A stretch of DNA of 64,000 bases from Vicinamibacterales bacterium (GTDB lineage: Bacteria > Acidobacteriota > Vicinamibacteria > Vicinamibacterales > CAZQMT01). The stretch lies in NCBI GenBank assembly GCA_965197935.1, contig CBDAOD010000002.1, positions 1,668,464-1,732,463 on the forward strand, in the 5' to 3' direction. The translations under genes and the position numbers were made by a program. Of this stretch, positions 1 to 64,000 are shown one piece after another. Numbering within the stretch: the stretch's first letter is position 1; the number at the start of each line of letters is the position of its first letter. The notes under the pieces are model-generated. The model searched no databases, was not told where the DNA came from, and saw nothing but the letters and a program-made list of their open reading frames with translations.

Positions 1-336
1 CAGCTTCCGCCGGCGCCCGTAGTCTTTGACGATGGTGTAGCCGCCCGTGAAAGCGTGCTCCGCGCGCAAGCGCTCCCAGATGCGCTTCGCCGTGTGCCGT
101 TGCTTCTTCGGACGCGGCTGATCGTCGGTGAGGATCTGATCGATGCCCCTGGTGAAGGCGTCCAGTTTCGGACACCGGATCGGTTTCGCCCGGCGATACC
201 CGGGCGGCAGTCGGTCGCGCAGCATCTTGCGCACCGTCTCCCGGGCCAGCCCGAAGCAGCGCGCCGCCGCCCGCTCGCTCAACCCCTCCACATAGACGCT
301 GCGCCGCACCTCCGCATAGAGCTCCACTCGATACAT
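1..336 (-). CDS. istA: IS21-family transposase IstA, N-terminal part (partial)
   Basis: Manual translation: MYRVELYAEVRRSVYVEGLSERAAARCFGLARETVRKML...PKKQRHTAKRIWERLRAEHAFTGGYTIVKDY, with GGAGG RBS upstream. Absent from the ORF track because it has no stop in the window. Confidence 0.9.
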   Translation of the reverse strand, partial: MYRVELYAEVRRSVYVEGLSERAAARCFGLARETVRKMLRDRLPPGYRRAKPIRCPKLDAFTRGIDQILTDDQPRPKKQRHTAKRIWERLRAEHAFTGGYTIVKDYGRRRKL

Positions 337-459
337 CCCTCCTGTGTCCCACAAAACACTCTCGGAATGCTCGGTGGACACTCGAGCGGTCTGGTTTTCT
401 GCCGCCCTCAAGCGCTTCCAACCGCCGCGCTGTGGTCTATTCTTGCTCCGCCGTTCTCA
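1..459 (-). mobile_element. IS21-family insertion sequence, left end (runs off the window)
   Basis: Minus strand starts TGAGAACGGCGGAGCAAGAATAGACC at 459 (TG terminus), with a second similar motif near 391-410, followed by an istA-like ORF. Confidence 0.85.
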
Positions 460-1338
460 GTTGGCCCCATCGTCGAACGGATCTGCCGGGTTCGAGTCGC
501 CGATGAGCGTCGCTCCGCCGCCGACGTAGGGGAGCAGCTCGATGCGGCGGGTCGGTGGCAGGCCCTGTATCCCGTCCAGGCGGCCGAATCGGGACGCCCA
601 GCCCTGAACCGTCCGTGGGATCAGGATCCAGTACACCTCCTCGTTCCGGGACGGAATCCAGCGCTGGATGTTGAGCCCCCACAGCTGGTCTGGCTGGTCG
701 TTGAAGCGCAGCTGGGAGAATGGAATCCACATCTCGGTCGTCCACCCAGCGTCGGTGATGACCGCGCGCGCCTGCCACACCGGGTCGAACTCCCGGTCCT
801 GCGATTCCTCGTCGTCCTCGGGGTGGAAGTGGTCGAGCCGCACACCCGAGGCAGTCACCCCGAACGTGTAGGCGGTACGGCGATCGAGAAAGGTGTCGAG
901 CGAGACCAGCAGATACTCGGCCTGGTCGACGTCGTCGCGTCGGCTGAGCGGCGCCTGGATCGCGGCGCTCGACTGGGCGAGCATCCGTGCGCCGACGTAG
1001 AGCGCATCGTCGTCGTAGAGGAATCGGATCTGCATGGGGTCGGTCGGCGGCGCCCCCTCCACCGGCTCCTTCTGAACGAAATCGGTGACGGTCGGGGCCG
1101 TCGTCCAGATCGGCTCGTCCAGACGTCCGTCGAGCCGGATCGACCCGGCGCCGGCACGAACCGCGGTTGCCTGCTTGGGCGCCGCTACGCGGTCTCTCTC
1201 CTGTGCGAAGGCTGGCTCCGAGGCTGTGACGACCGTACTTGCGACGAGCACGCACGCCACACGGGTCTGCACGAGCGTCCGGAAGATCGGCGCGGATGCA
1301 CGGGTACCGGTGCGGGACGAGCCACGACAGACAAACAT
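457..1338 (-). pseudogene. DUF5916 / CBM9-like sugar-binding protein, truncated by IS21
   Basis: IRLDGRLDEPIW...YDDDALYVGARM...WTTEMWIPFSQLRF...WGLNIQR...ELLPYV. The stop TGA is the IS21 terminal TGA. The intact paralogue at 13157 is 762 aa. Confidence 0.85.
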
Positions 1339-1528
1339 CCAAGTCGACAGCGTTCGCCGGGGCGGCGATAGTCGGCGCGCCGAGTTTACACGGAGCCTAC
1401 CAATCCGAGCAACACAGCCAGCCGGCCTCCGCTGCCGACCTTAACCCAAGTGAACTCTGGGGTTAGGACCGGACATGAACAAGGAGGTAGGTTATTCCTG
1501 CCCGGATCCTTAGTGTGACGCCGGACCT

Positions 1529-2523
1529 TCACCACCGGGCTGCTGGGCCTGCGAGGCGACACCGGACGATCGACGAAGATGACGGCAGCGGCGCAAGCCC
1601 GCGGAGAGACACCGGATCCACGTCCGGATCCGCGTTCGCCTGGGGTCTGGAGTACATGATGGCCGCGTGATGCTGCTCGACCGGCGTCAGGCTGCCGCTT
1701 GTACAGAGGGGTCCGGGGGTGATCCGTGATTGCATCACTCCGACTCCCGAGTGGTGCCAGAGCCTAGCCCGTGTCCCACCTCGTGCGCGATGCAACCCGG
1801 AGAGGGCGCGAGGCCGAGGCCGCAGTCGTTCGCGGGCTGCAGCCCGAGGAGGACCCGGCCGGGGTCGGACCCGACCGTCGCTTCTCCACACAACCCGAAC
1901 GTGGGGTTCGCGCTGAACTCGACCGTGATCCAGCCGCGAGTGGGCGCGCGCGTCTCCGACCCGGTCTCCACACGCACACCGCCGAACCGGCCACCGGTGG
2001 CCTGCGCGACGGTCTGGTGAATCATCCTCGTCACGAGGTCGACGATGGCGGGGGGCACGGGCAGGTCCTGCCGGTCGCGCCCCGTGACGTAGAAGCTCGG
2101 CGGCGCAGCCCAGATCACCAGGGGTGACAAGCGTCCGCTGGTCGCGTCGCGACCGAGCTCCCGGTAGAAGTCGAGTGAGAACGGAGGCGCGAGCGAGATC
2201 AGGTCGATCGCCGTGTCGGCGGAGGTGAGGAGGGAGGTTTCGCGCCCGAGGTGTGCCTCGGCGGAGATCCTGACGCGCTGCCCGGGCCGGGCACCCTCGA
2301 GGCGAAATGCCCCGCTCGAGTCCGTGCGCGCCGGCGGCAGGCCCTCGACTTCGATGAGGGCGCCGGCGAGGCCGTCCCCCCCGCGACCAGACACGACGCG
2401 CCCGGCGACGGCGTCCGCGCTGGACGGCCCTGGGCTCGTGGGACTCACCAGGCCATCGAGGAGCTCGCAACCGGACACGATCGCCGCCAGCCCCACGACG
2501 GCCAGCGCCCGGCCCACGCACAC
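1529..2523 (-). CDS. Lipoprotein with carboxypeptidase-regulatory-like domain and metzincin zinc metalloprotease domain (frameshift at ~1762)
   Basis: Lipobox-like IVSGC. HEVGHGLG in one frame continues as LWHHSGVGVMQS in the next, giving HExxHxxGxxH plus a Met-turn. GTG start overlaps the ompA stop (TAGTG). Confidence 0.7.
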
Positions 2524-3191
2524 TACGTCAGGACTCTCACGACGACACGACGATTCTTCGCCCGGCCCTCTCCCGTCGTGTTCGGGGCCAGCGGCTTCTC
2601 CTCGCCGTAGGTGAGCACGCTCATCTTGTGCAGGGGCACCTGGTGGCGCGCGAAGAGGTAGAGCCTGACCGCCTCCGCCCGTTCGCGACCGATTCGCTGA
2701 TTGAGCCGGGTCGAGCCCGTCGAATCGGTGTGACCCTCGATCTCGATGAAGACGTTCATCGGTTCGGCCTTGAGAAGCGCGACCAGCCCATCGAGAGCCA
2801 CCTTGGCCTCGTCCGGCAGGACGATCTGGTTGAAGGCGAAGTTCCCCTGCGTTTCGTTCAGGACGACCTCGTACACGAGACGCCGCGCCGCGCGATCCGA
2901 GAGATCCACGGAGTCGGCCACACTACTCGCAAAGGTCCCGGCGCTCTCGGCTCCGATCGCCGCCTCCTCGGCCAGGCGGGCGGCCGACGCGGCCGTCTGG
3001 TCGACCTCGGCGATGCGCGCGCCGTTGAGGGCCACCCGCTGTCGGTTCTCCTCGACCGATTGGGACAGCTCCTGAATTCTGGAGTTCACCGCCTCGACCT
3101 CGTTGGCGACGTCTCCCTTCGACGCGCAGCCGAGGCCTCCACCCAGCGTCACGGCCGTCACCCAGACGGCCACCCCCTGCAGATGAGTCAT
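2523..3191 (-). CDS. OmpA/Pal-family peptidoglycan-binding lipoprotein with coiled coil
   Basis: GLGC lipobox; IEGHTDSTG...N..IGRERAEAVR...YGEEKPLAPNTTGEGRAKNRRV. Confidence 0.92.
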   Translation of the reverse strand: MTHLQGVAVWVTAVTLGGGLGCASKGDVANEVEAVNSRIQELSQSVEENRQRVALNGARIAEVDQTAASAARLAEEAAIGAESAGTFASSVADSVDLSDRAARRLVYEVVLNETQGNFAFNQIVLPDEAKVALDGLVALLKAEPMNVFIEIEGHTDSTGSTRLNQRIGRERAEAVRLYLFARHQVPLHKMSVLTYGEEKPLAPNTTGEGRAKNRRVVVRVLT

Positions 3192-3296
3192 GATGTGTTT
3201 CCTATGCCTGAATGAGCGCGTTGGGTCGCCGGTGTACGGTGCGCGCTGCACCGTACGGCCCGGTTATTCCACGAACCACTGTGCAACCGACCAGGT

Positions 3297-3313
3297 TGCA
3301 ACTGGGATGCCAG
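3297..3313 (-). promoter_or_regulatory. sigma54 (-24/-12) promoter for the ompA operon
   Basis: Minus strand CTGGCATCCCAGTTGCA = TGGCA-N6-TTGCA with exact GG-N10-GC spacing, ~105 bp upstream of the ompA start and next to a sigma54 activator gene. Confidence 0.8.
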
Positions 3314-3383
3314 AGAGCCCAGCGCCCGTAAGCCCCTCATCCAGTAGGTCTTGACGGTGGGCGGCGGGAATCTCGCCGCGCCG

Positions 3384-3408
3384 CAGGTAGGGAGAAACTC
3401 CCTACCTG
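3384..3408. promoter_or_regulatory. Perfect palindrome, candidate enhancer (UAS) of the sigma54 activator
   Basis: CAGGTAGGGAG-AAA-CTCCCTACCTG (11-bp arms), 70-95 bp upstream of the -24/-12 box. Confidence 0.6.
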
Positions 3409-3504
3409 ACCCGGTCGGGGGGCCGAGGACCGCCGCCGCGACACGGCGCTCGGCGGGCAGGATCGCTTGTGCCCTGGCGGTCGTTCGTTCCACAATCACG
3501 CTGC

Positions 3505-4893
3505 GTGCAGGACAGGAGAACCCGAGTTCTGGTCGTTGACGACGAGGCGGCGTTGCGCGAGGTACTCGAGACGCGGCTGACGGCGTGGGGCTTCGACGTG
3601 TCACTCGCGGAAAGCGGCCGAGCCGCCCGGGCCGTGGCCGAAGATGTCGCGCCCGACGTGGTTCTCTCCGACGTCGTTCTGCCGGACATCTCCGGTCAGG
3701 AGCTGCTCCAGCTGATCCCATCGAACGGGACCACGCCCCCACCCGTCACGATTCTCATGACTGCGTACGGCACGATCGATTCGGCGGTCGACGCGATGAA
3801 GCGGGGCGCCTGGGATTTCCTCACCAAGCCCATCGACTACCCAAAGCTGCGCGCCACGCTCGCAAGCGCCGAGGACGATCTGGCGCTGCGTCGGGCCACC
3901 CGGCATCTCGAAGCCGGCCTCGCGGGCGGTCCCGGTCTGGGGGCGCTCGTGGGCGACAGCGAGCAGATGCGCGAGGTCTATCGGCTCATCTCTACCGTGG
4001 CGCCGAAGGACGCTCCGGCGATCATCACGGGCGAAACCGGCACCGGCAAGGAGTTCGTCGCCCGCACCATCCACGAGCTGAGCCAGGTCAGGGGTGGCCC
4101 GTTCCTGGCGGTCAACACATCGGCCATTCCCGAGGGCTTGGCCGAAAGCGAGCTCTTCGGCCATGAGCGGGGCGCGTTTACCGGAGCCGTCGAGACGCGG
4201 CGCGGATGCTTCGAGTTGGCCGATCGGGGTACGTTGTTCCTCGACGAGATCGCCGATATGCCGGTCGGCTTGCAGCCGAAGTTCCTACGGGTCCTCGAGG
4301 AAGGGCAGGTCCGACGGGTCGGCGGCAGCCGGGAGGTCAGCGTTCGCGTCCGCGTCATCGCCGCCACCAACCGGGATCCGGTCGCGGCCCTCGACCAGGG
4401 GCTTCTGCGCGAAGACCTGTACTACCGCCTCAACGTGTTCACCGTGCTGCTGCCCCCGCTGCGTGAGCGGACGGGGGACATTCCGCTGCTGGCGCAGCAT
4501 TTCATCCGCGAGCTCAACGGCAAACATCGCACCCAGGTGGAAGGCGTCACCTCAGACACCCAGACCCTCCTCCAGGCCGCGTACTGGCCGGGAAACGTGC
4601 GAGAGCTGAGGAACGTGATCGAGCGCGCCGTGATCCTGGCGCACCAGGGGTGGTTGGAACCCGTTCACCTCCCGCCGTCGCTCCGTGAGCCGGGTGCTGC
4701 GCGCCCGCCCAAGATCTTGATCTCGCCGACCGCCACGACCGCCGAAGCCGAGCGCGTGCTCATTCTCGAGACGCTCAAGCGTCTCGGGAACAACAAGAGC
4801 AGGGCGGCTCGCCAGCTCGGCCTCGACGTCAAGACCCTCCGCAGCAAGCTCAAGTCCTACGCGCTCGGGGGCGACCGTGAAGATCGTCACTAA
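3505..4893 (+). CDS. sigma54-dependent response regulator (REC-AAA+-Fis HTH; NtrC/GlrR-like)
   Basis: VLVVDDE receiver, GETGTGKE Walker A, GAFTGA, LFLDEI, WPGNVREL and C-terminal HTH NKSRAARQLG. Start may be 3469 or 3505. Confidence 0.95.
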   Translation: MQDRRTRVLVVDDEAALREVLETRLTAWGFDVSLAESGRAARAVAEDVAPDVVLSDVVLPDISGQELLQLIPSNGTTPPPVTILMTAYGTIDSAVDAMKRGAWDFLTKPIDYPKLRATLASAEDDLALRRATRHLEAGLAGGPGLGALVGDSEQMREVYRLISTVAPKDAPAIITGETGTGKEFVARTIHELSQVRGGPFLAVNTSAIPEGLAESELFGHERGAFTGAVETRRGCFELADRGTLFLDEIADMPVGLQPKFLRVLEEGQVRRVGGSREVSVRVRVIAATNRDPVAALDQGLLREDLYYRLNVFTVLLPPLRERTGDIPLLAQHFIRELNGKHRTQVEGVTSDTQTLLQAAYWPGNVRELRNVIERAVILAHQGWLEPVHLPPSLREPGAARPPKILISPTATTAEAERVLILETLKRLGNNKSRAARQLGLDVKTLRSKLKSYALGGDREDRH

Positions 4894-6484
4894 GATCATC
4901 CTCGGCTCCGCCCTCTTCGGCCTCCTGCTCCTGGGCGTGCTCATCCACCACGTGGTCGTGGTCCGGGGCATGGCGTCGGCCACCGAGCGGCTCTCGGCCG
5001 TGCAGCTCTCGGCCGCAACGACGATCGTGGAGCAGGTTCGTACCATCGATGAGCTCGAGGAACATGCCAGCAAGTTCATCGTGACGCAGGATCCGGCCTA
5101 CCTCGACCGACTCGACGAGCTCCGCCAGACCTTCGGTCGTCGGCTCCGCCGGCTGGCGGCGCTTCGGGCGCCCGAGCAGGAGCCTGTCGAGACCGATCGG
5201 CTCGCGGCATTGTGGGCCGCCTCTCCGCTCTCGGCGGATTCCCCCGACGAGCTCGCGGCGCGCTTGGGTCCGGAGGACCCCGATCGCGGCCTCGCGCTGT
5301 GGGGCGAGCGCTTCGGGCAACTGCGTCGTCAAGCCAGACGCGTGCTCGACGCTACGCAGGCCGCCATCGTCGAGCAAGGCGAGCGGGCGGCTGCGGAAGC
5401 GGGGCGTACCGTGGCGATCGCGTGGGTCCTGGCCGCGGGAACCCTGGCCCTCGGACTGCTCGTGGGCGGCATGATCATTCGGTCGATCAACGAGCCCCTC
5501 GGGCGGCTGGCCGAGGCCACCCAGGCCGTGGCGGAGGGCAGGTTTAGCCACGAGGTGCCGACATCGGGGTCCGACGAGCTCTCAGGGCTAGGACAGCACT
5601 TCAACGCGATGGTCCAGCGGCTGGGCGAGCTCGATCGCACCAAGCAGGAGTTTCTCTCGCGCGTCTCTCACGAGCTGAAGACGCCGATCGTGACGATCCT
5701 CGAAACCAACCAGCTCCTGCTGGACCGGATACCGGGATCCTTGAACACCAAGCAACAACGCCTGCTCGAGCTGACGCAAGAGAGCTGTCGTCGGCTTTCT
5801 GGCTCGATCACGAAGCTCTTGGATCTCTCGCGCATGAACGCCTCCGACATTCGCTACCGGTTCGAGGACGTCGACCTCGCGTCGGTCGTGGGGCGAACGG
5901 TCACACGCTTCGAGGGGCTGGGCCGGGAGCGTGGGATCGACATCGAGGAGCGCACGGCGCCCGAGACCATTGACTGCCGGTGCGACCCGGAACGGATGGC
6001 GCAGGTCGTGGAGAACCTGCTCGAGAACGCGTTGAAGTTCTCGCCGCGCGGCAGCACCGTTCGCGTCGAGCTCTGGTCGGGTTCGGAGGTGGCGGCACGG
6101 CTGCCGCCATCCTGGCGCCAGCGAGGATCGTTCTTGCCGGAGACGGCCGCCATGCTGACGATCGCCGACGCGGGTGCGGGTGTTCCCGACGATCAGAAGT
6201 CTCGGATCTTCGAGAAGTTTCACCAGGTCGACGGCGACCAGGTTTCCGGGGGCAAGGGGGTCGGACTCGGCCTGGCCATGTGTCGGGAGATCGTCGAGGC
6301 GCACCATGGTGCGATCTGGGTCGAGGACAACCACCCGACGGGCAGCGTGTTCTATCTGGTGCTCCCGGCCGCTGGAGTCGGGGCGTTGGAGGAGCGGGAG
6401 GATCGTGCACGTGTCTTGGAGCAGGGTCACGGCGAGTCTGCTCGGCCTGAGCCTGCTTGGCACGGGCTGCGCCACGACCACTGA
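4877..6484 (+). CDS. HAMP-domain sensor histidine kinase (GlrK/QseE-like)
   Basis: Two TM segments, HAMP, H-box SHELKTP, N-box NLLENALKF, DAGAG and GVGLGL. Confidence 0.95.
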   Translation: MKIVTKIILGSALFGLLLLGVLIHHVVVVRGMASATERLSAVQLSAATTIVEQVRTIDELEEHASKFIVTQDPAYLDRLDELRQTFGRRLRRLAALRAPEQEPVETDRLAALWAASPLSADSPDELAARLGPEDPDRGLALWGERFGQLRRQARRVLDATQAAIVEQGERAAAEAGRTVAIAWVLAAGTLALGLLVGGMIIRSINEPLGRLAEATQAVAEGRFSHEVPTSGSDELSGLGQHFNAMVQRLGELDRTKQEFLSRVSHELKTPIVTILETNQLLLDRIPGSLNTKQQRLLELTQESCRRLSGSITKLLDLSRMNASDIRYRFEDVDLASVVGRTVTRFEGLGRERGIDIEERTAPETIDCRCDPERMAQVVENLLENALKFSPRGSTVRVELWSGSEVAARLPPSWRQRGSFLPETAAMLTIADAGAGVPDDQKSRIFEKFHQVDGDQVSGGKGVGLGLAMCREIVEAHHGAIWVEDNHPTGSVFYLVLPAAGVGALEEREDRARVLEQGHGESARPEPAWHGLRHDH

Positions 6485-6988
6485 GCGCGCCGATCGCCAT
6501 TTTCTGGCGGGGGCGTATCGGAGGCGGCGGCCGCCTACGAGGCGGACCTCCGGGCCGACCTGTCGGAATCCGACCGAGCGCGGGTTCGCTATCGGCTCGC
6601 GCTCATCTACGCCTCCCCCACCGGTCCTGCCTACGATCCCACGAAGGTTCGCCCCTTGCTGGAAGCCCTCTCGCGCGGGGTGCCGGAGACTGCGATCGGT
6701 CGCGAAGCCGCTCTCTTGCTCGACACGCTCGCCCAGATCGCACGACTGGGCGGGGAGGTCGATGAGAGAGAGCAGCGTCTACGAGGCCTCATAGCCGAGA
6801 TCGAGCGTTTGACGGCGGCGCTCGAAGAACGGGACGGCCGACTGACCAAGACGGCGCAGGAGATGGGAGCCTTGAGGCAGCGGGCGGGCCGGCTTCGAGG
6901 AGAGATCGCCGCCCGGGACGAGGAGATCGAGCAGTTGGCGGACGCACTACGCAGGCTCAAGGAAATTGACCTCCGGCGGCGGGACTGA
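6405..6988 (+). CDS. Lipoprotein with helical repeat and C-terminal coiled coil (QseG/YfhG-like; frameshift at ~6519)
   Basis: GGAGG RBS then GTG; LLGTGC lipobox; continues after the shift as RYRLALIYASP...LLLDTL, coiled coil, LRRLKEIDLRRRD. The LKEID ending is typical of lipoproteins beside GlrKR-like systems. Confidence 0.65.
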
Positions 6989-7212
6989 AGGGCCTCGCGA
7001 CGACCGCGCCCAGCTTGGCTCGGCCGATACTGTTTCGCAAAACTAGGCGCGTTTCCGCGATTTCTTCTTGGGTGGTAACCCAGATGGTAACCTTTCGCCA
7101 TCTGGGCGCCCGTCTTGGAAGTGCGTATTTCGAGCGGGAAATGCTCGTAGCCGGGGTATGGCATCGTGCCAGATACGCTATCGTCCGTAGTTTTCCATGA
7201 CAACGCCCACCC

Positions 7213-7253
7213 CTACCGCCGTTCCTCCACCCGGAGCACCCCGCCCAGCGTCT
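7213..7253. repeat. Direct repeat copy 1 (~41 bp)
   Basis: CTACCGCCGTTCCTCCACCCGGAGCACCCCGCCCAGCGTCT, near-identical to 7831-7874. Confidence 0.75.
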
Positions 7254-7268
7254 TGAACTCCACCCGGC

Positions 7269-7697
7269 TCAAGGCGCCTCCGCTTCCTCAGTGCTAGTCT
7301 CGGCCCACTCCCTGATGCCGCACGCGGTGCACATGTACTCGACCGATCGAATCCGGATGGGAGGCCCGCTCCCAAAGGCCGGTTCTTGGAGAGGCCCGAG
7401 GCGTTCGCTGCCGGTCCGGCGCATGCGCCCGCCGCAGCGCCCGCAGACCTCCGCAGCCACCAGGGCCTGTTGGTCTGGAGACAGGCGGTACTCTCCGCGA
7501 CCCACTTGCAGAAACAGCTGAGTGTTGCAACCGGGGTTACCAATACGGTGCTTTGGCAGGAAGGTCCCCGCGAAGGTGACGTCCAGCGCCCTATTCACGG
7601 CGGCAGCCTTGAACGGTTGAAGGAGTTTACCTGAACGTACGGCTCGCCTGATTCGCTGAATTGTCTCGCCTTCGTTGCGCCTGATGTTGGCAGTCAT
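7269..7697 (-). CDS. Hypothetical protein with a C-terminal zinc ribbon
   Basis: 142-aa ORF of visibly lower GC; FLPKHRIGNPG motif; CGRCGG...CTACG. Confidence 0.6.
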   Translation of the reverse strand: MTANIRRNEGETIQRIRRAVRSGKLLQPFKAAAVNRALDVTFAGTFLPKHRIGNPGCNTQLFLQVGRGEYRLSPDQQALVAAEVCGRCGGRMRRTGSERLGPLQEPAFGSGPPIRIRSVEYMCTACGIREWAETSTEEAEAP

Positions 7698-7699
7698 AC

Positions 7700-7791
7700 T
7701 CAGACCGCTCTGTCCGCGCTTCAGCTTCCAGTAACGCCACGAGATCCGACACTTCCCACAGCCGATCCGTGACGCCCAACGCCGTCGCCAA
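7700..7791 (-). pseudogene. 3' remnant of an IS1-family-like transposase
   Basis: Manual translation ATALGVTDRLWEVSDLVALLEAE resembles the TPAMAAGVTDRLWxxxDLVALL C-terminus of IS1-like transposases. Confidence 0.5.
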
Positions 7792-7830
7792 TATCCTGCC
7801 CGTGCCAGACGACCTCGCCGACCTGATCCG

Positions 7831-7874
7831 CTACCGCCGGTCCTCCACCCGGAGCGTGCCCCCGCCCAGCGTCT
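7831..7874. repeat. Direct repeat copy 2 (~44 bp)
   Basis: CTACCGCCGGTCCTCCACCCGGAGCGTGCCCCCGCCCAGCGTCT. Confidence 0.75.
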
Positions 7875-7925
7875 CTTCAGACGAGATGTTCTGCACCTGC
7901 CCCGCGACGAGGAGAAAGCGGCTGC

Positions 7926-8163
7926 TCAGCGCCCTCGTTTGAGCAGCCGGGTAATAATCATGACATGCGTCACCAGAAGTATGGGCACCCAGAACGTCGG
8001 AACATACCAGGTCGCCCCCAAATCCGGTACCGCGTCGGCGTGGCTCAGTGCATTCAGAAGGTCCACCGTGCCGACAATGTTGAAGAGCCAGACCAACGGC
8101 AGCGCCAGGCTCCAACCTCCTCGAAGGGCTACCAGACTCAGTGGCGCGAGCAGGCCGCTGACA
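7926..8163 (-). pseudogene. 3' fragment of a membrane-protein gene (no start codon)
   Basis: Manual translation VSGLLAPLSLVALRGGWSLALPLVWLFNIVGTVDLLNAL...GATWYVPTFWVPILLVTHVMIITRLLKRGR*. Confidence 0.6.
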
Positions 8164-8171
8164 GTTCTGCG

Positions 8172-8534
8172 TTATCCGGTCGGCTCGCGCGAGAAGCTGT
8201 CCACGGCCTCCCGCTCGGCATCGAAGATCTCGAAGAGCTTCATCAGCTTGGCGATCTCGAGGAGCTCTCGAATGCGCGCGGGCACCTTCAGGAGCTTCAG
8301 CGTGCTCCCGTGCCGCCGCACCGTGGTGTAGGCGCTGATGATCTCGCCGAGACACATGCTGTCCAGATAGGACACAGCCTCGAGGTTGATCACCAGCTTC
8401 ACCTGGCCCTGTTTCACCAAGCTGTCGACGCGCTCTTTGAGAGCCCCCAGGCAGCCCTCGGCAGTCTTGACAGTCATCTTGCCCCTGAGGTCGAGAACCG
8501 TCACACCGTTGACGACGCGATCATCAATCTGCAT
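8172..8534 (-). CDS. STAS-domain anti-sigma factor antagonist
   Basis: VTVLDLRGKM...LVINLEAVSYLDSMCLGEIISAYTTVRRHGSTLKLL...LLEIAKLMKLFEIFD. Confidence 0.9.
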   Translation of the reverse strand: MQIDDRVVNGVTVLDLRGKMTVKTAEGCLGALKERVDSLVKQGQVKLVINLEAVSYLDSMCLGEIISAYTTVRRHGSTLKLLKVPARIRELLEIAKLMKLFEIFDAEREAVDSFSREPTG

Positions 8535-8659
8535 CACGGGCCCCTTCATCCCGACGAAGTCTTGAAGCTCTGGTTCTCCCGCCCCCTCTGGGCCCACTGC
8601 CAGAGGCCGTTGGTGACCTGAGCCGGCAGCCGATACCCGAGCTGGCGAGCGACCATGAC

Positions 8660-9134
8660 GATCTTGGTACTGCACCTGGATGTAATCGTCGGTGTCGAAA
8701 TTGCCCGGTGCGAACACACCGTCCGCCGCGAAGAGACCGCTCGCATCAGGCCGGTGTAGCCCGCGATGTTGATACCCGTGATGTCCAGGGACTGCTCGTC
8801 CGCTCCGTTGCCGTTGGTCCCGGGCGTTTCGAGGAACGCGACGTGGTCGACGTCCTCGGCGGCCCAGAAGTAGGTGCCATCCTGCAACGTGTAGCTGTTG
8901 CTCGCGCCGCCCGCCGACGACTCGTTGGCGATGTTCGACCCGTCCGTCCGGTTCCAGTGATCGTTGGCGGTCTTGTTGTTCGGCGTCGACGCCGTATAGC
9001 GCGAGCCCTGGCCGTCGGTCTCGAAGCTCTCCTGGAACGGCAACTGAGCCGCCGCCTCGGAGGGCAGACCGAGGGTCGTGGCGAGGACGAAGCAGGCCAC
9101 AGCGCAGCGGCCTAACACGTGTCTGAAGTCTCAT
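8660..9134 (-). pseudogene. N-terminal fragment of an exported beta-rich protein (frameshifted, truncated)
   Basis: Signal peptide ...SEAAAQ then FQESFETDGQGSRYT...RTDGSNI...FWAAEDVD...ITGINIAGYTGL; continues after a shift as SGLFAADG...FDTDDYIQVQYQ, then loses the pattern. Confidence 0.6.
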
Positions 9135-9324
9135 GGCTATCTTCCCGATGGAGCCCGCCGCTAGTGAGTGCTGGTCGCTACGGGCGCCGCCGATCCGCTT
9201 CGACAGCCCAGCCACGCCCGGTACCGTGAGGCAGACAGACACGTCCGAATCTCAAGCTAACAGGAAAACCACGGCGACTCTGTCATAAATCCGGCGATCT
9301 TGTCTAGCCTTCCGGGGCTGCTAG

Positions 9325-10739
9325 TACTACTTTGTTAGATCGCACAATTTGGGCGAGATCCGACAAGTGATCTAATTTGAGGACATTGTACTTTTCCGGC
9401 GAATTCGGGACCCTGCGCGGTAGTGCACGACCGCCGCACGGTGGAGCAGTTGCGTCGCCTGATGAGATGGCTCGAGGCCTTCAAGGCGTGCTTCGGCCAT
9501 CGCGCACAGGAGCTGGCGTTGCGCCGGTACGTCCAGGGGTTGCTCAGCGACAGCCCGCGCAAGTCGATGGAAGCGATGCTGGCGCGGGGGACCGATCCCG
9601 GGGGCTATCAAGCGTTCCAACACTTCATCACCGATGCGCCGTGGAGTGCCGACGGCGTCTGGCGCTGCCTGCGGGCGGTGCTGCCCGAACGCGAAGGGCT
9701 GGTGATCTTCGCTGGCACGAGTTTCCCCAAGCCAGGGACGTCCTCGGTCGGGGTGGCCCGCCAGTACTGTGGGGCCGTGGGGAAAGTCGCCAATGGCCAA
9801 GTGGCGGTCACCGCGGCGCTGTGGACCGGGCTGCGCGCCTACTTGCTGGGGGCCGCGCTCTATGTGCCCGAGGCGTGGCTGACCGACGCCGCCCGCGATC
9901 GGGCGCGGCTTCCCCGGGGTGTCCGGTTGCAGGCGAAGTGGCGCCAAGCGCTCACCCTGCTCCGGCAGGTGCGCGCCAGCGGCCTCACCGTCACCGGCGT
10001 GCTGGCCGATGCGGAGTTTGGCGATACCGGCCTGTTTCGGGCCATGTGGCATCGGTTGCGGCTCCCCTATGCGGTGGGGATTTCCTCGTCGCAGACCGTG
10101 TTCCTGGGGCGGCCGCGCCTCGGGCACCGGCGGGGCGGCCGACTGGGGCGCCCGCGCACCCGGCCAGACCTGGCGGCGGGCGTGCGGGCGTACACGGTGG
10201 CCCAGGCCGCCAAGGCGCAGCCGCGGTGGCGGCCCATCAGCTGGCGCAACCGCCGCGGCGGGCGCCGCTGGACGGTCCAGTGTGTGGCCCTGCGGGTGAC
10301 CCCGGCCCACGACTGGCGCGACCGCCGGCTCGCCCCCGAGGTGTGGCTGCTGGCCGAACGCGACACGGGCGCGACGCCGCGGACCAAATACTTCTTCGTC
10401 AACCTTGCCGGCCACCACCTCCTGGCCGCAGCTCGTCCGACTCGCGCATCAGCGGTGGGCCATCGAGCAGCAGTACCAAGAGTTGAAGACCCACCTCGGG
10501 TTGGATCACTTCGAAGGCCGCAACGTTCCCGGGCTGGCACCATCACGTCGTGCTCACCGCCGTGACGTACAACTTCCTGCAGGCCGAGCGGCGGCGGCAC
10601 CTCGCCGGGCTCACCTTTCCAGTGGCCCGCGCGATCGTGCAGGAAATCTTCACCGCGTACCTCTTTGCTCAACGGCCGTTCTACCTGAAGCGCATCGAGA
10701 CGCTAAAGTCGGTGCAATTGCGGATCTAACAAAGTAGTA
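9325..10739 (+). mobile_element. IS701-family insertion sequence
   Basis: Perfect 17-bp TIRs TACTACTTTGTTAGATC (9325) and GATCTAACAAAGTAGTA (10723-10739); CTAG target duplication at 9321-9324 and 10740-10743. Confidence 0.95.
9423..10737 (+). pseudogene. IS701-family transposase, degenerate
   Basis: RRYVQGLLS..RKSME, TSFPKPGTSSVGVARQYCG, VLADAEFG, RWAIEQQYQELKTHLGLDHFEGR. Frameshifts near 10410 and 10525; the first catalytic Asp position reads IFAGT. Confidence 0.85.
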
Positions 10740-11234
10740 CTAGGCGCCGACGATGGTTGGCCGAGGTGGCGGCGCGCACTCCATCAGGAAGTGCGTGTCC
10801 ACGTCGCGGATGACCGTGAACCCCAGTCGCTGATAGAAGCTCATCGCGCGATTGAACTTCTCCACGTGGATCCGCACGGGCTTGCCAGCCAGCTCACCCT
10901 CGCGCAGGACGTCCAGCATCAGCGTCGTGCCGAGGCCACGGTTGCGAAACTCGGGCAGCAGCGCGATGTCGACGACACGGATCTCGTCCGAACGCCGATG
11001 CAGATAGAGACGCCCGACGGAAACCGTGCCCAGCATCACGATCAGGAAGGCCGCGTCGGGGTAGTTCGCCGTGTAGTCCTGGTGCTGGGCCTCGAACTGC
11101 ATCCGCAGGAGCGCCTGCTTCTCCTCGGCGGGCAGCCGCGCCGCATGGATGTCGGGGCGGCTGGCGGAGAAGACCCGGAACAGGAAGGGCCGATCCGCGG
11201 GCCGAATCGGCCGAAACGTCAGCGGCGCGCTCAC
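10740..11234 (-). CDS. GNAT N-acetyltransferase (tail-collar-associated type)
   Basis: LRMQFEAQHQDY...VGRLYL..EIRVVDIALLPEFRNRGLGT...HVEKFNRAMSFYQRLGF. Confidence 0.92.
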   Translation of the reverse strand: MSAPLTFRPIRPADRPFLFRVFSASRPDIHAARLPAEEKQALLRMQFEAQHQDYTANYPDAAFLIVMLGTVSVGRLYLHRRSDEIRVVDIALLPEFRNRGLGTTLMLDVLREGELAGKPVRIHVEKFNRAMSFYQRLGFTVIRDVDTHFLMECAPPPRPTIVGA

Positions 11235-11334
11235 GGTGGTGGGTCCACGGCCAACCGTGGGATGGAGTCAGCGAAACGGTCGATGGGTCGGGGCGCGTGC
11301 CCAGGTGCCGCGCCCGTCCCCGTCGACGTTGGCC

Positions 11335-11856
11335 TCAGCTGCGCGACGGGTACACGCCTACGAGCGCGATGATGAAGTTGACGCAGGCATAGGGGTTCTG
11401 AACGCTGACTGCACCACTTTGGCCCGTGCTCCCGGTCGTGCCGTTAGCCCCCATCGTCGCATTCTTGGTGTTGGCGTAGATGTTCAGCGCGCCGCCCGGG
11501 ACCGCCGCCGGGTAGCGGCCGGCCGGGCTGTCCTGGTCGCCCTCCGCCGAGTTGGCAGGCGCGCCGGGCACGGTGTGATAGTGCGCCGGCGGCTGGGTGA
11601 TCTCGTTCACTCCCGCCTTCTGACCCAGACGGAAGGTGCCCAGGCCTGGCGCCATGCCGGGGTGCATGGCGAAGCGCCCCCGCAGGTCCGGCAGGGCGAA
11701 CGTGGAGCGTCCGTCGCCGCCGTAGGTCGTGCCCAAGAGCGAGAACAGGGCGCTGTTGGTGCTGATGGGCAGCAGTTGGCCGTCACAGAAGGACCAGCCG
11801 CGCGGGTTGAAGTTGCCGCCGAACATGACGATCTCGGCGAGGAAGGGTTCTGACAT
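11335..11856 (-). CDS. Phage tail-collar domain protein (microcystin-dependent protein MdpB-like)
   Basis: MSEPFLAEIVMFGGNFNPRGWSFCDGQLLPI..NSALFSLLGTTYGGDGRSTFALPDLRGR...NPYACVNFIIALVGVYPSR. Confidence 0.93.
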   Translation of the reverse strand: MSEPFLAEIVMFGGNFNPRGWSFCDGQLLPISTNSALFSLLGTTYGGDGRSTFALPDLRGRFAMHPGMAPGLGTFRLGQKAGVNEITQPPAHYHTVPGAPANSAEGDQDSPAGRYPAAVPGGALNIYANTKNATMGANGTTGSTGQSGAVSVQNPYACVNFIIALVGVYPSRS

Positions 11857-11941
11857 GAGGTGGCTCCTCTCTTGTGAGATGCTGTCGTGGCGATTCGCAC
11901 TGCACGCCAGGCGAGATCGTCTGCGGTGATTCTAGCCGCAA

Positions 11942-12400
11942 TCAACTGAAGATCGTCTCGTAGAATCGCCCCTCGGGATGGTCCGTGGCCAGATGGGCCG
12001 GAGACACGCTGACCGGGGTCAACAGCAAGGTGAGCGAGCCGAGCCGCCTGTGAGACACCACGTGCACGTCGTTGTGCAACGGCGAATCGTGTGGTCCACG
12101 GGACAGCAGCGCGAAGGGCTCCCGGGGCCAGCCTTTAAAGCCCTCGGATCGCTTCGCCAGCTCCGTGTAGCGCGTCACCTCGACCAGCTCCAGCGCGCAC
12201 GTCGAGGACGTCGGATAGGCATCGGGGCGCGGCACGGGCGCCCCCGCCGGGTCGATGCCGCAGAACGTCAAGTCGACCGAAAACGTCTCACCGACGAACG
12301 GCTCGAACGTCGCGCGCGTCAGTGAACCGACGCTGGGCCTGGCCGACGGCCCCGGCTCGGCAGCGGCCCCGGTCTGGGCTGACGTCACCGGGTCGGACAT
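11942..12400 (-). CDS. DUF6916-like protein
   Basis: LTRATFEPFVGETF...LELVEV...REPFALL.RGP...H..LG.L.L.LTPV...YETIFS, in the usual position next to a collar gene and a GNAT. Confidence 0.75.
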   Translation of the reverse strand: MSDPVTSAQTGAAAEPGPSARPSVGSLTRATFEPFVGETFSVDLTFCGIDPAGAPVPRPDAYPTSSTCALELVEVTRYTELAKRSEGFKGWPREPFALLSRGPHDSPLHNDVHVVSHRRLGSLTLLLTPVSVSPAHLATDHPEGRFYETIFS

Positions 12401-12586
12401 GGTGTGAGGGTCTCCTTGGTTCCAGGCATGGCATCGTAAGCCAACCCCTGAGTCCGTGTAAGGACTCGGCGGGTCCGACCGGATCGGCGCCTGGCGTCTC
12501 CCGGCCGCGGACTTCGTTGCTCCAGACCGGCACGCTCGCCAACCAGAAGCTGGCCATGAGCGTCCGGCGGTCGACGCCCGCGGCGT

Positions 12587-13040
12587 TCAGTCCGCGGTGG
12601 ATGCCTCCATCTCTGCCGCGGGGCGCGCGTGGCTCCCCGGGACGAGCCAGAGGAAGCGATCGTCGGGTAGCAGCGGGGCGAGCAGGAAGCACTGGCGGTC
12701 CAGATCGCGCGCGAGGATCGTGGTTTCGGTCTCGCACCCGAGTCGGCAGTGATCGCGATGCCACGGGGTGCCGTAGGACTGCCCGCCGCCGGACGAGAGC
12801 AGCATCAGCCAGTTGCACCGCACGGGTGCGTCGAGCAGCCCCCGGCGAGGGGGATCGCCGCGGTGTCTAGCCAGGTACCGAAGGCCGGGTCGTAAATGTC
12901 GGGCTCCAAGAGACCGGGCATGACATCCGGAATCCGGCGGTCTTCGTCGAGCCATCTGAAGTGGGCGGTGTCGAGCTCGCCCACCCGCCGACGGTCCAGG
13001 ATCCGGTCGACGGCCTCGACGACCGACCGCACGTGATGGG
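12587..13040 (-). pseudogene. Phytanoyl-CoA dioxygenase (PhyH)-like fragment, frameshifted
   Basis: TPWHRD...LAPLLPDDRFLWLVPGSH in one frame; the upstream part is in another frame. Confidence 0.5.
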
Positions 13041-13156
13041 ACCCTGAGGCGAACGCCGGATAGAGCAAGCTCTTCGCAGGGTGCGTACCCGCCGATGCCC
13101 AGCCAGGCGAGCGCTTTGCAAGTGACCGAGACAGACTCCTCGTGTAGGCTCGCGGT

Positions 13157-15445
13157 ATGCGGCTGAGCCGTGCGATCGCGACCGGGCTGCTGGTAGTGGC
13201 GCTCGCGGTGGAGGCGAGCGCGCAACCGCGGGGCGTCGCCGCGACTTCGCTCGGCGAAACGACGCCCGCGGATACGGCCGGTCCGGCGCTTCCCGATTCT
13301 GGCACCATCTTTCGCGGGCCGGACGGTGCGGTTGCCCTCAGAGCCATCCGGTTGACAGAGCCCATCGTGGTCGATGGTCTTCTCGGCGATTCGGTCTACG
13401 GGGAAGCCGCCGCCGCCGGCGGTTTCATCCAGCAGGAGCCCCGCGAGGGGGAGCCGGCGACGGAGCGAACCGAGGCCTGGGTGCTCTATGACGACCGTAA
13501 CCTGTACGTGGCAGCACGGTGTTGGGACAGCCAGCCCGACCGCATGGTGGTGAACGAGCTACGCCGCGATCACGAGAACATCTTTCAGAACGAGAGCTTC
13601 GCGGTCGTGCTCGACACCTTCCACGATCGGCGCAACGGCTTCTTCTTCCAGACCAACGCGCTGGGAGCGTTGAGGGAGGGGCTGATCACCGACGAGCGGA
13701 ACGCCAACTTCGACTGGAACACCGTGTGGGACGTCAAGACGGGGCGGTTCGAGGACGGCTGGACGCTCGAGATGGCGATACCGTTCAAGTCGCTCCGGTT
13801 CGCCGGGCACGCCGATCAGGTCTGGGGGATCAACCTGCACCGGTTCGTACGCTGGAAGAACGAGCGCTCGTACCTCAGCCCCGTTCCGGCCTCGTACGGC
13901 GAGGAGGGCGTCTATCGCGTGTCGACGGCGGCGACGCTCGCCGGCCTGGATCTCGTCTCGCGGACGCGCACCCTCGAGATCAAGCCGTATGCGATCTCTT
14001 CCGTCACGACCGATGCCGCGGCGACACCGCGCGTCTCAAACGACCTCGGTGGCGATGTCGGATTCGACGCGAAATACGACCTGACCAAGGGCTTGACGGC
14101 CGATTTCACCTACAACACGGACTTCGCCCAGGTCGAGGCGGACGAGCAGCAGGTCAACCTCTCACGGTTCGATCTGTTCTTCCCCGAGAAGCGCGAGTTC
14201 TTCCTGGAAGGACAGGGCCTCTTCGCGTTCGGCGGACCGGAGCGCGAGCAGTGGGGGCGCCCCAGCAACGTGCCCGTCGTGTTCTTCAGCCGCCGCATCG
14301 GGCTGGCCGATGGCACCGTCGTCCCCATCAACGCCGGCGGTCGCGTGACGGGTCGCGCCGGCAAGTACACGGTCGGCGCCCTCGACATTCATAGCGGCGA
14401 TTCGGCCGCAGGCGGTGTGGCGTCGACGAACTTCTCGGTCGTTCGGCTCCGGCGCGACATCTTCGGCCGAAGCGCGATCGGCGTGATCGGCACGAACCGC
14501 TCGGTTGCCGTCGACGGCGTCGGGTCCAACCAGGTGTACGGCGCCGATGCCAGCTTCGCGTTCTTCCAGAACCTGAGTCTCACCGGTTTCTGGACGCGCA
14601 GTCGAACGCCGGGGCGGACCGGCCGAGACCACAGCTACCGGGGTCGACTCGAGAACTTCGGCGACCGCTATGGCATCGAGTACGAGCACCTCGTTGTTGG
14701 TGAGGACTTCAACCCGGAGATCGGCTTCCTTCGGCGAAGGGACTTCAGGCGGAACTACCTGCAGGTGCAGTTCACTCCCCGACCGGCGTCCATCCCGTCG
14801 ATCCGGAAGATACGGAACGAGTTGAGCGTCGACTACATCAACAGGCTCGACGGGAGGCTCGAATCGAGGCAGCTGCGGTATCTGTGGGCCGCCGAGTTCC
14901 AGCGAGGCGACGAGTGGTGGCTCGAGTACAACCGTGACTTCGAATTCCTCGCCGAGCCGTTCGAGATCTCCAAGGGCGTCGTCATCCCGGTTGGACGCTA
15001 CTCCTCCGACTCGTTCCTCAGCAACTACCAGCTTGGACCCCAGCGCCCGGTGAACGGATGGCTCGGATTCATCCGCGGCAGCTTCTTCGGTGGCACCAGA
15101 ACGCAGGCACGTTTCTTCGGGCGTGTCGAGCTGTCGCCGAGGCTGTCCGTCGAGCCGCGCGTTGCCGTCGACTGGATCGGGCTGCCGCAGGGCGATTTCG
15201 TCTCGAAGTTGGTGAGCGGCCGAGTCAACTACACCATGACGCCACGCGCGTTCGTGGCAGCGCTCGTGCAGTACAACACCAGCAACGAGGCGATGGACAC
15301 CAACATTCGATTTCGATGGGAGTACCAGCCCGGCAGCGACCTGTTCGTCGTCTACACGGAGGGTCGCGATATCGTCGAGCGCGGGTTCCCCGGCTTCCAG
15401 AACCGGGGCGTCGTCGCCAAGTTCACGCGGCTGTTCCGGTTCTGA
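13157..15445 (+). CDS. DUF5916 / CBM9-like outer-membrane protein
   Basis: Signal peptide, LYDDRNLYVAARCWD, LDTFHDRRNG, NTDFAQVEAD...NLSRF.LFFPEKREFFLEG, C-terminal RLFRF. Confidence 0.9.
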   Translation: MRLSRAIATGLLVVALAVEASAQPRGVAATSLGETTPADTAGPALPDSGTIFRGPDGAVALRAIRLTEPIVVDGLLGDSVYGEAAAAGGFIQQEPREGEPATERTEAWVLYDDRNLYVAARCWDSQPDRMVVNELRRDHENIFQNESFAVVLDTFHDRRNGFFFQTNALGALREGLITDERNANFDWNTVWDVKTGRFEDGWTLEMAIPFKSLRFAGHADQVWGINLHRFVRWKNERSYLSPVPASYGEEGVYRVSTAATLAGLDLVSRTRTLEIKPYAISSVTTDAAATPRVSNDLGGDVGFDAKYDLTKGLTADFTYNTDFAQVEADEQQVNLSRFDLFFPEKREFFLEGQGLFAFGGPEREQWGRPSNVPVVFFSRRIGLADGTVVPINAGGRVTGRAGKYTVGALDIHSGDSAAGGVASTNFSVVRLRRDIFGRSAIGVIGTNRSVAVDGVGSNQVYGADASFAFFQNLSLTGFWTRSRTPGRTGRDHSYRGRLENFGDRYGIEYEHLVVGEDFNPEIGFLRRRDFRRNYLQVQFTPRPASIPSIRKIRNELSVDYINRLDGRLESRQLRYLWAAEFQRGDEWWLEYNRDFEFLAEPFEISKGVVIPVGRYSSDSFLSNYQLGPQRPVNGWLGFIRGSFFGGTRTQARFFGRVELSPRLSVEPRVAVDWIGLPQGDFVSKLVSGRVNYTMTPRAFVAALVQYNTSNEAMDTNIRFRWEYQPGSDLFVVYTEGRDIVERGFPGFQNRGVVAKFTRLFRF

Positions 15446-15460
15446 GCCTGCCCGCCCCGG

Positions 15461-16528
15461 TCACGCCAGCGGCCGGTAGCTCGGCTTGCCCGAGATCTGC
15501 GTCCGAATGCCGAGCAGGAGCGTGCCGCAGGTCACGTAGAGCGTGCGGAGATCATCGCCCCCGAACGTGCAGTTGGTCACGGTGTCTTCCGGCGTCTCTC
15601 GATACGCGACCAGCGTGCCCGCGGGGCTGATGACGTGGATGCCCGGCCGCGTATCGAGCGTCTCGCTGCTGCCGCGCGTCGCGTGGAGCCCCGCGGCGAC
15701 GTACAGGTTCCCCTCGGCGTCGATACACATCCCGTCCCCGCTGCGTCCCGGATAGAAGTCGACGAGGACGCGGTCGTTGGAGACCGTGCCGTTGGGACCG
15801 AGGTCGTACGCGCGGATGTCGCGATGATGGTTCGCGTCGGGATGCGCCTCGACCACGTAGAGGGTCCTGCCGTCCGAAGACGTGACGATGCCGTTGGGCA
15901 TGTGGATGCGGTCGGGCTCCAGGAGGCGCTCGACGGTGCCATCCGGGTCGATGCGATATACGCCCTTGGGGTTCTCGCCTTCCGGATCCTGGACCTCCGA
16001 CCGGGACGTGAAGTAGACGCGCCCCTCGCCGTCCAGGCAGAGGTCGTTCGGCTTGGCCAGCCGCCTCCCGCGGTATTCGTCGACGAGCACCTCGATCGCT
16101 CCCGTGTCCATGTCGGTCCGCGTGACACGCGCGGCGGCGCCCTCGCAAGCCAGCAGTCGGCCCCTCGGATCGAAGAGCAGGCCGTTCGTTTCGTGGCTGT
16201 CGTCGCGGAAGACCGACAGTGCCTCTTCTCGCGGGTTCCACACGAGAATCTTGTTCACCGGGATGTTGGTGAAGAAGACGTTCCCCGCACGATCGACGGC
16301 CGGGCCCTCGGTGAACACCTCGTCGTCTTCGACTCTGGCGAGCAGTTGAACCGACCCGAGATACCGCTCGGAGTTCAGGTCGGCGTAGCGGTCGCGCTGC
16401 GCGGCCAGGGCACCTCCCGTCGTCCCCGTCGTGGCGAGCGCGGTGAGGGCGATCGCCTGGCTGGCGCCGGCCCTGAGAAACTCACGGCGCGTCACCTCAT
16501 CAGACGGCGAATCGAGTCGACTGCCCAT
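15461..16528 (-). CDS. SMP-30/gluconolactonase-family protein, Tat-exported
   Basis: TRREFL twin-arginine motif; FTEGP, PNDL, PNGI, GDGMCIDAEGNLYV, TNCTFGG. Confidence 0.92.
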   Translation of the reverse strand: MGSRLDSPSDEVTRREFLRAGASQAIALTALATTGTTGGALAAQRDRYADLNSERYLGSVQLLARVEDDEVFTEGPAVDRAGNVFFTNIPVNKILVWNPREEALSVFRDDSHETNGLLFDPRGRLLACEGAAARVTRTDMDTGAIEVLVDEYRGRRLAKPNDLCLDGEGRVYFTSRSEVQDPEGENPKGVYRIDPDGTVERLLEPDRIHMPNGIVTSSDGRTLYVVEAHPDANHHRDIRAYDLGPNGTVSNDRVLVDFYPGRSGDGMCIDAEGNLYVAAGLHATRGSSETLDTRPGIHVISPAGTLVAYRETPEDTVTNCTFGGDDLRTLYVTCGTLLLGIRTQISGKPSYRPLA

Positions 16529-16548
16529 GGCACCTCTCGTATGAGTAC

Positions 16549-16708
16549 GACTTTGTCAGTTTCGCGGGGGGCGGAAGGGGTGTCCGCCAGGCAAACCGTG
16601 AAGGCGGCCAGCCTCCGTAGCTCGTCTGAAACACGTGGGTCAGCCGCCGCAATGTTTTCGGTTTGCTGGGCGGACACCCCTTCCGCCCCCCGCGAAACTG
16701 ACAAAGTC
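16549..16708. repeat. 160-bp palindromic element (MITE/REP-like)
   Basis: 40-bp perfect inverted repeat GACTTTGTCAGTTTCGCGGGGGGCGGAAGGGGTGTCCGCC, extendable to ~50 bp with 2 mismatches. Confidence 0.85.
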
Positions 16709-16733
16709 CTGCTGATGCTCCATGTTGATCACT

Positions 16734-19358
16734 TCAGAATGGGCTCGGCTCCACATCCGGCGCCCGCTTGACGTACCGATCGAACCAATTCAGCCACCGG
16801 GCCCAGAGATCGAGATAGCTCTCCTTGGCACGAGGGGCGTGAGATTCGTAGGGGTAGACGTAGAGCGCCGCCGTCTTGCCGAGGCCGGTCAGCACCTGCA
16901 TCAGCCGCTCGGATTGAATCGGGAACGTCCCCGAGTTGTTGTCGTCCTGACCGTGGTACATGAGGAGGGGCGTGTCGATATGGTCCGCGTTGAAGAACGG
17001 CGACATCTCCAGATACACGTTCGGCGCCTCCCAGATGTGGCGCCGCTCGCTCTGGAAGCCCATGGGCGTGAGGCTCCGGTTGTACGCGCCATCACCGGCG
17101 ATACCGGCCTTGAAAAAGGGCGAGTGCGCCAACAGATTGGCCGTCGCGAACGCGCCATAGCTGTGCCCGCCGTGACCGATGCGATCGATGTCCACGTAAC
17201 CCATCTGGTCGACTGCGCGGATGGCGCCGTAGAGCGAGTCCACCAGGTGCTGGACGTAGTTGTCGTTGTAGGTACGACCCTTCCTGATGATCGGCACGTC
17301 GGGATAGACGAGCGCGTAGCCTTGCGTCAGCCAGATGTCGGACCACCTGAGATAGCTGAGGTGGGAGAAGGCGTTCTCGTTGCGCGACCGAAGGGCGGCG
17401 CTGCGATACTCCTCGACCGACGAATACTCGCGTGGATAGGTCCAGAAGATCGCCGGTACGCGAGAACCCTCCCGGTATCCCACGGGTAGCGAGATCCGGG
17501 CACGCACCACGACGCCATCCCGCCGCGTGAAGTCGAAGTCGACGCGCCGCGCGCCGGTGATCTCCGGGAAGGGGTCCCGGTTGTTCGTCAGCTTGGCGAC
17601 GCCGCCGCCACGGGTCCAGAGGTAGCCGTCCGGAAAGACCGTCTTCGATTCACGGCTGACGAGGAGGCGTTCGAGATTCGCATCCAGCGCGGCGACCGGC
17701 CGCTCGAACATCTCGACCGAGCTCTCGAAGACACGCGCGGCCGCGCCCGTCTGGATCGGCACGCGGTCGATGAAGGGACGAGGTCGGTGGTCCGCTCGAT
17801 ATCCCGGGCCTTCGAGGTAGACGGCATCGCCGGACTCCGAGACGAGGGCATAGGCGATCCCGTTTTCGGTCGCGCGCGTGAGGATCGTGCCGGGCAGCGT
17901 CAGCGGCGCGTCGGGGTCGAAGTCGTCGACGAGGATCTGGCGCCGCGCCGAACGATTCAGGTCGTACGCGACGAGGCGCTGCGTCGCCGCCGACCCGTTC
18001 TCACCGTTTGAGCGCACGGTGGCGAAGGCGTAGGCGGCGTCGTGGGCGTATCTGACGTCTCGGAACTCCTCGCCGGGGGAGTCGGTGCGGGCCAGGGTCT
18101 CCGCGGACGCGGGGTCGAACGGGGCCGCGAGCCGCATGATGCGGTCGTGAGCAGGGGTGGCCTCCGCGTCGTCGTCGCGCGCGTCGTCGGCGCTATCCGG
18201 GTCTTCGCCGCCGCTCGGCGGTGGCTCTCGCCAGACCAGCCCGAGCCCCTCGCCATCGGGGCGCCAGGCGACGTCGCGGGGCAGGTCGGCCTCGAGCTGG
18301 GCGGCGCGGCGGCCCGCGTCCTCGTTCAGCGGCACCTCCCGGATCGTCGACACGGATCCGCCGCGGAGGTCCAAGACCTCCAGACGGCGCGGGAAGGACG
18401 AGTACCCGACGATCGTCGAGAGCGGCTCGACGATCCGTTCGGTGAGCAGATGCCGACCGTCTGGACCGAGCGAGAGCGACAGGAACATTCCCGACTCTCC
18501 GATCGGCTGCGGAGCCTCCCCGCGCGCGAGCTCGGCGATCTGCCCGGAGGTGTGATACCGAAATCGGTCCATGTCGTGGGCGTCCTGCAGGAGGAAGGGG
18601 AGCGTGCGGGTCGGTGCGGCCGTGTCTCGGGTCGTCCGGATGATCGGGCCGTCCGCGACGGGGCCACGCGTCGGCTCGACGCCGCGGTCGGGAGGGACGA
18701 TCACGGTGATCAGGTTTCCCGAGGAGGTCCACTGGAGAACACGCGAGCTCGACGTGGACGGTCGGCCGGACTCCCGGCGGGTGCCGAGCGTGGCCATGAC
18801 CGCGATGTCGGCGAAGCGCTCGGCCGCCCCCGCGAGATCGGAGATCCACACCTCGGTTCGCTCGGGACGATGGGCCAGGAACGCGAGGTGGCGGCCGTCG
18901 GGTGACCACATCATGTCACTGACGAAGGTGTCGCCCGGCAACCGGACGTCGTGGACCACGCCGGTGTCGATGGAGTGGATCTGCAGCCGGTCGATGCCGT
19001 CGGTGTCCAGGTGCCAGACGCGGTTGACGGCCGGACGCAGCTCGAGCATCGCGAGCCGATACGTCTCCCGCGACATGCGTTCGAGGGTGGAGAGCTCTGT
19101 CGAGCGGGGCACCACGACGTGCGTGCCGTCCGGGCTCACACCCTCGATGGTCGCGTAGCTCTTGTCGCGATCGAACAGCTCAGCGACCGAAGGCGGGGGC
19201 AGGATGTAGGCGGCCCGCTCGGCGGCCTGCTGCGCGAGCGTGCGGACGTCCGCGATCGACAGCGCGCCGATGGCCACGGCGGCCAACCAGCATCCGGGGC
19301 GCCGACCGCTCGACGCTCGGGTTCGCCGTGCACGATCCATGCGCATCGCAACCTCCAT
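16734..19358 (-). CDS. S9-family serine peptidase (S9D glutamyl-endopeptidase-like)
   Basis: YPREY, GHSYG nucleophile motif, GAYNRSLTPMGFQSE, HGQDDNNSGTFPIQSER, ESH. Confidence 0.92.
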   Translation of the reverse strand: MEVAMRMDRARRTRASSGRRPGCWLAAVAIGALSIADVRTLAQQAAERAAYILPPPSVAELFDRDKSYATIEGVSPDGTHVVVPRSTELSTLERMSRETYRLAMLELRPAVNRVWHLDTDGIDRLQIHSIDTGVVHDVRLPGDTFVSDMMWSPDGRHLAFLAHRPERTEVWISDLAGAAERFADIAVMATLGTRRESGRPSTSSSRVLQWTSSGNLITVIVPPDRGVEPTRGPVADGPIIRTTRDTAAPTRTLPFLLQDAHDMDRFRYHTSGQIAELARGEAPQPIGESGMFLSLSLGPDGRHLLTERIVEPLSTIVGYSSFPRRLEVLDLRGGSVSTIREVPLNEDAGRRAAQLEADLPRDVAWRPDGEGLGLVWREPPPSGGEDPDSADDARDDDAEATPAHDRIMRLAAPFDPASAETLARTDSPGEEFRDVRYAHDAAYAFATVRSNGENGSAATQRLVAYDLNRSARRQILVDDFDPDAPLTLPGTILTRATENGIAYALVSESGDAVYLEGPGYRADHRPRPFIDRVPIQTGAAARVFESSVEMFERPVAALDANLERLLVSRESKTVFPDGYLWTRGGGVAKLTNNRDPFPEITGARRVDFDFTRRDGVVVRARISLPVGYREGSRVPAIFWTYPREYSSVEEYRSAALRSRNENAFSHLSYLRWSDIWLTQGYALVYPDVPIIRKGRTYNDNYVQHLVDSLYGAIRAVDQMGYVDIDRIGHGGHSYGAFATANLLAHSPFFKAGIAGDGAYNRSLTPMGFQSERRHIWEAPNVYLEMSPFFNADHIDTPLLMYHGQDDNNSGTFPIQSERLMQVLTGLGKTAALYVYPYESHAPRAKESYLDLWARWLNWFDRYVKRAPDVEPSPF

Positions 19359-19558
19359 GGTTCGGCTGACGCCGGCTCGGGCATCCGCACTCGGCGGACA
19401 CGCGCGCGGTGACGGAAGGTCGATTATAGCGTCGGATCGACTCGGACGGCTGGAACGAATGCCGTCGAAATTGCGAGATGGAACACGTAGACTGGGGCCA
19501 TCGTCGGCGGTCGTCCCGCGCCCGCGCCACGTGGGCGGGCCTTACCCTGGGAGGGACC

Positions 19559-21601
19559 ATGAGGATACCGTCCGGTCGCCGTTTCATCCCACTGTGTCTG
19601 GTGGTGTCTGCCGTCGCGTCCGTCGCGGTCGCCGGATCGGGTCGGGACCGACTCACCGTCGAGCGGTATCTCGACTGGGAGGAGGTGGCCAATCCCCAGG
19701 TGGCGCCCGACGGCGGTCGGGTGGTCTACGAGCGCCGCTGGGTGGACGCGATTCATGACCGGTGGGAGACCGCGCTCTGGATCGTGAACGCCGACGGCAC
19801 CAAGCACCGGTTCCTGGTCGACGGCGCGAATCCCCGGTGGTCGCCCGATGGCACGCGAGTCGCCTACCTAGCGGAGGGCGAGCCGAGCGGTCGCCAGATC
19901 TTCGTTCGGTGGATGGATGAAGAGGGCGCCGTCAGCCAGGTGACCCGCGTGCGAGAGGCGCCGGCGGATCTGACCTGGTCTCCGGATGGCAAGTCTCTCG
20001 CGTTCCAAATGGTGGTGGCGCCGCCGGATGACGGGCGCTGGGACATCGCCATGCCCGAGGAGCCGACGGGTGCCGAGTGGACGGCGCCGCCGAAGATCGT
20101 CGATCGGCTCCACTACCGCCAGGACCGCATCGGCTACCTCCCGGATGGGTTCCGGCAGCTCTTCGTGGTCGCTGCCGATGGGGGTACACCGCGCCAGGTG
20201 ACGACCGGCGACTGGCACCACGATAATTTCCGCTGGATGCCTGATGGTCGCACCATCGTCTTCGATTCCCTGCGCGTCGAGGACGCCGCGTACCAGTGGC
20301 GCGAATCCGAGGTCTATGCCGTGTCTCTCGAGACCGGAGAGGTGACGCAGATCTCCAGCCGGCGTGGTCCCGATCGCGGCCCGGTGCCCTCGCCCGACGG
20401 GGGTCTCATCGCGTACACGGGCCACGACTGGACCGACGATACCTACGTCGAAGAAGGCGTCTACGTGATGAACGCCGACGGCTCGGCGCCGCGCCGGATC
20501 GCGAGCGAGATGGGACGCCGCCCGGCCAACGTGATCTGGGCCGAGGACGGGACTGGCGTGTACTTCACGGCGCAGCTGAAGGGAACCTCGAATCTCCACT
20601 TTGCCCCGCTCGATGGCGGGCCGCGGCCGGTCACCGTGGGCGCGCACATGCTGAGCGTCACCGACGTGGCGTCCGGCCTGGCCGTGGGGACGCTGGCGAG
20701 CCATCACGTGCCCGGCAACCTCGTGGCTTTCGGGCTCGACGCGCCCGGCGAGCGCCGCACCCTTCACGAGTCGAACCGCGGCGTCCTGGCGGAGGTCGAG
20801 CTCGGCGACGTCGAGGAGATCTGGTACGACTCGGTGGACGACCTCGAGATCCACGGTTGGATCGTCAAGCCGCCGGATTTCGACCCTTCCAAGAAGTACC
20901 CGTTGGTCCTGAGAATCCACGGGGGGCCTCACTCCATGTACAGCGTGGCCTTCGACTTCAAGAACCATAATCACGCCGCCAACGGCTACGTCGTGCTCTA
21001 CACGAACCCACGCGGCAGCGCCGGCTACGGCAGCGCGTTCGGTAACGCCATCAAGAACGCCTACCCCGACAAGGATTACGACGACTTGATGGCCGGTGTC
21101 GACGAGATCGTTTCGCGTGGTTATATCGACGAGCGCAATCTGTTCGTGTATGGCGGCAGCGGTGGTGGCGTGCTCACGGCCTGGATCGTGGGCCACACCG
21201 ACCGTTTCACTGCCGCCGTTTCGAAGGCCCCCGTCATCAACGGGCTCAGCTTCGTCGGTACGACCGACGGCCCGTCCTGGTATTACAACTTCGCCAGGCT
21301 CCCGTGGGAGGATCCGGCGGAGCACCTGCGTCGGTCGCCGCTGATGTACGTGGGGAACGTGACCACGCCCACGCTGCTCATGACTGGCGAGAAGGATCTA
21401 CGGACTCCGATGGAGCAGACCGAGCAGTTTTATCGCGCCTTGACGCTGCGCAAGGTTCCTACGGCCATGATTCGCCTGACGGACGGCTGGCACAGCCGCA
21501 GCCTGCCGCCGACCAACTTGATGCGGGTGCAGCTGCACCTGCGGAGCTGGTTCGAGCGCTTCAGGGTGGTAGACGACCTGTCGACGCAGGAAGAGCCATG
21601 A
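19559..21601 (+). CDS. S9-family dipeptidyl/acylaminoacyl peptidase with beta-propeller
   Basis: WSPDG repeats, IHGGPH, NPRGS.GYG, GGSGGG, GEKDLRTP, GWH. Confidence 0.93.
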   Translation: MRIPSGRRFIPLCLVVSAVASVAVAGSGRDRLTVERYLDWEEVANPQVAPDGGRVVYERRWVDAIHDRWETALWIVNADGTKHRFLVDGANPRWSPDGTRVAYLAEGEPSGRQIFVRWMDEEGAVSQVTRVREAPADLTWSPDGKSLAFQMVVAPPDDGRWDIAMPEEPTGAEWTAPPKIVDRLHYRQDRIGYLPDGFRQLFVVAADGGTPRQVTTGDWHHDNFRWMPDGRTIVFDSLRVEDAAYQWRESEVYAVSLETGEVTQISSRRGPDRGPVPSPDGGLIAYTGHDWTDDTYVEEGVYVMNADGSAPRRIASEMGRRPANVIWAEDGTGVYFTAQLKGTSNLHFAPLDGGPRPVTVGAHMLSVTDVASGLAVGTLASHHVPGNLVAFGLDAPGERRTLHESNRGVLAEVELGDVEEIWYDSVDDLEIHGWIVKPPDFDPSKKYPLVLRIHGGPHSMYSVAFDFKNHNHAANGYVVLYTNPRGSAGYGSAFGNAIKNAYPDKDYDDLMAGVDEIVSRGYIDERNLFVYGGSGGGVLTAWIVGHTDRFTAAVSKAPVINGLSFVGTTDGPSWYYNFARLPWEDPAEHLRRSPLMYVGNVTTPTLLMTGEKDLRTPMEQTEQFYRALTLRKVPTAMIRLTDGWHSRSLPPTNLMRVQLHLRSWFERFRVVDDLSTQEEP

Positions 21602-21658
21602 ACGACGCCGAGGACCCGATCGATGAGGGGACGTCACGCGACGAGAGGAGGGATCGCC

Positions 21659-23074
21659 ATGCGCCGAGGCTCATCCGTGCTGGTCGTGGGGTTGCTCGCG
21701 ACGGCCGTCTCGGTCGGTGTCGGGACCCGGCAGGCGCCCGATCTGGCAGAGACGTATCGCGAGCCCGCCGGCCAGATCCTGGGTGCGGCGCTGACCGACG
21801 TCGACGGCTGGGAGAAACTGACGCACTTGACCACCCAGATCGGCAACCGGCTCAGCGGGTCCACGGGGTTGGAGCGTGCGATCGACTGGGCATTTGCCGC
21901 GATGCAGGACGAAGATCTGGAGAACGTGCGGCGGCAGCCCGTGAAGGTGCCGCACTGGGTGCGCGGGAACGAGCGCGCCGAGGTCGTGGCGCCCGTCGAG
22001 CGGCCGCTGAGTATCCTGGGGTTGGGGGGCAGCGTGGCGACGCCTCCGGCGGGCGTTACCGCCCCCGTCGTCGTCGTGGGCAGCTTCGACGAGCTCGAGG
22101 CGCGTGGACGAGCCGACATCGAGGGCAAGATCGTCCTCTACGCCGTCCCCTGGATGGGATACGGTCGCACCGTGCAGTATCGGGCGAACGGCGCCTCTCG
22201 TGCGGCAGCCCTCGGCGCCGTGGCCACCCTGGTGCGATCGGCAACGGGTAGAAGCCTGAACACCCCTCACACCGGCGCGCTCCGCTACGCCGCCGACGCG
22301 CCGAGGATCCCGGCCGCGGCCGTGACGGTCGAAGATGCCGCGTGGATGCGCCGCATGGCCGAGGCGGGACGGGAGGTGCGCGTGGCGCTGCACATGGAGG
22401 CCGACACACTGCCCGAGGCCGACTCCGCGAACCTGATGGCCGAGATCCGTGGCCGCGAGCGACCCGAGGAGGTCGTCGTCATGGGCGGGCACTTCGACTC
22501 GTGGGACGTGGGGCAGGGCGCCCACGACGACGGCGCCGCGTGCATGGCGGCCTGGCAGGCCCTTGTCATCATCCAGCAGCTCGGTCTGCGGCCGCGCCGC
22601 ACGCTTCGGGTCGTGCTCTGGACCAACGAGGAGAACGGTCTGGGCGGAGGGCGTGCGTACCGCGACATGGTCGGGGCGGCGATCGGCGACCATGTCGCTG
22701 CCATCGAGATGGATGGAGGAGCCGAGCGTCCCGTCGGGATGGGGTTCGGACTCGACCGTGTGGAGCCGGGAGACGCGCAGGACCCGAGCTACGAAGCCGC
22801 ATACCTGAAGCTGCAGCAGATCGGTCGACTGCTCGAGGGCATCGATGCCGGTGAGGTGAGCCGTGGTGGTGGCGGCGCGGACATCGGCCCGTTGATGCGG
22901 GACGGTGTGCCTGGGCTTGCGCTGCGGACCGTCGGCGAACATTACTTCGATTGGCACCACACCCAGTCCGACACGCTGGACAAGGTGGATCCCACGGACT
23001 TTCGGAGGGCCATCGCCCTGCTCGGCGTCTATGGCTACGTGCTCGCGGACATGCCGGACCGGCTCGTTCCATGA
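21659..23074 (+). CDS. M28-family carboxypeptidase Q-like metallopeptidase
   Basis: IGNRLSGS, GGHFDSWDVGQGAHDDG, NEENGL, AAIEMD, YFDWHHTQSDTLDK. Confidence 0.93.
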   Translation: MRRGSSVLVVGLLATAVSVGVGTRQAPDLAETYREPAGQILGAALTDVDGWEKLTHLTTQIGNRLSGSTGLERAIDWAFAAMQDEDLENVRRQPVKVPHWVRGNERAEVVAPVERPLSILGLGGSVATPPAGVTAPVVVVGSFDELEARGRADIEGKIVLYAVPWMGYGRTVQYRANGASRAAALGAVATLVRSATGRSLNTPHTGALRYAADAPRIPAAAVTVEDAAWMRRMAEAGREVRVALHMEADTLPEADSANLMAEIRGRERPEEVVVMGGHFDSWDVGQGAHDDGAACMAAWQALVIIQQLGLRPRRTLRVVLWTNEENGLGGGRAYRDMVGAAIGDHVAAIEMDGGAERPVGMGFGLDRVEPGDAQDPSYEAAYLKLQQIGRLLEGIDAGEVSRGGGGADIGPLMRDGVPGLALRTVGEHYFDWHHTQSDTLDKVDPTDFRRAIALLGVYGYVLADMPDRLVP

Positions 23075-23115
23075 CTCGAGGACGGCAACGGCCGCCGGGT
23101 GGGGGAGCGGCTGGA

Positions 23116-23144
23116 TTGACATCGGGGACGTCATGACGAACGAT
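23116..23144 (+). promoter_or_regulatory. Candidate sigma70 promoter of the small-RNA unit
   Basis: TTGACA (23116-23121), 17-bp spacer, AACGAT (23139-23144). Confidence 0.5.
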
Positions 23145-23257
23145 AGGTGTTGACGTTCCGCGCGCGGCGCGGCGGCTGCAGTCGGGCTTGGGCGGCCCGG
23201 TGGCCGGGTGGGTTGGGACCCACCACTCATGGTACGCCCGGCAAAGGAGGTGATCCG

Positions 23258-23302
23258 GTGGACGACATTAGTCGAAGGTTCGCGGAGGTGGCGTCCTCGT
23301 AG
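23258..23302 (+). CDS. Putative small peptide MDDISRRFAEVASS
   Basis: GTG...TAG directly behind a perfect extended Shine-Dalgarno. Confidence 0.45.
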   Translation: MDDISRRFAEVASS

Positions 23303-23382
23303 GGACCTCCAGCGCTCTGTAGTGGCGCAGCGGAGGGAGTCCCCATTGCGGGGAAACCCAACGCCACTGAAGCAGACCGGAG

Positions 23383-23418
23383 AGGGCCTCGATCCCACGG
23401 GATCGAGGCCCTTTTTTT
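23383..23418 (+). terminator. Rho-independent terminator
   Basis: AGGGCCTCGATCC-CACG-GGATCGAGGCCCT followed by a T run. Confidence 0.9.
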
Positions 23419-23433
23419 CGCGAGGATCGAATC

Positions 23434-24171
23434 GTGACCGAGAGCGGCGCCTACAGATTCGGCCGGATGGTCGGCGGCAAGCTACGCCGGGCCAAGTGGA
23501 TGTGGGAGTCGCTTGCCGGGAGCGAGGACGAGGGCATTCGGGCGGAGTACGGCGTCGGTCGTGAGATGGCGGCGGCCGTTCGCGCGCGGGCCCCGCACGA
23601 TCCGGATCCGCAGCTCCAGGCCTTTCTCGACGAGATCCGGGTCCCACTCGCGCGGTCGGTGCGGAACCGGCTTCATCGTTTCGAGGTGACGTCCGTCGTC
23701 GAGGATCATCCGACGGCGTTTGCCCTCCCGGGTGGCTTCATCTTCGTGGCGCGGTCCCTCGTGGAGCTCTGCGATCGGAACCGGGACGAGACCGCGTTCG
23801 TGATCGCCCACGAGATGGCCCACGTCATCCGGCGCCACGCGATCAATCGGGTGCTGACGGAGACGGCCCTGTCGGCGGCGGCCCTGGCCTCTCCCGGCCG
23901 GGGCTGGTTCGTGCCCTGGATCCGCAAGGTGGGGCTTCAGGCGCTGGAACGCGCCCATTCCCGGGAGCAGGAGTTCGAGGCCGACGCGTTGGGCCTGCGG
24001 CTCGTGCGTGCGGCGGGCTTCGACGCGGCCGGTGCCGTCCGCCTGCTCGAGCGTCTCCGTCGACTCGACCCGACCCCGGACCGCTCTGGGCTGGGTGAGT
24101 ATTTCTCGAGCCACCCGGCCTTCGACGAGCGCATCCGGGAGCTGCGCCGCCGGGCGCCGCGCCCGGCCTGA
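23434..24171 (+). CDS. M48-family zinc metallopeptidase
   Basis: AFALPGGFIFV, AHEMAH, SREQEFEAD, FSSHP...ERI. Confidence 0.9.
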   Translation: MTESGAYRFGRMVGGKLRRAKWMWESLAGSEDEGIRAEYGVGREMAAAVRARAPHDPDPQLQAFLDEIRVPLARSVRNRLHRFEVTSVVEDHPTAFALPGGFIFVARSLVELCDRNRDETAFVIAHEMAHVIRRHAINRVLTETALSAAALASPGRGWFVPWIRKVGLQALERAHSREQEFEADALGLRLVRAAGFDAAGAVRLLERLRRLDPTPDRSGLGEYFSSHPAFDERIRELRRRAPRPA

Positions 24172-24180
24172 CTGGCTCCC

Positions 24181-25159
24181 TCAGTCGTCCTCCACCAGCC
24201 GCAGGAACTCCGGATCGTCGTGGAGCGCAGCGAAGGCCTCGTTGGCGGGAAGCTGGTGTCTGTTGGCCGGGTTGAGCTCCACCGCGCGACGAAGGGCCGC
24301 CAGCGCCTCCGCCCGGTGACCCAGGCGCAGCCGCACGTCGGCGATGGCGACCCAGGCGCTGTCGCCCTCGGGAAACAGATCGCGCGTCCGGATGGCAATC
24401 GCCAGCGCCCCTTCGAGGTCACCCTCGACAATCTTCGGCCGAACGCCCCTGATCAATGCTCTCGCGCGAAACGCCGCCAGGACTCGCCGGAGCTCGGTCA
24501 GCGGCCGCTCGTGCTCATCCACCCGCAAGTCGAGAACACGGTCGCTATATCCTCCGGCCCCGGCGAGCGGCTTGAGGACCATCAGCGAAGCCGATTGCGT
24601 CCCGCGCTTGTCCCCGCCTGCCGCCTGCGCCGCGTCGAGCGCGTCCAGGAGGCGTTCTGCCAGCGGACCGCTCGTCGATTCGACCGAGCGTGCCATCGCC
24701 TCGACGACCTCGGGTCCGGCGAGCGTATTGCCTTGCGCACAATAGCTCTCGCCGCACGCGTGGCCTTTCCAATCGGTGATGTCGGGACTGGTCCAGGCGG
24801 CCGTCCGCCCCTGGATGTCGAGAATCGCGACCTGCCGACGGTTGCGGTCCTCGTCGCCGCGCAGCATCATGTCCAGCGCCTGCTGCGGCGCCATACCGGC
24901 CTCGAGCAGCTCGATCCCGATCGCGCTGTACATCGGGTTGGAGGCGGCCTGGTGCGCGAAGATGGCCAGGCCACCCTTGCCGCCTCGCGTGCGGCTCCCA
25001 CCGCGACCGTCTTCGATTGGACCCGATGCCGAGCTCGCCCGTCGCCGGGTCTCTCGCAATGATTGAGAACGTTCCGTCGTGGTCGGGATCATAGTCCTGC
25101 GCCATCGCCACCGACACGCACAGGGGGAACAACAGGGCCAGGATGCTGCGTCTTCTCAT
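24181..25159 (-). CDS. DUF1028 (Ntn-hydrolase-like) protein with C-terminal TPR (two frameshifts at ~25022 and ~24998)
   Basis: TFSIIARDPATGELG, RQVAILD, AQGNTLAG, ALDAAQAAGGDKRGTQSA, DLRVDEH. Confidence 0.85.
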
Positions 25160-25445
25160 GACATCTCCCTCGCGGCTCCGTCAACGGATGAGAGACCACA
25201 CAGCACCGCCGCGACCGCCAGGCGCACGGCGGCGCGCCGACTCCAGCGGCCCAGCGACGGAGGTCTGAGCGTCTGCATGGGCGCATGATACGAATCCGGG
25301 CCGCGTCTGGGATGAGGTCCGGCGCATCCGGTCGCTTTGTGGGCGTCGGCATGCCCTGAAGGCTATCTGTCGTGGGGCGGAGAGGATCAGACCGCGCTGC
25401 GCGCTCGTACCCGGGGGCCGAAGCGACGGATCCGCTACGGCCCCG

Positions 25446-26096
25446 TCATGCTCCGCGTTGAACGCGCACCACGTGGATGGTCGTTCGCTCGCCGCAGACG
25501 GATCGTTCGGCGATCCTCCCCTCGACGGTCACCTCGGTTCCGGGTTCGAGCTCGTCGACATCGCCGACCAGGGCGTATGGCAGGCGGTCGGGCCCATTCA
25601 GCGTGGGGCACCCGCCGTCGTCCCGAGCGATACGACCGTGTCTGAGGACGGTACCCTCCGGGCCGGTGACATGGAAGACCTGGGACAAGGCGAGGGGCTT
25701 GAAATACGGGTCGAACGCGATGAAGAACAGGGACATGTCGTGGGTGGCCCATGAGGGGATCTCGAGCTCGAACGTGAACTCGCCATCCTCGCCACTCAGT
25801 ATCCATCCGGCTTCTTCGAACCCGAGGCGGAGCGCGCCGACCCCGACCCGCAGTGGGGCACGGATCGGCAGATCGCCGGCCTGCAGGGTCACGACCGTGC
25901 CCGGTGGGCCGAGTCGTGGCGAGAAGGACTTGAGCTGTCGGCCGAGCGTTTCGAGGCTGTCCTCCTCGACCCCGACGCGGCGGTCCTCCTGTGCGGAGGG
26001 GGAGGCGGCGAACCCGAATGCCAGCGCGAGGATCACGACCACCACGACCCGGACGACAACGCTGCGGTGTGGATCGAAGGTCATGGCGCGCTCCAT
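25446..26096 (-). CDS. Exported hypothetical protein
   Basis: Signal peptide ...PSAQ, Ig-like region, C-terminal OB-like GCPTL...VEGRI...SVCG. Confidence 0.7.
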   Translation of the reverse strand: MERAMTFDPHRSVVVRVVVVVILALAFGFAASPSAQEDRRVGVEEDSLETLGRQLKSFSPRLGPPGTVVTLQAGDLPIRAPLRVGVGALRLGFEEAGWILSGEDGEFTFELEIPSWATHDMSLFFIAFDPYFKPLALSQVFHVTGPEGTVLRHGRIARDDGGCPTLNGPDRLPYALVGDVDELEPGTEVTVEGRIAERSVCGERTTIHVVRVQRGA

Positions 26097-26289
26097 CTCT
26101 GATCGGAGTTCACGGTGCGGCTGGAAGCACGATCATCTTCCTCTCACCCGTGCGGCACGGCAACATTGTACTGCATGACCAGCGCGCCATCCTCGCCAGA
26201 ACACCATCTTCACCGTTCTGTGAATAGGTCCGCGACTCGTGGCTTCCAAGATCTTACAGGTCACCCTCCGACAGCCGGGCGCAGCGCCG

Positions 26290-26740
26290 CCCTTGGTGCG
26301 ACGCAGGAAGGTGCTCGAACACCTCGAACGCCGTCAGCAGCTCATAGCTGGGGGACACGTCGAGACTCGCCTCGAATCCCTTGGCAAAGAGGTTCTCGCA
26401 CTGGCGGTCGGATCGGTAGAAATCGAACCCGTTGTCCCGCATCAACCGCACGAACATCCCATACCCACCTCACATAGTCGACGAAACGGCGACCCGGGGC
26501 GAACAGGAACCAGACGAGAAGCGTGGTGATCTCGGCCATCCGGACGTTGCGGCCCACGAGTCCGATGTCTGCCGCTGCGATCACGTCCGAGTACGCCTCC
26601 TCCAGCCAGTACGGTTCCTCGACGCAGATGTAGCCGCAACGCGGGCACCGAAAGTACTGCGCCCGGTATTTGCGCAGGACCGTTGCCTGGCCAAAGGGCT
26701 CCATCTGCTCGCTACAGATTTTGCATTCCATGTTCGTCAT
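26290..26740 (-). pseudogene. Class I SAM methyltransferase with N-terminal Zn ribbon; frameshifted and 3'-truncated
   Basis: CKIC...CPRCG...PYWLEEAYS...FVDY, then GYGMFVRLMRDNGFDF...LLTAFEVFEHL in another frame, after which the match ends. Confidence 0.75.
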
Positions 26741-26911
26741 CCGTACCGAATGCCTTGCGGGCTCTCACCCGCCCACGCGACCCCGCGCTGCTCGGCATTC
26801 TCGACGGGCCTTTACTTGCGTAGGAGGTCGAGTCGAGCGTAGCATGCCATCGGTCGGCCGGCCGAGGCCGTACTCCGCGGGTCGACTGTCGTCGCGGCCG
26901 GCGTTCCCGCC

Positions 26912-28060
26912 ATGCGAATCCTCTACGACGGCAGCATCTACCAGGCCCAAGCTGCCGGCGGGGTGAACCGCTATTTCGCCAATCTGATCGCCCGGCTGCC
27001 CGCTTGCGTCACCCCGATTCTCTCCGCGACCTGCCACCACCGCCTCCAGTATCCCCGGCACGTCAACCTGGATCTGCACGTCAAGGGTTTCGACCACCGG
27101 CCCAAGTCCGTGGCCCGGTGGCGACGCCAGCGACACTTCCACCGCCTCTACGACCGGCTGTGCCCGGACATCCTTCACCCGACCTCGTACGGGCTACTGT
27201 CCGGCCAGTCGCTAGAGGACAGCCGCCGTCCGTATGTCCTGACCGTCTACGACATGACCCATGAGCGGTTCGCGCGGCTGATCGATCCGCGAGGCACGCG
27301 AGCCGCCATCAAGCGGCAGGCCATCGGAAGCGCCAGGGCCATCATCTGCGTGTCGCACAGTACGAAGCGGGACCTGCTCGAGTTCTGCGCCGTACCGGAG
27401 GAGCGTGTCGCGGTGATTCACCTAGCGGCGGGCCTGGACTCGGCCGAGGCCGATGCCTCGGCGGCCACGCCGCCAGCGCCGTTCTTCGTCTACGTGGGAT
27501 CGCGCGCAACGTACAAGAACTTCGACCGGCTGCGGGGCGCCATGCGTGCGGTCGTGGCGCGCTGGCCCGATTGTCGGCTCTGCGTCGTGGGCGCCCCGTT
27601 GGCGCGCGCAGAGCATCGTAGGGTCGCCGAGCTGGGCCTTGGCGACTGCGTCGTCCCCTACGGCTACGCGACCGATGGGCAGCTGGCGCAGTTGTATGGT
27701 GCCAGCCTCGCGCTGGTTTATCCGTCCCTGTACGAGGGTTTTGGTCTGCCTCCGCTGGAAGCGATGCGGTGCGGAACCGTCGTGGTGGCGAGCGACGCCT
27801 CGAGCCTCCCGGAGGTCGTCGACGATGCGGCCGTGTTGTTCGACCCCACGTCGACCGATCATCTGGTGGCGATCCTGTGCGAGCTGCTGGACGACCCTGG
27901 ACTGCGCGCGCCGCTGATCGCACGAGGCCGTCGCCGCGCCGCCCTGTTCGACTGGGAGCGAACCGCAGCGCGAACCATCGACGTGTATCAGGCCGTGCTC
28001 GATGGCGAGGCCGTGTCCGGGATCGACTGCACGGTTCCGCGCGGAACGAGCGGCGGCTGA
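26912..28060 (+). CDS. GT4 glycosyltransferase
   Basis: GGVNRY, YVGSRATYKNF, YPSLYEGFGLPPLEAM, SLPEV. Confidence 0.93.
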   Translation: MRILYDGSIYQAQAAGGVNRYFANLIARLPACVTPILSATCHHRLQYPRHVNLDLHVKGFDHRPKSVARWRRQRHFHRLYDRLCPDILHPTSYGLLSGQSLEDSRRPYVLTVYDMTHERFARLIDPRGTRAAIKRQAIGSARAIICVSHSTKRDLLEFCAVPEERVAVIHLAAGLDSAEADASAATPPAPFFVYVGSRATYKNFDRLRGAMRAVVARWPDCRLCVVGAPLARAEHRRVAELGLGDCVVPYGYATDGQLAQLYGASLALVYPSLYEGFGLPPLEAMRCGTVVVASDASSLPEVVDDAAVLFDPTSTDHLVAILCELLDDPGLRAPLIARGRRRAALFDWERTAARTIDVYQAVLDGEAVSGIDCTVPRGTSGG

Positions 28061-28127
28061 ACGCAAGGGCGATCCCGGGAGATGCCGCGGCTGGCCTGCG
28101 CGAGCGGATCGATCCGGCCGCAGGCGG

Positions 28128-29621
28128 TCACCGGCGATACTTTCCGAGGATGGGCCGTCCCGGGTGCGCGCCCGCGACGGTCTGGCCGTCGCGCACGACG
28201 ATGGTCCCGTTCACCAGCACGTGTTGGATCCCTTCGGAGAAGGACAGGTCGTCCTCGAAGGTCGCCGTGTCGATGATGGTGTCCGGATCGAAGACCGTGA
28301 TGTCGGCATCGCAGCCGACTTGAAGACGACCCTTCAACCGCATCGCCGGAGCCATGGCATCCAGTCGCATGGCCGGCATCAATGTCATCTTGCGCAGCGC
28401 GTCCATCAGGCCAAGGGCCCCGCGCTCGCGCACGTAGCGACCGAGCACGCGCGAGTAGGTGCCCGCCGACCGCGGGTGGGCCCTGGGATGATACGGCATG
28501 CCGTCGGAGCCGATCATGGTGAACGGCGCCTGCAGCCCCTGCTCGATCCACGGCTCTCTCATCATGTGGAGGATGACGGTGCCGCCCTCCTGACGATACG
28601 CGTCGAAGGTCTCCTTGGTCAGGCGCTCCCCCGTGGCCTCCCACTGGATGTCCCCGTAGTCCATGTCCCACACATCTTGCCAGCCCTCGTCGAACAACGT
28701 GGACTGGAGGCTCGTCGAGGCGGCCGTGTAGGGATAGAGCTCGGTCGTCACGTCGAGACCCTGCGCCTGCGCGGACGCGACCATGTCGAGCGCGACGCCG
28801 ATCCGGCCGAGTGCCATGCTGTTGAGATGGACGATGTGCACGGAGGCGCCGGTGGCTGCCGCGTTCGCGATGGCCTCCTGAATGGCCGCCAGGTTCGGAT
28901 CGCGCACATGGGTGTAGACCGGCGTCTCCATTCTCGCCGCGAACTCGTAGACGCGAAAGATCTCCTCTCGAGTGGCGCCCGGATAGTACCCAACAGGGAC
29001 GCCGACGCCCAGGGCGCCGCCGGTGAGCTCCTCCGAGAGCCCCTCGCTCATGACTTCGAGCTCGGTCGTGCTCAGCGGTTCGTAGCGGGCGTCGAACCCC
29101 TGGTTCAGGATCTCTCGCAGCCTGGGGTCGTCGAGGCCCGAGCGTGCGACGAGCTGCCGGGCCTCGCGCGCCAGTTCCGCGTATCTGTCCATGGCCAGCC
29201 AGCGGAGCGATCCCTGCGCGAGTGTGGCGCCATAGTTGATGAGCGCGTCGCCGACACGCGCGTCGAGCCACTCGCGCACGAAGAGGCGTCCCGACTCCAG
29301 CTCGAGCGCGGTCGTCACGCCGTCGTGAACCTGATACTCGTTGGCCTCGTTTGTTTGACCGTGAGCGTGAGGGTCGATGAATCCGGGGGCCACCACGAGC
29401 CCCGACACGTCCAGGACGGTGGCGCCGGTCAAGGGTGTGGCGGAGATCTCGACGATGCGATCACCGCGAATCCCGACATGGCGGACGGCGTCGAGGCCGG
29501 TCTCCGGATCCATGACGCGCCCTCCCGACAGGACGATGTCGTAGCCGTCCGTCTGCGCGGATAGCGGAACCGTCGACGCGAAGAGCATCGCCGCAATGAT
29601 GATCGGTGCTAGCAGCTGCAT
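28128..29621 (-). CDS. N-acyl-D-amino-acid / D-glutamate deacylase (amidohydrolase)
   Basis: GGRVMDPETG, APGFIDPHAH, ELYPYTA, IGSDG..HPRSAGTYSRVLG, KGRLQVGCDADI. Confidence 0.9.
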   Translation of the reverse strand: MQLLAPIIIAAMLFASTVPLSAQTDGYDIVLSGGRVMDPETGLDAVRHVGIRGDRIVEISATPLTGATVLDVSGLVVAPGFIDPHAHGQTNEANEYQVHDGVTTALELESGRLFVREWLDARVGDALINYGATLAQGSLRWLAMDRYAELAREARQLVARSGLDDPRLREILNQGFDARYEPLSTTELEVMSEGLSEELTGGALGVGVPVGYYPGATREEIFRVYEFAARMETPVYTHVRDPNLAAIQEAIANAAATGASVHIVHLNSMALGRIGVALDMVASAQAQGLDVTTELYPYTAASTSLQSTLFDEGWQDVWDMDYGDIQWEATGERLTKETFDAYRQEGGTVILHMMREPWIEQGLQAPFTMIGSDGMPYHPRAHPRSAGTYSRVLGRYVRERGALGLMDALRKMTLMPAMRLDAMAPAMRLKGRLQVGCDADITVFDPDTIIDTATFEDDLSFSEGIQHVLVNGTIVVRDGQTVAGAHPGRPILGKYRR

Positions 29622-29908
29622 GCGTTCCTCCCTGGGCGGTTTCCTTCGTCTTCAACGGTCCTCGACGGTCCTCTGCGGTCACTGTAGCATCTTCCGATTC
29701 GGAGGCCGTTCTGGCGGCGCCGCGCCGCAGGCGCTCCTCGCGGACCCATGCCGTGTCCCGCGCGCCGACCTTCACCTGACATCCAGAGGGGTGTAGCATT
29801 GCCTGGCTCGTACCCGCGTGGCCGACCAGGGATGACGTGATGACGGTCTTGCCCGAGCCGACGCGACTGGCGAACACGCTGGACCGGGCCTGACGACACC
29901 AGAATCCG

Positions 29909-31231
29909 ATGCTCAACGGACTGTTCGTCTTCGTGGTCGTGACCTCGATCCTGATGGGCGCCCTCACGGGTCGGATGGAGGCGCTGACCCAGGCGGTTCT
30001 CGACTCCGCCGGTGATGCCGTCACGCTGGCCATCGGGCTGGTCGGCGTCATGGCGTTCTTCCTCGGGCTGATGCGCGTGGCCGAGGATGGCGGGCTGATG
30101 CGGCAGATCGCCAGGGCGATCGGTCCGGTCATGCAGCGCCTCTTCCCGACGGTACCCGTCGATCACCCGGCCATGAGTGCAATGATCTTGAACATCGCGA
30201 GCAACATGCTTGGCCTGGGCAACGCGGCCACACCGTTCGGCATCCGTGCCATCGAGGAGCTCGACAAGCTGAACGGACGCAAGGGAACGGCGACGAACGC
30301 CATGGTGCTGTTCCTTGCGATCAACACCGCGGGACTCGCGATCCTGCCGTCGGGGGTGATCGGACTCCGGGCGTCCCTGGGCTCGCAGGATGCCACGGGC
30401 ATCTTCTTTCCGACTTGGTTTGCGAGCGGCTGTGCCACCGTCGTCGGCGTGCTGATGGCGACACTACTCGCCCGCCTGCCCCACTACCGGGCAACGGAGC
30501 CGCCGGGTCTCGCTCCCGATCCGGCGCCCGCCCCCGCCCCCGCGACCTCCGCGGCGGCCGCCGACAAGGCCGCGCCATCATCCGACACGATGCAGGTTCC
30601 CGCGCGCGGTCGCCGGTGGGCGGTGGTGGCCTTCTGGCTCGTGTTCCTGGTGCTTCTCGGACGCCACATCGCGACCACCTCGACCGAGGGGGTGACCACC
30701 GACCTGATTCGTGGCGTGATGTCGTACTGGATGCTGCCGGCGCTCATTGCCGGCCTCGTGCTGTACGGGTGGTCGCGTGGTGTCCGCGTGTACGCATCGT
30801 TGGTCGACGGCGCCAAGCAGGGATTCGAGGTGGCGTTGCGGATCATTCCGTATCTGGTCGCCATCCTGGTCGCGATCGGCATGTTCCGGGCGTCCGGGAG
30901 CATCGATCTCCTGGTGCGCGTCATCGCGCCGATCACCGATCTCATCCGGATGCCCGCCGAAGCGTTGCCGATGGCGATTCTCCGCCCGCTTTCCGGGTCA
31001 GGCGCCTTCGGTGTGATGGCGGAGATCATGAACACGCACGGTCCGGATTCCTTGATTGGCTACATGGTGAGCACGTTTCAGGGCAGCACGGAGACGACGT
31101 TCTACACGCTCGCCGTGTACTTCGGTGCGGTGGGGATCGTCAACACGCGCCACACGCTCCCCGCCTGCCTGATGGCGGATACGGCCGGCATCCTCGCCGC
31201 CGTGCTCATCGTCAACGTCATGTTCGGATGA
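29909..31231 (+). CDS. SpmA/SpmB fused nucleoside-recognition (Gate) membrane protein
   Basis: NIASNMLGLGNAATPFG, FLAINT, RPLSGSGA, QGSTETTFYTLAVYFG. Confidence 0.92.
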   Translation: MLNGLFVFVVVTSILMGALTGRMEALTQAVLDSAGDAVTLAIGLVGVMAFFLGLMRVAEDGGLMRQIARAIGPVMQRLFPTVPVDHPAMSAMILNIASNMLGLGNAATPFGIRAIEELDKLNGRKGTATNAMVLFLAINTAGLAILPSGVIGLRASLGSQDATGIFFPTWFASGCATVVGVLMATLLARLPHYRATEPPGLAPDPAPAPAPATSAAAADKAAPSSDTMQVPARGRRWAVVAFWLVFLVLLGRHIATTSTEGVTTDLIRGVMSYWMLPALIAGLVLYGWSRGVRVYASLVDGAKQGFEVALRIIPYLVAILVAIGMFRASGSIDLLVRVIAPITDLIRMPAEALPMAILRPLSGSGAFGVMAEIMNTHGPDSLIGYMVSTFQGSTETTFYTLAVYFGAVGIVNTRHTLPACLMADTAGILAAVLIVNVMFG

Positions 31232-31253
31232 TTCCCGGCCCAGGCCCCACCTC

Positions 31254-32303
31254 ATGCCCGCAGTCGCCGCCCTCGCCACGGCCGTCCCTCCCTTCCGCTG
31301 CGACCAGGCGATGGCGCGTGAGGCGGTGGTCCGACTCTGCGCGGGCCGGCCGGATCTGGAGCGTCTGGCGCCGGTCTTCGGCCGGGCAGGAGTCGAGACC
31401 CGCTACCTGGTGCATCCACTCGAGTGGTACACCGAGGGTCGACCGTTCGACGAGCGCAACCGGGAGTTCCTGGCGAAGGGGCTGGATCTCGCCGAGGTCG
31501 CGGCGCGCGCGTGCCTGACGAAGGCCGGGGTGGATCCCCACCAGGTCGACCACCTGTACTTCGTGACGACGACGGGTCTGACGACACCGAGCCTGGATGC
31601 GCTCCTCGCGCCGCGGCTGGGGCTGGGACCCCACGTGCGGCGGTCGCCGCTCTTCGGTCTCGGGTGCGCGGGTGGAGCGGGGGCCCTGATCCGCGCGTGT
31701 GAGGTGCTGCGCGGTGCACCCACGGAGCGGGCACTCGTGGTGTCGGTCGAGCTCTGCAGCCTCGTCTTCTCACCGCGAGCCCGCACGCCGACGGACCTGA
31801 TCGGTGCGGCGCTCTTTGGTGACGGCGCGGCGGCGGTGCTCGTCGCCGGAGACGCGGCCGCGCCGGCGGGACCCTCGGTCGTCGCCACGCGGTCGCTGCT
31901 GTTCCCCGAGCGCCGCGATCTCATGGGCTGGGATTTCACCGCGGACGGGATGCGGCTGGTGCTGTCGCGTGAGATTCCACGATTCGTGGAGACGGAGGTC
32001 GGCCCGAGCATCCTCCAGTTCGCGCGCGACAACGGCGTGGCGCTGTCTGCCGTCGATCACTGCATCCTGCACCCGGGTGGGCCGAGGGTGATGGCCACCT
32101 ACCGCTCGGCGCTCGGCCTCTCGGAGGCGTCGCTGCAGCTTGCGCGGGAGTCGATGCGACGCTACGGCAACCTGTCGAGTGGCGCGGTGCTCTTCATGCT
32201 GAGCGACCTCGTCTCGGCCGGGCAAGCCAAGCGCGGGGACACGGGGCTGATGGTGGCGCTCGGTCCCGGCTTCGCTGCCGAGATGCTCGTCCTCGAGTGG
32301 TGA
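31254..32303 (+). CDS. Type III polyketide synthase
   Basis: Catalytic triad GLGCAGG (Cys), HPGG (His), GNLSS (Asn); ALFGDGAAA; GPGF. Confidence 0.93.
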   Translation: MPAVAALATAVPPFRCDQAMAREAVVRLCAGRPDLERLAPVFGRAGVETRYLVHPLEWYTEGRPFDERNREFLAKGLDLAEVAARACLTKAGVDPHQVDHLYFVTTTGLTTPSLDALLAPRLGLGPHVRRSPLFGLGCAGGAGALIRACEVLRGAPTERALVVSVELCSLVFSPRARTPTDLIGAALFGDGAAAVLVAGDAAAPAGPSVVATRSLLFPERRDLMGWDFTADGMRLVLSREIPRFVETEVGPSILQFARDNGVALSAVDHCILHPGGPRVMATYRSALGLSEASLQLARESMRRYGNLSSGAVLFMLSDLVSAGQAKRGDTGLMVALGPGFAAEMLVLEW

Positions 32304-32363
32304 TGCCTTCTGGCGGCTGACGCGCCCGGCCTCCTGCCTGTGACGCCAGCGGCCGTGGGGGTG

Positions 32364-32798
32364 TCAGGCTCGGAGGGTGTCGTCCGGACGGCAGACGCCT
32401 CCCTCGCAGGGGGTCGCATCGCGTCCGCTCAGCCAGTAGCGGTGTCGGGCGATGAAGCGATACGCGCGGTCGGCCACCCAGGCGATGGGCGGGATGTAAT
32501 ACGCGAGCGCGAGTGACCCGAGTCCGGGGTGTCCCTGGTGGAGGGCCTGGGCGATCGCCTCGGCTCCACCGTACAGACGACCCGCGGGATCGGCGAGGAC
32601 GATCTCACGCATGCAGCGTTCGGCGGTGAGGCCGGGGAACCGCTCGAGGAGCCGCGTCTCGGCCGGACGCGTGACGATGCGGGGGCCGGCGAGCCGCGAG
32701 AGTCGCGCCGCCTGTGCCCGGCAGAATCCACAGCGCCCGTCGTAGATCAACAGGGGGGTACCCGCCCGGTGAGCGGCCTGATCCAAGGGGTGTGTCAT
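32364..32798 (-). CDS. DCC1-like (DUF393) thiol-disulfide oxidoreductase
   Basis: IYDGRCGFC ... YRFIARHRY. Confidence 0.88.
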   Translation of the reverse strand: MTHPLDQAAHRAGTPLLIYDGRCGFCRAQAARLSRLAGPRIVTRPAETRLLERFPGLTAERCMREIVLADPAGRLYGGAEAIAQALHQGHPGLGSLALAYYIPPIAWVADRAYRFIARHRYWLSGRDATPCEGGVCRPDDTLRA

Positions 32799-33023
32799 GA
32801 GCTGCGGCCGATCGAAAGCCGGGTTTCATCTTATCACCGCGGTGTGTCGAACGTGCGGCCCGGCCCGCCGGCCGCGGGCCCACTTGGAACCCGGTCCGGC
32901 GAGAGGAAGCACGCCGCAGCCCGCGCCGAGGCGCCCCGGACCGCCCGGCCTGCTGGGTGCCCGCCACCGTTGGCGGATCGGTAGGCTCCGTGTAGACTCA
33001 GCGGCGTATAGGGAGGCTCGACC

Positions 33024-34391
33024 ATGTTCCGACGCGCGTTGTTCGCGGTGGTGGGCGCGCTGCTCATCCACGGGAGCGCCCTACACGCCCAGGAGTCTCA
33101 TTGGCCTCAGTGGCGCGGACCCGACCGCAACGGGGTCTCGACCGCGGCCGACCTGCCGCTCGAGTGGAGCACGACGGAGAACGTCCTGTGGAAGGTCGCC
33201 ATCGAAGGCCGGGGGCACTCCTCTCCCGTGGTGTGGGGCAAGAACATCTTTCTGACGACCGACATCGAGGGGGACGTCATCCCGGGCGCCCACGCGCCGG
33301 AGCACCTTCGCGCCGGAGAGCCCTACCTCCATCCGGCTGCGCAGAGTGCCGATCGCCGGCATACCCTCAAGGTGCTGGCCATCGATGCCGACACCGGCCG
33401 AACGCGGTGGTCGCGAACCGTGCACGACGGTCGAGTGTTCGACAACCGGCACGGCCGAAACACCTACGCCACTCCGACCGCTGTCACCGATGGTGAGCGC
33501 GTCTACGCCTACTTCGGCTCGCAGGGCCTGTACGCGTTCGATTTCGGCGGCACGCTCGCATGGGACGTCGATTTCGGCGATGTCTCGACCTGGGGGCACG
33601 GCCACGGCACGTCTCCGCTGCTGTTCGGGGGCCTGCTCATCCTGCAGATCGATCAGAACGAGGGTGACGGATCTCGGCTCGTAGCGCTGGACAAGGACAC
33701 GGGCGCGGAGGTCTGGAACACACCACGCGCGGAACGCATCGACTACAGCAGCCCCATCCTGATCGGCAGCGGGGACCGGACGGAGATCGTGACGACGAGC
33801 TACCAGAACGTCATCGCCTACGATCCCAGGACCGGCGCGGAGCGCTGGCGGAGCTCGGGATTCCTGGGGAACGGCGTTCCCACCGCAGTCGCGAACGAGC
33901 ACATGGTCTTTGCGGTGTCGGGCTATCCCGACAAGGTTACCCGCGCGATCCGGATCCCCACCGATGCCGACACGCCTGCCACGGTCGACGCCGTCTGGGA
34001 GTATCGAAAGGGCACGGGCTACACGCCGTCGCCCTTGCTGTATCGCGGACATCTCTATCTCGTGTCGGACAAGGGGCTGCTCACGTGTATCGAGCCGGAT
34101 ACGGGCAGACTCGTGTACGAGGGCGGACGGGTTCCGGTCCCGACCTTCGTTCGCGCGTCTCCCGTCGCCTGGGAGGACAAGATTCTCCTCTCCGGCGAGG
34201 ATGGCGACTTCTTCGTGGTCCAGGCAGGACCCGAGCACAAGGTGCTCGCGCACAGCTCGATCGGCGAACGGGTCATCGCGTCACCCGCGGTGGCGGAGGG
34301 GCGCTGGTACATCCGAGGTGAGCAGCACCTCTACGCGATCGGCACGGACACGGCCGCGACCGCGGCGCCCCCCCCCGGACAGGTGCCATGA
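33024..34391 (+). CDS. PQQ-binding-like beta-propeller protein
   Basis: WPQWRGP, GHSSPVVWG, ATPT.VTDG, SPLLY, ASPAVA...IRG. Confidence 0.9.
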   Translation: MFRRALFAVVGALLIHGSALHAQESHWPQWRGPDRNGVSTAADLPLEWSTTENVLWKVAIEGRGHSSPVVWGKNIFLTTDIEGDVIPGAHAPEHLRAGEPYLHPAAQSADRRHTLKVLAIDADTGRTRWSRTVHDGRVFDNRHGRNTYATPTAVTDGERVYAYFGSQGLYAFDFGGTLAWDVDFGDVSTWGHGHGTSPLLFGGLLILQIDQNEGDGSRLVALDKDTGAEVWNTPRAERIDYSSPILIGSGDRTEIVTTSYQNVIAYDPRTGAERWRSSGFLGNGVPTAVANEHMVFAVSGYPDKVTRAIRIPTDADTPATVDAVWEYRKGTGYTPSPLLYRGHLYLVSDKGLLTCIEPDTGRLVYEGGRVPVPTFVRASPVAWEDKILLSGEDGDFFVVQAGPEHKVLAHSSIGERVIASPAVAEGRWYIRGEQHLYAIGTDTAATAAPPPGQVP

Positions 34392-34491
34392 TCGGCCCGA
34401 CGGGGTCTCGCCGACGGCCGTGTGACGGGACCCGTTCGGCGCGAGCCACGCCGCGGGGTTGGCTCGGAGTCCAGGAAGGAAGGTGGTTCGC

Positions 34492-35721
34492 ATGTCCCGT
34501 GATCAGCCCGGACGCGTAGCGCGGCGCGCCCTGGTCGGCGCGCTCCTGGTTGCAGCCGGGATGCTCTGCCCGCCGGGGTCGGGGCTCGGTTGGATGGGTG
34601 CCAGCCGGGGGACCGCCAGCCTGGCCGCGGTTGGCGCGACGCCCGGGTCGCAGACGGGAGAGCGATTCGTGCCCTCGCGACCCGAGACCGTGACGTGGGG
34701 ATGGTTTCCCGTCGACCGTCCCCCCGTCCTGACCATCCAGTCCGGAGACACAGTCCGCATCGACACGCTGACCCACGCCGGTGCGACGCAGGATGAGGAT
34801 CCGGTCACCTACCTCGGCGCGCTCGGTGTCGAGAAGGACGAGATCCTGCAGGACGTCCTCGACTTTTGGGCGTCGCGGCGCCAGCGGCCCAGAGAGGGGC
34901 GGAGCGGACACGTCATCACCGGCCCGGTCGCCATCGAGGGCGCAGACCCGGGGGACATGCTCGAGGTGCAGATCCTCGACGTGCGGACCCGCGTGCCATA
35001 CGGGATCAACAGTACGAACGCGAGGAGCGGCGTCTTCGATCCCCGCTATCCGGGGGCGCGTCGCGCAGATCCGCCGCTGGACATCCCGAGGACCCAGCAT
35101 TTGATTCGAACGGCCGTCGTGGGCGGTCGCGAGGTCGCGCTCTTCTCCCCGGAAATCGAGGTTCCCCTGGCGCCGTTCATGGGCATCATGGGCGTCGCAC
35201 CCGCCGACCCGGTGGATGGGCAGCCCGGCGTGACCGTCCCGGGGATTCAGAGCTCACGGCCCCCGGGGGCCTTCGGCGGCAACATGGACGTGAGGGATCT
35301 CACGGCCGGAACGACGCTGTATCTCCCCGTCTTCCAGCCGGGCGCGCTGTTCTACGTCGGCGACCCTCACTCCGCTCAGGGCGACGGCGAGGTCAGCGGC
35401 ACGGCCATCGAGCAGTCGCTCACGGGGGTCTTCAGGTTCGTCGTCCACGAGGGGAAGGCGATCGCCGGCCCACGCGCCGAAACCGAGACGCACTACATCC
35501 TGATGGGGATCGACCTCGATCTGGATAGGGCGCTGCAGCTGGCGGTCCGCGAGGTTGTGGCCTTTCTCGTCGAGGAGAAGGGCCTGACGCGAGCCAAGGC
35601 GTTCTCGCTGGCCAGCATCGCCGTCGACTTCCACGTGGCCGAAGCCGTCGACCTCACGCAGGTCGTTTCTGGAAAGATTCCGAAGAGCCTCTTCCTCTCG
35701 GCTACTGCAGCAGCGCGTTGA
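34492..35721 (+). CDS. Acetamidase/formamidase-family protein
   Basis: HVITGPVAIEGA.PGD, FGGNMD, GDPHSAQGDGEVSGTAIE. Confidence 0.92.
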   Translation: MSRDQPGRVARRALVGALLVAAGMLCPPGSGLGWMGASRGTASLAAVGATPGSQTGERFVPSRPETVTWGWFPVDRPPVLTIQSGDTVRIDTLTHAGATQDEDPVTYLGALGVEKDEILQDVLDFWASRRQRPREGRSGHVITGPVAIEGADPGDMLEVQILDVRTRVPYGINSTNARSGVFDPRYPGARRADPPLDIPRTQHLIRTAVVGGREVALFSPEIEVPLAPFMGIMGVAPADPVDGQPGVTVPGIQSSRPPGAFGGNMDVRDLTAGTTLYLPVFQPGALFYVGDPHSAQGDGEVSGTAIEQSLTGVFRFVVHEGKAIAGPRAETETHYILMGIDLDLDRALQLAVREVVAFLVEEKGLTRAKAFSLASIAVDFHVAEAVDLTQVVSGKIPKSLFLSATAAAR

Positions 35722-38295
35722 ACACGAGCTTGAAGGTGCCGTAGGTCTGTGCCCGATGCTGCGGGCGGAATCCGATGAGCACCACACGTCCCTCCCCGTA
35801 GCCCGCGGAAACCATGGCGGCGCGTTTCGCCAGGTGCTCCTCGCCGATGAGCCAGCCGCTCCGCAGGATGTCACGGTCGCGATAGCGCACGACGGTCTCG
35901 TAGCGCGCGTTGGCCCGAGAGGGCGTGATCTCGAACGCCGGGTTGCTCCAGAAGAGCGCGAGGGCTTCCGACGGCATGCCGTACGCGAGCGGGTGAGTGG
36001 GGTCGACATCGACCCACAGCGTCGAACCCGGACAGAAGAACTCCTTCGTGGGCACGTCCGCGAGGACGTTGCTGACGTGGAGGGCGAACGCCTCGATGGC
36101 GAACTCGGTGGCATTGCCGAAGCTCACGAGCATCCCGCCCTCGCGGACGAAGGCCTTCAGCGCCTCGACGCCGTCACCGGCCAGGCCGCTCATGTACTCG
36201 GGCGGGTAGGACTGTGGCGCCGCGGGATCGACTTCGACCTTGTCGTCCAGCGGATCGACGTCACCCGTGATGAGATCCTTGGGATCGTGGGGGATGATGA
36301 TGACGTCGAGCGTCGAGCGCAGCCCTCCCTTCTCGATATCCGCGTCGTGGAGGGTCGTGTACGGAAAACCGAAGCGCTCGAGGAGGAACCGCGTCCAGCC
36401 CTCGTCCATACTGCCGCCGCGATAGCGCTGGTACATGCCCACGCGCATCCGGTTCACGTCACCGAGGCCCCCGCTCGGCGTCTCGGTGATCGCGTCGAAG
36501 TCCACCCCCGTCGCGGTGGCGACCCGCCGTAGCACGTCGCTGGACGCATCGCCCACGATGAAATCGCCGCCCGGGTCGTCGTCGGACGGCACGACGCGCT
36601 GGACCGTCACACCTTCGTCGATCAAGAGATTGACCGCCTTGTAGCTGAGGTTCATTCGGCCATCGAGACGGTGCCGCGAGCCGGGGGCCACGTTGCCGGG
36701 TGTGGGATCCTCGTCGTCGAGGATCTCGAGGCGCCCCTCGACGGGCGACCCCACCGGGTCGACCCGGACGCCCATGAACTCCGACATGGTGTGGGTGGCC
36801 GTGTCGTAGGGCCGTAACGGCGAGCCGTCGCGCGCTCGAGTCCACTCGTTGTCGGGATAGTCCGTGCGGCCCATCAGGTTGCGGATGAGGCCCATCTTCG
36901 GTTGCGCGAGGGAGATGACGTACGAGCCGGCCCCGTACTGCATGCCGTCGACCTCGAACGAGGCGGTGGCTTTGCCAACCTCGATGTCTGACTTCAGCAG
37001 GGTGTTCACCATCTTCACTGCGGTGAGGCGATCGTGTTGGCGTGCGGGCACCACGTAGGCCTTCACGTCACCGGCGGCGCCCCGCTCGATCTGCCGCTGC
37101 GCCTTCAGGTAGCCGTTGCGCAGGATGGTCTCGCGGTTTCGGGCCGCACTGTCGAGGATGGCCCAGGCCGCGACCTTCTGCTGCTCGACGATGTCCCGCA
37201 CGCGCCACCAGCCGCCCGGCCAGACGTTGGGCATCGTCGACTGCGCCTCGTACACGGGGAACTGCCGCGCGCCGCCCTGAAGCTGCTCGGGATGCAGATA
37301 GAGCGGCGTCGCGAGGCTCGCGCTCGCCGATTCGGTCAGCATGCCCGCCATGTTGTGGAACGGCGTGATCCAGTGCCAGCCGAAGTGACCCCAGCCGGGG
37401 TACTGTCCGTTGTTCAAGATCCCGGCCTTCTCGTGCTGCTCCAGCTTGTAGGCGATGTGTGCCCCGTACCAGGAGTGCTCGCGCCAGACCAACGGGTCCG
37501 CGTAAGGCCGCATGGGCTCGCTATAGGGCGGCACGTACATCCGGGGGCCGTAGGCGCCCATCTGGTGGTGGTCCACGTAGGCCTGCGGCGTCCAGTCCCG
37601 GTAGAGCACCTTGGCCGTGTACACCGCCTCGATCTGATTCAGAAAGTCCGCATCCCGGTTGTTATCGTGGCCGACGTATTTGTGATACAGCCAGGGCAGA
37701 TTGGAGCCTTCGTACTCGGTGTCCAGAGTCTCCCGATACCAGTCGGTCACCATGATCTGCCGTCCGGATTGAAGCAGGGAAACATCAGATGGACGACGTT
37801 ACCCAGGATTCGCTGCGTCTCCGCGTCGTTCCGGGAGGCGAGCTCGTAGGCCAGCTCGGGTGCGGTCTGCGCCGCCGCGACCTCGGTCGAGTGGAGGCCG
37901 AAGGACTGGCTCACGACGGCCTTTCCCTCGGCGATCAGTCGCTCGATGTCCTGCTCCGACCGTCCGCGCGGATCGCCAAGCTGATTGTTCATCTCTCGGA
38001 TGGTCGCGAGGTTCGCATGGTTCTCGGGCGACGTCACGATGGCCAGGAGATAGGGATGCCCCTCGGTCGACGGGCCGAGGTCGATGACCTCGATCCGGTC
38101 GCTCTCGCTGGCGAGGAGCTCGAAGTATTCGACAATCTTGTCCCAGCGGGCCAGCTCCCTGTCCGCACCCAGTTGGTGACCGAAGAAGGACTCCGGGGTC
38201 GTGATGTCGTTGGCACGCTGGAGCTCGCGGGCGTCGAGAGACGCCGAGACGAGCAGGAGTAACGCGATCCACGCCTGCAGACGGATCTTTTTCAT
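35702..38295 (-). CDS. M14-family zinc carboxypeptidase with C-terminal GATase-like domain (frameshift at ~37759)
   Basis: GLHSTE, NPDG, HKYVGHDNNRD, DHHQMG, SMDEGWTRF, GFRPQHRAQT. Confidence 0.88.
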
Positions 38296-38629
38296 GGCTA
38301 CCTCGTTGCTCCGAGAAGGGTCATGTGGCCGGGACGCGCCCCGTGGCCGCCCACGCACGACGAAAAGCCGGACCGCTCGCGTTGTCGAGGGCCCCCGGGT
38401 CATTCTATGACCGCCGAGCCGGCGCGTCCACGCCATACGCCGCCGCCACAGACCCGGGCGCGACGAGCTGGTAAGATCTTCCTGGTTTGGCCGGTCGTCG
38501 TGAAAGGAGTGAGATGGCGAAAATTCGAGGGTGAGCGAAACTTAGTTGGAAATTGAAACGGCTCCCACACCCTGTGGTTTGATGACGTTAAGCAAAACGG
38601 CCATCAACCCACGAGAGAAAGGAGCCGAG

Positions 38630-39909
38630 ATGAGCAGTGTCCTACGTCCTGTCAGGAAGCGCAAGAAGGGTCGCAAGCTGGGCCGGGTCGAGGTCATCCG
38701 GCGCGAGGACTACACCGCGCTGGAGCTGGACGCCAAGGTGGAGCTGATCCGCTCGCTGGTCCCGCTGGGCTTGATGCACGTGGAGGAGGTGCTCGACGAG
38801 GAGGTAACGGCGCTGGCTGGCGAGCGCTACGCCCGCAAGGCCGCGTCGATCGGGGGCCGCCGGCACGGTAGCAACCCTGGGACCGTCGGCCTGGCGGGGC
38901 AGCGGGTGCCGATTCGGGTGCCGCGGGTGCGCGGGGTCGCGGGGCGGGAGATTCCGTTGCGCGCCTACGAGGCGTTGCATGGCGACGGCGCGGTGAATGA
39001 CCTCCTGCTGAAGCGCGTGCTCTATGGGATCTCGTGTCGCAACTACGAGGCGGCCGCCGAGGCGATTCCCGGCGCGATCGGGCTGTCGGGGTCGACGGTG
39101 TCCCGAGGCTTCATCGAGGCCAGCGCCGCGAAGCTTCACGAGCTCCAGGAGCGGGACCTGGCCGCTGAGGACGTCGTGGCCATCGTATTGGACGGCAAGA
39201 CGTTCGCCGAGGCCACAATGGTCATCGCACTGGGCATCACCATTTCTGGGGCGAAACACTTCCTCGGCTTCGTGGAGACGGACACGGAGAATGAGCGGGT
39301 GCTGACGCTGTTCTTGCGGTCGTTGGTCGAGCGGGGCTGGACCTCTCGCAGGGCCTGCTGGTGATCCTCGACGGCAGCAAGGGGCTGCGGGCAGCCGTCC
39401 GGAAGACCTTCCGCCACCGCGCCCTGGTCCAACGGTGCCAGTGGCACAAGCGGGAGAACGTGGTGAGTCACCTGGCCAAGAGCGAACTGGCGGCGTGGCG
39501 TCAGCGCCTCCAGCGCGCCTACAACCGGCCGGAGTACGACGAGGCCCTCACGGCGCTCAAGACGCTCCAGGGCGAGCTCGACGAACGGAACCAGTCGGCG
39601 GCTCGGAGCTTGACAGAAGGTCTGGACGAAACCTTAACGCTGCATCGCCTCGGGCTGTACGGGGTGCTGGGCCGGTCGCTGAAGACGACGAACTGTCTGG
39701 AGTCGGTCAATGCGCTCGTTGAGGAACGCTGTGCGAAGGTTGACCACTGGCAGAACTCGAGCCAACGCCACCGCTGGCTGGCGACCGCGCTCCTGGACAT
39801 CGAGCCGCGCCTGCGGAAGCTGATGGGCTACCGCCACCTGCCCACGCTTCGTGCCGCGTTGAAGCAAGAACTGAAGATCGACACGACGACATCGAAGAAG
39901 GCCGCATGA
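38630..39909 (+). CDS. IS256-family (mutator-type) transposase (frameshift at ~39335)
   Basis: GISCRNY, VLDGK, ILDGSKGL, QRCQWHKRENV, TTNCLES. The break lies in a GGGG run. Confidence 0.9.
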
Positions 39910-39936
39910 CGAATCCGGAGCCGTAGAGAGTTTCAA

Positions 39937-40094
39937 TTGAGTCTCCCTCGCCTGAAGGCGAGGGATTCAGTGCGCCGCGTCGGCTGAAGCCGACTATCGC
40001 GGCGCACGGCCCAGAGCCCAAAGAGGTCCGGCCCTGCGGCCTCCTGAAGGCTTCGCCTAAAGGCGAGGGGTTTCACACATCCCAGAGGGAGACT
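39937..40094 (-). mobile_element. Non-autonomous 158-bp IS200/IS605-type element (PATE-like) nested in the IS256 right end
   Basis: No TSD. On the minus strand it sits 3' of TTAG and ends in TCAA. Subterminal hairpins TCGCC-TTTA-GGCGA and TCCCTCGCC-TTCA-GGCGAGGGA are preceded by AAAC and GAAT. Removing it restores the IS256 IR register. Confidence 0.85.
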
Positions 40095-40113
40095 CTAAGA
40101 ATGGGCTTGACTC

Positions 40114-40705
40114 GAAAATTCTGGTGTTCGCGGGCAGCACGCGGCGCGACTCGTTCAACAAGAAGCTCGCTCGAGCGGGCGGAATCCAGGTCGAGAACGC
40201 TGGCGGCGAGGTCACCTACGTCGATCTGCGGGATTACCCGCTCCCGCTCTACGACGGCGATCTCGAAGCCGAACGGGGGATTCCCGAGCCGGCCCAGAGG
40301 CTCAAGACGCTCTTCCGGGCGCACCCGGGGCTGCTGATCGCGTCGCCCGAGTACAACAGCTCGATCAGTGGCGTGCTGAAGAACACGCTGGACTGGGTGT
40401 CCAGACCCGCCGACGGTGAGCCGCCGCTCGTCGCCTTCCGCGGGAAGGTGGCGGCGCTGACGAGCGCCTCGCCGGGCGGTTTCGGCGGCATGCGCGGGCT
40501 CGTCACCGTGCGCGCCATCCTCGGTAACATCGGTGTGCTGGTGCTGCCGACCCAGATCAGCGTCCCCAAGGCCGGCGAAGCCTTCGCCGAGGACGGCTCG
40601 CTCCTCGACGCACGTCTGGAGCGTCGGCTGGCGAAGCTGGCGACCGAGCTGGTTGAGACCGTTGGTCGGCTAGCAGCCCCTGGTGAAAATCCTGCGCAGC
40701 ACTGA
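40114..40705 (+). pseudogene. NAD(P)H-dependent FMN reductase split by IS256 (original ATG at 38514)
   Basis: AAGGAG-ATG GCG AAA ATT C before the IS joins TG GTG TTC GCG GGC AGC after it, giving MAKILVFAGSTRRDSFN; PEYNSS..GVLKNTLDWVSR; SASPG.FGG.RG. Confidence 0.88.
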
Positions 40706-40727
40706 GGGCCGCCTTGGGAGATGCCGA

Positions 40728-40830
40728 GGCCGGTCAGGGCAAGGCGCGAGGAGCGAGCATGCCGGGAGGTTGTGACCCATCCTGAACAGTGCCCAACGCA
40801 GCCTGCGGCGGGATGCAGCGCCGGCCGACT
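40728..40830. repeat. Possible REP-like intergenic element between convergent genes
   Basis: GGCCGG...CAAGGCGCGAGGAGCGAGCATG...AACGCAGC...CCGGCC resembles CAAGGCG/AACGCAGC-type intergenic repeats; only one copy in the window. Confidence 0.35.
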
Positions 40831-40915
40831 GTAGCAGGACTTTGCCATTGGCTGCTGCTACGGTGAGGCTATCAGGTCGTTCCACACCACAACTCACCGC
40901 CGCGGTCGTGCGAGG

Positions 40916-43794
40916 TTACTCATCCAGCTGCGCGTACTCCGCCCTCGCCTCGCGCAGTGCGGGTAGGTCCGCGTCGGCGTCTTTCCAGATCGCGAAGACG
41001 GCTTCGTAGGCCGATCGGGCCGCCGCATCCTCGCCGGCCAGGACGCGCGCGCGGGCGAGAGCCAGAGAGGCGAGTGGCTGCAGGCACGAGAACGGGTCGA
41101 CGCCGCGGTGATCCAGGATCGTCTGGAACTCGGCGGCCGCGGCCGGGCCGTCCGCCCGCGCGCGATGGGCCTCGCCGCGGAAGTAGAGCGGCCCGAGGGC
41201 GGCGACGGTTCCGAGCTGATAGGGGGTGGCCATGCGTAGCGTCTCCAGCGCGAGCGCGGGATCGCCACGGGCCAGGGCGATGGCCGCCCTTGCGATGGGC
41301 ACGTACACGCCCTGGATCAACGTGGACGTCGGGTATGGTGATGCCTCCGCGACGAGTCGCTCCGCCGCCTCGGGCTGTCCCGTCATGGCGAGCACGACAG
41401 TCAGCCTGAGACCGACGACGCTCGAGGCCCCGTCGGTCAGGATCGTCTCGGAGAGCGCCCGCGCCGCCTCTGGGTTCCCGTATAGCACCTCGGTCAGGGC
41501 GTGTTGCGCCCCGTAGCCGGCGGCCACCTCCGAGAAGTTGCGGAGTCGCGCCATGTCCATCGCCTGGGCGTAGAGGTCGCGGGCGTCGCGCAACCGACCG
41601 CTGTGGGCGAGTGCCTGTGCGCGGGCGCCAACCAGATCGAATTCGCGGGGGGTGCCCGTGGCCCACTCGCGGTGACGCTGGCTGGCGGCGGTGTCTCCTC
41701 GAAGGAGCGCAATCTGGTAGAGCAGACGTCGCGTCGGTCCGGACGCGATCGACCGGGCGACGGCCTGGTCCGCCGTGCGGACGGCGTCGTCGTATCGATT
41801 GAGGCCGCGGTAGGCGTAGGCGAGGTTGGAGTAGGGAAACGGGTGGGAGGGGTTGCGACGGTTGGCTTCCCGTGCCGCCTCGACGGCCTGCTCGTAGCGA
41901 CCGAGCTGGTTCTGCACCACGGCGAGATTGTTGGCCGGGCTGAAGTCGCGCGGATACAGCTGGCGGAGCACGTTGAGGGTCTGAAGGACCCGATCCTTCT
42001 CGCCGGTCACGCGATCGTGGTACTGGTAGGTGATGCCGAGCCGCTCGCGCTCGCTCACCTTCCCGCGGTGCTCGAAGGCCCGCGTGGCGTGTTCCTCGCT
42101 CCGCCGCGTCTCGCCCAGATTCCCGTAGACGGTCGAGAGCATCATGTGCGCGAGCGCGAAGCTCGGGTCGAGCTCGGTGGCCCTGAGGAGGAACGGGATC
42201 GAGTCGATCTCGTCGCCGCGGGCACGCTCCGCGACGGCCAGCGTGTACGCGCGCAGCGCCCCCAGTGACGGTGTCGTCGCCTGCTCGACCGGCACGTCGA
42301 ACGCTGGAGCGACGCCATCGACTCGCCGAGCTTGGCCCGCGTCCCCGAGGCCACGCGTCCAACCGCCCGCAGCACCTCTTCCTTCCGATCGGCCTCCGCC
42401 TGGTCGCGCGCGAGCGTCTCACCCGTCGCACACTCCGTCGCGTCGAGGGTGACGACGTAGATGCCGCCAAGCTGGGCGATCGACGCCTCCAGCATCGCCC
42501 GCAGTCCCTGCCGTTCGCAGATCTCGAGGGCGACGTCGTGCGTCAGCGAGGCGTCCGGCGAACGCCCCATCAGTCTCAGCGTCTCGCGAATCCGCTGGTC
42601 GGGCACGAGGTCGAGAAAGGGAGACTGGCTGAGCTGTACCGCGAGTGCCTGTCGCAGCGTACCGTCGAACGCGGCGTCCGTCGTGCCGTTCTCGAAATCC
42701 GCCAACAGGACCGAGTCACGCTCGGTGAGAGCGGGCGGCGAGCCAGGGCGAAGCAGCGCGAACGCGAGCGCGAGGAGGACCGCGGCGCCCGCCCCCACCG
42801 CAACGACGAGCCTGCGGGCCGAGCGCCGATTGGTCGACCTCGCCTGGATCGTCGTCGCCGCGGCACCCTCGGGAGGGGTGCCACCGTGGGCCGAGAGCGA
42901 GAGCTCGACGTCATCACCGGCCTCCCGGTTCCGTCGAAGACGCCGCAGGTCGGCCAGGAGATCGGCTGCGCGTTGATAGCGGAGGTCCCGGTCCCTCTCC
43001 GTCGCCTTGTCGAGGATGGGCTCGAGGTCCTCGGGGACGGCCCGGGTGGGCCCGCGAGCCGGCACCGACGTCCGATGCAGGACGACGTCCAGAACGCCAA
43101 CGATCTCCCTGCCCGGGGCGGCCCGAGGCTCCCTCACCAGCTCGTGGAGGACCGCGCCGAACGAGAACAGGTCCGTCCGGGCCTCCAGCGTGTCGCCCCG
43201 CACCTGCTCGGGCGACATGTAGGCCATCGCGTCGGGCGGTACGGTCGGCTGGGCGAGCCCGTCGTGCGAACGTGCCGTGGTCGTGGTGGACGGCGAGGCG
43301 GCCTCGGCGGCTGACGCCGTCTCCTCCAGGATCTGTGCCAGACCGAAACCCAGGAGCTTGACCTGCCCCGCGTGCGTCACGAAGACGCTGGCCGGCGTGA
43401 TGTTCCGGTGGATGATGCCCCGGCGATGCCCGGCCGCGAGCGCCGCCACGATCTCCTGCGCGAGCTCGAGAACGCGATCGACCGACAGGGGCTTCCGACG
43501 CGCCAGCTCGCGGAGTGTCGTGCCCTCGAGCCGCTCCATGGCGAGGAAGGGACGTCCATCGACCTCGCCGATCTCGTGAATCGCGCAGACGTTGGGATGA
43601 TGGAGCGAGGCGACGATCGCGGCGCCACGATGGGAGCACGCGAGGGCCTCGCTGGCGCCGGCGAGGTCCATCGTGAAGACCTTTAGCGCGACCTGGTGCC
43701 CGCCTCGGAGATCCTCCGCGGCGTACACCACCCCAGTGCCGCCCCGTGCCAGCTCGGCGAGCACCCGGTAGTGCGAGATTGTTCGACCGAGCAT
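40916..43794 (-). CDS. Receptor-like pseudokinase: Hanks kinase fold, TM, TolB-N-like domain, TPR (frameshift at ~42301)
   Basis: VALK retained, but HRN-ITPAS replaces HRD-xKPxN, GFG replaces DFG and the alphaC Glu is missing. TM LVVAVGAGAAVLLALAFALL; DSVLLADFEN...QLSQSPFL; TPRs. Confidence 0.85.
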
Positions 43795-43880
43795 GTGGCG
43801 CGTCTATTGGTGAAGCGGGCGGGAGCCCCCGACCGTATGCTCGTGATCGCTCCCACCATAGGTGCGTGGGGCCCCGGCGG

Positions 43881-46800
43881 TCAACGATCGGTTGCGCCGG
43901 TCGGCTCCCGATCGCGCTCCTGCTGGACGCCCAGGTACTCGCGGCGGGCCGCCTCGAGGATGTGGACGTCCGGGTCGGCCTCTCGCCACAGGCCGAAGAA
44001 CGCCTCGTAGGCCTGGCGGCTGGCGACCAGATCGCCCAGGACGGCGAGCGCTCGAGCTCGCTCGAGGTGTGCGAGCGGGTAGTAGCAGGAGAACGGGTCG
44101 ACACCGCGGTGATCGATCAGCTTCTGGAATTCCGCCACGGCCTCGGCGCCCCGTCCTTGCCGCGCGTACGCGACGCCGCGCAGATACGCGGGCACGAGCG
44201 AGGCCACGTTCCCCAGCTCGTAGGACGAGGCGGCCCGCAGGACCTCGATGGCCCGGTCGGGTTCCCCGCGGTCGAGGGCGATGGCCGCCGTGATCACCGG
44301 TCGATAGACCCCGCGGATCTCGGTCGCGCGCGGGCGGCGGGCGGCCTCCTCCTCCAGGATCGCCAAGGCGCGCTCCCACTGCCCGGCCAGGGCGAGCACC
44401 AGCCCGGCACGCAATCGCACGATCGGGCCGACGTCCTCCTGAAGGATGGCGTCCGCCAGGGTCGTGGCCGTCTCCACGTTGCCGTAGGTCACCTCGATGA
44501 TGGCGAGTCTGGCTTTGTACCCCGAGACGACCTCCGAGAACCGTCCCATGCGCGCCATCTCCATCGTCTGGTCGTAGAACCCGCGCGCGTCGTCGAGACG
44601 CCCCTCGAACGCCGCCACCTCGGCACGCGCTCCAGTCAGGTCGAATTCGCGGGCCTTGCCTCGGGCCCAGTCGAGGTGCTGCGCGGCCGCCTCGTCGTCG
44701 TCCTCGAGCCGCGCCAGCTGGTAGAGCAGTCGGCGGGTCGGCACCGTTTCGATCTCCAGCGCGACCGCCTGCTCGGCCACACGCCTGGCTTCGTCGAAGC
44801 GGCTGAGACCCCGCTCCGCGTACGCGAGATTCGAGTAGGGAAACGGGTGCGACGGATCACGACGGATGGCCTCCCGGGCCTCGTCGACCGCCTGTTGGTA
44901 GCGTCCCAGGCGGTTCAGGACGACCGCGAGGTCGCTCGGCGGCACGCGATCGCGAGGATACGACTGCTTGAGCACGGTCAGGGCCTGTAAGACCTCCTCG
45001 GCGTCTCCGGTGACGCGGTCGTGATACTGATAGGTGATGAAGAGTCGTTCGCGCTCCGTCACGTGCTCGCGATGTTCGTACGCCAAGCGGGCGTACCCCT
45101 CGCTCCTGAGCGACTCACCCAGGTTGCCGTACACCGTCGACAGCGTCATGCCAGCCAACGCGAACTGCGGGTCAAGCTCGAGGGCGCGAAGCAGAAACGG
45201 AATCGACCCGATCTCGTTGCTCGCCGATCGTTCGGCGACACCGAGCGTGTACGCGCGGAGTGCCTCGAGCGACGGGGTCGTCGCTTGTTCGATCGGGACA
45301 TCGAACCGCTCGAGCGACGCCAGCGACTCTCCGAGCGTCAGGCGCATGCTCGAGGCGAGGCGTCCCGCCGCGCTCAGGACCTCCTCCTGGCTGTCCGCCT
45401 CGGCCTGCTCACGGGCCAATGCCGCACCGGTCCGACACTCGATGGCGTCGAGCGTCACGACGTAGCGCGACCCTAGTCGTCCGACCGAAGCCTCGAGCAT
45501 GGCCTTGAGGCCCCGTCGCTCGCAGATCTCCCGGGCGGTGTCGTGGGTCAGCGGTTCGTCCGGCGAGCGTTCCATGAGCCGCAGCGTCTCTCGAATTCGG
45601 TTGTCGGCGACGATGTCGAGGAAGGGTGACTGGCTGAGCTGGACCGCCAGCGCCTGGCGCAGCGTGTCGTCGAGCACCTCCTCTCCCGTGTCGTTCGCAA
45701 AGCCGGCGAGCAGGACCGAGTCGCGATTCGTCAGCGTGGCCGCCGGCCGACCGCGAACGAGCCAGACACCGGCGACGATGGCCCCCAGAACGGCGATCCC
45801 GGCCACGGCCGTCAGGGCGCGACTGCCAGACAGGGCGTCGATCCAGCCCGCCCCGGCCCCTGCGCCGACCGCGGGGCCGACACCGGCCGAGCCTCCGGAC
45901 GCGCTCGCCTCAGCCGACCGATCGACCGTGCGTCGGAGCCGCCGCAGATCGGCGACGAGGTCGGCCGCGTCCTGACATCTGAGGTCGCGATCCTTCTCTA
46001 GCGTCTTGTCGAGGAGTCGGTCCAGATCCGCCGGCAGACTTTGATCCCGCATGCGTGGCGAGGGCGGCGTCCGATGGAGGATCGCGGCGAAGACCACCGC
46101 CGCGTTGCGCCCCGGAAAGGCGCGCTCGCCCGTGGCCATCTCGTACAGGACGGCGCCGAAGGAGAACAGATCCGTTCGGAGATCGACGTCCTGGCCTTTG
46201 ACTTGATCGGGCGACATGTAGGCGGTCGTGCCGACCTGCATGCCCGGCTGGGTCAGCTCCTCGGGCGCGGGGTGACCCGGTGACTGCGGCTCGATGGTGC
46301 GGATGTCGTCGGCCGCATCCTGGACGAGCTTTGCGAGTCCGAAGTCAAGGATCTTCACCTGGCCTGCGTCCGTGACGAAGATGTTGGCCGGCTTGATGTC
46401 CCGGTGGATGATGCCGCGACGATGCGCGGCCTCGAGACCTTCGGCGACCTGGAGCGCGATCGTCAGCAGCCGATCGAGAGGAACGGGTTGTCGCTGGATC
46501 ACGTCCCGCAGCGTCATGCCTTCGAGGAGCTCCATGACGATGAAGGGACGCCCGTCATGTTGGCCGATGTCGTAGATCGTGCAGATGTGGGGGTGGTTGA
46601 GAGACGAGGCGATCTTGGCCTCGCGACGGAACCGCTCGATCGCCTCACGCTGACGGGAGAGGTCGGGCGGCAGGAACTTCAGCGCCACCTGGCGGCCGAG
46701 CCGGGAATCCTCGGCCCGATACACGACGCCCATGCCACCGACACCCAGCTCGGAGAGCACCCGGTAGTGTGAGATGGCTCGACCGACCAGGCCCTCCGCC

Positions 46801-47739
46801 CGCGGGGCCGGCGTCACCGGGACGGTGGTCGGCGCCACGCCAGACTCGGCCAGGGGTGCCACGCCGGCGCCGGCGACCCGCGAGCGATTCGGGTCTCCGC
46901 CGAGTCGTACGAGATCGGCTCGCAGCTCGGCGGCGCTCTGGTAGCGTACCGGCGGCTCCTTCTGCAGCGCCTTGCGGATGATCTCGTCCAGGGCAGACGG
47001 GACGGTGGGGTTCAGGTGGACCGGCGCGGGTGGGATCCGGAGCAGAATCGCATCGAAGATCGACGCCAAGCCTTCACCCTCGAAGGGGAGGGCGCCGGTC
47101 GCCATCTCGTAGAGGACCACGCCGACGGAGAACAGATCCGAGCGTGCGTCGATGGCCTTTCCGAGCACTTGCTCCGGTGACATGTGGGCCGCTGCGGCGA
47201 TCGAGAGATCCTGGCCAGAGAGGTGCGGCGTCTCGATTCGGGTCGGCGCCTCGGAGGTCACTGGCAGCCGGCCCACGTTCGCCAGGCCGAGGCCGAGCAG
47301 CTTCACCTGGTCGTCCCGCGTGACGAAGATGTTCGCGGGCCTGATGTCGCGGTGGAGGATCCCCTGGGCGTGCGCAGCTACGAGCGCGTCGGTGATCTGG
47401 ATCGCAAGATTCATCGCCGTTTCGGCGGGCACCGGCGCGCCGGCGATTCGATGTTCGAGCGTGTGTCCCTCCAGCAGCTCCATGGCGATGAAGGGCCGCT
47501 CGTGGGCGACATCGACGTCGTAGACGCGGCAGATGTTCGGGTGGTCCAGCGCCGCCGCCGCGTGGATCTCGAGGACCACCCGCTCGAACGTCGGCGGATC
47601 GGCCGCGACGGCTTCGGGCAGAAGTTTCAGGGCGACGTGACGGTCGAGCGTGGTGTTCCGAGCGCGATAGACGACGCCGGTCGGGCCGGCCGTCCCCGAG
47701 CTTGTCGAGGAGGCGATAGTTGGAGATCGTCTCGATCAC
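43881..47739 (-). CDS. Tandem pseudokinase-kinase receptor with TM, TolB-N-like domain and TPR (frameshift at ~47695)
   Basis: Domain 1: [15 protein letters not shown] instead of DFG. Domain 2: [37 protein letters not shown]. Then TM and TPRs. Confidence 0.88.
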
Positions 47740-47760
47740 CCTCTAACTGTATGGTACGCT
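47740..47760. promoter_or_regulatory. Overlapping divergent -10 elements
   Basis: Minus-strand TACAGT lies 6 nt before the kinase GTG (leaderless-like); plus-strand TATGGT at 47750-47755; only 38 bp between the two starts. Confidence 0.45.
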
Positions 47761-47777
47761 CACCGATCGTGCGAGCG

Positions 47778-50700
47778 ATGGTCCCGAGGATCGTGTACCT
47801 GACGCTGTTCGCCGTGCTGTCGAGTACGGCGTCGGGGGTAGGCCAGACGCTGACGGTCGACGGCGCGAGTGCCCGGACCGTCCGCTTGGGGCAGGATTTC
47901 GCCACGACGGCCTACGGTGACCCGTGGGACTTCTCGCAGCCGAGCGACTACCTGTTCATGCTGTCGGACGGGTGGGGCGGAGCGGTTCCGACGGTCGCCA
48001 ACGGCAAGTTGAGCGGGCAGGTGTCGGCCGCCGATGTGGCGTTTCCAGCACTGATGCTTCAGTTCGAGGGCTCCATTGGGCATCTGAATCTGGTCGGACG
48101 CACCGGCGTAGCCTCCCCCATCGACGCCAATACGTATCGGCGGCTCTCGTTCCGCATGCGCCGGGCCCCAGAGACCAGCAGCCCGCTGGATACCTTCGAT
48201 GCCACGTGGTTTTTCGACATTCCGCGCACCACCAGCACGATCGGCGCACGACTGGCGCTAACGCGGGGCTTCGACGATCTGAACAAACGCTATCCCAACC
48301 AATCGCCGATTGCGCTGCAGTCAGCCGCCCAGTACCACATCTACAAGATCGATCTCGATGGCGCCGGCTGGGGTTTCGCACCCAACTGGGCGGGCAACGT
48401 GCTGGGCCTGCAGCTCGGGCTGGGCGAAGGCAGCCTGAACCCGGGGGGCCTGGGTGGCTCGACGATCGACGTGGACTGGGTCCGACTGACGAGCCGCGGT
48501 ACCCACACGGCACAGTTGGCCTGGAGCGGATTCGGTGGGCGCATCACGCTCACCGCCACCAACGGCGTCGACACCATCCAGATCTTTCCGGACGACGGCA
48601 CTCCCACGGCCGACTTTGCGGCCGCGGCGTCACTGACCTGGGACTACGGCTTCCTGCCGCCGGGAACGTGGACCGTCAGCGCGAGCGACGGCCTCTCCTC
48701 TCGCTCGATTTCGCTCGTCATCGATCCGGCTCCAATCATTTACCTGACCGAGCCCGATGCCTCCGGGGGCCGCGATTGGGCCACGACGGAGTTCGGCGAT
48801 GCCTGGGACTTGACGAACCCGGAGGACATCGAGCGCCACGGGTTGTTGAACAACGTCGGCAACGCGACGTTCGCTGGAGACGGCCTGACCGCCATCAACG
48901 CGGCCACCGGCCCGCTGGGTTCGCCGACCGCGAGCGACCCGGCCGTCTACCTCCTTGGTGATCCGTTCGAGCCGCCAGGCCCGACCGTCGACGCCGCGAC
49001 CTACCGTCACCTGACGTTCACGATCGATCACGACCGCGAAGGCCTTTCACTGAGCGAAGCACTCGGCCCGTTCGGGGGTCTGCTCACGCTTGTGTGGGGG
49101 CAACGGGGCACCGGTCAGCTCAGCCAAACCCAGGGCTTCTTTCCGACCGACGGCCTCCCCACCACCTACTCGGTGGATCTGGCCGCCTTCACGCGTTTTG
49201 GCTCCAACAGCAGTTGCGTCGACTGTTATCTCCAGACGGAGGGCGGGACGGATCTGTGGCAGGGACGGATCGAGACGTTGCGTATCGACCCGTTCATCCC
49301 CACCGTCACCCGCTCGTTCCGCCTCGCCAACATCAAGCTGGCTGCCGATGATGAGTCGAACGGCAACGGCCTGTTCGCGATCAGATGGAATGCGACCGAC
49401 GCGAGCTTCACTGCTGCGGCGCGCCCCGAGGAAAGCACGGCGGCGTCCAATGCGACCGTGACGCTCTCCTACGATACGGACACCGCCCCGGCGTCCGGGC
49501 TGGTGCAGATCGCATCGGGCATTCTGGCAAGCGATGGCCAGTTCCTCTGGAAAGTCGCGGGCGTGCCGGCGGGCCGCTACTTCATTCACGCGCAGATCAC
49601 CGACACGACCGGCAACACTCAGGCTCGCTACTCGACCGGGCCCGTGCGGATCGCCTCGGTCGTGTCTGCCTTTGTGGACGGGGCCGGGGACGGCATGGCG
49701 GACGACTGGGAGGCGGCGTTCGGCGTGAGCGACCCGAAGGGCGACGACGACATGGACGGTGTGACCAACCTGGTCGAGTTCGAGTCGGCCACCGATCCGA
49801 CGGTGCCGAATACGTGGATCCTGCCCGAGGGAGCGACCGGATTCTTCCGAGAGCGGATCGCGGTGGCGAACCCGGGTACCGAGCCCGCCGACCTCGTCGT
49901 CACGTATCTCCGCGAGGGTGCCGCGCCGATCGTGCGTGACTACTCGGTCGCGGGCATGGCGCGGCTCACGATCGACGTGAACACCGTGGCCGGTCTGGCG
50001 AACGGCGCGGTGTCCGCGGTCGTCACCGTGACCCGCGGCGCCGTCGTCGTCGAGCGGACCATGTCCTGGGACGACCGGACCGGCGCGCTCTACGGAGGTC
50101 ACACCGGAAAGGGTCTCAGCAGGCCAGGCACCGAGTGGTTCCTGGCGGAAGGGGACGCCGCCTTTTTCGAGACGTCCATCCTGCTCGCGAACGCGAACGG
50201 GGTACCGGCTGCCGTGAACCTCGAGTATCTGCTGACGAATGGCACGGTGGTGTCGCACGCCCTCACCGTGGACGCGAACTCGCGATTCACGATCTTCACC
50301 AACGCCGTCAGCGGGCTGGCGGGCCAGGCCTTCTCGACGAGGGTCACTAGCAACGTGCCGATCACGGTCGAGCGTGCCATGTACTTCGGCTCGGGTGTCC
50401 GGCTCTTCAACGGTGGACACGAAGCCGCCGCCGTGCCCGCCGCGTCGACCAGCTGGTTCGTCGCCGAGGGCACCACCGCGGGCTTCTTCGACATGTTTCT
50501 CCTGTTGGCCAATCCGGGCGCGACACCCGTGACCGCCACACTCGATTATCTGAAGCCCGACGGCAGCGTGATCGTCCAGACCGTACCCCTGGCCGCCACG
50601 AGTCGCACGACGATCGCGGTCGATGCGATCGCCGGGCTCGAGGACACGGACGTCTCGGCCGCGATCACGGCGACCGGGCCGATCGTCGTGGAGCGGTCGA

Positions 50701-51092
50701 TGTTCTGGCCCACGCCCTTTACGAGCTGGTATGAATCCCACAACAGCGCGGGTGTGACCGATACCGGCACGCGGCTGGTGCTGGCCGAGGGTGAGCTGGG
50801 CGGACCGCTCGACTTCCAGACGTTCATACTCTTCGCGAACCCGACCGTGACCGACGCGACGGTTACCATGACGTTCCTCCGCACGACGGGCGCTCCGATC
50901 GCCCACACGTTCACGGTGCCGGCGCAGTCTCGAGTGACCAGGTCCACCGGCGAGTTCGCGCTGCAGAACGAACGCTTCGGCGTCCTCGTCACCTCCTCGG
51001 TGCCGATCGCGCTCGAGCGCGCGATGTACTGGAACGCTCTGGGGGAGATCTTCTCGGCCGGCACGAACGAGACCGCCGTCAAGCTGAGGTAG
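47778..51092 (+). CDS. Large secreted multidomain protein (two beta-sandwich repeats, Ca-binding segment, four WxxAEG repeats)
   Basis: Signal peptide; GQDFATTAYGDPWDF and GRDWATTEFGDAWDL; DGMADDWE...DDDMDGVTNLVEF; WILPEG, WFLAEG, WFVAEG and LVLAEG units each ending in a xxERxM motif. Confidence 0.82.
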   Translation: MVPRIVYLTLFAVLSSTASGVGQTLTVDGASARTVRLGQDFATTAYGDPWDFSQPSDYLFMLSDGWGGAVPTVANGKLSGQVSAADVAFPALMLQFEGSIGHLNLVGRTGVASPIDANTYRRLSFRMRRAPETSSPLDTFDATWFFDIPRTTSTIGARLALTRGFDDLNKRYPNQSPIALQSAAQYHIYKIDLDGAGWGFAPNWAGNVLGLQLGLGEGSLNPGGLGGSTIDVDWVRLTSRGTHTAQLAWSGFGGRITLTATNGVDTIQIFPDDGTPTADFAAAASLTWDYGFLPPGTWTVSASDGLSSRSISLVIDPAPIIYLTEPDASGGRDWATTEFGDAWDLTNPEDIERHGLLNNVGNATFAGDGLTAINAATGPLGSPTASDPAVYLLGDPFEPPGPTVDAATYRHLTFTIDHDREGLSLSEALGPFGGLLTLVWGQRGTGQLSQTQGFFPTDGLPTTYSVDLAAFTRFGSNSSCVDCYLQTEGGTDLWQGRIETLRIDPFIPTVTRSFRLANIKLAADDESNGNGLFAIRWNATDASFTAAARPEESTAASNATVTLSYDTDTAPASGLVQIASGILASDGQFLWKVAGVPAGRYFIHAQITDTTGNTQARYSTGPVRIASVVSAFVDGAGDGMADDWEAAFGVSDPKGDDDMDGVTNLVEFESATDPTVPNTWILPEGATGFFRERIAVANPGTEPADLVVTYLREGAAPIVRDYSVAGMARLTIDVNTVAGLANGAVSAVVTVTRGAVVVERTMSWDDRTGALYGGHTGKGLSRPGTEWFLAEGDAAFFETSILLANANGVPAAVNLEYLLTNGTVVSHALTVDANSRFTIFTNAVSGLAGQAFSTRVTSNVPITVERAMYFGSGVRLFNGGHEAAAVPAASTSWFVAEGTTAGFFDMFLLLANPGATPVTATLDYLKPDGSVIVQTVPLAATSRTTIAVDAIAGLEDTDVSAAITATGPIVVERSMFWPTPFTSWYESHNSAGVTDTGTRLVLAEGELGGPLDFQTFILFANPTVTDATVTMTFLRTTGAPIAHTFTVPAQSRVTRSTGEFALQNERFGVLVTSSVPIALERAMYWNALGEIFSAGTNETAVKLR

Positions 51093-51108
51093 CTGGGGGC
51101 AGGGGCCG

Positions 51109-52602
51109 GTGGCACGCACGGCGATCAAGGGTGGCTGGGTCGTGGCCTGGCTCGATGGCCGGCACCGAGTCCTGGAGGGAGGCGCGGTCGTCTTCGAGGG
51201 CACCACGGTGGTGTTCGTGGGCTTCCCCGGCGATCCCGCGTGCCCGAGCGCCGATGTGACCATCGACGCCGACGGCAAGCTCGTGTCGCCTGGTCTGGTC
51301 AATCTGCACTGCATCGCCAACCTGGATCTGCAGCTCCTGAAGATGGACGGCACGGCCGGCGAGGCCTTCTCGAAGCCCAAGGCCTACGTCACCGATTCAC
51401 ACGCGGCCTCGTTGTGGACCGACCAGGACTTTCGGAACAGTGCCCAGTTCTCGGTCGCGACCTTGCTCAAGAATGGGACGACGACGTTCGCCTCCGTGAC
51501 CTCGAGTGTCACCAAGCGGTGGGAGGAGGCACCCCCGGCGGCCTACGCGCTGGCCGAGGCGTCCGAGCAGCTGGGCGCGCGCGCCTGGCTGGCTCATTTC
51601 TACCAGGAGGCCTGCTCCTGGACCGACGCCAGCGGCTCGATCGGTATGCTGTGGGACACCCGGAAGGCCCAGGCGGGGCTTGGCCGCGCCATCGAGCTCA
51701 TCAAGTTTCTCGAGACCAAGGGCAACAGCCGGCTGACGGGATTCCTGTTCCCGGCACGTACGGATCGCTGCTCGGACGATCAACTGCGGGAGACGATGCA
51801 CCAGGCCCACGCATTGGGCGGCGTGCACGTGCGGTCCCACTTCTCTGAATACCTCAACGAATACCGCGAGTTCAAATCCCGTCACCCGCACCGAACGATG
51901 GTCGAGTGGTTGCGGGATGTCGGCTTTCTGGGACCCAACGTGTGTCTCACGCACGCTATCTACATCGCCGGCCACAGCTCCACGGGTGAGGCAGCCGGGG
52001 ACGATCTGCAGATTCTGGCGGAGAGCGGGACGTCGCTGTGTCACTGCCCTCTGGTGATCGCTCGGGCGGGGGTGGCCCTCGAGTCCTTCAGCCGGTATGT
52101 CGCCGCCGGGGTGAACCTGGGCATCGGCACCGATACGTTTCCTCCCACGATCGCCGAGGAGATGAGGCTGGCGGCCCTGGTCAACAAGGTGGTGGATCGG
52201 AGCCGGGGGGCCGGGACGATCGAAGAGGTGTACAACGCCGCCACGATCGGTGGCGCCAGGGCTCTGGGTCGGGAGGACCTGGGACGGCTGGCTCCTGGAT
52301 CCGCAGCGGACATCAGTGTGTTCGATCTGACGGGGCTGGAGATGGGACCGATCGACGATCCCATGCGGACCTTCGTTCACGCGGCTTCGGGCCGGGAGTG
52401 CGACACCGTGATCGTGGATGGACGGGTGGTCGTCGCCGATGGTCGGGTCGTGGGCGTCGACGAGGATGAACTCGCCCGCCGGGCTCAAGGATCCTGGCTC
52501 AAGCTCAAGCTCGGTGTGGCGTCGTGGGACTGGCAGGGGAGGGCCATCGACGAACTGATGCCACCCGCCCTGCCCACGATCCGACGTCCTGGCGGCTCGT
52601 GA
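51109..52602 (+). CDS. Amidohydrolase (chlorohydrolase/deaminase-like)
   Basis: PGLVNLH, RSHFSE, THAIY, HCP, GIGTDT, ATIGGARALG...GRLAPGSAADI. Confidence 0.88.
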   Translation: MARTAIKGGWVVAWLDGRHRVLEGGAVVFEGTTVVFVGFPGDPACPSADVTIDADGKLVSPGLVNLHCIANLDLQLLKMDGTAGEAFSKPKAYVTDSHAASLWTDQDFRNSAQFSVATLLKNGTTTFASVTSSVTKRWEEAPPAAYALAEASEQLGARAWLAHFYQEACSWTDASGSIGMLWDTRKAQAGLGRAIELIKFLETKGNSRLTGFLFPARTDRCSDDQLRETMHQAHALGGVHVRSHFSEYLNEYREFKSRHPHRTMVEWLRDVGFLGPNVCLTHAIYIAGHSSTGEAAGDDLQILAESGTSLCHCPLVIARAGVALESFSRYVAAGVNLGIGTDTFPPTIAEEMRLAALVNKVVDRSRGAGTIEEVYNAATIGGARALGREDLGRLAPGSAADISVFDLTGLEMGPIDDPMRTFVHAASGRECDTVIVDGRVVVADGRVVGVDEDELARRAQGSWLKLKLGVASWDWQGRAIDELMPPALPTIRRPGGS

Positions 52603-52660
52603 TGAACGTGCGGCCTCTCGGCAAGGCCAATCTTCCCCGCACGACGGGAAGCCTCTCAGC

Positions 52661-55420
52661 TCAGAACTCGAGCCGCCCGGTCAGCCGTACCGCGCGGGGG
52701 GGCTGCATCGCGGTTGGCGTGCGAAACGCCGGCCCTGTCGCGACGTCCTCCTCCACCTCGTGCGTGGTGTCCCAGAGGTTGAACATGTCGAGACCCGCGA
52801 CGAACCGGCGGTCACCCAACCGTACGGCCTTCTCGAGACGCATATCGAGCGTGAAGGACAGCGTGAACCGCTGGAGGCCGTTCGAAACCGCTCGAATGGC
52901 TTCCGGCCCCTGGGTCAGATCGGGCGCGACCAGATACCGCGCGAACGCCTGACCGTCCTGATATCGCGCGACGGCAGCCACCAGAGTATCCCGGGGTAGA
53001 CGGTAGCTCCCGGACAGTGACGCCGAATAGCCGCGGTCGAAGAAGGCGCGGCCGGATCCAAAGGTGCCCGCGTTCGGATTCTCGAGCAGCTCGCCGACCG
53101 TGCCGTGGTCGTTCTCGAAGTACTGGAACCCCCGATTGGCGGCGGGAACCGCTGTGGTGGACGCGGTGGCGCCAAGGAGGATCTGCAGACGCTGCGTCCT
53201 GGGCGTTTCGATCGTGAGCTCGAGCCCCTTGTAGCTGGCCCCGAGATCGGAGTTGGTGAGCACTGTGCGATCCTGGCCGAAGCTCTCCGCGTGGCGGTCG
53301 TAGACCGGCACGAGTTGGTGGTCGGGTGGGGCGAGGAGATCGATACCCGTGTCCGGGATGAAGCTCACCGTATACTGGGAGTCGGGCACGCGCACGTTCA
53401 CGCTCGCCAGAAGCCGGCGGTCGCGTCGCGCGGTGCCAATGAATCGCACCAGCCACGCCCCCAGCCACCGCGTCTCGAAGCCGAGGATGACCTCGTCCGT
53501 GTGGGGTTGGGTCAGCTGTGGGTCGATCGTCGAGCGCGCGTCCGCCGCGCCGGGTCCGACATAGGCGATGAGCGGACCGCGTTCGCTGGTCTGATACACG
53601 CCGTCGGCGTTCGGATCGGCCCACCGGTAGACGATGCCCTGTGGCCCGGCCGCATCGCCGAAGGCCAGATGCTGGAGCGCGAGCCGGTACTGGTAGCGTC
53701 GATAGCCGCCGATGATCGCGGTCTCGCCCTCCCGAAAGTTCCAGCGGCCCGACAGGCTCCCAGACGCGCTGCGCCAGCCGATGCCTTGTGGGGCGTTCGC
53801 CGCCGATCCATCGGTGACATCGAATCGCACACCCGCCTCGAGCGCCAGACGATCGGTCACCTCGATTCGATCCGCGGCATAGAGGCCGATGGCGGTCTGG
53901 CGCCATTCCGCCGTGGCGCCGGGATAGCCGTACTCCCACACACGCGCCGGGAGGCCGTCGACCTGCTCCGCGGTCGGGCCCACGTCCAGCGGCGTCCGGG
54001 TCACGCCGCTGCGGGACACGGTGGCACCGAGCCGTGTCGCGTGGGAGACGCCGCCGAGGGTGCGCGGCATCGGCTGGACGTGGGCTCCCCCGGTCCAGCG
54101 CCATCGAGAGCCCCCCGTCGCGAACGCCAGCGCGGGCACCGGGCCGTCCCGCAGGCGCTCCACCGTCCCGGCAACCGTGCCCTCGAGCTCCGGGCGCACC
54201 CGTCCGCGCTGCATCCCGCCCTCGATCGACCACGTCGATCCGTTCTCCCGCACGCGTCCCCAGCTGGACTGGAGCTGCAGGAACCGGGCGACTTCGGTGG
54301 TGCCGCGGTCGACGAGTCGCGCCCGGCCCTCGAATGGGCGTCGGACGCGCTGTCCGGCGGCGGTCACCCGGATCTCGTCTCGCGTCGTTGGCAGAAACGC
54401 GGCGTGGGCGAAGATCGAGGCGACGCCGGTGGACAGCGGGAGCGGATCGGCGCGCTCGAGGGTGGACGCCCGCGTGACCCTCGCCGACAGGAATCCCCCG
54501 GATCGAGTCGAGCCCAGCGGACCACCGACCCCGACGCTGCCGTCGCGCCACGAGTCGAGCCGCGCGATCGGTGGAGGGGTGGCAGGGCCTCGCGCCTGGA
54601 GGCCGCTGGGAGACACGGACAGCTGCGCGCTCCCGTGCAGGACGGAACGCGGGCGCTGCGTCACCAGCGTGACGACGGGACCCGGCGCGTCCTGCTCGAT
54701 TGGCATTAGCCCGGACAGGACGGTCATGGCGCTGAACGCCGTTGGGTCGGGATAGGCCAGCGGACTCCCGCCCTGGGTCTGGTCCGTGATGTCCAGACCG
54801 TCCATTCGAAACGAGGCCTGGGTCCACGAGCTTCCCCGGCTCCCGATGAGCGACGCCTGGCCGGCGAGCACGCCACCCGTGTCCATCCGGTCGGCAAAGG
54901 TGACCGGCGCCGCCGTCTCGATCAGCGACCACACGGCTCCCGATGACGGGAACGTTCGAAGGCGGTCTGGGGCGAAGTGCGTCTGGAGCCGAAAAGTCTC
55001 TCGGGTGGTGACGGCGAGGCGGGAGGCGACCCGGGGTACGGCCTGCGCGGCGAGGTCGGCGCGGATCGCCAGGCTCTCTCCGGGCTCGAAGGTGACCCGG
55101 GCGACCGCAGGCCGATCCCCCGACCGCTCGACGCGAATCTCGTAGGAACCCGGTTCGAGCCCCAGGAGCACGGCGCCGCCGAGCGCGTCGGTGTCAGCCC
55201 GTCGCGTGGGCGTAATCACTGCCACGGCCCGAACGGTGACGACGGCCGCGGCGCTGGACGGAGGCGCCACGGTGACGCGCATCCGGGCCGTGGCGACCTG
55301 GGCCGCGGCCGGTGGCGAGAGTGGGCCGCCGAGGACCAGAACGGGTATGGCGTGGACGAGCGTTCGCGTCGCCCGAGCGATCACGCGGCCGGACATCGAC
55401 TGACGTGGCGGTTTCGGCAT
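52661..55420 (-). CDS. TonB-dependent receptor (carboxypeptidase-regulatory-like N-terminus)
   Basis: Signal peptide, LEPGSYEI, plug GSRGSSWTQ..MDGLDITD, barrel strands, C-terminal RLEF. Confidence 0.85.
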   Translation of the reverse strand: MPKPPRQSMSGRVIARATRTLVHAIPVLVLGGPLSPPAAAQVATARMRVTVAPPSSAAAVVTVRAVAVITPTRRADTDALGGAVLLGLEPGSYEIRVERSGDRPAVARVTFEPGESLAIRADLAAQAVPRVASRLAVTTRETFRLQTHFAPDRLRTFPSSGAVWSLIETAAPVTFADRMDTGGVLAGQASLIGSRGSSWTQASFRMDGLDITDQTQGGSPLAYPDPTAFSAMTVLSGLMPIEQDAPGPVVTLVTQRPRSVLHGSAQLSVSPSGLQARGPATPPPIARLDSWRDGSVGVGGPLGSTRSGGFLSARVTRASTLERADPLPLSTGVASIFAHAAFLPTTRDEIRVTAAGQRVRRPFEGRARLVDRGTTEVARFLQLQSSWGRVRENGSTWSIEGGMQRGRVRPELEGTVAGTVERLRDGPVPALAFATGGSRWRWTGGAHVQPMPRTLGGVSHATRLGATVSRSGVTRTPLDVGPTAEQVDGLPARVWEYGYPGATAEWRQTAIGLYAADRIEVTDRLALEAGVRFDVTDGSAANAPQGIGWRSASGSLSGRWNFREGETAIIGGYRRYQYRLALQHLAFGDAAGPQGIVYRWADPNADGVYQTSERGPLIAYVGPGAADARSTIDPQLTQPHTDEVILGFETRWLGAWLVRFIGTARRDRRLLASVNVRVPDSQYTVSFIPDTGIDLLAPPDHQLVPVYDRHAESFGQDRTVLTNSDLGASYKGLELTIETPRTQRLQILLGATASTTAVPAANRGFQYFENDHGTVGELLENPNAGTFGSGRAFFDRGYSASLSGSYRLPRDTLVAAVARYQDGQAFARYLVAPDLTQGPEAIRAVSNGLQRFTLSFTLDMRLEKAVRLGDRRFVAGLDMFNLWDTTHEVEEDVATGPAFRTPTAMQPPRAVRLTGRLEF

Positions 55421-55691
55421 GGGAGGGCGCCGGCGGGTCGAGTCGGGGCGGATCGTCCGCTCCCGGGAAGGCCGGATCTGGAGCACCTGAGTGTAGCCGG
55501 CCACGGGAGCGAGCACAACGAGGCGTCGGCGAGCTGGACCCGAAAGAAGTTCGTGTTCCGTGCCAGAGCGTGTATGCTCCGTCCGGTTGCCCATGCACCC
55601 AGGCGCCTGGCCCCTTCGGGGGGCGGACCGTGGAGCGTTCGATTGCCTCGACTGTGATCTATCGAGGGAATCCTTGGGGAGGTAGGGTCCA

Positions 55692-56450
55692 GTGATTCGA
55701 CGGTCGCTCGTCGCCGCAGCGCTGTACGTGCTCTGCCTCTCGCCGATTGGCGCGTACGCCCAGCCGACGTCCGCGGTAGAACCCGAATCTGCTCTGGTAC
55801 CTGGCTTCTTCGAGCTGATCACCGAGATCGGCACGGACTTCCGGAACGTCGCTTCGCGTGAGCACCTCCCGTTGCTCGCCACGGGGAGCGGGCTGGCCTT
55901 GTTGGGTGGCCTCCACGATGCGAGCATGGAGCCTGTCGGGACGTACGACACCGCCGAAGAGAAGCTGCAGTTCGGGAGCGAGCTGGGCAGCGCCACCTTC
56001 CATGTTGGCGCCTCCCTTGCCACGTATGTCGTGGCCAGGGTCATGGAGCGGCCGGCGTTCGCACACGTCGGCGCGGACCTCCTGCAGGCACAGATGGTCA
56101 ACGGCGTGCTGACCGGCGTTCTCAAACACACGATTCGTCGCACGCGCCCGAACGGCCACAACCTGTCCTTCCCGTCCGGCCACACATCGGCGGCGTTCGC
56201 GTCCGCGACGGTGCTCGAGCGTCACTTCGGATGGAAGGTGGGTGCCCCGGCGTACGCGGTCTCCGCCTACGCCGCTGCGTCTCGCGTGCACGAGCGGCAG
56301 CACTATCTCAGCGACGTGCTGTTCGGTGCGACGATCGGGATCATTGCCGGCCGATCCGTGTCGGTCGGCCACGGCCGCGGCGCGTTCGAGGTCTCGCCGT
56401 TCCTCAGACACGGCGGCGGCGGCGTCATGCTCGTGCGCGTGGCCCCCTAG
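55692..56450 (+). CDS. PAP2-family phosphatase
   Basis: KHTIRRTRP, SFPSGH, SRV...HYLSDV. Confidence 0.92.
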   Translation: MIRRSLVAAALYVLCLSPIGAYAQPTSAVEPESALVPGFFELITEIGTDFRNVASREHLPLLATGSGLALLGGLHDASMEPVGTYDTAEEKLQFGSELGSATFHVGASLATYVVARVMERPAFAHVGADLLQAQMVNGVLTGVLKHTIRRTRPNGHNLSFPSGHTSAAFASATVLERHFGWKVGAPAYAVSAYAAASRVHERQHYLSDVLFGATIGIIAGRSVSVGHGRGAFEVSPFLRHGGGGVMLVRVAP

Positions 56451-56456
56451 CCTAGG

Positions 56457-57785
56457 CTACTCTTCGGGCCGCCAGTAGGCGGGCAGACCCTCCTTCGTGT
56501 CTCGAAGGATCTGCAGGACGGCACGGCGATCGTCATCCGACAGCCCGGCGAGCGGCCCGCTCGCATCGTTCCCCGCCAGCACCTCGTACAGCCGTCGGTA
56601 CACGCGGTCCAGGACCCGCTGCGGGAGGGCATCGAAGGCTCGGCTGTACACCATGTAGCTCAGCGGATACCGGAAGAGGCGCGACTCCAGATCGAAATCA
56701 CGAAGCGAGCGCCCCGCGCCGTCCCGCGGCCCGCGTGCCGGGAACGTCCGGGCGAACGCCGAGACGCCCTCGACGGGCTCCGGTAGCGGGACCTCGTCGG
56801 CGAAGAGCATGTACACGACCATGGCTTCGATGTCGGCGTCGAGTTGGGCCAGGGTCGCTTCGGACTCGCCGTCGTGCTCGACGATGCGTGCCTCCCAGCC
56901 GACACGCGTGATGTAATTCATCATCTGCGTCTGATGTTCGAACGTCATCAGCGCGACGATGTCACTCACCGGGGTCAGATACCCCGCGGGGTCGATCTTC
57001 CCGTACAGATGGGTCAGGTTCTGCAGGCGCTCGTCGAGTAGGAGGGGCTGCGCCGGATTCGACGCGACGGCGTTCGCCCGGTCCTCCTGTTGCCCGCGTG
57101 TCGCGTTGACGTACCATCCGCCCCATCGATCCTCGAAGTCCGTCCGGTGGTCGGTGATGATGGCGCCGATGGGCGAGGGTGCGCCGGTGGGATCCGGGAA
57201 CACCGATCCGACGAACATGCCCGGGACGCCGGATGTCGCCGGTCCCTGGTGGCACGTGAGGCAGACTTCGCGGCGGGTGAAGCCCTCCTGAGGGAGCGTC
57301 TCGATGTTGGTCGTGTAGAAGATCGGGCCTTGACGCGGATCGAGCGCGATGACCTCGAGATCCGCGCTGCCGCGGACGAAGGCGACCGCGACGTCGTCGC
57401 CGAAGTAGATGGCACGCGGGTTGGCGGGGGCGATGCGCTCAGCCTGGAAACTGGTCTTCGAGAAGACCAGCGCCTGGGAATCGGGATGCGCGCCCAGGTG
57501 CTCGAGGAGCGCGGGCAGATAGCCCAATCCGTCGGGTCCGCGTTCGAGCGTGAGGTCGCCGCGACGGAGCCGCGCGTCGAGGCGGGCGACCGGGTCGTCG
57601 ACCGGGCGCGAGAAGTATTCGATTGCGGGGTGATCGACCGGGAGGTCCGGCAGGTAGGCCTGGGCTCGGTCGACCGCCGGCCGCCGGTGGCCGGCGTCCT
57701 GCGTGGCATCGAGAAGAGACGCGCCGAAGATGCAGGCGCCAAGGAGCACGGCGCCGCCGATGGAGGGAGCGGTTCCTGCCCTCAT
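56457..57785 (-). CDS. Exported single-heme (CxxCH) conserved protein
   Basis: SQALVFSKTSFQ..I...NPRAIYF, CLTCH, RWGGWYV, SDIVALM..EHQ, RSLRDFDL..RLFRYPLSYMVYS. Confidence 0.8.
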   Translation of the reverse strand: MRAGTAPSIGGAVLLGACIFGASLLDATQDAGHRRPAVDRAQAYLPDLPVDHPAIEYFSRPVDDPVARLDARLRRGDLTLERGPDGLGYLPALLEHLGAHPDSQALVFSKTSFQAERIAPANPRAIYFGDDVAVAFVRGSADLEVIALDPRQGPIFYTTNIETLPQEGFTRREVCLTCHQGPATSGVPGMFVGSVFPDPTGAPSPIGAIITDHRTDFEDRWGGWYVNATRGQQEDRANAVASNPAQPLLLDERLQNLTHLYGKIDPAGYLTPVSDIVALMTFEHQTQMMNYITRVGWEARIVEHDGESEATLAQLDADIEAMVVYMLFADEVPLPEPVEGVSAFARTFPARGPRDGAGRSLRDFDLESRLFRYPLSYMVYSRAFDALPQRVLDRVYRRLYEVLAGNDASGPLAGLSDDDRRAVLQILRDTKEGLPAYWRPEE

Positions 57786-57818
57786 GCTGGAACGGAGACG
57801 CGAGCGGACCCGGGCCGG

Positions 57819-59450
57819 TTAGTTCTGTTCCTTCTCTGCGAGCGTCTTGACCACGCAGGTGGCCGCCCGGCAATGATCCGAGTTCGGCGAGCCCAGATGC
57901 TCGAGAAAGGCCACGGTCTCGGGGTACTGCAGGTTGTGGGGCTTTGGCCCGTTCGCCATATCGGCGACGGTGTCTCCCGTCTCCGCGTCGACGTCCGCGT
58001 CCGTCTCGCCGATGCCGCCGAAGACCATATCGGCCCGCGAGCTCACGTCCGCCCCGGCGGCGACGAGATACCCAATCACCTCGTGGTCGGCGGTCAGGGC
58101 TGCGCCGTGTAGCGGCGTGTAGCCCTGCTTGTCATTGGCGTTCACGTCCGCGCCGAGCTCTTCCACCAGATACCTCACGGCGGTCAGCCGTGCATCCGGG
58201 ACGAAGTTGCTGGTCTGCGGCTCGAGACCGAAGCCCGTGGCGGCCTGTAGGGCCGTACCGCCCACCGCGGTCCGAATGTCGGGGTTGGCGCCCGCGGCGA
58301 CCAGGAACCTCATCGCGGTGACGTCATTCGACTTTGCCGCGCGCCAGAAGGCCGTGGCGCCCTCCTGCTTGATCCAGTCGCCATGGAACGTCCTGAACCA
58401 CGGCTTCTTGCCCAACCTGGCGTCGAGGTCGGCGCCGGCGTCCACGAGCGCCGCGACCAGCTCCATGTAATCGGTCTGCTCCTCGCTGAGATTCGGTGCC
58501 GGATACCAGGTGCGGGCGGCCCACTGCGCGTCGATCGTCGCATAGAGCGGCGTCAGGCCCTCCTGGGTCGCGAGATTCGGATCGGCGTCATGCTCGACGA
58601 CCAGGAACATCGCCAGGTCGACGTGGCCGTTGATGATCGCCGTCGTGATGACGCTCATCCCGTCCGCGGCGTTCACCAGATTGACGTTCGCATCGGCCGC
58701 GACCAGCTCGCGGATGACATCGGCATGGCCCTCGCGCGCCGCAAGATGCAAGGCCGTCATGCCGCCCATTACGGGCGGATTGTCTCGTCCTTCGCGAATA
58801 CGTCGGCGGTTGGCCGTTTCCTTCTCGCGATACCGGTACTCTCGTTTGACGATTTCGGCCACGTTCGTGACGGCGTTCACGTCGGCGCCGTGCTCCGCGA
58901 GCAGCTTGACCGCCGGTGCGCGTCCCAGCGCCGCCGCGAACATCAGCGCGGTCTGACCGTTCGTGAGGTCCTTCGCGTTGGCGTCGGTCCCTCGGCCCAG
59001 GAGGATCTCGACCGTCTCGATATCGCCAGAGGCACCGGCCAGCATGAGCGGCGTGGTGCCGTTCGCGTTGGTGGACTGTGGGTCGGCCCCGGTCTGGAGC
59101 AGCAGCTCGACCATGGCGCCGCCGCCGTTCTTGGCCGCCATGAACAGCGGCGTCAGGCTACCGAGGCGGGTCTGCGCCGAAACGTCGGCGCCGGCCGCGG
59201 TCAGCAGCCGGGCCATCTCCAGGTCGTCATGGTACGCGGCCCAGTGCAGCGCGGTCGTGCCGTCACCCTGCGCCCGATTGACGTCGACCTGCTGGTCGAG
59301 CAGCGACCGGACCGCGGCCTGGTCGCCACGCATGGCCGCATCCGCGAGCGGCGCATCCGCTGCCGTCGCGACCGAGACCTGACCGAGGGCCGCGAGGAAC
59401 ATGGCGGCGCAGAATCCGACGACCAGGCTCTTGCTGCTGTTGCCGAGCAT
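57819..59450 (-). CDS. Exported ankyrin-repeat protein
   Basis: Signal peptide; repeated GTTALHWAA, GTTPLMLAG, GQTALMFAA and GYTPLHGAA. Confidence 0.92.
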   Translation of the reverse strand: MLGNSSKSLVVGFCAAMFLAALGQVSVATAADAPLADAAMRGDQAAVRSLLDQQVDVNRAQGDGTTALHWAAYHDDLEMARLLTAAGADVSAQTRLGSLTPLFMAAKNGGGAMVELLLQTGADPQSTNANGTTPLMLAGASGDIETVEILLGRGTDANAKDLTNGQTALMFAAALGRAPAVKLLAEHGADVNAVTNVAEIVKREYRYREKETANRRRIREGRDNPPVMGGMTALHLAAREGHADVIRELVAADANVNLVNAADGMSVITTAIINGHVDLAMFLVVEHDADPNLATQEGLTPLYATIDAQWAARTWYPAPNLSEEQTDYMELVAALVDAGADLDARLGKKPWFRTFHGDWIKQEGATAFWRAAKSNDVTAMRFLVAAGANPDIRTAVGGTALQAATGFGLEPQTSNFVPDARLTAVRYLVEELGADVNANDKQGYTPLHGAALTADHEVIGYLVAAGADVSSRADMVFGGIGETDADVDAETGDTVADMANGPKPHNLQYPETVAFLEHLGSPNSDHCRAATCVVKTLAEKEQN

Positions 59451-59517
59451 ATGGCGTCCCTCTCCCCGAGTGACCTGGTGAGTCATGCGTGTTCGCTCCG
59501 GCGTCTTCACCCGGACG

Positions 59518-60888
59518 TCAGATCGACAGCGGCCCCGTGCTGTCTCCGATGCTGTCGACGCTCATGCCGAGCTTGTGCATCACGGTCAGCAGGATGTTGG
59601 CCTGCGGGGTCCCGTCGGGGCACCGCAGGTGCAGGTTCCCCTCGAGCTGACCGGACGCGTGACCAAACAGCACCGTGGGGACGCGCTTGTGACCATGAAT
59701 GTTGCCGTCGCCCATCGGGCTGCCATACAGGACCAGCGTGTGGTCGAGCAGGTTGCCGTCGCCATCGGGCGTGTTCTTCAGCTTCTCGAGGAAGTGCGTC
59801 AACACGCCCACGTGGTAGCGATTGATCTTGGCCTTCTCCTCGATCAGGGAAACCTTCGCCTGGTGGTGCGACGCCGTGTGGAACGGCAGGTCGCTACCGC
59901 TCTCGGGGAAGACGCGGTTGCTCGTGTCTCGGCTCAGCTTGAATGCGGAGACGCGCGTCACGTCGGCGGCGAAGGCCAGCGCCTGCAGATCGTACATGAG
60001 CGTGACGTGCTCCTCCCACGAGTCGGGCACCCCGATCGGCGCGGTCGGGAGCTGTCGTTCGGGACGCGCGGCGTTGTACGCCTCGATCTTCTGGATCCGC
60101 CTCTCGATCTCCCGGATGTTCTCCAGGTAGTCGTTGAGCCGGGTGCGATCGGTCGGCGCCAGGTCGCTTCGCAGCCGCGCCACGTCGTGCGTGATGACGT
60201 CGAGAATACTGCGGTTGACGCGGTTGCGGGCCGCGCGGTCCTCGGCGGATCCACCCGAGCCGAAGAGCTCCTCGAACGCCAGACGTGCGTCGCGGGTCAT
60301 CGGCAGCGGAGTCGTGGGCGACGACCAGCTGATCGTGTCCATGTAGAAGCAGCTGTAGTGGTAGCCGCACGTGCCGGACGAATCCAGGTTCTCGATGCTC
60401 AGCTGAATCGACGGCAGCGGCGTGTCCTGGCCGAGCTCGCGCGCGTACATCTGATCGATCGACGTCCCGTTGTAGACGTCCGACCCCTCGGTCTGCTTCG
60501 CGTGCGCAGCCGTCAGGAACACGGCGCTGGATCGAAAATGGTCGGCGCCCACCTCTTCGGGATTACAGGCGTCGGCCTGAGCGCAATCGGTGTCGCTGAT
60601 GATCGTCGTGTAGTCACGGTATGGCTCCAGCGGCTCCAGGATCCTCGAGAATTCGAAGTCCCGGCCGGAACTCCCCGGGGACCACAGATTCTGCTGCGTG
60701 CCGTACATCGTGCTGCCGGCCGATCCGTGCACGATCTCGATGGCGGCGAAGCGGCTGCGCGGCGTGGCCGCTGTTTGCCGCAGCGGCGTGCGGGCAGGCA
60801 CCATCGAGTCCAGGAACGGGAGCGCGACGGTCGCACCCATGCCGCGCAGCATCGTCCGCCGTGAAACATGTTTCTTCGTGATAAACAT
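59518..60888 (-). CDS. DUF1552-domain protein (Tat signal)
   Basis: SRRTMLRG..ATVALPFLDSM, TSIDQ, DLQALAF.AD.TRV, FH.ASHH, LLDHT..LYGS.MGDGN.H. Confidence 0.9.
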   Translation of the reverse strand: MFITKKHVSRRTMLRGMGATVALPFLDSMVPARTPLRQTAATPRSRFAAIEIVHGSAGSTMYGTQQNLWSPGSSGRDFEFSRILEPLEPYRDYTTIISDTDCAQADACNPEEVGADHFRSSAVFLTAAHAKQTEGSDVYNGTSIDQMYARELGQDTPLPSIQLSIENLDSSGTCGYHYSCFYMDTISWSSPTTPLPMTRDARLAFEELFGSGGSAEDRAARNRVNRSILDVITHDVARLRSDLAPTDRTRLNDYLENIREIERRIQKIEAYNAARPERQLPTAPIGVPDSWEEHVTLMYDLQALAFAADVTRVSAFKLSRDTSNRVFPESGSDLPFHTASHHQAKVSLIEEKAKINRYHVGVLTHFLEKLKNTPDGDGNLLDHTLVLYGSPMGDGNIHGHKRVPTVLFGHASGQLEGNLHLRCPDGTPQANILLTVMHKLGMSVDSIGDSTGPLSI

Positions 60889-60973
60889 GAAGGTGCTCTC
60901 CTCGTTCAAGTCACGCGTATCGCTTGACGAACTGGATCCGGGGCGATCGACCGTCGTTCACTTCGGCCACGGG

Positions 60974-63385
60974 CTACTCGTCGTTCGATGCCGGGGCGAA
61001 CGTCCTCATCTGGAACGGCACGCTCTTCACGACCCCCAGCACGAAGGCCGAGAAGCGGTTGTCCTCCGCCGCCGCGGCCCGCCTGATCGACCGAACCGTG
61101 GGCATGTCCCGGTGATCGAGCACGCGGCCGATCCCGTACGCGAGCAGGTTCTCCGTGAAGGCGCCGACGAACGCGTCCGAGCGCCGCAGGACGGCGAGCC
61201 GCAGGCTGATCGGGCCGTCCAGCACCGCCCCGTCGTACATCTCGGCGGCCGGATCGATGGGCAACCCGCCGTCGTTGGCACGCCAGCGTCCGATGGCGTC
61301 GAAGTTCTCCATCGTCAAGCCGATGGGATCCATGATCTGGTGGCAGGCGCTGCAGGCCGGGTTCGCCCGGTGCTCGACCATGCGGTCGCGTACGGTCAGC
61401 ACCTGTTGGTTGTTGACGCTCTCCTTGAACGGCGGCACCTCCGGCGGCGGCGGCGGCGGCGGCGATCCGATCAGCACCTCGAGGACGTACTTGCCGCGCG
61501 CCACGGGCGAGGTGCGATTCGCCAGGGACGTCAAAGTCAGCACCGCACCCTTCCCGAGTAGACCGAACCGGTTGGGGTCGTCCAGCGTCACGCGACGAAA
61601 GCGATTCCCCAGGACGTGCGGAATCTGGTAGTGCTTGGCGAGGATCTCGTTCACGTAGGTGTAGTCCGCGGTGAGCAGCTCGAGCACCTCGCGGTCCTCG
61701 CGCACGATCTCGTTGAACACCAGCTCGACCTCGCGGCGCATGGCGTGCGCCAGGTTCCTGGTGTAGTCGGGAAAGATCGTCGGCTCCGGGTGGATCTCCT
61801 CGATCCCCGCCAGTCGTAGCCACTGGGCCGCGAAGTCGGTCGCCAGCGTCTCGGCACGCGGATCCGCCAGCATCCGGCGCACCTGCCGCTCCAGGCCCTC
61901 GTCGTCACCCAGCTCCCCCTGAACCGCGACGTCGATTAGCTCCGCATCCGGTGATGTGCCCCACAGGAAGTAGGACAATCGGGACGCCAGCTCCAGCCCG
62001 CCGATTCGGTAGTTCTCGCCGGGCTGAACGTCGTCGGGGAGGCGCTCGAACCGAAACACGAACTCCGGCTTTGCGACGATGGCCTGGACGGCCGTTCGGA
62101 TCCCGGTCTCGAAATCGCCCTCCGTCCGGCCCAACCGATACATCTCCATCAGCCCTTCGAGATCTTCCGGGGTCGCGGGTCGGCGAAACGCCCGGCTGGA
62201 CAGGCCGGCGATGATCTCCTGCGCGCAGGACGTCTCCTCGTCGGCGTCCTCTGGATAGCACGTGAAGATCCGCCGCCGACTCGGCGTATCGGACACACCC
62301 GTGATCCGCAGCGGTCCGGTGATGGTCATCGTCTGCAAGTGCGGTAAGGCCGTCATGCCGGTATGGAGCGCGATGCTCGAATCCAGCAGCGTGTGCTCGA
62401 CGAGCCGATAGTGGTCCTCGACCGGTCCGTCGAACTTCGCGACGAACGCGGCCGCGACCCGGTGTGGACCGGCCGTGACGGGGACCGGCGACGTCACCAT
62501 GACGGCGGACGACTCTTCCTGCAGGGGGTCGATCGTGAACAGCCCGACCCGCTCGCCGTCCACCGACACCTCGATCTCCTGACCCTGCAGCGGCTCGGGG
62601 AGGTTCGAGCCGATAAGCTCGCCCGTGTAGTAGTAGTGAAGCTCCAGCGCGAAGGTGTAATCGCCGTCGGCGGGGAAGTTGAACGTGGTGGCCGTGCCGC
62701 CCCGCGTCCCGAACGGCGTGCCCTCGACATGCCGCATCTGGTTGACCACCTTCGGCACGTCGAACTTCGCCATCACGGGCGGTGCCTGCGGATCACCGAC
62801 GGCCTGACGCGCGATCTTGTCCGCCGCCCGGACGTACGCTTGCATGAGCGCCGGTGTGACCGTGAGGGCGTCGGCCATGTTGTCGAAGTTTCCCGTGCGG
62901 CCATCGGGCGGGAGCAGCGTGGCGACGTCCACGTCGAGCTCGAGCAGGTCCCTCACCGAGTTGCGGTACTCCCTCCGATTGACGCGGTGGAGCTCCGGCG
63001 CTCCGGCATACGGACGCGCCGACGCGGCTTCATCGATGCGGGCCTCGAGGGCCGCGGCGAGGCTCCCCAGGGTGTCCCCATCCGGTCTGGGCTCGTCGGG
63101 AGGCATCATGCCGGCCCGGAGCTTGCGGATGACCTTCTCGGCCTGGGCGGCGTTCCGTTCCGGGTGCGCGAGATCCAGCTCAGTCCAGGAGAAATCGCCG
63201 ATCTTCAGGTCGTCGTTGTGACAGACCGTGCAGTAGTCGTCGACCAGCTCCTGCTGTGCCGCGACCGACAGCGGGACGCTGCGCGCCTGACCGCCCGTCG
63301 CCATGGCCTCGACGCCGCCGTCCGGGCCGGCCACGAGGGCAGCCAGGAGGACCGCCCCGCCGCAGAGCACCGTGGTGACTCTCAT
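60974..63385 (-). CDS. DUF1592/DUF1588/DUF1587/DUF1595/DUF1585 planctomycete-type cytochrome c protein
   Basis: CTVCH and CSACH heme motifs, KLRAGMMPP, RVNRREY.NSVRDLL, ELASRLSYFLW, RTSPVARG, ENFDAIGRWR. Confidence 0.92.
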   Translation of the reverse strand: MRVTTVLCGGAVLLAALVAGPDGGVEAMATGGQARSVPLSVAAQQELVDDYCTVCHNDDLKIGDFSWTELDLAHPERNAAQAEKVIRKLRAGMMPPDEPRPDGDTLGSLAAALEARIDEAASARPYAGAPELHRVNRREYRNSVRDLLELDVDVATLLPPDGRTGNFDNMADALTVTPALMQAYVRAADKIARQAVGDPQAPPVMAKFDVPKVVNQMRHVEGTPFGTRGGTATTFNFPADGDYTFALELHYYYTGELIGSNLPEPLQGQEIEVSVDGERVGLFTIDPLQEESSAVMVTSPVPVTAGPHRVAAAFVAKFDGPVEDHYRLVEHTLLDSSIALHTGMTALPHLQTMTITGPLRITGVSDTPSRRRIFTCYPEDADEETSCAQEIIAGLSSRAFRRPATPEDLEGLMEMYRLGRTEGDFETGIRTAVQAIVAKPEFVFRFERLPDDVQPGENYRIGGLELASRLSYFLWGTSPDAELIDVAVQGELGDDEGLERQVRRMLADPRAETLATDFAAQWLRLAGIEEIHPEPTIFPDYTRNLAHAMRREVELVFNEIVREDREVLELLTADYTYVNEILAKHYQIPHVLGNRFRRVTLDDPNRFGLLGKGAVLTLTSLANRTSPVARGKYVLEVLIGSPPPPPPPEVPPFKESVNNQQVLTVRDRMVEHRANPACSACHQIMDPIGLTMENFDAIGRWRANDGGLPIDPAAEMYDGAVLDGPISLRLAVLRRSDAFVGAFTENLLAYGIGRVLDHRDMPTVRSIRRAAAAEDNRFSAFVLGVVKSVPFQMRTFAPASNDE

Positions 63386-63543
63386 CACTCGACCCTCCCC
63401 ACGGGCGTGGCCTGGGGAACGCGGGCCGCCAGCGGGGTGACTTGGCGCGCATGGAAGCAAAACAATACCCGTCTAGGATAAGGGAAACAGGCCGGCCCGA
63501 CAAGCCAAAACTCTCGGGCGGGAGCCCCGGGAAGCGGGGTGCC

Positions 63544-64000
63544 TCACTCGATGGCGAAACAGTAGAAGAGGGCGTCTCCACCCGTCGACCGGAAGTCTTC
63601 CTGGCTGCAGCCCTGCGACTCGTGGGCGGAGTTCCACGAGTTCCCATGCTCACCTCCGCCCTCGCGGTCGTGGTGGCCGAGCATGGTCGTGTCCTCACCG
63701 GCGCTGGTCCAGTTGCTGCAGTTCGCGCCGATCGCCGCGGTGCCGTCGGGCAGCGAGCCCGTGAGGATGTCGTGGCGGTTGGGGTCGTCGCCGCGGCCGT
63801 TGACGATCGCGCCCTTCTCGTCGAGCGCCATCTCCTTGGTCAGCCTGTTCTGGGTGTGCAGATCCGCCACACCGCGGGCGATCAGGAGCCCCTGGGCATT
63901 GAACCAGGGCCCCGTGCCGATCCGGTCGCCAGCGTTGACCAGGGGCTGTCCCTGGAAGCTCGTGCTGAGGTAGGCTCGCCAGGGGCGGTCGCCCGCTCCG
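63544..64000 (-). CDS. Lectin/endostatin-like exported protein (5'-partial)
   Basis: WRAYLST...DRIG.GPW.NA.G...NGRGD.PN.HDILTGS...C.NWTS...GHHDR...SWNSAH.S.GC...FYCFA. Confidence 0.75.
   Translation of the reverse strand, partial: GAGDRPWRAYLSTSFQGQPLVNAGDRIGTGPWFNAQGLLIARGVADLHTQNRLTKEMALDEKGAIVNGRGDDPNRHDILTGSLPDGTAAIGANCSNWTSAGEDTTMLGHHDREGGGEHGNSWNSAHESQGCSQEDFRSTGGDALFYCFAIE

Follow-up and report, generated by a model that had tools for sequence, protein, structure and literature searches.

The window, i.e. the whole stretch of 64,000 nt from a Vicinamibacterales bacterium analyzed here, contains a free-standing gene (23116–23418, + strand) that encodes a folded RNA of about 266 bases. 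The element is found within a row of peptidase genes (19478–25092). Direct reading of the sequence located the promoter, the 5′ hairpin, the extended Shine-Dalgarno (SD) site, the short open reading frame (ORF), and a second GGAGGTG just where the original prediction had placed them. The genes and features of the locus, with the RNA helices numbered P1 to P4, are as follows:

19478–21601: S9 peptidase gene
21623–23074: M28 peptidase gene with PA domain
23116–23121 and 23139–23144, + strand: promoter, TTGACA and AACGAT separated by a 17-nt spacer (direct sequence reading)
23158–23172, + strand: predicted hairpin P1, CCGCGC-GCG-GCGCGG (minimum-energy fold)
23173–23206, + strand: predicted stem-loop P2 with conserved GGGCG (23190–23194) in or near the loop (minimum-energy fold of the window RNA)
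23207–23224, + strand: predicted hairpin P3, GGUGGG/CCCACC, with conserved loop UUGGGA
23243–23256, + strand: extended SD site AAAGGAGGTGATCC, 14 nt, perfect complement of the 16S rRNA 3′ tail of the same genome
23258–23302, + strand: ORF of 14 codons with GTG start and TAG stop, peptide MDDISRRFAEVASS (direct sequence reading)
23277–23294, + strand: predicted 5′ strand of helix P4 (ORF codons 7–13), partner 23361–23378
23303–23355, + strand: predicted variable inner hairpins past the stop (CCUCC:GGAGG, GCGC:GCGC, CCCC/GGGG)
23356–23360, + strand: conserved ACCCA, candidate pseudoknot partner of the P3 loop UGGG
23361–23378, + strand: predicted 3′ strand of P4, ACGCCACU, GA, AGCAGACC
23379–23418, + strand: intrinsic terminator, 17-bp hairpin (23379–23416) and seven T (fold −31.6 kcal/mol, z −5.8)
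23434–24171: M48 gene
24181–25092, − strand: DUF1028 and TPR gene

Relatives of the element were collected in several ways. By blastn, it was detected in seven of 61 genomes of the order, its own genome counted. A species-level scan (one genome per species) with a 19-letter pattern of the ORF end, which did not include the SD, gave at least 111 stretches; in at least 82 of them, the extended SD and a start codon were located upstream at a fixed distance; apart from one truncated copy, the remaining matches listed lay within genes by chance. Metagenomes were scanned with a 21-letter pattern of the 3′ domain, independent of SD and ORF. Among the 107 stretches found, 69 had the SD, start, and ORF within the 150 nt inspected; by eye, the others comprised about 20 copies of the same RNA with a long insertion past the stop, two SD variants with an inserted base, one stretch lacking a stop, six that were too short, and nine unrelated ones. 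A covariance model (R1) was positive in eight of 121 genomes of the order and in 24 of 151 genomes of the phylum, where the distribution was patchy: some families were fully positive (5/5, 6/6, and 2/2), others empty (0/8 and 0/10). It was also positive in 11 of 41 genomes from the phylum of an Eisenbacteria-titled metagenome-assembled genome (MAG). Every positive genome held a single copy. Among the matches listed, record titles named Vicinamibacterales, Vicinamibacteria, Thermoanaerobaculia, ‘Acidobacteria’, Candidatus Eisenbacteria, and a few other single MAGs. Collecting homologues and building a covariance model had been proposed as a check on the element; the two pattern scans and the model together gave well over 150 relatives with covarying helices, which excludes a chance origin.

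Some loci stood out during this collection. One subgroup has a TAA stop and an insertion of roughly 60–100 nt (by eye) between the stop and a conserved GGGG-AACCCA box (L149, L160, L161, L173, L182, L195, L201, L207, L209, L223, L224, L229, L231, L236, L238, L239, L241, and L252). Locus L014 (G198:C1, around 3001264, + strand) is a second, unrelated unit in a genome that has a true family member at G198:C1:259291–259468. It consists of a short direct repeat, GGAGGAGGTGATCC, one base, GTG, an ORF of 15 codons, TAG, and a terminator-like hairpin, and reaches only 11 bits with model R1. At L011 (G190:C1, around 1728385, − strand), a 17-letter match to the SD plus start lies inside an apparent longer coding region with a G run and is probably a chance match or a frameshift site of an IS element.

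The element is an independent transcription unit. Of 86 distinct upstream regions of relatives, 62 contain a perfect TTGACA at a constant distance from the SD (−127 to −152); in the window, the −10 hexamer AACGAT agrees with TATAAT at three of six positions. A hairpin followed by a T-rich run was found in 69 of 81 distinct 3′ regions, and the inferred transcripts of relatives have a median length of 266 nt. The claim of a strong terminator at the end of the unit is borne out by the fold energy and the seven T given above. A consensus promoter and terminator scan of the window listed neither the TTGACA promoter nor the terminator of the element. A subgroup of Vicinamibacterales (L023, L036, L062, L064, and L100; also L060, L095, and L121) has a longer GC-rich 3′ extension in place of the simple hairpin and T-run.

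The M48 gene (Pfam PF01435, 3.9 × 10−28) starts at 23434, only 15 nt past the T-run, and the same holds just past the terminator in a same-genus relative. This position is what speaks for a cis-acting leader or attenuator of the protease gene, one of the roles considered in the original prediction. However, M48 follows the element in just one of 87 other loci, namely in that relative, and the synteny of the window's neighbors was likewise found among relatives solely in the same-genus genome. When neighbors were clustered over about 87 loci, no family was common to more than 14; Pfam assigned peptidases in the window, and a symporter and a beta-propeller protein at other loci. For 28 of 61 downstream genes called (by a rough GC3-based gene call), the coding strand was opposite to that of the element. 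Nor did inspection of the window and the alignments reveal another pairing able to compete with the terminator. Since the neighboring genes are not conserved, the element is not an attenuator of M48; this reading is already largely refuted and hardly credible any longer.

Metatranscriptome contigs of 81–232 nt covered relatives of the element and contained no flanking sequence. These contigs stem from three RNA libraries of three studies and from a fourth library whose RNA label was guessed. Their confinement to the element is a weak hint of expression; such contigs cannot prove transcription or transcript ends. In a search of sequencing runs, the full stretch was found solely in two likely source runs, and parts left uncovered were not counted as evidence.

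The most conspicuous part of the transcript is its SD site, whose 14 nt had been described as a perfect complement of the usual 16S rRNA end and do match the tail of the 16S rRNA of their own genome. In the window, the 14-mer occurred once with up to one mismatch allowed (0.01 expected). Its 13-mer was found twice in the 6.54-Mb genome, the second copy being the 16S gene itself, and the 10-mer GGAGGTGATC has 58 copies, nearly all of which lie within coding sequence and are not SD sites. The extended SD is present in all of the at least 82 elements recovered by the ORF-end pattern without the SD, in the 69 elements from the 3′-domain pattern, and, among the divergent members detected by the covariance model, in 16 of 16.

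When G-U pairs are counted, the pairing in the window spans 17 nt and reaches the start codon, the G of GTG being included through a G-U pair; for 39 of 129 relatives, Watson-Crick pairs alone suffice to reach the start codon. In 89 of 129 elements, an A occupies the spacer position and thereby extends the complementarity. Measured for all 129 distinct members against the 16S tail of the window genome, the commonest contiguous Watson-Crick run was 15 nt (50 members), runs of 16–17 nt occurred in two, and the pairing comprised 14–19 nt with G-U pairs included.

Among 115 distinct strings from SD to stop, variants of the SD 13-mer were changes from A to G or from C to T, which retain pairing with the 16S tail as G-U; exceptions were one T to C change among the 115 strings and one further exception among the divergent members. 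The search patterns permitted only some substitutions in the SD, so this restriction to wobble-type changes is partly circular. Neither of two independent scans lost an element through a G to A change. That a 13-nt SD varies by wobble changes only over more than 100 sequences amounts to natural evidence for selection on pairing with the complete 16S tail. Thermodynamic folding did not predict an open SD (mean unpaired probability 0.38, compared with 0.32 for the whole RNA), and fold prediction found no consistent partner masking the SD, the predicted partners being inconsistent.

One base past the SD 14-mer begins the GTG-initiated ORF. Its length is conserved: of 113 distinct ORFs, 101 have 14 codons, seven have 13, four have 15, and one has 12, so that lengths differ by whole codons only. 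The stop codons of these ORFs are TAG (95), TAA (15), or TGA (3). Relatives start with GTG or TTG; no ATG start was observed in 69 and 16 cases in which ATG was permitted, nor among the matches of the ORF-end scan listed. Within the variable codons 2–9, one of 63 distinct sequences had a stop in frame 0, as compared with 12 and 43 for the two alternative frames. Openness, length, and frame are thus kept, showing that the ORF is selected to be readable. Two loci deviate, L093 with an in-frame stop at codon 8 and L204, which has lost the stop and reads TAT AGG; decay of these copies or errors in assembly may be the cause. Past the stop, the +1 frame is open in the window (ORF 23208–23564) and broken by indels in relatives.

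The encoded peptide is only weakly constrained. Of the peptide conservation raised in the original prediction, length and frame were confirmed, but the residues are poorly conserved and E-V-A alone is invariant. As predicted for the window, the peptides are not hydrophobic: relatives encode polar or acidic ones with a high content of Ser and Gly. A type I toxin mRNA was rejected on account of this polar or acidic character.

It is nevertheless conceivable that the 14-residue peptide is the functional product of a plain micropeptide gene, with the RNA features tuning its amount. Such a role would fit the excess of synonymous changes in codons 2–6, where close pairs, which are not mutually independent, showed 44 synonymous and 77 non-synonymous single differences (36% synonymous, 17% expected), and the bias of residues 2–3 to polar and acidic types. 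A published parallel is provided by the rre small mRNAs, i.e. rreB of Bradyrhizobiaceae and rreR of Rhodobacterales (Hahn et al., RNA Biol 14:1353, PMC5711450), whose peptides are reported to be conserved inside their clades (section 18). Yet the codons of E-V-A fall within helix P4b, positions 4–6 and the last two residues vary widely, and about 95 nt of covarying 5′ structure together with a putatively pseudoknotted 3′ domain exceed the needs of an mRNA for 14 residues. Synthesized RreB and RreR peptides were, moreover, unstructured according to sections 13 and 18 of the same article. We consider a pure micropeptide gene quite unlikely.

Conservation of the ORF also bears on the idea that the RNA is a sponge, titrating or protecting the 16S 3′ tail or the 30S subunit without meaningful translation. 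The complementarity spans the whole free tail and, even in the GAUCC part, is maintained by wobble changes; the promoter is strong; and rreB was mainly found in the ribosome fraction (PMC5711450, abstract). Against this stand the interchange of stop codons, the maintained frame and length, and the avoidance of stops, which show ribosomes reading through to the stop, as well as the single gene copy facing thousands of ribosomes. According to the Discussion of PMC5711450, overexpression of rreB left growth unchanged, which argues against simple ribosome sequestration as proposed in the original prediction, and its authors judged that recruiting ribosomes to block translation did not rank among the main functions of rreB. 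A sponge is therefore very improbable.

Alignments show a covariation-supported predicted fold composed of P1, P3, and the bipartite long-range helix P4. On a 76-sequence alignment (A3), P1 was paired in 89.9% of cells, with four of five pairs changing on both sides. GGGCGG is nearly invariant in A3, and a candidate pairing of GGGCG with CGCCC (23235–23239), paired in 80.3% of cells, is weakly supported. With MAFFT alignments of the 5′ domain, RNAalifold performed poorly, since these misaligned P1 and P2. P3 was paired in 98–99% of cells, all of its pairs covary, and one pair has 27–28 compensatory cells. The 5′ hairpin of the original prediction thus survives in its GGTGGG/CCCACC part, conserved as P3, but its outer stem, GCCGGG:CCCGGC, is present in the window and kept in only 14 of 76 relatives.

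The predicted helix P4 joins the last two-thirds of the ORF with the segment preceding the terminator. Changes in its 3′ strand almost all preserve pairing. P4b was paired in 99.3% of cells and had two truly compensatory pairs after divergent members were added; in P4a, all seven pairs change on both sides. The second GGAGGTG (23284–23290) is part of P4 and is lost in two of the 16 divergent members. P4 takes the place of the multibranch fold proposed previously, in which TCCGGT was to pair with ACCGGA (23376–23381); that pairing is kept in one of 76 relatives. The inner hairpins (23303–23355) are poorly aligned, with 42–88% of cells paired, and some relatives have a long insertion in this region. 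For the conserved GGGG, alignment analysis did not distinguish a local hairpin with CCCC from pairing with CCUC at the end of the ORF. ACCCA and the UGGG of the P3 loop were paired in 96.9% of cells, both sides being nearly invariant with one compensatory change at one pair, and a pseudoknot between them is plausible.

On alignment A5, 85.8% of cells were paired overall, compared with 41–51% with slid partners, and the covariation score was 0.323 as against 0.04–0.09. Because A5 had been fitted to the model, its counts of pairs are biased in favor of the structure, and part of the invariance reflects retrieval because loci were recovered by pattern scans. The central claim of the original prediction, a self-contained structured unit that combines an extreme SD with a genuine short ORF, is upheld by the conserved signatures of promoter, terminator, fold, and ORF.

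The arrangement of P4 raises another possibility, namely a translation-gated riboregulator: passage of the ribosome would open P4 and the pseudoknot and free the 3′ strand (ACCCA-ACGCCAC...CGCAGACC) for action in trans on RNAs or proteins, so that the RNA would report translation capacity. This would agree with the conservation of ORF length and openness without that of the peptide, with the formation of P4 from the 3′ two-thirds of the ORF and the most conserved segment outside the SD, and with the independence of the gene from its neighbors. However, intramolecular pairing already accounts for the conservation of the 3′ strand, no chaperone site was identified, and the missing growth phenotype of rreB overexpression (PMC5711450, Discussion) weighs against it. 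We regard such a riboregulator as unlikely.

Taken together, the element is probably an independent, single-copy gene for a ribosome-docking small mRNA of the rre type, about 266 nt in length. It is a larger, structured, and uncatalogued version of the published alpha-proteobacterial rre design, located outside the alpha-proteobacteria. New with respect to rre are the 5′ domain of roughly 95 nt with covarying helices and the helix P4 in the path of the translating ribosome. Among the roles named in the original prediction, engagement of the ribosome proved the most plausible theme, the published analogue rreB co-sedimenting with 30S subunits (PMC5711450).

In the mechanism that we propose, the extended SD would dock 30S subunits very tightly, and the over-long SD together with the non-AUG start would hold translation weak, both mainly by analogy with rreB. 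A stable P4, beginning at codon 7, may damp translation further. A translating ribosome would have to unwind P4, and ribosome engagement and the folded state would therefore be mutually exclusive. Engagement of the ribosome probably governs the turnover or conformation of the RNA itself. Binding of 30S subunits, weak translation, and ribosome-dependent turnover are carried over here from rreB, an alpha-proteobacterial RNA that is not homologous. As the covariation-backed fold couples the ORF physically to a structured domain, the ribosome as the unwinder of a switch helix becomes testable.

A more far-reaching and rather doubtful possibility is that this family, rre, and CC2171 (see below) belong to a single widespread class of ribosome-docking mini-mRNAs, ancient or repeatedly evolved. 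The ribosome would then be the ligand, and the RNA would measure free ribosomes or initiation capacity and convert them into a regulatory output. Pairing with the full 16S tail would park the subunit in front of a roadblock helix, passage over the fixed track of 14 codons would open the pseudoknotted domain, and the output would consist in the decay of the RNA itself or in exposure of the conserved 3′ strand.

Several known classes of RNA resemble the element in part. ARAGORN detected neither a tRNA nor a tmRNA in the window, and tmRNA was rejected as a candidate; an ordinary tmRNA with the tag ANTQLALAA is encoded elsewhere in the genome. In leader-peptide attenuators such as trpL and ermCL, a short ORF with a good SD precedes a terminator and translation is set against RNA pairing. 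The window RNA differs from these in lacking a conserved regulated gene and regulatory codons; inspection revealed no antiterminator, and the genes downstream of its relatives often lie on the other strand. Structured small RNAs that also carry a translated short ORF are represented by SgrS/SgrT and RNAIII/hld. In contrast to these, the window RNA has no known base-pairing target and its peptide is poorly conserved; to our knowledge, an extreme SD is not a feature of either.

At gathering scores, Rfam gave no match in the window, as the original prediction had anticipated in being unable to assign a family; what it missed were a weak match to CC2171 (RF01867) and the published rre design. Because the family is absent from Rfam, such an RNA can readily be mistaken for a leader, a riboswitch, or an attenuator acting on whichever gene is located downstream. 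The CC2171 match, the best among the weak ones, scored 20.9 bits, with a gathering score of 75 (E = 0.023 in a 501-nt search and 0.07 genome-wide); other Rfam matches by E-value were terminator look-alikes. Model R1 aligned weakly (10–20 bits) with eight alpha-proteobacterial CC2171 RNAs that we fetched (L133–L140). All eight have CAACAA-like bases, a 16S complement of 13–14 nt, one base, and GTG, ATG, or TTG, followed by TC[TC] as second codon in ORFs of 22–30 codons. Like the window RNA, CC2171 has the core of SD, one spacer base, and start codon and a long-range helix around the ORF that closes right before the terminator. It differs in its longer ORFs, in its occasional ATG start, in the lack of the 5′ domain P1–P3, and in the helix, which starts at about codon 3 in the Rfam consensus as compared with codon 7 for P4. 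At one CC2171 locus (L137), a bipartite helix from codon 7 was seen as in the acidobacterial family. According to the available part of a preprint, the CC2171 sRNA, a Caulobacter RNA, was confirmed by Northern blot in Methylorubrum (bioRxiv 10.1101/2022.01.24.477521).

The closest design is that of rre, which our literature searches for rre small mRNAs found described by Hahn et al. only, and for alpha-proteobacteria only; searches with the letters of the 16S complement returned only lists of primers and oligonucleotides. In the available sections of PMC5711450, rreB is a weakly translated 165-nt mRNA with a 17-nt SD, a GTG start, and an ORF for 14 amino acids, which is stabilized by removal of its start codon and whose function the authors call elusive. 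Judged by these sections, the window RNA shares with rre (i) the status of a small independent transcript that has a promoter and a terminator of its own; (ii) an SD that spans the free 16S tail up to the start codon; (iii) a very short ORF with a GTG start right behind the SD, 14 codons long in rreB likewise; and (iv) a lack of conserved genomic context across wider groups. The hallmark of at least 16 nt of perfect complementarity (16–17 nt in Hahn et al.) is not reached by the window SD, which has 14 perfect pairs, or 17 with G-U pairs. On the same basis, no sequence homology is detectable between the two, and the peptide is much less conserved in the window family than in rre. The window RNA is also about 100 nt longer than rreB and has the covarying 5′ domain of 95 nt, the predicted bipartite helix that would lock ORF codons 7–13, and a likely pseudoknot. 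Finally, the hosts differ: relatives of rre are reported in alpha-proteobacteria only in the sections available, whereas the family described here is found in Acidobacteriota and in Eisenbacteria-titled MAGs, extending the rre design past the alpha-proteobacteria into two further phyla.

Follow-up and report, generated by a model that had tools for sequence, protein, structure and literature searches.

A kinase-dead receptor paralogue beside a receptor kinase in an acidobacterial genome, and similar active/dead gene pairs in related genomes

Two neighbouring genes, A and B, in the window (the whole stretch of 64,000 nucleotides that was analysed, from a soil-type acidobacterial genome) encode paralogous receptors of the Ser/Thr kinase type with three kinase-like domains in total. 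Among these, only the second domain of A (KD2) has the VAIK Lys (as VALK), the HRD Asp and the DFG Asp all present. What is new here, judged from sequence comparison, is that in B only the kinase domain is fast-evolving and that an active/dead gene pair is kept in 18 related genomes. With moderate confidence we read A and B as tandem single-pass receptor kinases that would work together as a heteromeric, HER3-like sensor and that were recently inactivated. In each, a cytoplasmic Hanks-type kinase is joined by one membrane helix to a periplasmic part made of a TolB-N/LpoB-like domain followed by TPR repeats. The kinase domain of B, sister to KD2, has lost five catalytic residues, and its sensor is retained. 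The dead partner would add ligand sensing and regulate the active partner via contacts of the C-terminal helices of the kinase domains. The first kinase-like domain of A (KD1) would stem from a kinase gene once located upstream that was fused in frame to A.

Both genes are on the minus strand, with A upstream, B downstream and a spacing of 86 nt (Table 1). A runs from a GTG start at 47739 to a stop at 43881-43883, B from an ATG at 43794 to a stop at 40916-40918. In Pfam, A (read from 47654) contains two Pkinase (PF00069) stretches with 276.6 bits and the N-terminal part of B a single match with 88.4 bits, the cut-off being 31.7 for both; TPR families follow in A and in the C-terminal part of B. 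The reading frames, the Pfam matches and a fold model agree with the sequence-only reading, which had described adjacent, co-oriented paralogous receptors of the same sensor type with a common layout of membrane helix, TolB-N-like domain and TPR part. An IS256/Mutator-type transposase is found 1 kb downstream.

Table 1. Features of the A/B locus, in positions of the window.
Feature	Position	Strand	Basis
Gene A, receptor Ser/Thr kinase with two kinase domains	43881..47739	minus	ORFs, Pfam; break at codons 17-18
KD1, kinase-like domain of A: GLG instead of DFG, HRDIRPAN, no activation-loop Thr	46872..47739	minus	motif alignment
Frameshift site of A, tandem GGCCGGCC, codons 17-18	47684-47691	minus	sequence
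Pro/Ala-rich linker of A, ends GGAGG then CTG at the family's start-codon position	46803..46871	minus	sequence comparison
KD2, canonical kinase domain of A	45903..46802	minus	motif alignment
Membrane helix of A	45756..45818	minus	read from sequence
TolB-N/LpoB-like domain of A	45225..45734	minus	fold model and structure search
TPR-rich part of A's sensor	43884..45224	minus	TPR family matches
Gene B, kinase-dead receptor paralogue	40916..43794	minus	ORFs, Pfam; interrupted after codon 498
Pseudokinase domain of B: E91G, D166N, K168T, N171S, D184G	42919..43794	minus	motif alignment
Membrane helix of B	42751..42810	minus	read from sequence
Frameshift site of B, one-base deletion (CAGCGTTCGAC; paralogue A reads ...ERFDVP...)	42299-42303	minus	comparison with A
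Rest of the TolB-N-like domain of B and its TPR part, read in the shifted frame	40919..42298	minus	ORFs, Pfam, comparison

The sensor domain is called TolB-N-like on the support of its predicted fold. An AlphaFold2 model of residues 641-810 of A has a pLDDT of 92.5, and the top Foldseek matches of this model are the C-terminal domain of LpoB (E 2.3e-07, TMt 0.73) and TolB (E about 1e-06); no sequence matches over this part of A are present in Pfam or the PDB. Positions 215-791 of 814 of the NCBIfam model TIGR04510 match the membrane-proximal and sensor part of A with 205.2 bits, which is below the cut-off of 400. The sensor module of this family, a putative peptide modification system cyclase, is the same as that of A; the kinase in A replaces whatever occupies the first 214 positions of the model, where the family name says cyclase.

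Motif residues are given in PKA numbering (K72, E91, D166, K168, N171 and D184). In B, the alphaC Glu is replaced by Gly, the catalytic loop reads HRNITPAS (43387-43410), GFG (within 43336-43353) stands for DFG, and DAMAYMSPE follows. KD1 retains VALK and the alphaC Glu and reads HRDIRPAN (47331-47354) and GLG (within 47280-47297). A pseudokinase is defined as a kinase fold without at least one of the VAIK Lys, the HRD Asp and the DFG Asp, as in PMC12599244 and the bSTK atlas preprint. By this definition both domains classify as pseudokinases from their sequences, KD1 with the DFG Asp missing and B with the HRD Asp and the DFG Asp missing and E91, K168 and N171 also gone. KD2 is predicted to be the only domain that phosphorylates. 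These motifs match what the sequence-only reading had reported, namely two kinase domains in A, the first with GLG and HRDIR and the second with all catalytic motifs, and HRN, GFG and no alphaC Glu in B. Deviations at the six positions are found in 10 of 252 kinase-domain matches in 240 homologous proteins, one of the ten being a fragment, and among the 229 single-domain homologues only P0233 and B deviate. On this comparison, the catalytic losses of B and KD1 are more than chance.

Identities to six outgroup proteins locate the change in B. They are 56-64% for A and 46-49% for B in the kinase domain, 58-64% and 59-67% in the TolB-N-like part, and 52-55% and 50-54% in the TPR part. The sequences thus show a loss confined to the kinase domain of B, with a sensor as conserved as that of A. 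The kinase domain of B is sister to KD2 with support of 0.88 and 0.90 in two trees, and the two sensors group as sisters with 0.994. From the shared node the branch lengths are 0.45 to KD2 and 1.02 to B, and B has root-to-tip rank 4 of 251, which in the tree amounts to an evolution of the B kinase domain about twice as fast as that of KD2. No orthologue of B above 48% identity was found in species genomes (80 relatives kept of 421 confirmed). In the protein collection the nearest matches reach 51-54%, and the 54% match is gene A itself from another assembly.

Gene pairs of the kind defined here, with an active gene upstream and a dead paralogue of matching sensor type downstream on one strand, are present in 18 genomes, nine each from f18 and f19, two other families of the window's order; the 44 regions in which they were found were hand-picked from lists of relatives and are not a random sample. 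In 8 further adjacent pairs of these regions both kinases are canonical. The inferred gap between the genes is -4 to +53 nt in 15 pairs, with a 4-nt overlap in 3 of the 15. The dead copies of f18 read VAVQ, RRQAH, HGHVRP and GLG; those of f19 read HGN or HAN and ELG, and most keep the VAIK Lys (G336 reads VAVR). In both the kinase and the sensor trees, the 15 whole dead copies group together, as do the 15 whole active copies, each clade with support of 1.0; two wrongly cut fragments (G038 and G025) were left out of the sensor profile. The median dN/dS of the dead domain, calculated for the f18 and f19 copies, is 0.24 in f18 (36 pairs) and 0.34 in f19 (15 pairs), and that of the active domain is 0.17 (28 pairs) and 0.30 (15 pairs). 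These ratios show purifying selection on the dead kinase domain in f18 and f19.

B probably arose separately from these dead partners, or else its sensor was homogenised with that of A. Free trees place B with A and not with the f18/f19 dead clade. In AU tests, B joining this clade gives a p-AU of 0.00067 with the sensor alignment, for which the group was named after the tree had been seen, and 0.257 with the kinase alignment. Since the kinase alignment does not reject B in the dead clade, the independent origin of B rests on the sensor.

The dead and the active domain are predicted to touch each other. The complex model of the B kinase domain with KD2 scores 0.68, compared with 0.00 for the best of three controls with unrelated proteins. 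Of 80 solved complexes 58 attain this mark, as do 2 of 110 mismatched pairs; these counts are rough because our own alignments were used. Contact agreement between runs is at least 100% and the pLDDT of the partner at least 75. In the model, the KD2 piece makes contact through its residues 259-291 and B through 259-288; the interface is symmetric and formed by C-terminal helices common to all family members. The model thus supports a contact between the B kinase domain and KD2, of a kind for which unrelated controls do not separate a heterodimer from homodimers, and its passing score may reflect solved kinase dimers. The sequence-only reading had proposed that the receptors may form an allosteric heterodimer, and its pairing is favoured by this model and by the 18 conserved pairs. 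A symmetric contact through family-wide helices would also let a dead subunit poison active homodimers. B and the conserved dead partners could then be decoys or negative regulators that damp signalling by binding the ligand or the active partner, and a conserved sensor on a dead kinase suits this as well. We regard such a role as rather doubtful. The presumed tight co-transcription, with 4-nt overlaps in 3 of 15 pairs, suggests equal amounts of both proteins, which would be more in keeping with an obligate complex than with a decoy that titrates its partner.

KD1 needs a separate explanation. KD2 begins exactly at the usual N-terminus of the family, after GGAGG and a CTG, and B has ATG there. 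Because of this start, a fusion of two neighbouring genes is a simpler reading than a JAK-like tandem, and we infer that KD1 looks like the product of an in-frame fusion between an upstream kinase gene and A. A counterpart of KD1 was found neither among 40 relatives nor in the 44 fetched regions, and KD1 is the longest branch of the kinase tree (root-to-tip rank 1 of 251 domains). It seems unlikely to us that KD1 functions as a pseudokinase that regulates KD2 in cis, in the manner of JAK JH2. Its confinement to the window's genome among those examined, its branch length, the GGAGG and CTG at the ancestral KD2 start, the frameshift at codon 17-18 and the absence of a FERM/SH2 context all argue against this role, although the pseudokinase precedes the kinase in one chain, K72, E91, HRD and N171 are retained and a frame of 260 codons is open. 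The first domain is also the degenerate one in another group of tandem receptors (NFG, SFG, or E91Q with K168R in P0001-P0004 and P0150), and the dead-then-active order occurs in 3 of 80 two-domain representatives. The JAK-like tandem of the sequence-only reading is not upheld by this evidence. To say that bacteria have no such architecture was too strong, as multi-kinase proteins are common among metagenome proteins, with at least two full kinase domains in 99 of the 150 best cluster representatives (P0239-P0388).

Since A and B each contain a frameshift, the pair was most likely inactivated recently and is probably broken in this strain. B would be split in two and A would be without the start of KD1; translation of A could conceivably begin at an internal start and yield KD2 alone. 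If one GGCC copy were removed, A would read LGDGPTGVVY, a GxGxxGxV loop. At the A site, a contig of run X1 (46382-47800) is identical to the window; a contig of run X5 over 47586-47800 has four letters fewer somewhere along its length, and a pattern scan of metagenome contigs for either allele gave no matches. At the B site, the window's sequence recurs without change in an X1 contig (40900-43222) and an X5 contig (42223-42525). The motif regions are also identical in contigs of other runs (X4 47077-47411; X5 43104-43581; X3 43197-44271). Programmed frameshifting was ruled out by eye, with no slippery heptamer at either site.

The frameshifts could instead be assembly or sequencing errors common to the data sets, with both genes intact in the cell, a possibility that we consider less likely. 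Gene A from another assembly (P0006) is identical over residues 196-1105 and has a different frameshift near 1105, receptor genes are split in 7 of the 44 regions (G231, G240, G361, G391, G096, G090, G135), and the runs have no recorded sequencing platform, with X1 perhaps being the source sample. However, contigs of two studies (X1, X5) match the window without gaps at the B site, a tandem duplication of 4 bases is what slippage typically produces, and a long homopolymer is found at neither site. A GC3-phase scan, a heuristic of our own with rough counts that detected the break of B and missed that of A, whose N-terminal piece has only 17 codons, counted between 86 (strict) and 231 (loose) junctions resembling frameshifts over 6.54 Mb. 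Homopolymers are little enriched at these junctions, 7% having runs of 6 or more versus 2.5%.

The two frameshifts, the SNPs of B in run X4, both of which are non-synonymous (T to A and T to P), the transposase and the lack of a B orthologue together fit decay. In its plain form, B and KD1 would be eroding duplicates without a non-catalytic role, the dead motifs and the frameshifts being stages of one process. The single frameshift per gene in read-derived contigs, the longest or near-longest branches of KD1 and B and the missing KD1 counterpart point the same way, yet we consider plain decay improbable. Along some 600 residues the sensor of B, about 55% diverged from relatives, is as conserved as that of A, and long neutral erosion would leave neither this sensor nor a 2.9-kb frame with one break. 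Comparable dead partners persist in 18 genomes, where their dN/dS is 0.24-0.34. The sequence-only reading had named real frameshifts, as a sign of decaying duplicates, among the findings that would count against it. Read-derived contigs carry both, so they are probably real.

Among known systems, PknB-type Hanks receptors also have an N-terminal cytoplasmic kinase, one membrane helix and an extracytoplasmic sensor, and NF033483 matches the kinase part. In contrast, the sensor of A and B is TolB-N/LpoB-like with TPR and not PASTA, and A carries an extra kinase-like domain and has a dead paralogue as its neighbour. HER3 is a kinase-impaired co-receptor of HER2/EGFR with an HRN motif. Both systems have this HRN and place an impaired kinase beside an active paralogue, and in B the sensor is under constraint. 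They share no common origin: A and B are of the bacterial Ser/Thr type with the kinase N-terminal to the membrane helix and an operon-like gene arrangement, and their heterodimer and allostery are predictions. JAK/TYK2 are defined by FERM and SH2 domains and by a JH2 contact that inhibits JH1, and their pseudokinase-kinase tandem was reportedly described by Lupardus in 2014. As in A, the dead domain is N-terminal to the active one in a single chain. Unlike them, A has no FERM-SH2 (no such family in Pfam at E up to 0.01), and KD1 keeps the VAIK Lys and the HRD Asp and is not conserved. Plant tandem kinase proteins arose by duplication or fusion; most are immune proteins of the cytosol in which the kinase precedes the pseudokinase. 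WTK1/Yr15, for example, has a kinase and a pseudokinase in one protein according to the available portions of PMC6170490 and PMC8761531. The available portion of the latter does not contain 'prokaryot', and its three uses of 'bacteria' are unrelated to bacterial tandem kinases. Receptor tyrosine pseudokinases have been reviewed (PMC13259870). Overall, the comparison supports the HER3-like reading and not the JAK-like one, as judged from sequences.

Bacterial pseudokinases are largely unexplored experimentally according to the 2025 review PMC12599244, in its accessible text. Seven families have been described there and in the preprint 10.1101/2025.01.12.632604 (ActPs1-3, GLW, CP1, DYD and DLHK), which are Hanks-type folds without catalytic residues, as here. 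In the accessible parts of these two sources, each family has members without the VAIK Lys (only a share of the members in CP1 and DYD), whereas this Lys is retained in B, in KD1 and in the majority of f19 dead partners; CP1 lacks a membrane region, no family resembles a membrane receptor with a dead copy beside an active paralogue, and neither 'tandem' nor 'Acidobacteri' is mentioned. Our literature search, with subscription papers and bioRxiv supplements outside it, found no publication on tandem kinase-pseudokinase proteins of bacteria or on pseudokinases of Acidobacteriota; the supplementary tables of the atlas might list some.

More tentatively, the acidobacterial receptor kinases of this family may be obligate active/dead heteromers with at least two independent origins, one before the f18/f19 split and one in the window's lineage, where A would also have acquired another dead kinase domain within its own chain. 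The pair in 18 genomes and the probable independent case in the window would offer a simple two-gene system for studying how a dead kinase regulates a live one. Such a system would allow bacterial expression, would come with many natural variants and would show how the dead state evolves; the window's own copy is a less useful specimen because it is probably broken. If the obligate-heteromer reading is true, these receptors would be a bacterial counterpart of HER2/HER3.

The second kinase domain of gene A, KD2, carries the full set of catalytic motifs. The first, KD1, retains the VAIK lysine, the αC glutamate, HRD and the catalytic asparagine, reads HRDIRPAN and GLG, and has its activation-loop threonines replaced by alanine. 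The kinase domain of the receptor paralogue, gene B, reads ARGGTG, VALK, HRNITPAS and GFG, with the αC glutamate changed to glycine and no activation-loop threonine. The domains belong to the Hanks kinases, and by the sequence definition KD1 and B are pseudokinases. Contigs from other runs, which come from two studies, carry the motif regions unchanged. Deviant catalytic residues occur in only 10 of 252 domain hits from 240 homologous proteins (one of the ten is a fragment) and, among 229 single-domain proteins, only in P0233 and B; the motif states of KD1 and B are thus exceptional. The sequence-only reading had compared the pair with a JAK tandem and with HER3. Membership of the JAKs fails on their defining domains, FERM and SH2, and the likeness of gene B to HER3 is one of analogy only.

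Seven families of bacterial pseudokinases are described in PMC12599244 and in a kinase atlas preprint (10.1101/2025.01.12.632604), and the words "tandem" and "Acidobacteri" are absent from the available portions of both. Our literature searches found no published description of such a bacterial tandem or of acidobacterial pseudokinases. Proteins with several kinase domains are common: 99 of the best 150 cluster representatives have at least two full kinase domains (two in 80, three to six in 19). Among the 80 two-domain representatives the catalytic triad is present in both domains in 71, while three are dead-active, five active-dead and one dead-dead. The first domain is degenerate in varying ways in a receptor group (P0001-P0004, P0150), from which cis pseudokinases may be functional in some lineages. 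In six cluster representatives (P0242, P0244, P0245, P0248, P0249 and P0256) a chain of 1500-2600 residues contains 4 to 6 kinase domains; five of them start with dead domains and end with two or three canonical ones, and P0248 has four canonical domains.

KD1 was found in none of 40 related genomes and none of 44 related regions. Its closest match within its own genome is KD2 (43%), and its root-to-tip path is the longest of 251 domains. The N-terminus of gene A is the usual start of family proteins. KD2 also begins, after a Pro/Ala-rich linker, exactly where family proteins start, and GGAGG followed by CTG lies at this position; this layout at KD2 is what one would expect if a kinase gene upstream of A had been fused to it in frame. 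The GGAGG/CTG could be a relic of the start used before such a fusion, or a weak internal start. The host genome yields 57 hits for gene A, almost all of them on its kinase domains, and several more kinase paralogues lie in pieces in differing frames, e.g. on contig C2 at ~538882-539764. This genome (6.54 Mb, 3 contigs) is rated 100% complete, the relatives of the window's proteins all come from Acidobacteriota MAGs, and G+C around the locus is 66-73%.

Features of the A/B locus and its surroundings (window positions)
Feature	Position	Strand	Remark
Gene A	GTG 47739 to stop 43881-43883	minus	ORF
Gene B	ATG 43794 to stop 40916-40918	minus	ORF, 86 nt downstream of A
GGAGG then CTG inside A	46790-46805	minus	exact family start-codon position; B has ATG
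Frameshift of A	47684-47691		tandem GGCCGGCC, codons 17-18; rest of A open from 47654
Frameshift of B	42299-42303		frame lost; one base short against the reading of A
IS256/Mutator-family transposase	38546-39909	plus	~1 kb downstream of B; split between two ORFs that overlap and match the profile at positions 20-223 and 230-371 (of 379)
229-aa ORF and adjoining 683-aa ORF	35702-38436	minus	229-aa ORF matches M14 carboxypeptidase profile only at positions 3-103 of 286; 683-aa ORF without Pfam match; may be another broken or unusual gene
Large gene divergent from A	~47750-51092	plus	~1100 residues, signal-peptide-like start; no Pfam match
Type III polyketide synthase-like, PQQ/BamB-like beta-propeller and formamidase-family genes	31254-35721		upstream of the studied region

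Both genes are interrupted by a frameshift, which the sequence-only reading had proposed to correct from reads. Seven runs from three studies contain parts of the stretch, none recorded as RNA, and four were compared, all as contigs. The run X1, possibly the source sample, covers both sites with zero differences from the window, and X5, from a second study, covers the site in B gap-free. Set against the window, the X5 contig over 47586-47800 lacks 4 letters somewhere along its length. A length polymorphism at the site in A is plausible, because removal of one GGCC copy restores the frame together with a GxGxxGxV loop. A GC3-phase scan of the genome counts 86 frameshift-like junctions under strict and 231 under loose settings, with small homopolymer enrichment, so the assembly is not riddled with indel errors; at the strict rate ~0.09 breaks are expected in 6.8 kb by our own arithmetic, versus the 2 observed. 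That the frameshifts are not real would agree with three points: the sequencing platform of the runs is not on record, P0006, which is A from another assembly, has a different frameshift, and seven regions among the 44 from relatives likewise have split receptor genes. The split regions are L110 (G231), L114 (G240), L122 (G361), L125 (G391), L116 (G096), L129 (G090) and L133 (G135), and reflect either MAG assembly errors or frequent real inactivation. On balance we consider it rather likely that both frameshifts are real, and in the window the A/B pair was probably broken recently.

Pfam finds two Pkinase stretches in gene A and one (88 bits) in gene B, each with TPR families. The stretch between membrane helix and TPR part has no match in Pfam or, by sequence, in the PDB. 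Its structure as modelled by AlphaFold2 from 47 sequences of the family (pLDDT 92.5) resembles the LpoB C-terminal and TolB N-terminal domains (Foldseek E 2e-07 to 1e-06), and the earlier label "TolB-N-like" is borne out by this model as a fold. The complete sensor module aligns to positions 215-791 of NCBIfam TIGR04510 with a score under the cut-off, which suggests that cyclases also use a sensor of this type. In regions L143 (G289) and L144 (G249), ORFs of ~806 residues have the same module without a kinase domain, and another output domain may precede it there.

With the sensor of A as query, family members were found in 177 of 401 genomes of the order, many of them in adjacent pairs (at most three candidates scored per genome; the tally takes in the unpublished genome G319). 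Motifs were read in the 44 regions, which were picked by adjacency, similarity or long open frames and are not a random sample. In nine genomes of family f18 and nine of family f19 the upstream receptor has a canonical kinase and the next one, on the same strand, a dead kinase. Together these are 18 genomes with an active-dead pair. The dead copies read VAVQ, RRQAH, HGHVRP and GLG in f18, and HGN or HAN plus ELG in f19. In two f5 pairs the upstream copy has lost one residue of the triad, eight pairs have two canonical kinases, and the rest comprise 13 single-gene regions, two with a sensor without kinase and one pair too broken for calling. The f5 pairs belong to a more distant clade of adjacent receptors, in which G272 is canonical in both copies; the deviant copies read HRNLKPAN in one and HRDLHLGN with EFG in the other (L128 of G298 and L130 of G368), and may show this trend at an early stage. 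Inferred gaps between active and dead genes are -4 to +53 nt (15 pairs). All 15 whole dead copies group together, as do all 15 whole active copies, with support 1.0 for each clade in kinase and sensor trees, which indicates a single old duplication retained by f18 and f19. Neutral evolution of the dead domains had been set beforehand as an outcome that would speak against the sequence-only reading. In these relatives dN/dS of the dead domains is 0.24 in f18 (36 pairs) and 0.34 in f19 (15 pairs), and 0.17 (28 pairs) and 0.30 (15 pairs) for the active partners, by NG86 at dS 0.7-1.1 on pairs that are not independent. By these values the dead domains of f18 and f19 are under purifying selection and functional.

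In our trees the kinase domain of B is sister to KD2 (support 0.88-0.90) and the A and B sensors are sisters (0.994). Since the duplication the B kinase domain has changed by 1.02 versus 0.45 for KD2, about twofold. Identities to six outgroup proteins are 56-64% (A) and 46-49% (B) for the kinase domain, 58-64% and 59-67% for the TolB-N-like part, and 52-55% and 50-54% for the TPR part. By these comparisons the loss in B is restricted to its kinase domain, and selection appears to have kept gene B as a whole through most of its history. In free trees B falls outside the f18/f19 dead clade. Union with this clade is rejected by the AU test on the sensor alignment (p 0.00067) and not rejected on the kinase alignment (p 0.257). 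This would be explained either by an independent death of the kinase in B or by an old pair whose members have exchanged sensor sequence.

A fold model of the B kinase domain with KD2 scores 0.68, the best of three controls 0.00, in a model where hetero- and homodimer are not separable and into which solved kinase dimers may feed. Among solved complexes 58 of 80 attain the score mark, against 2 of 110 among mismatched pairs (rough counts, own alignments). Run agreement is at least 100% of contacts, partner pLDDT is at least 75, and the modelled interface is symmetric, with each domain contributing its C-terminal helices. This lends support to a putative contact between the B kinase domain and KD2. 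A and B would form a heteromeric sensor, in which phosphorylation would be carried out by KD2 only and the dead partner may either activate or damp. For such receptors, the conserved f18/f19 pair is a more valuable lead than the window's own copy.
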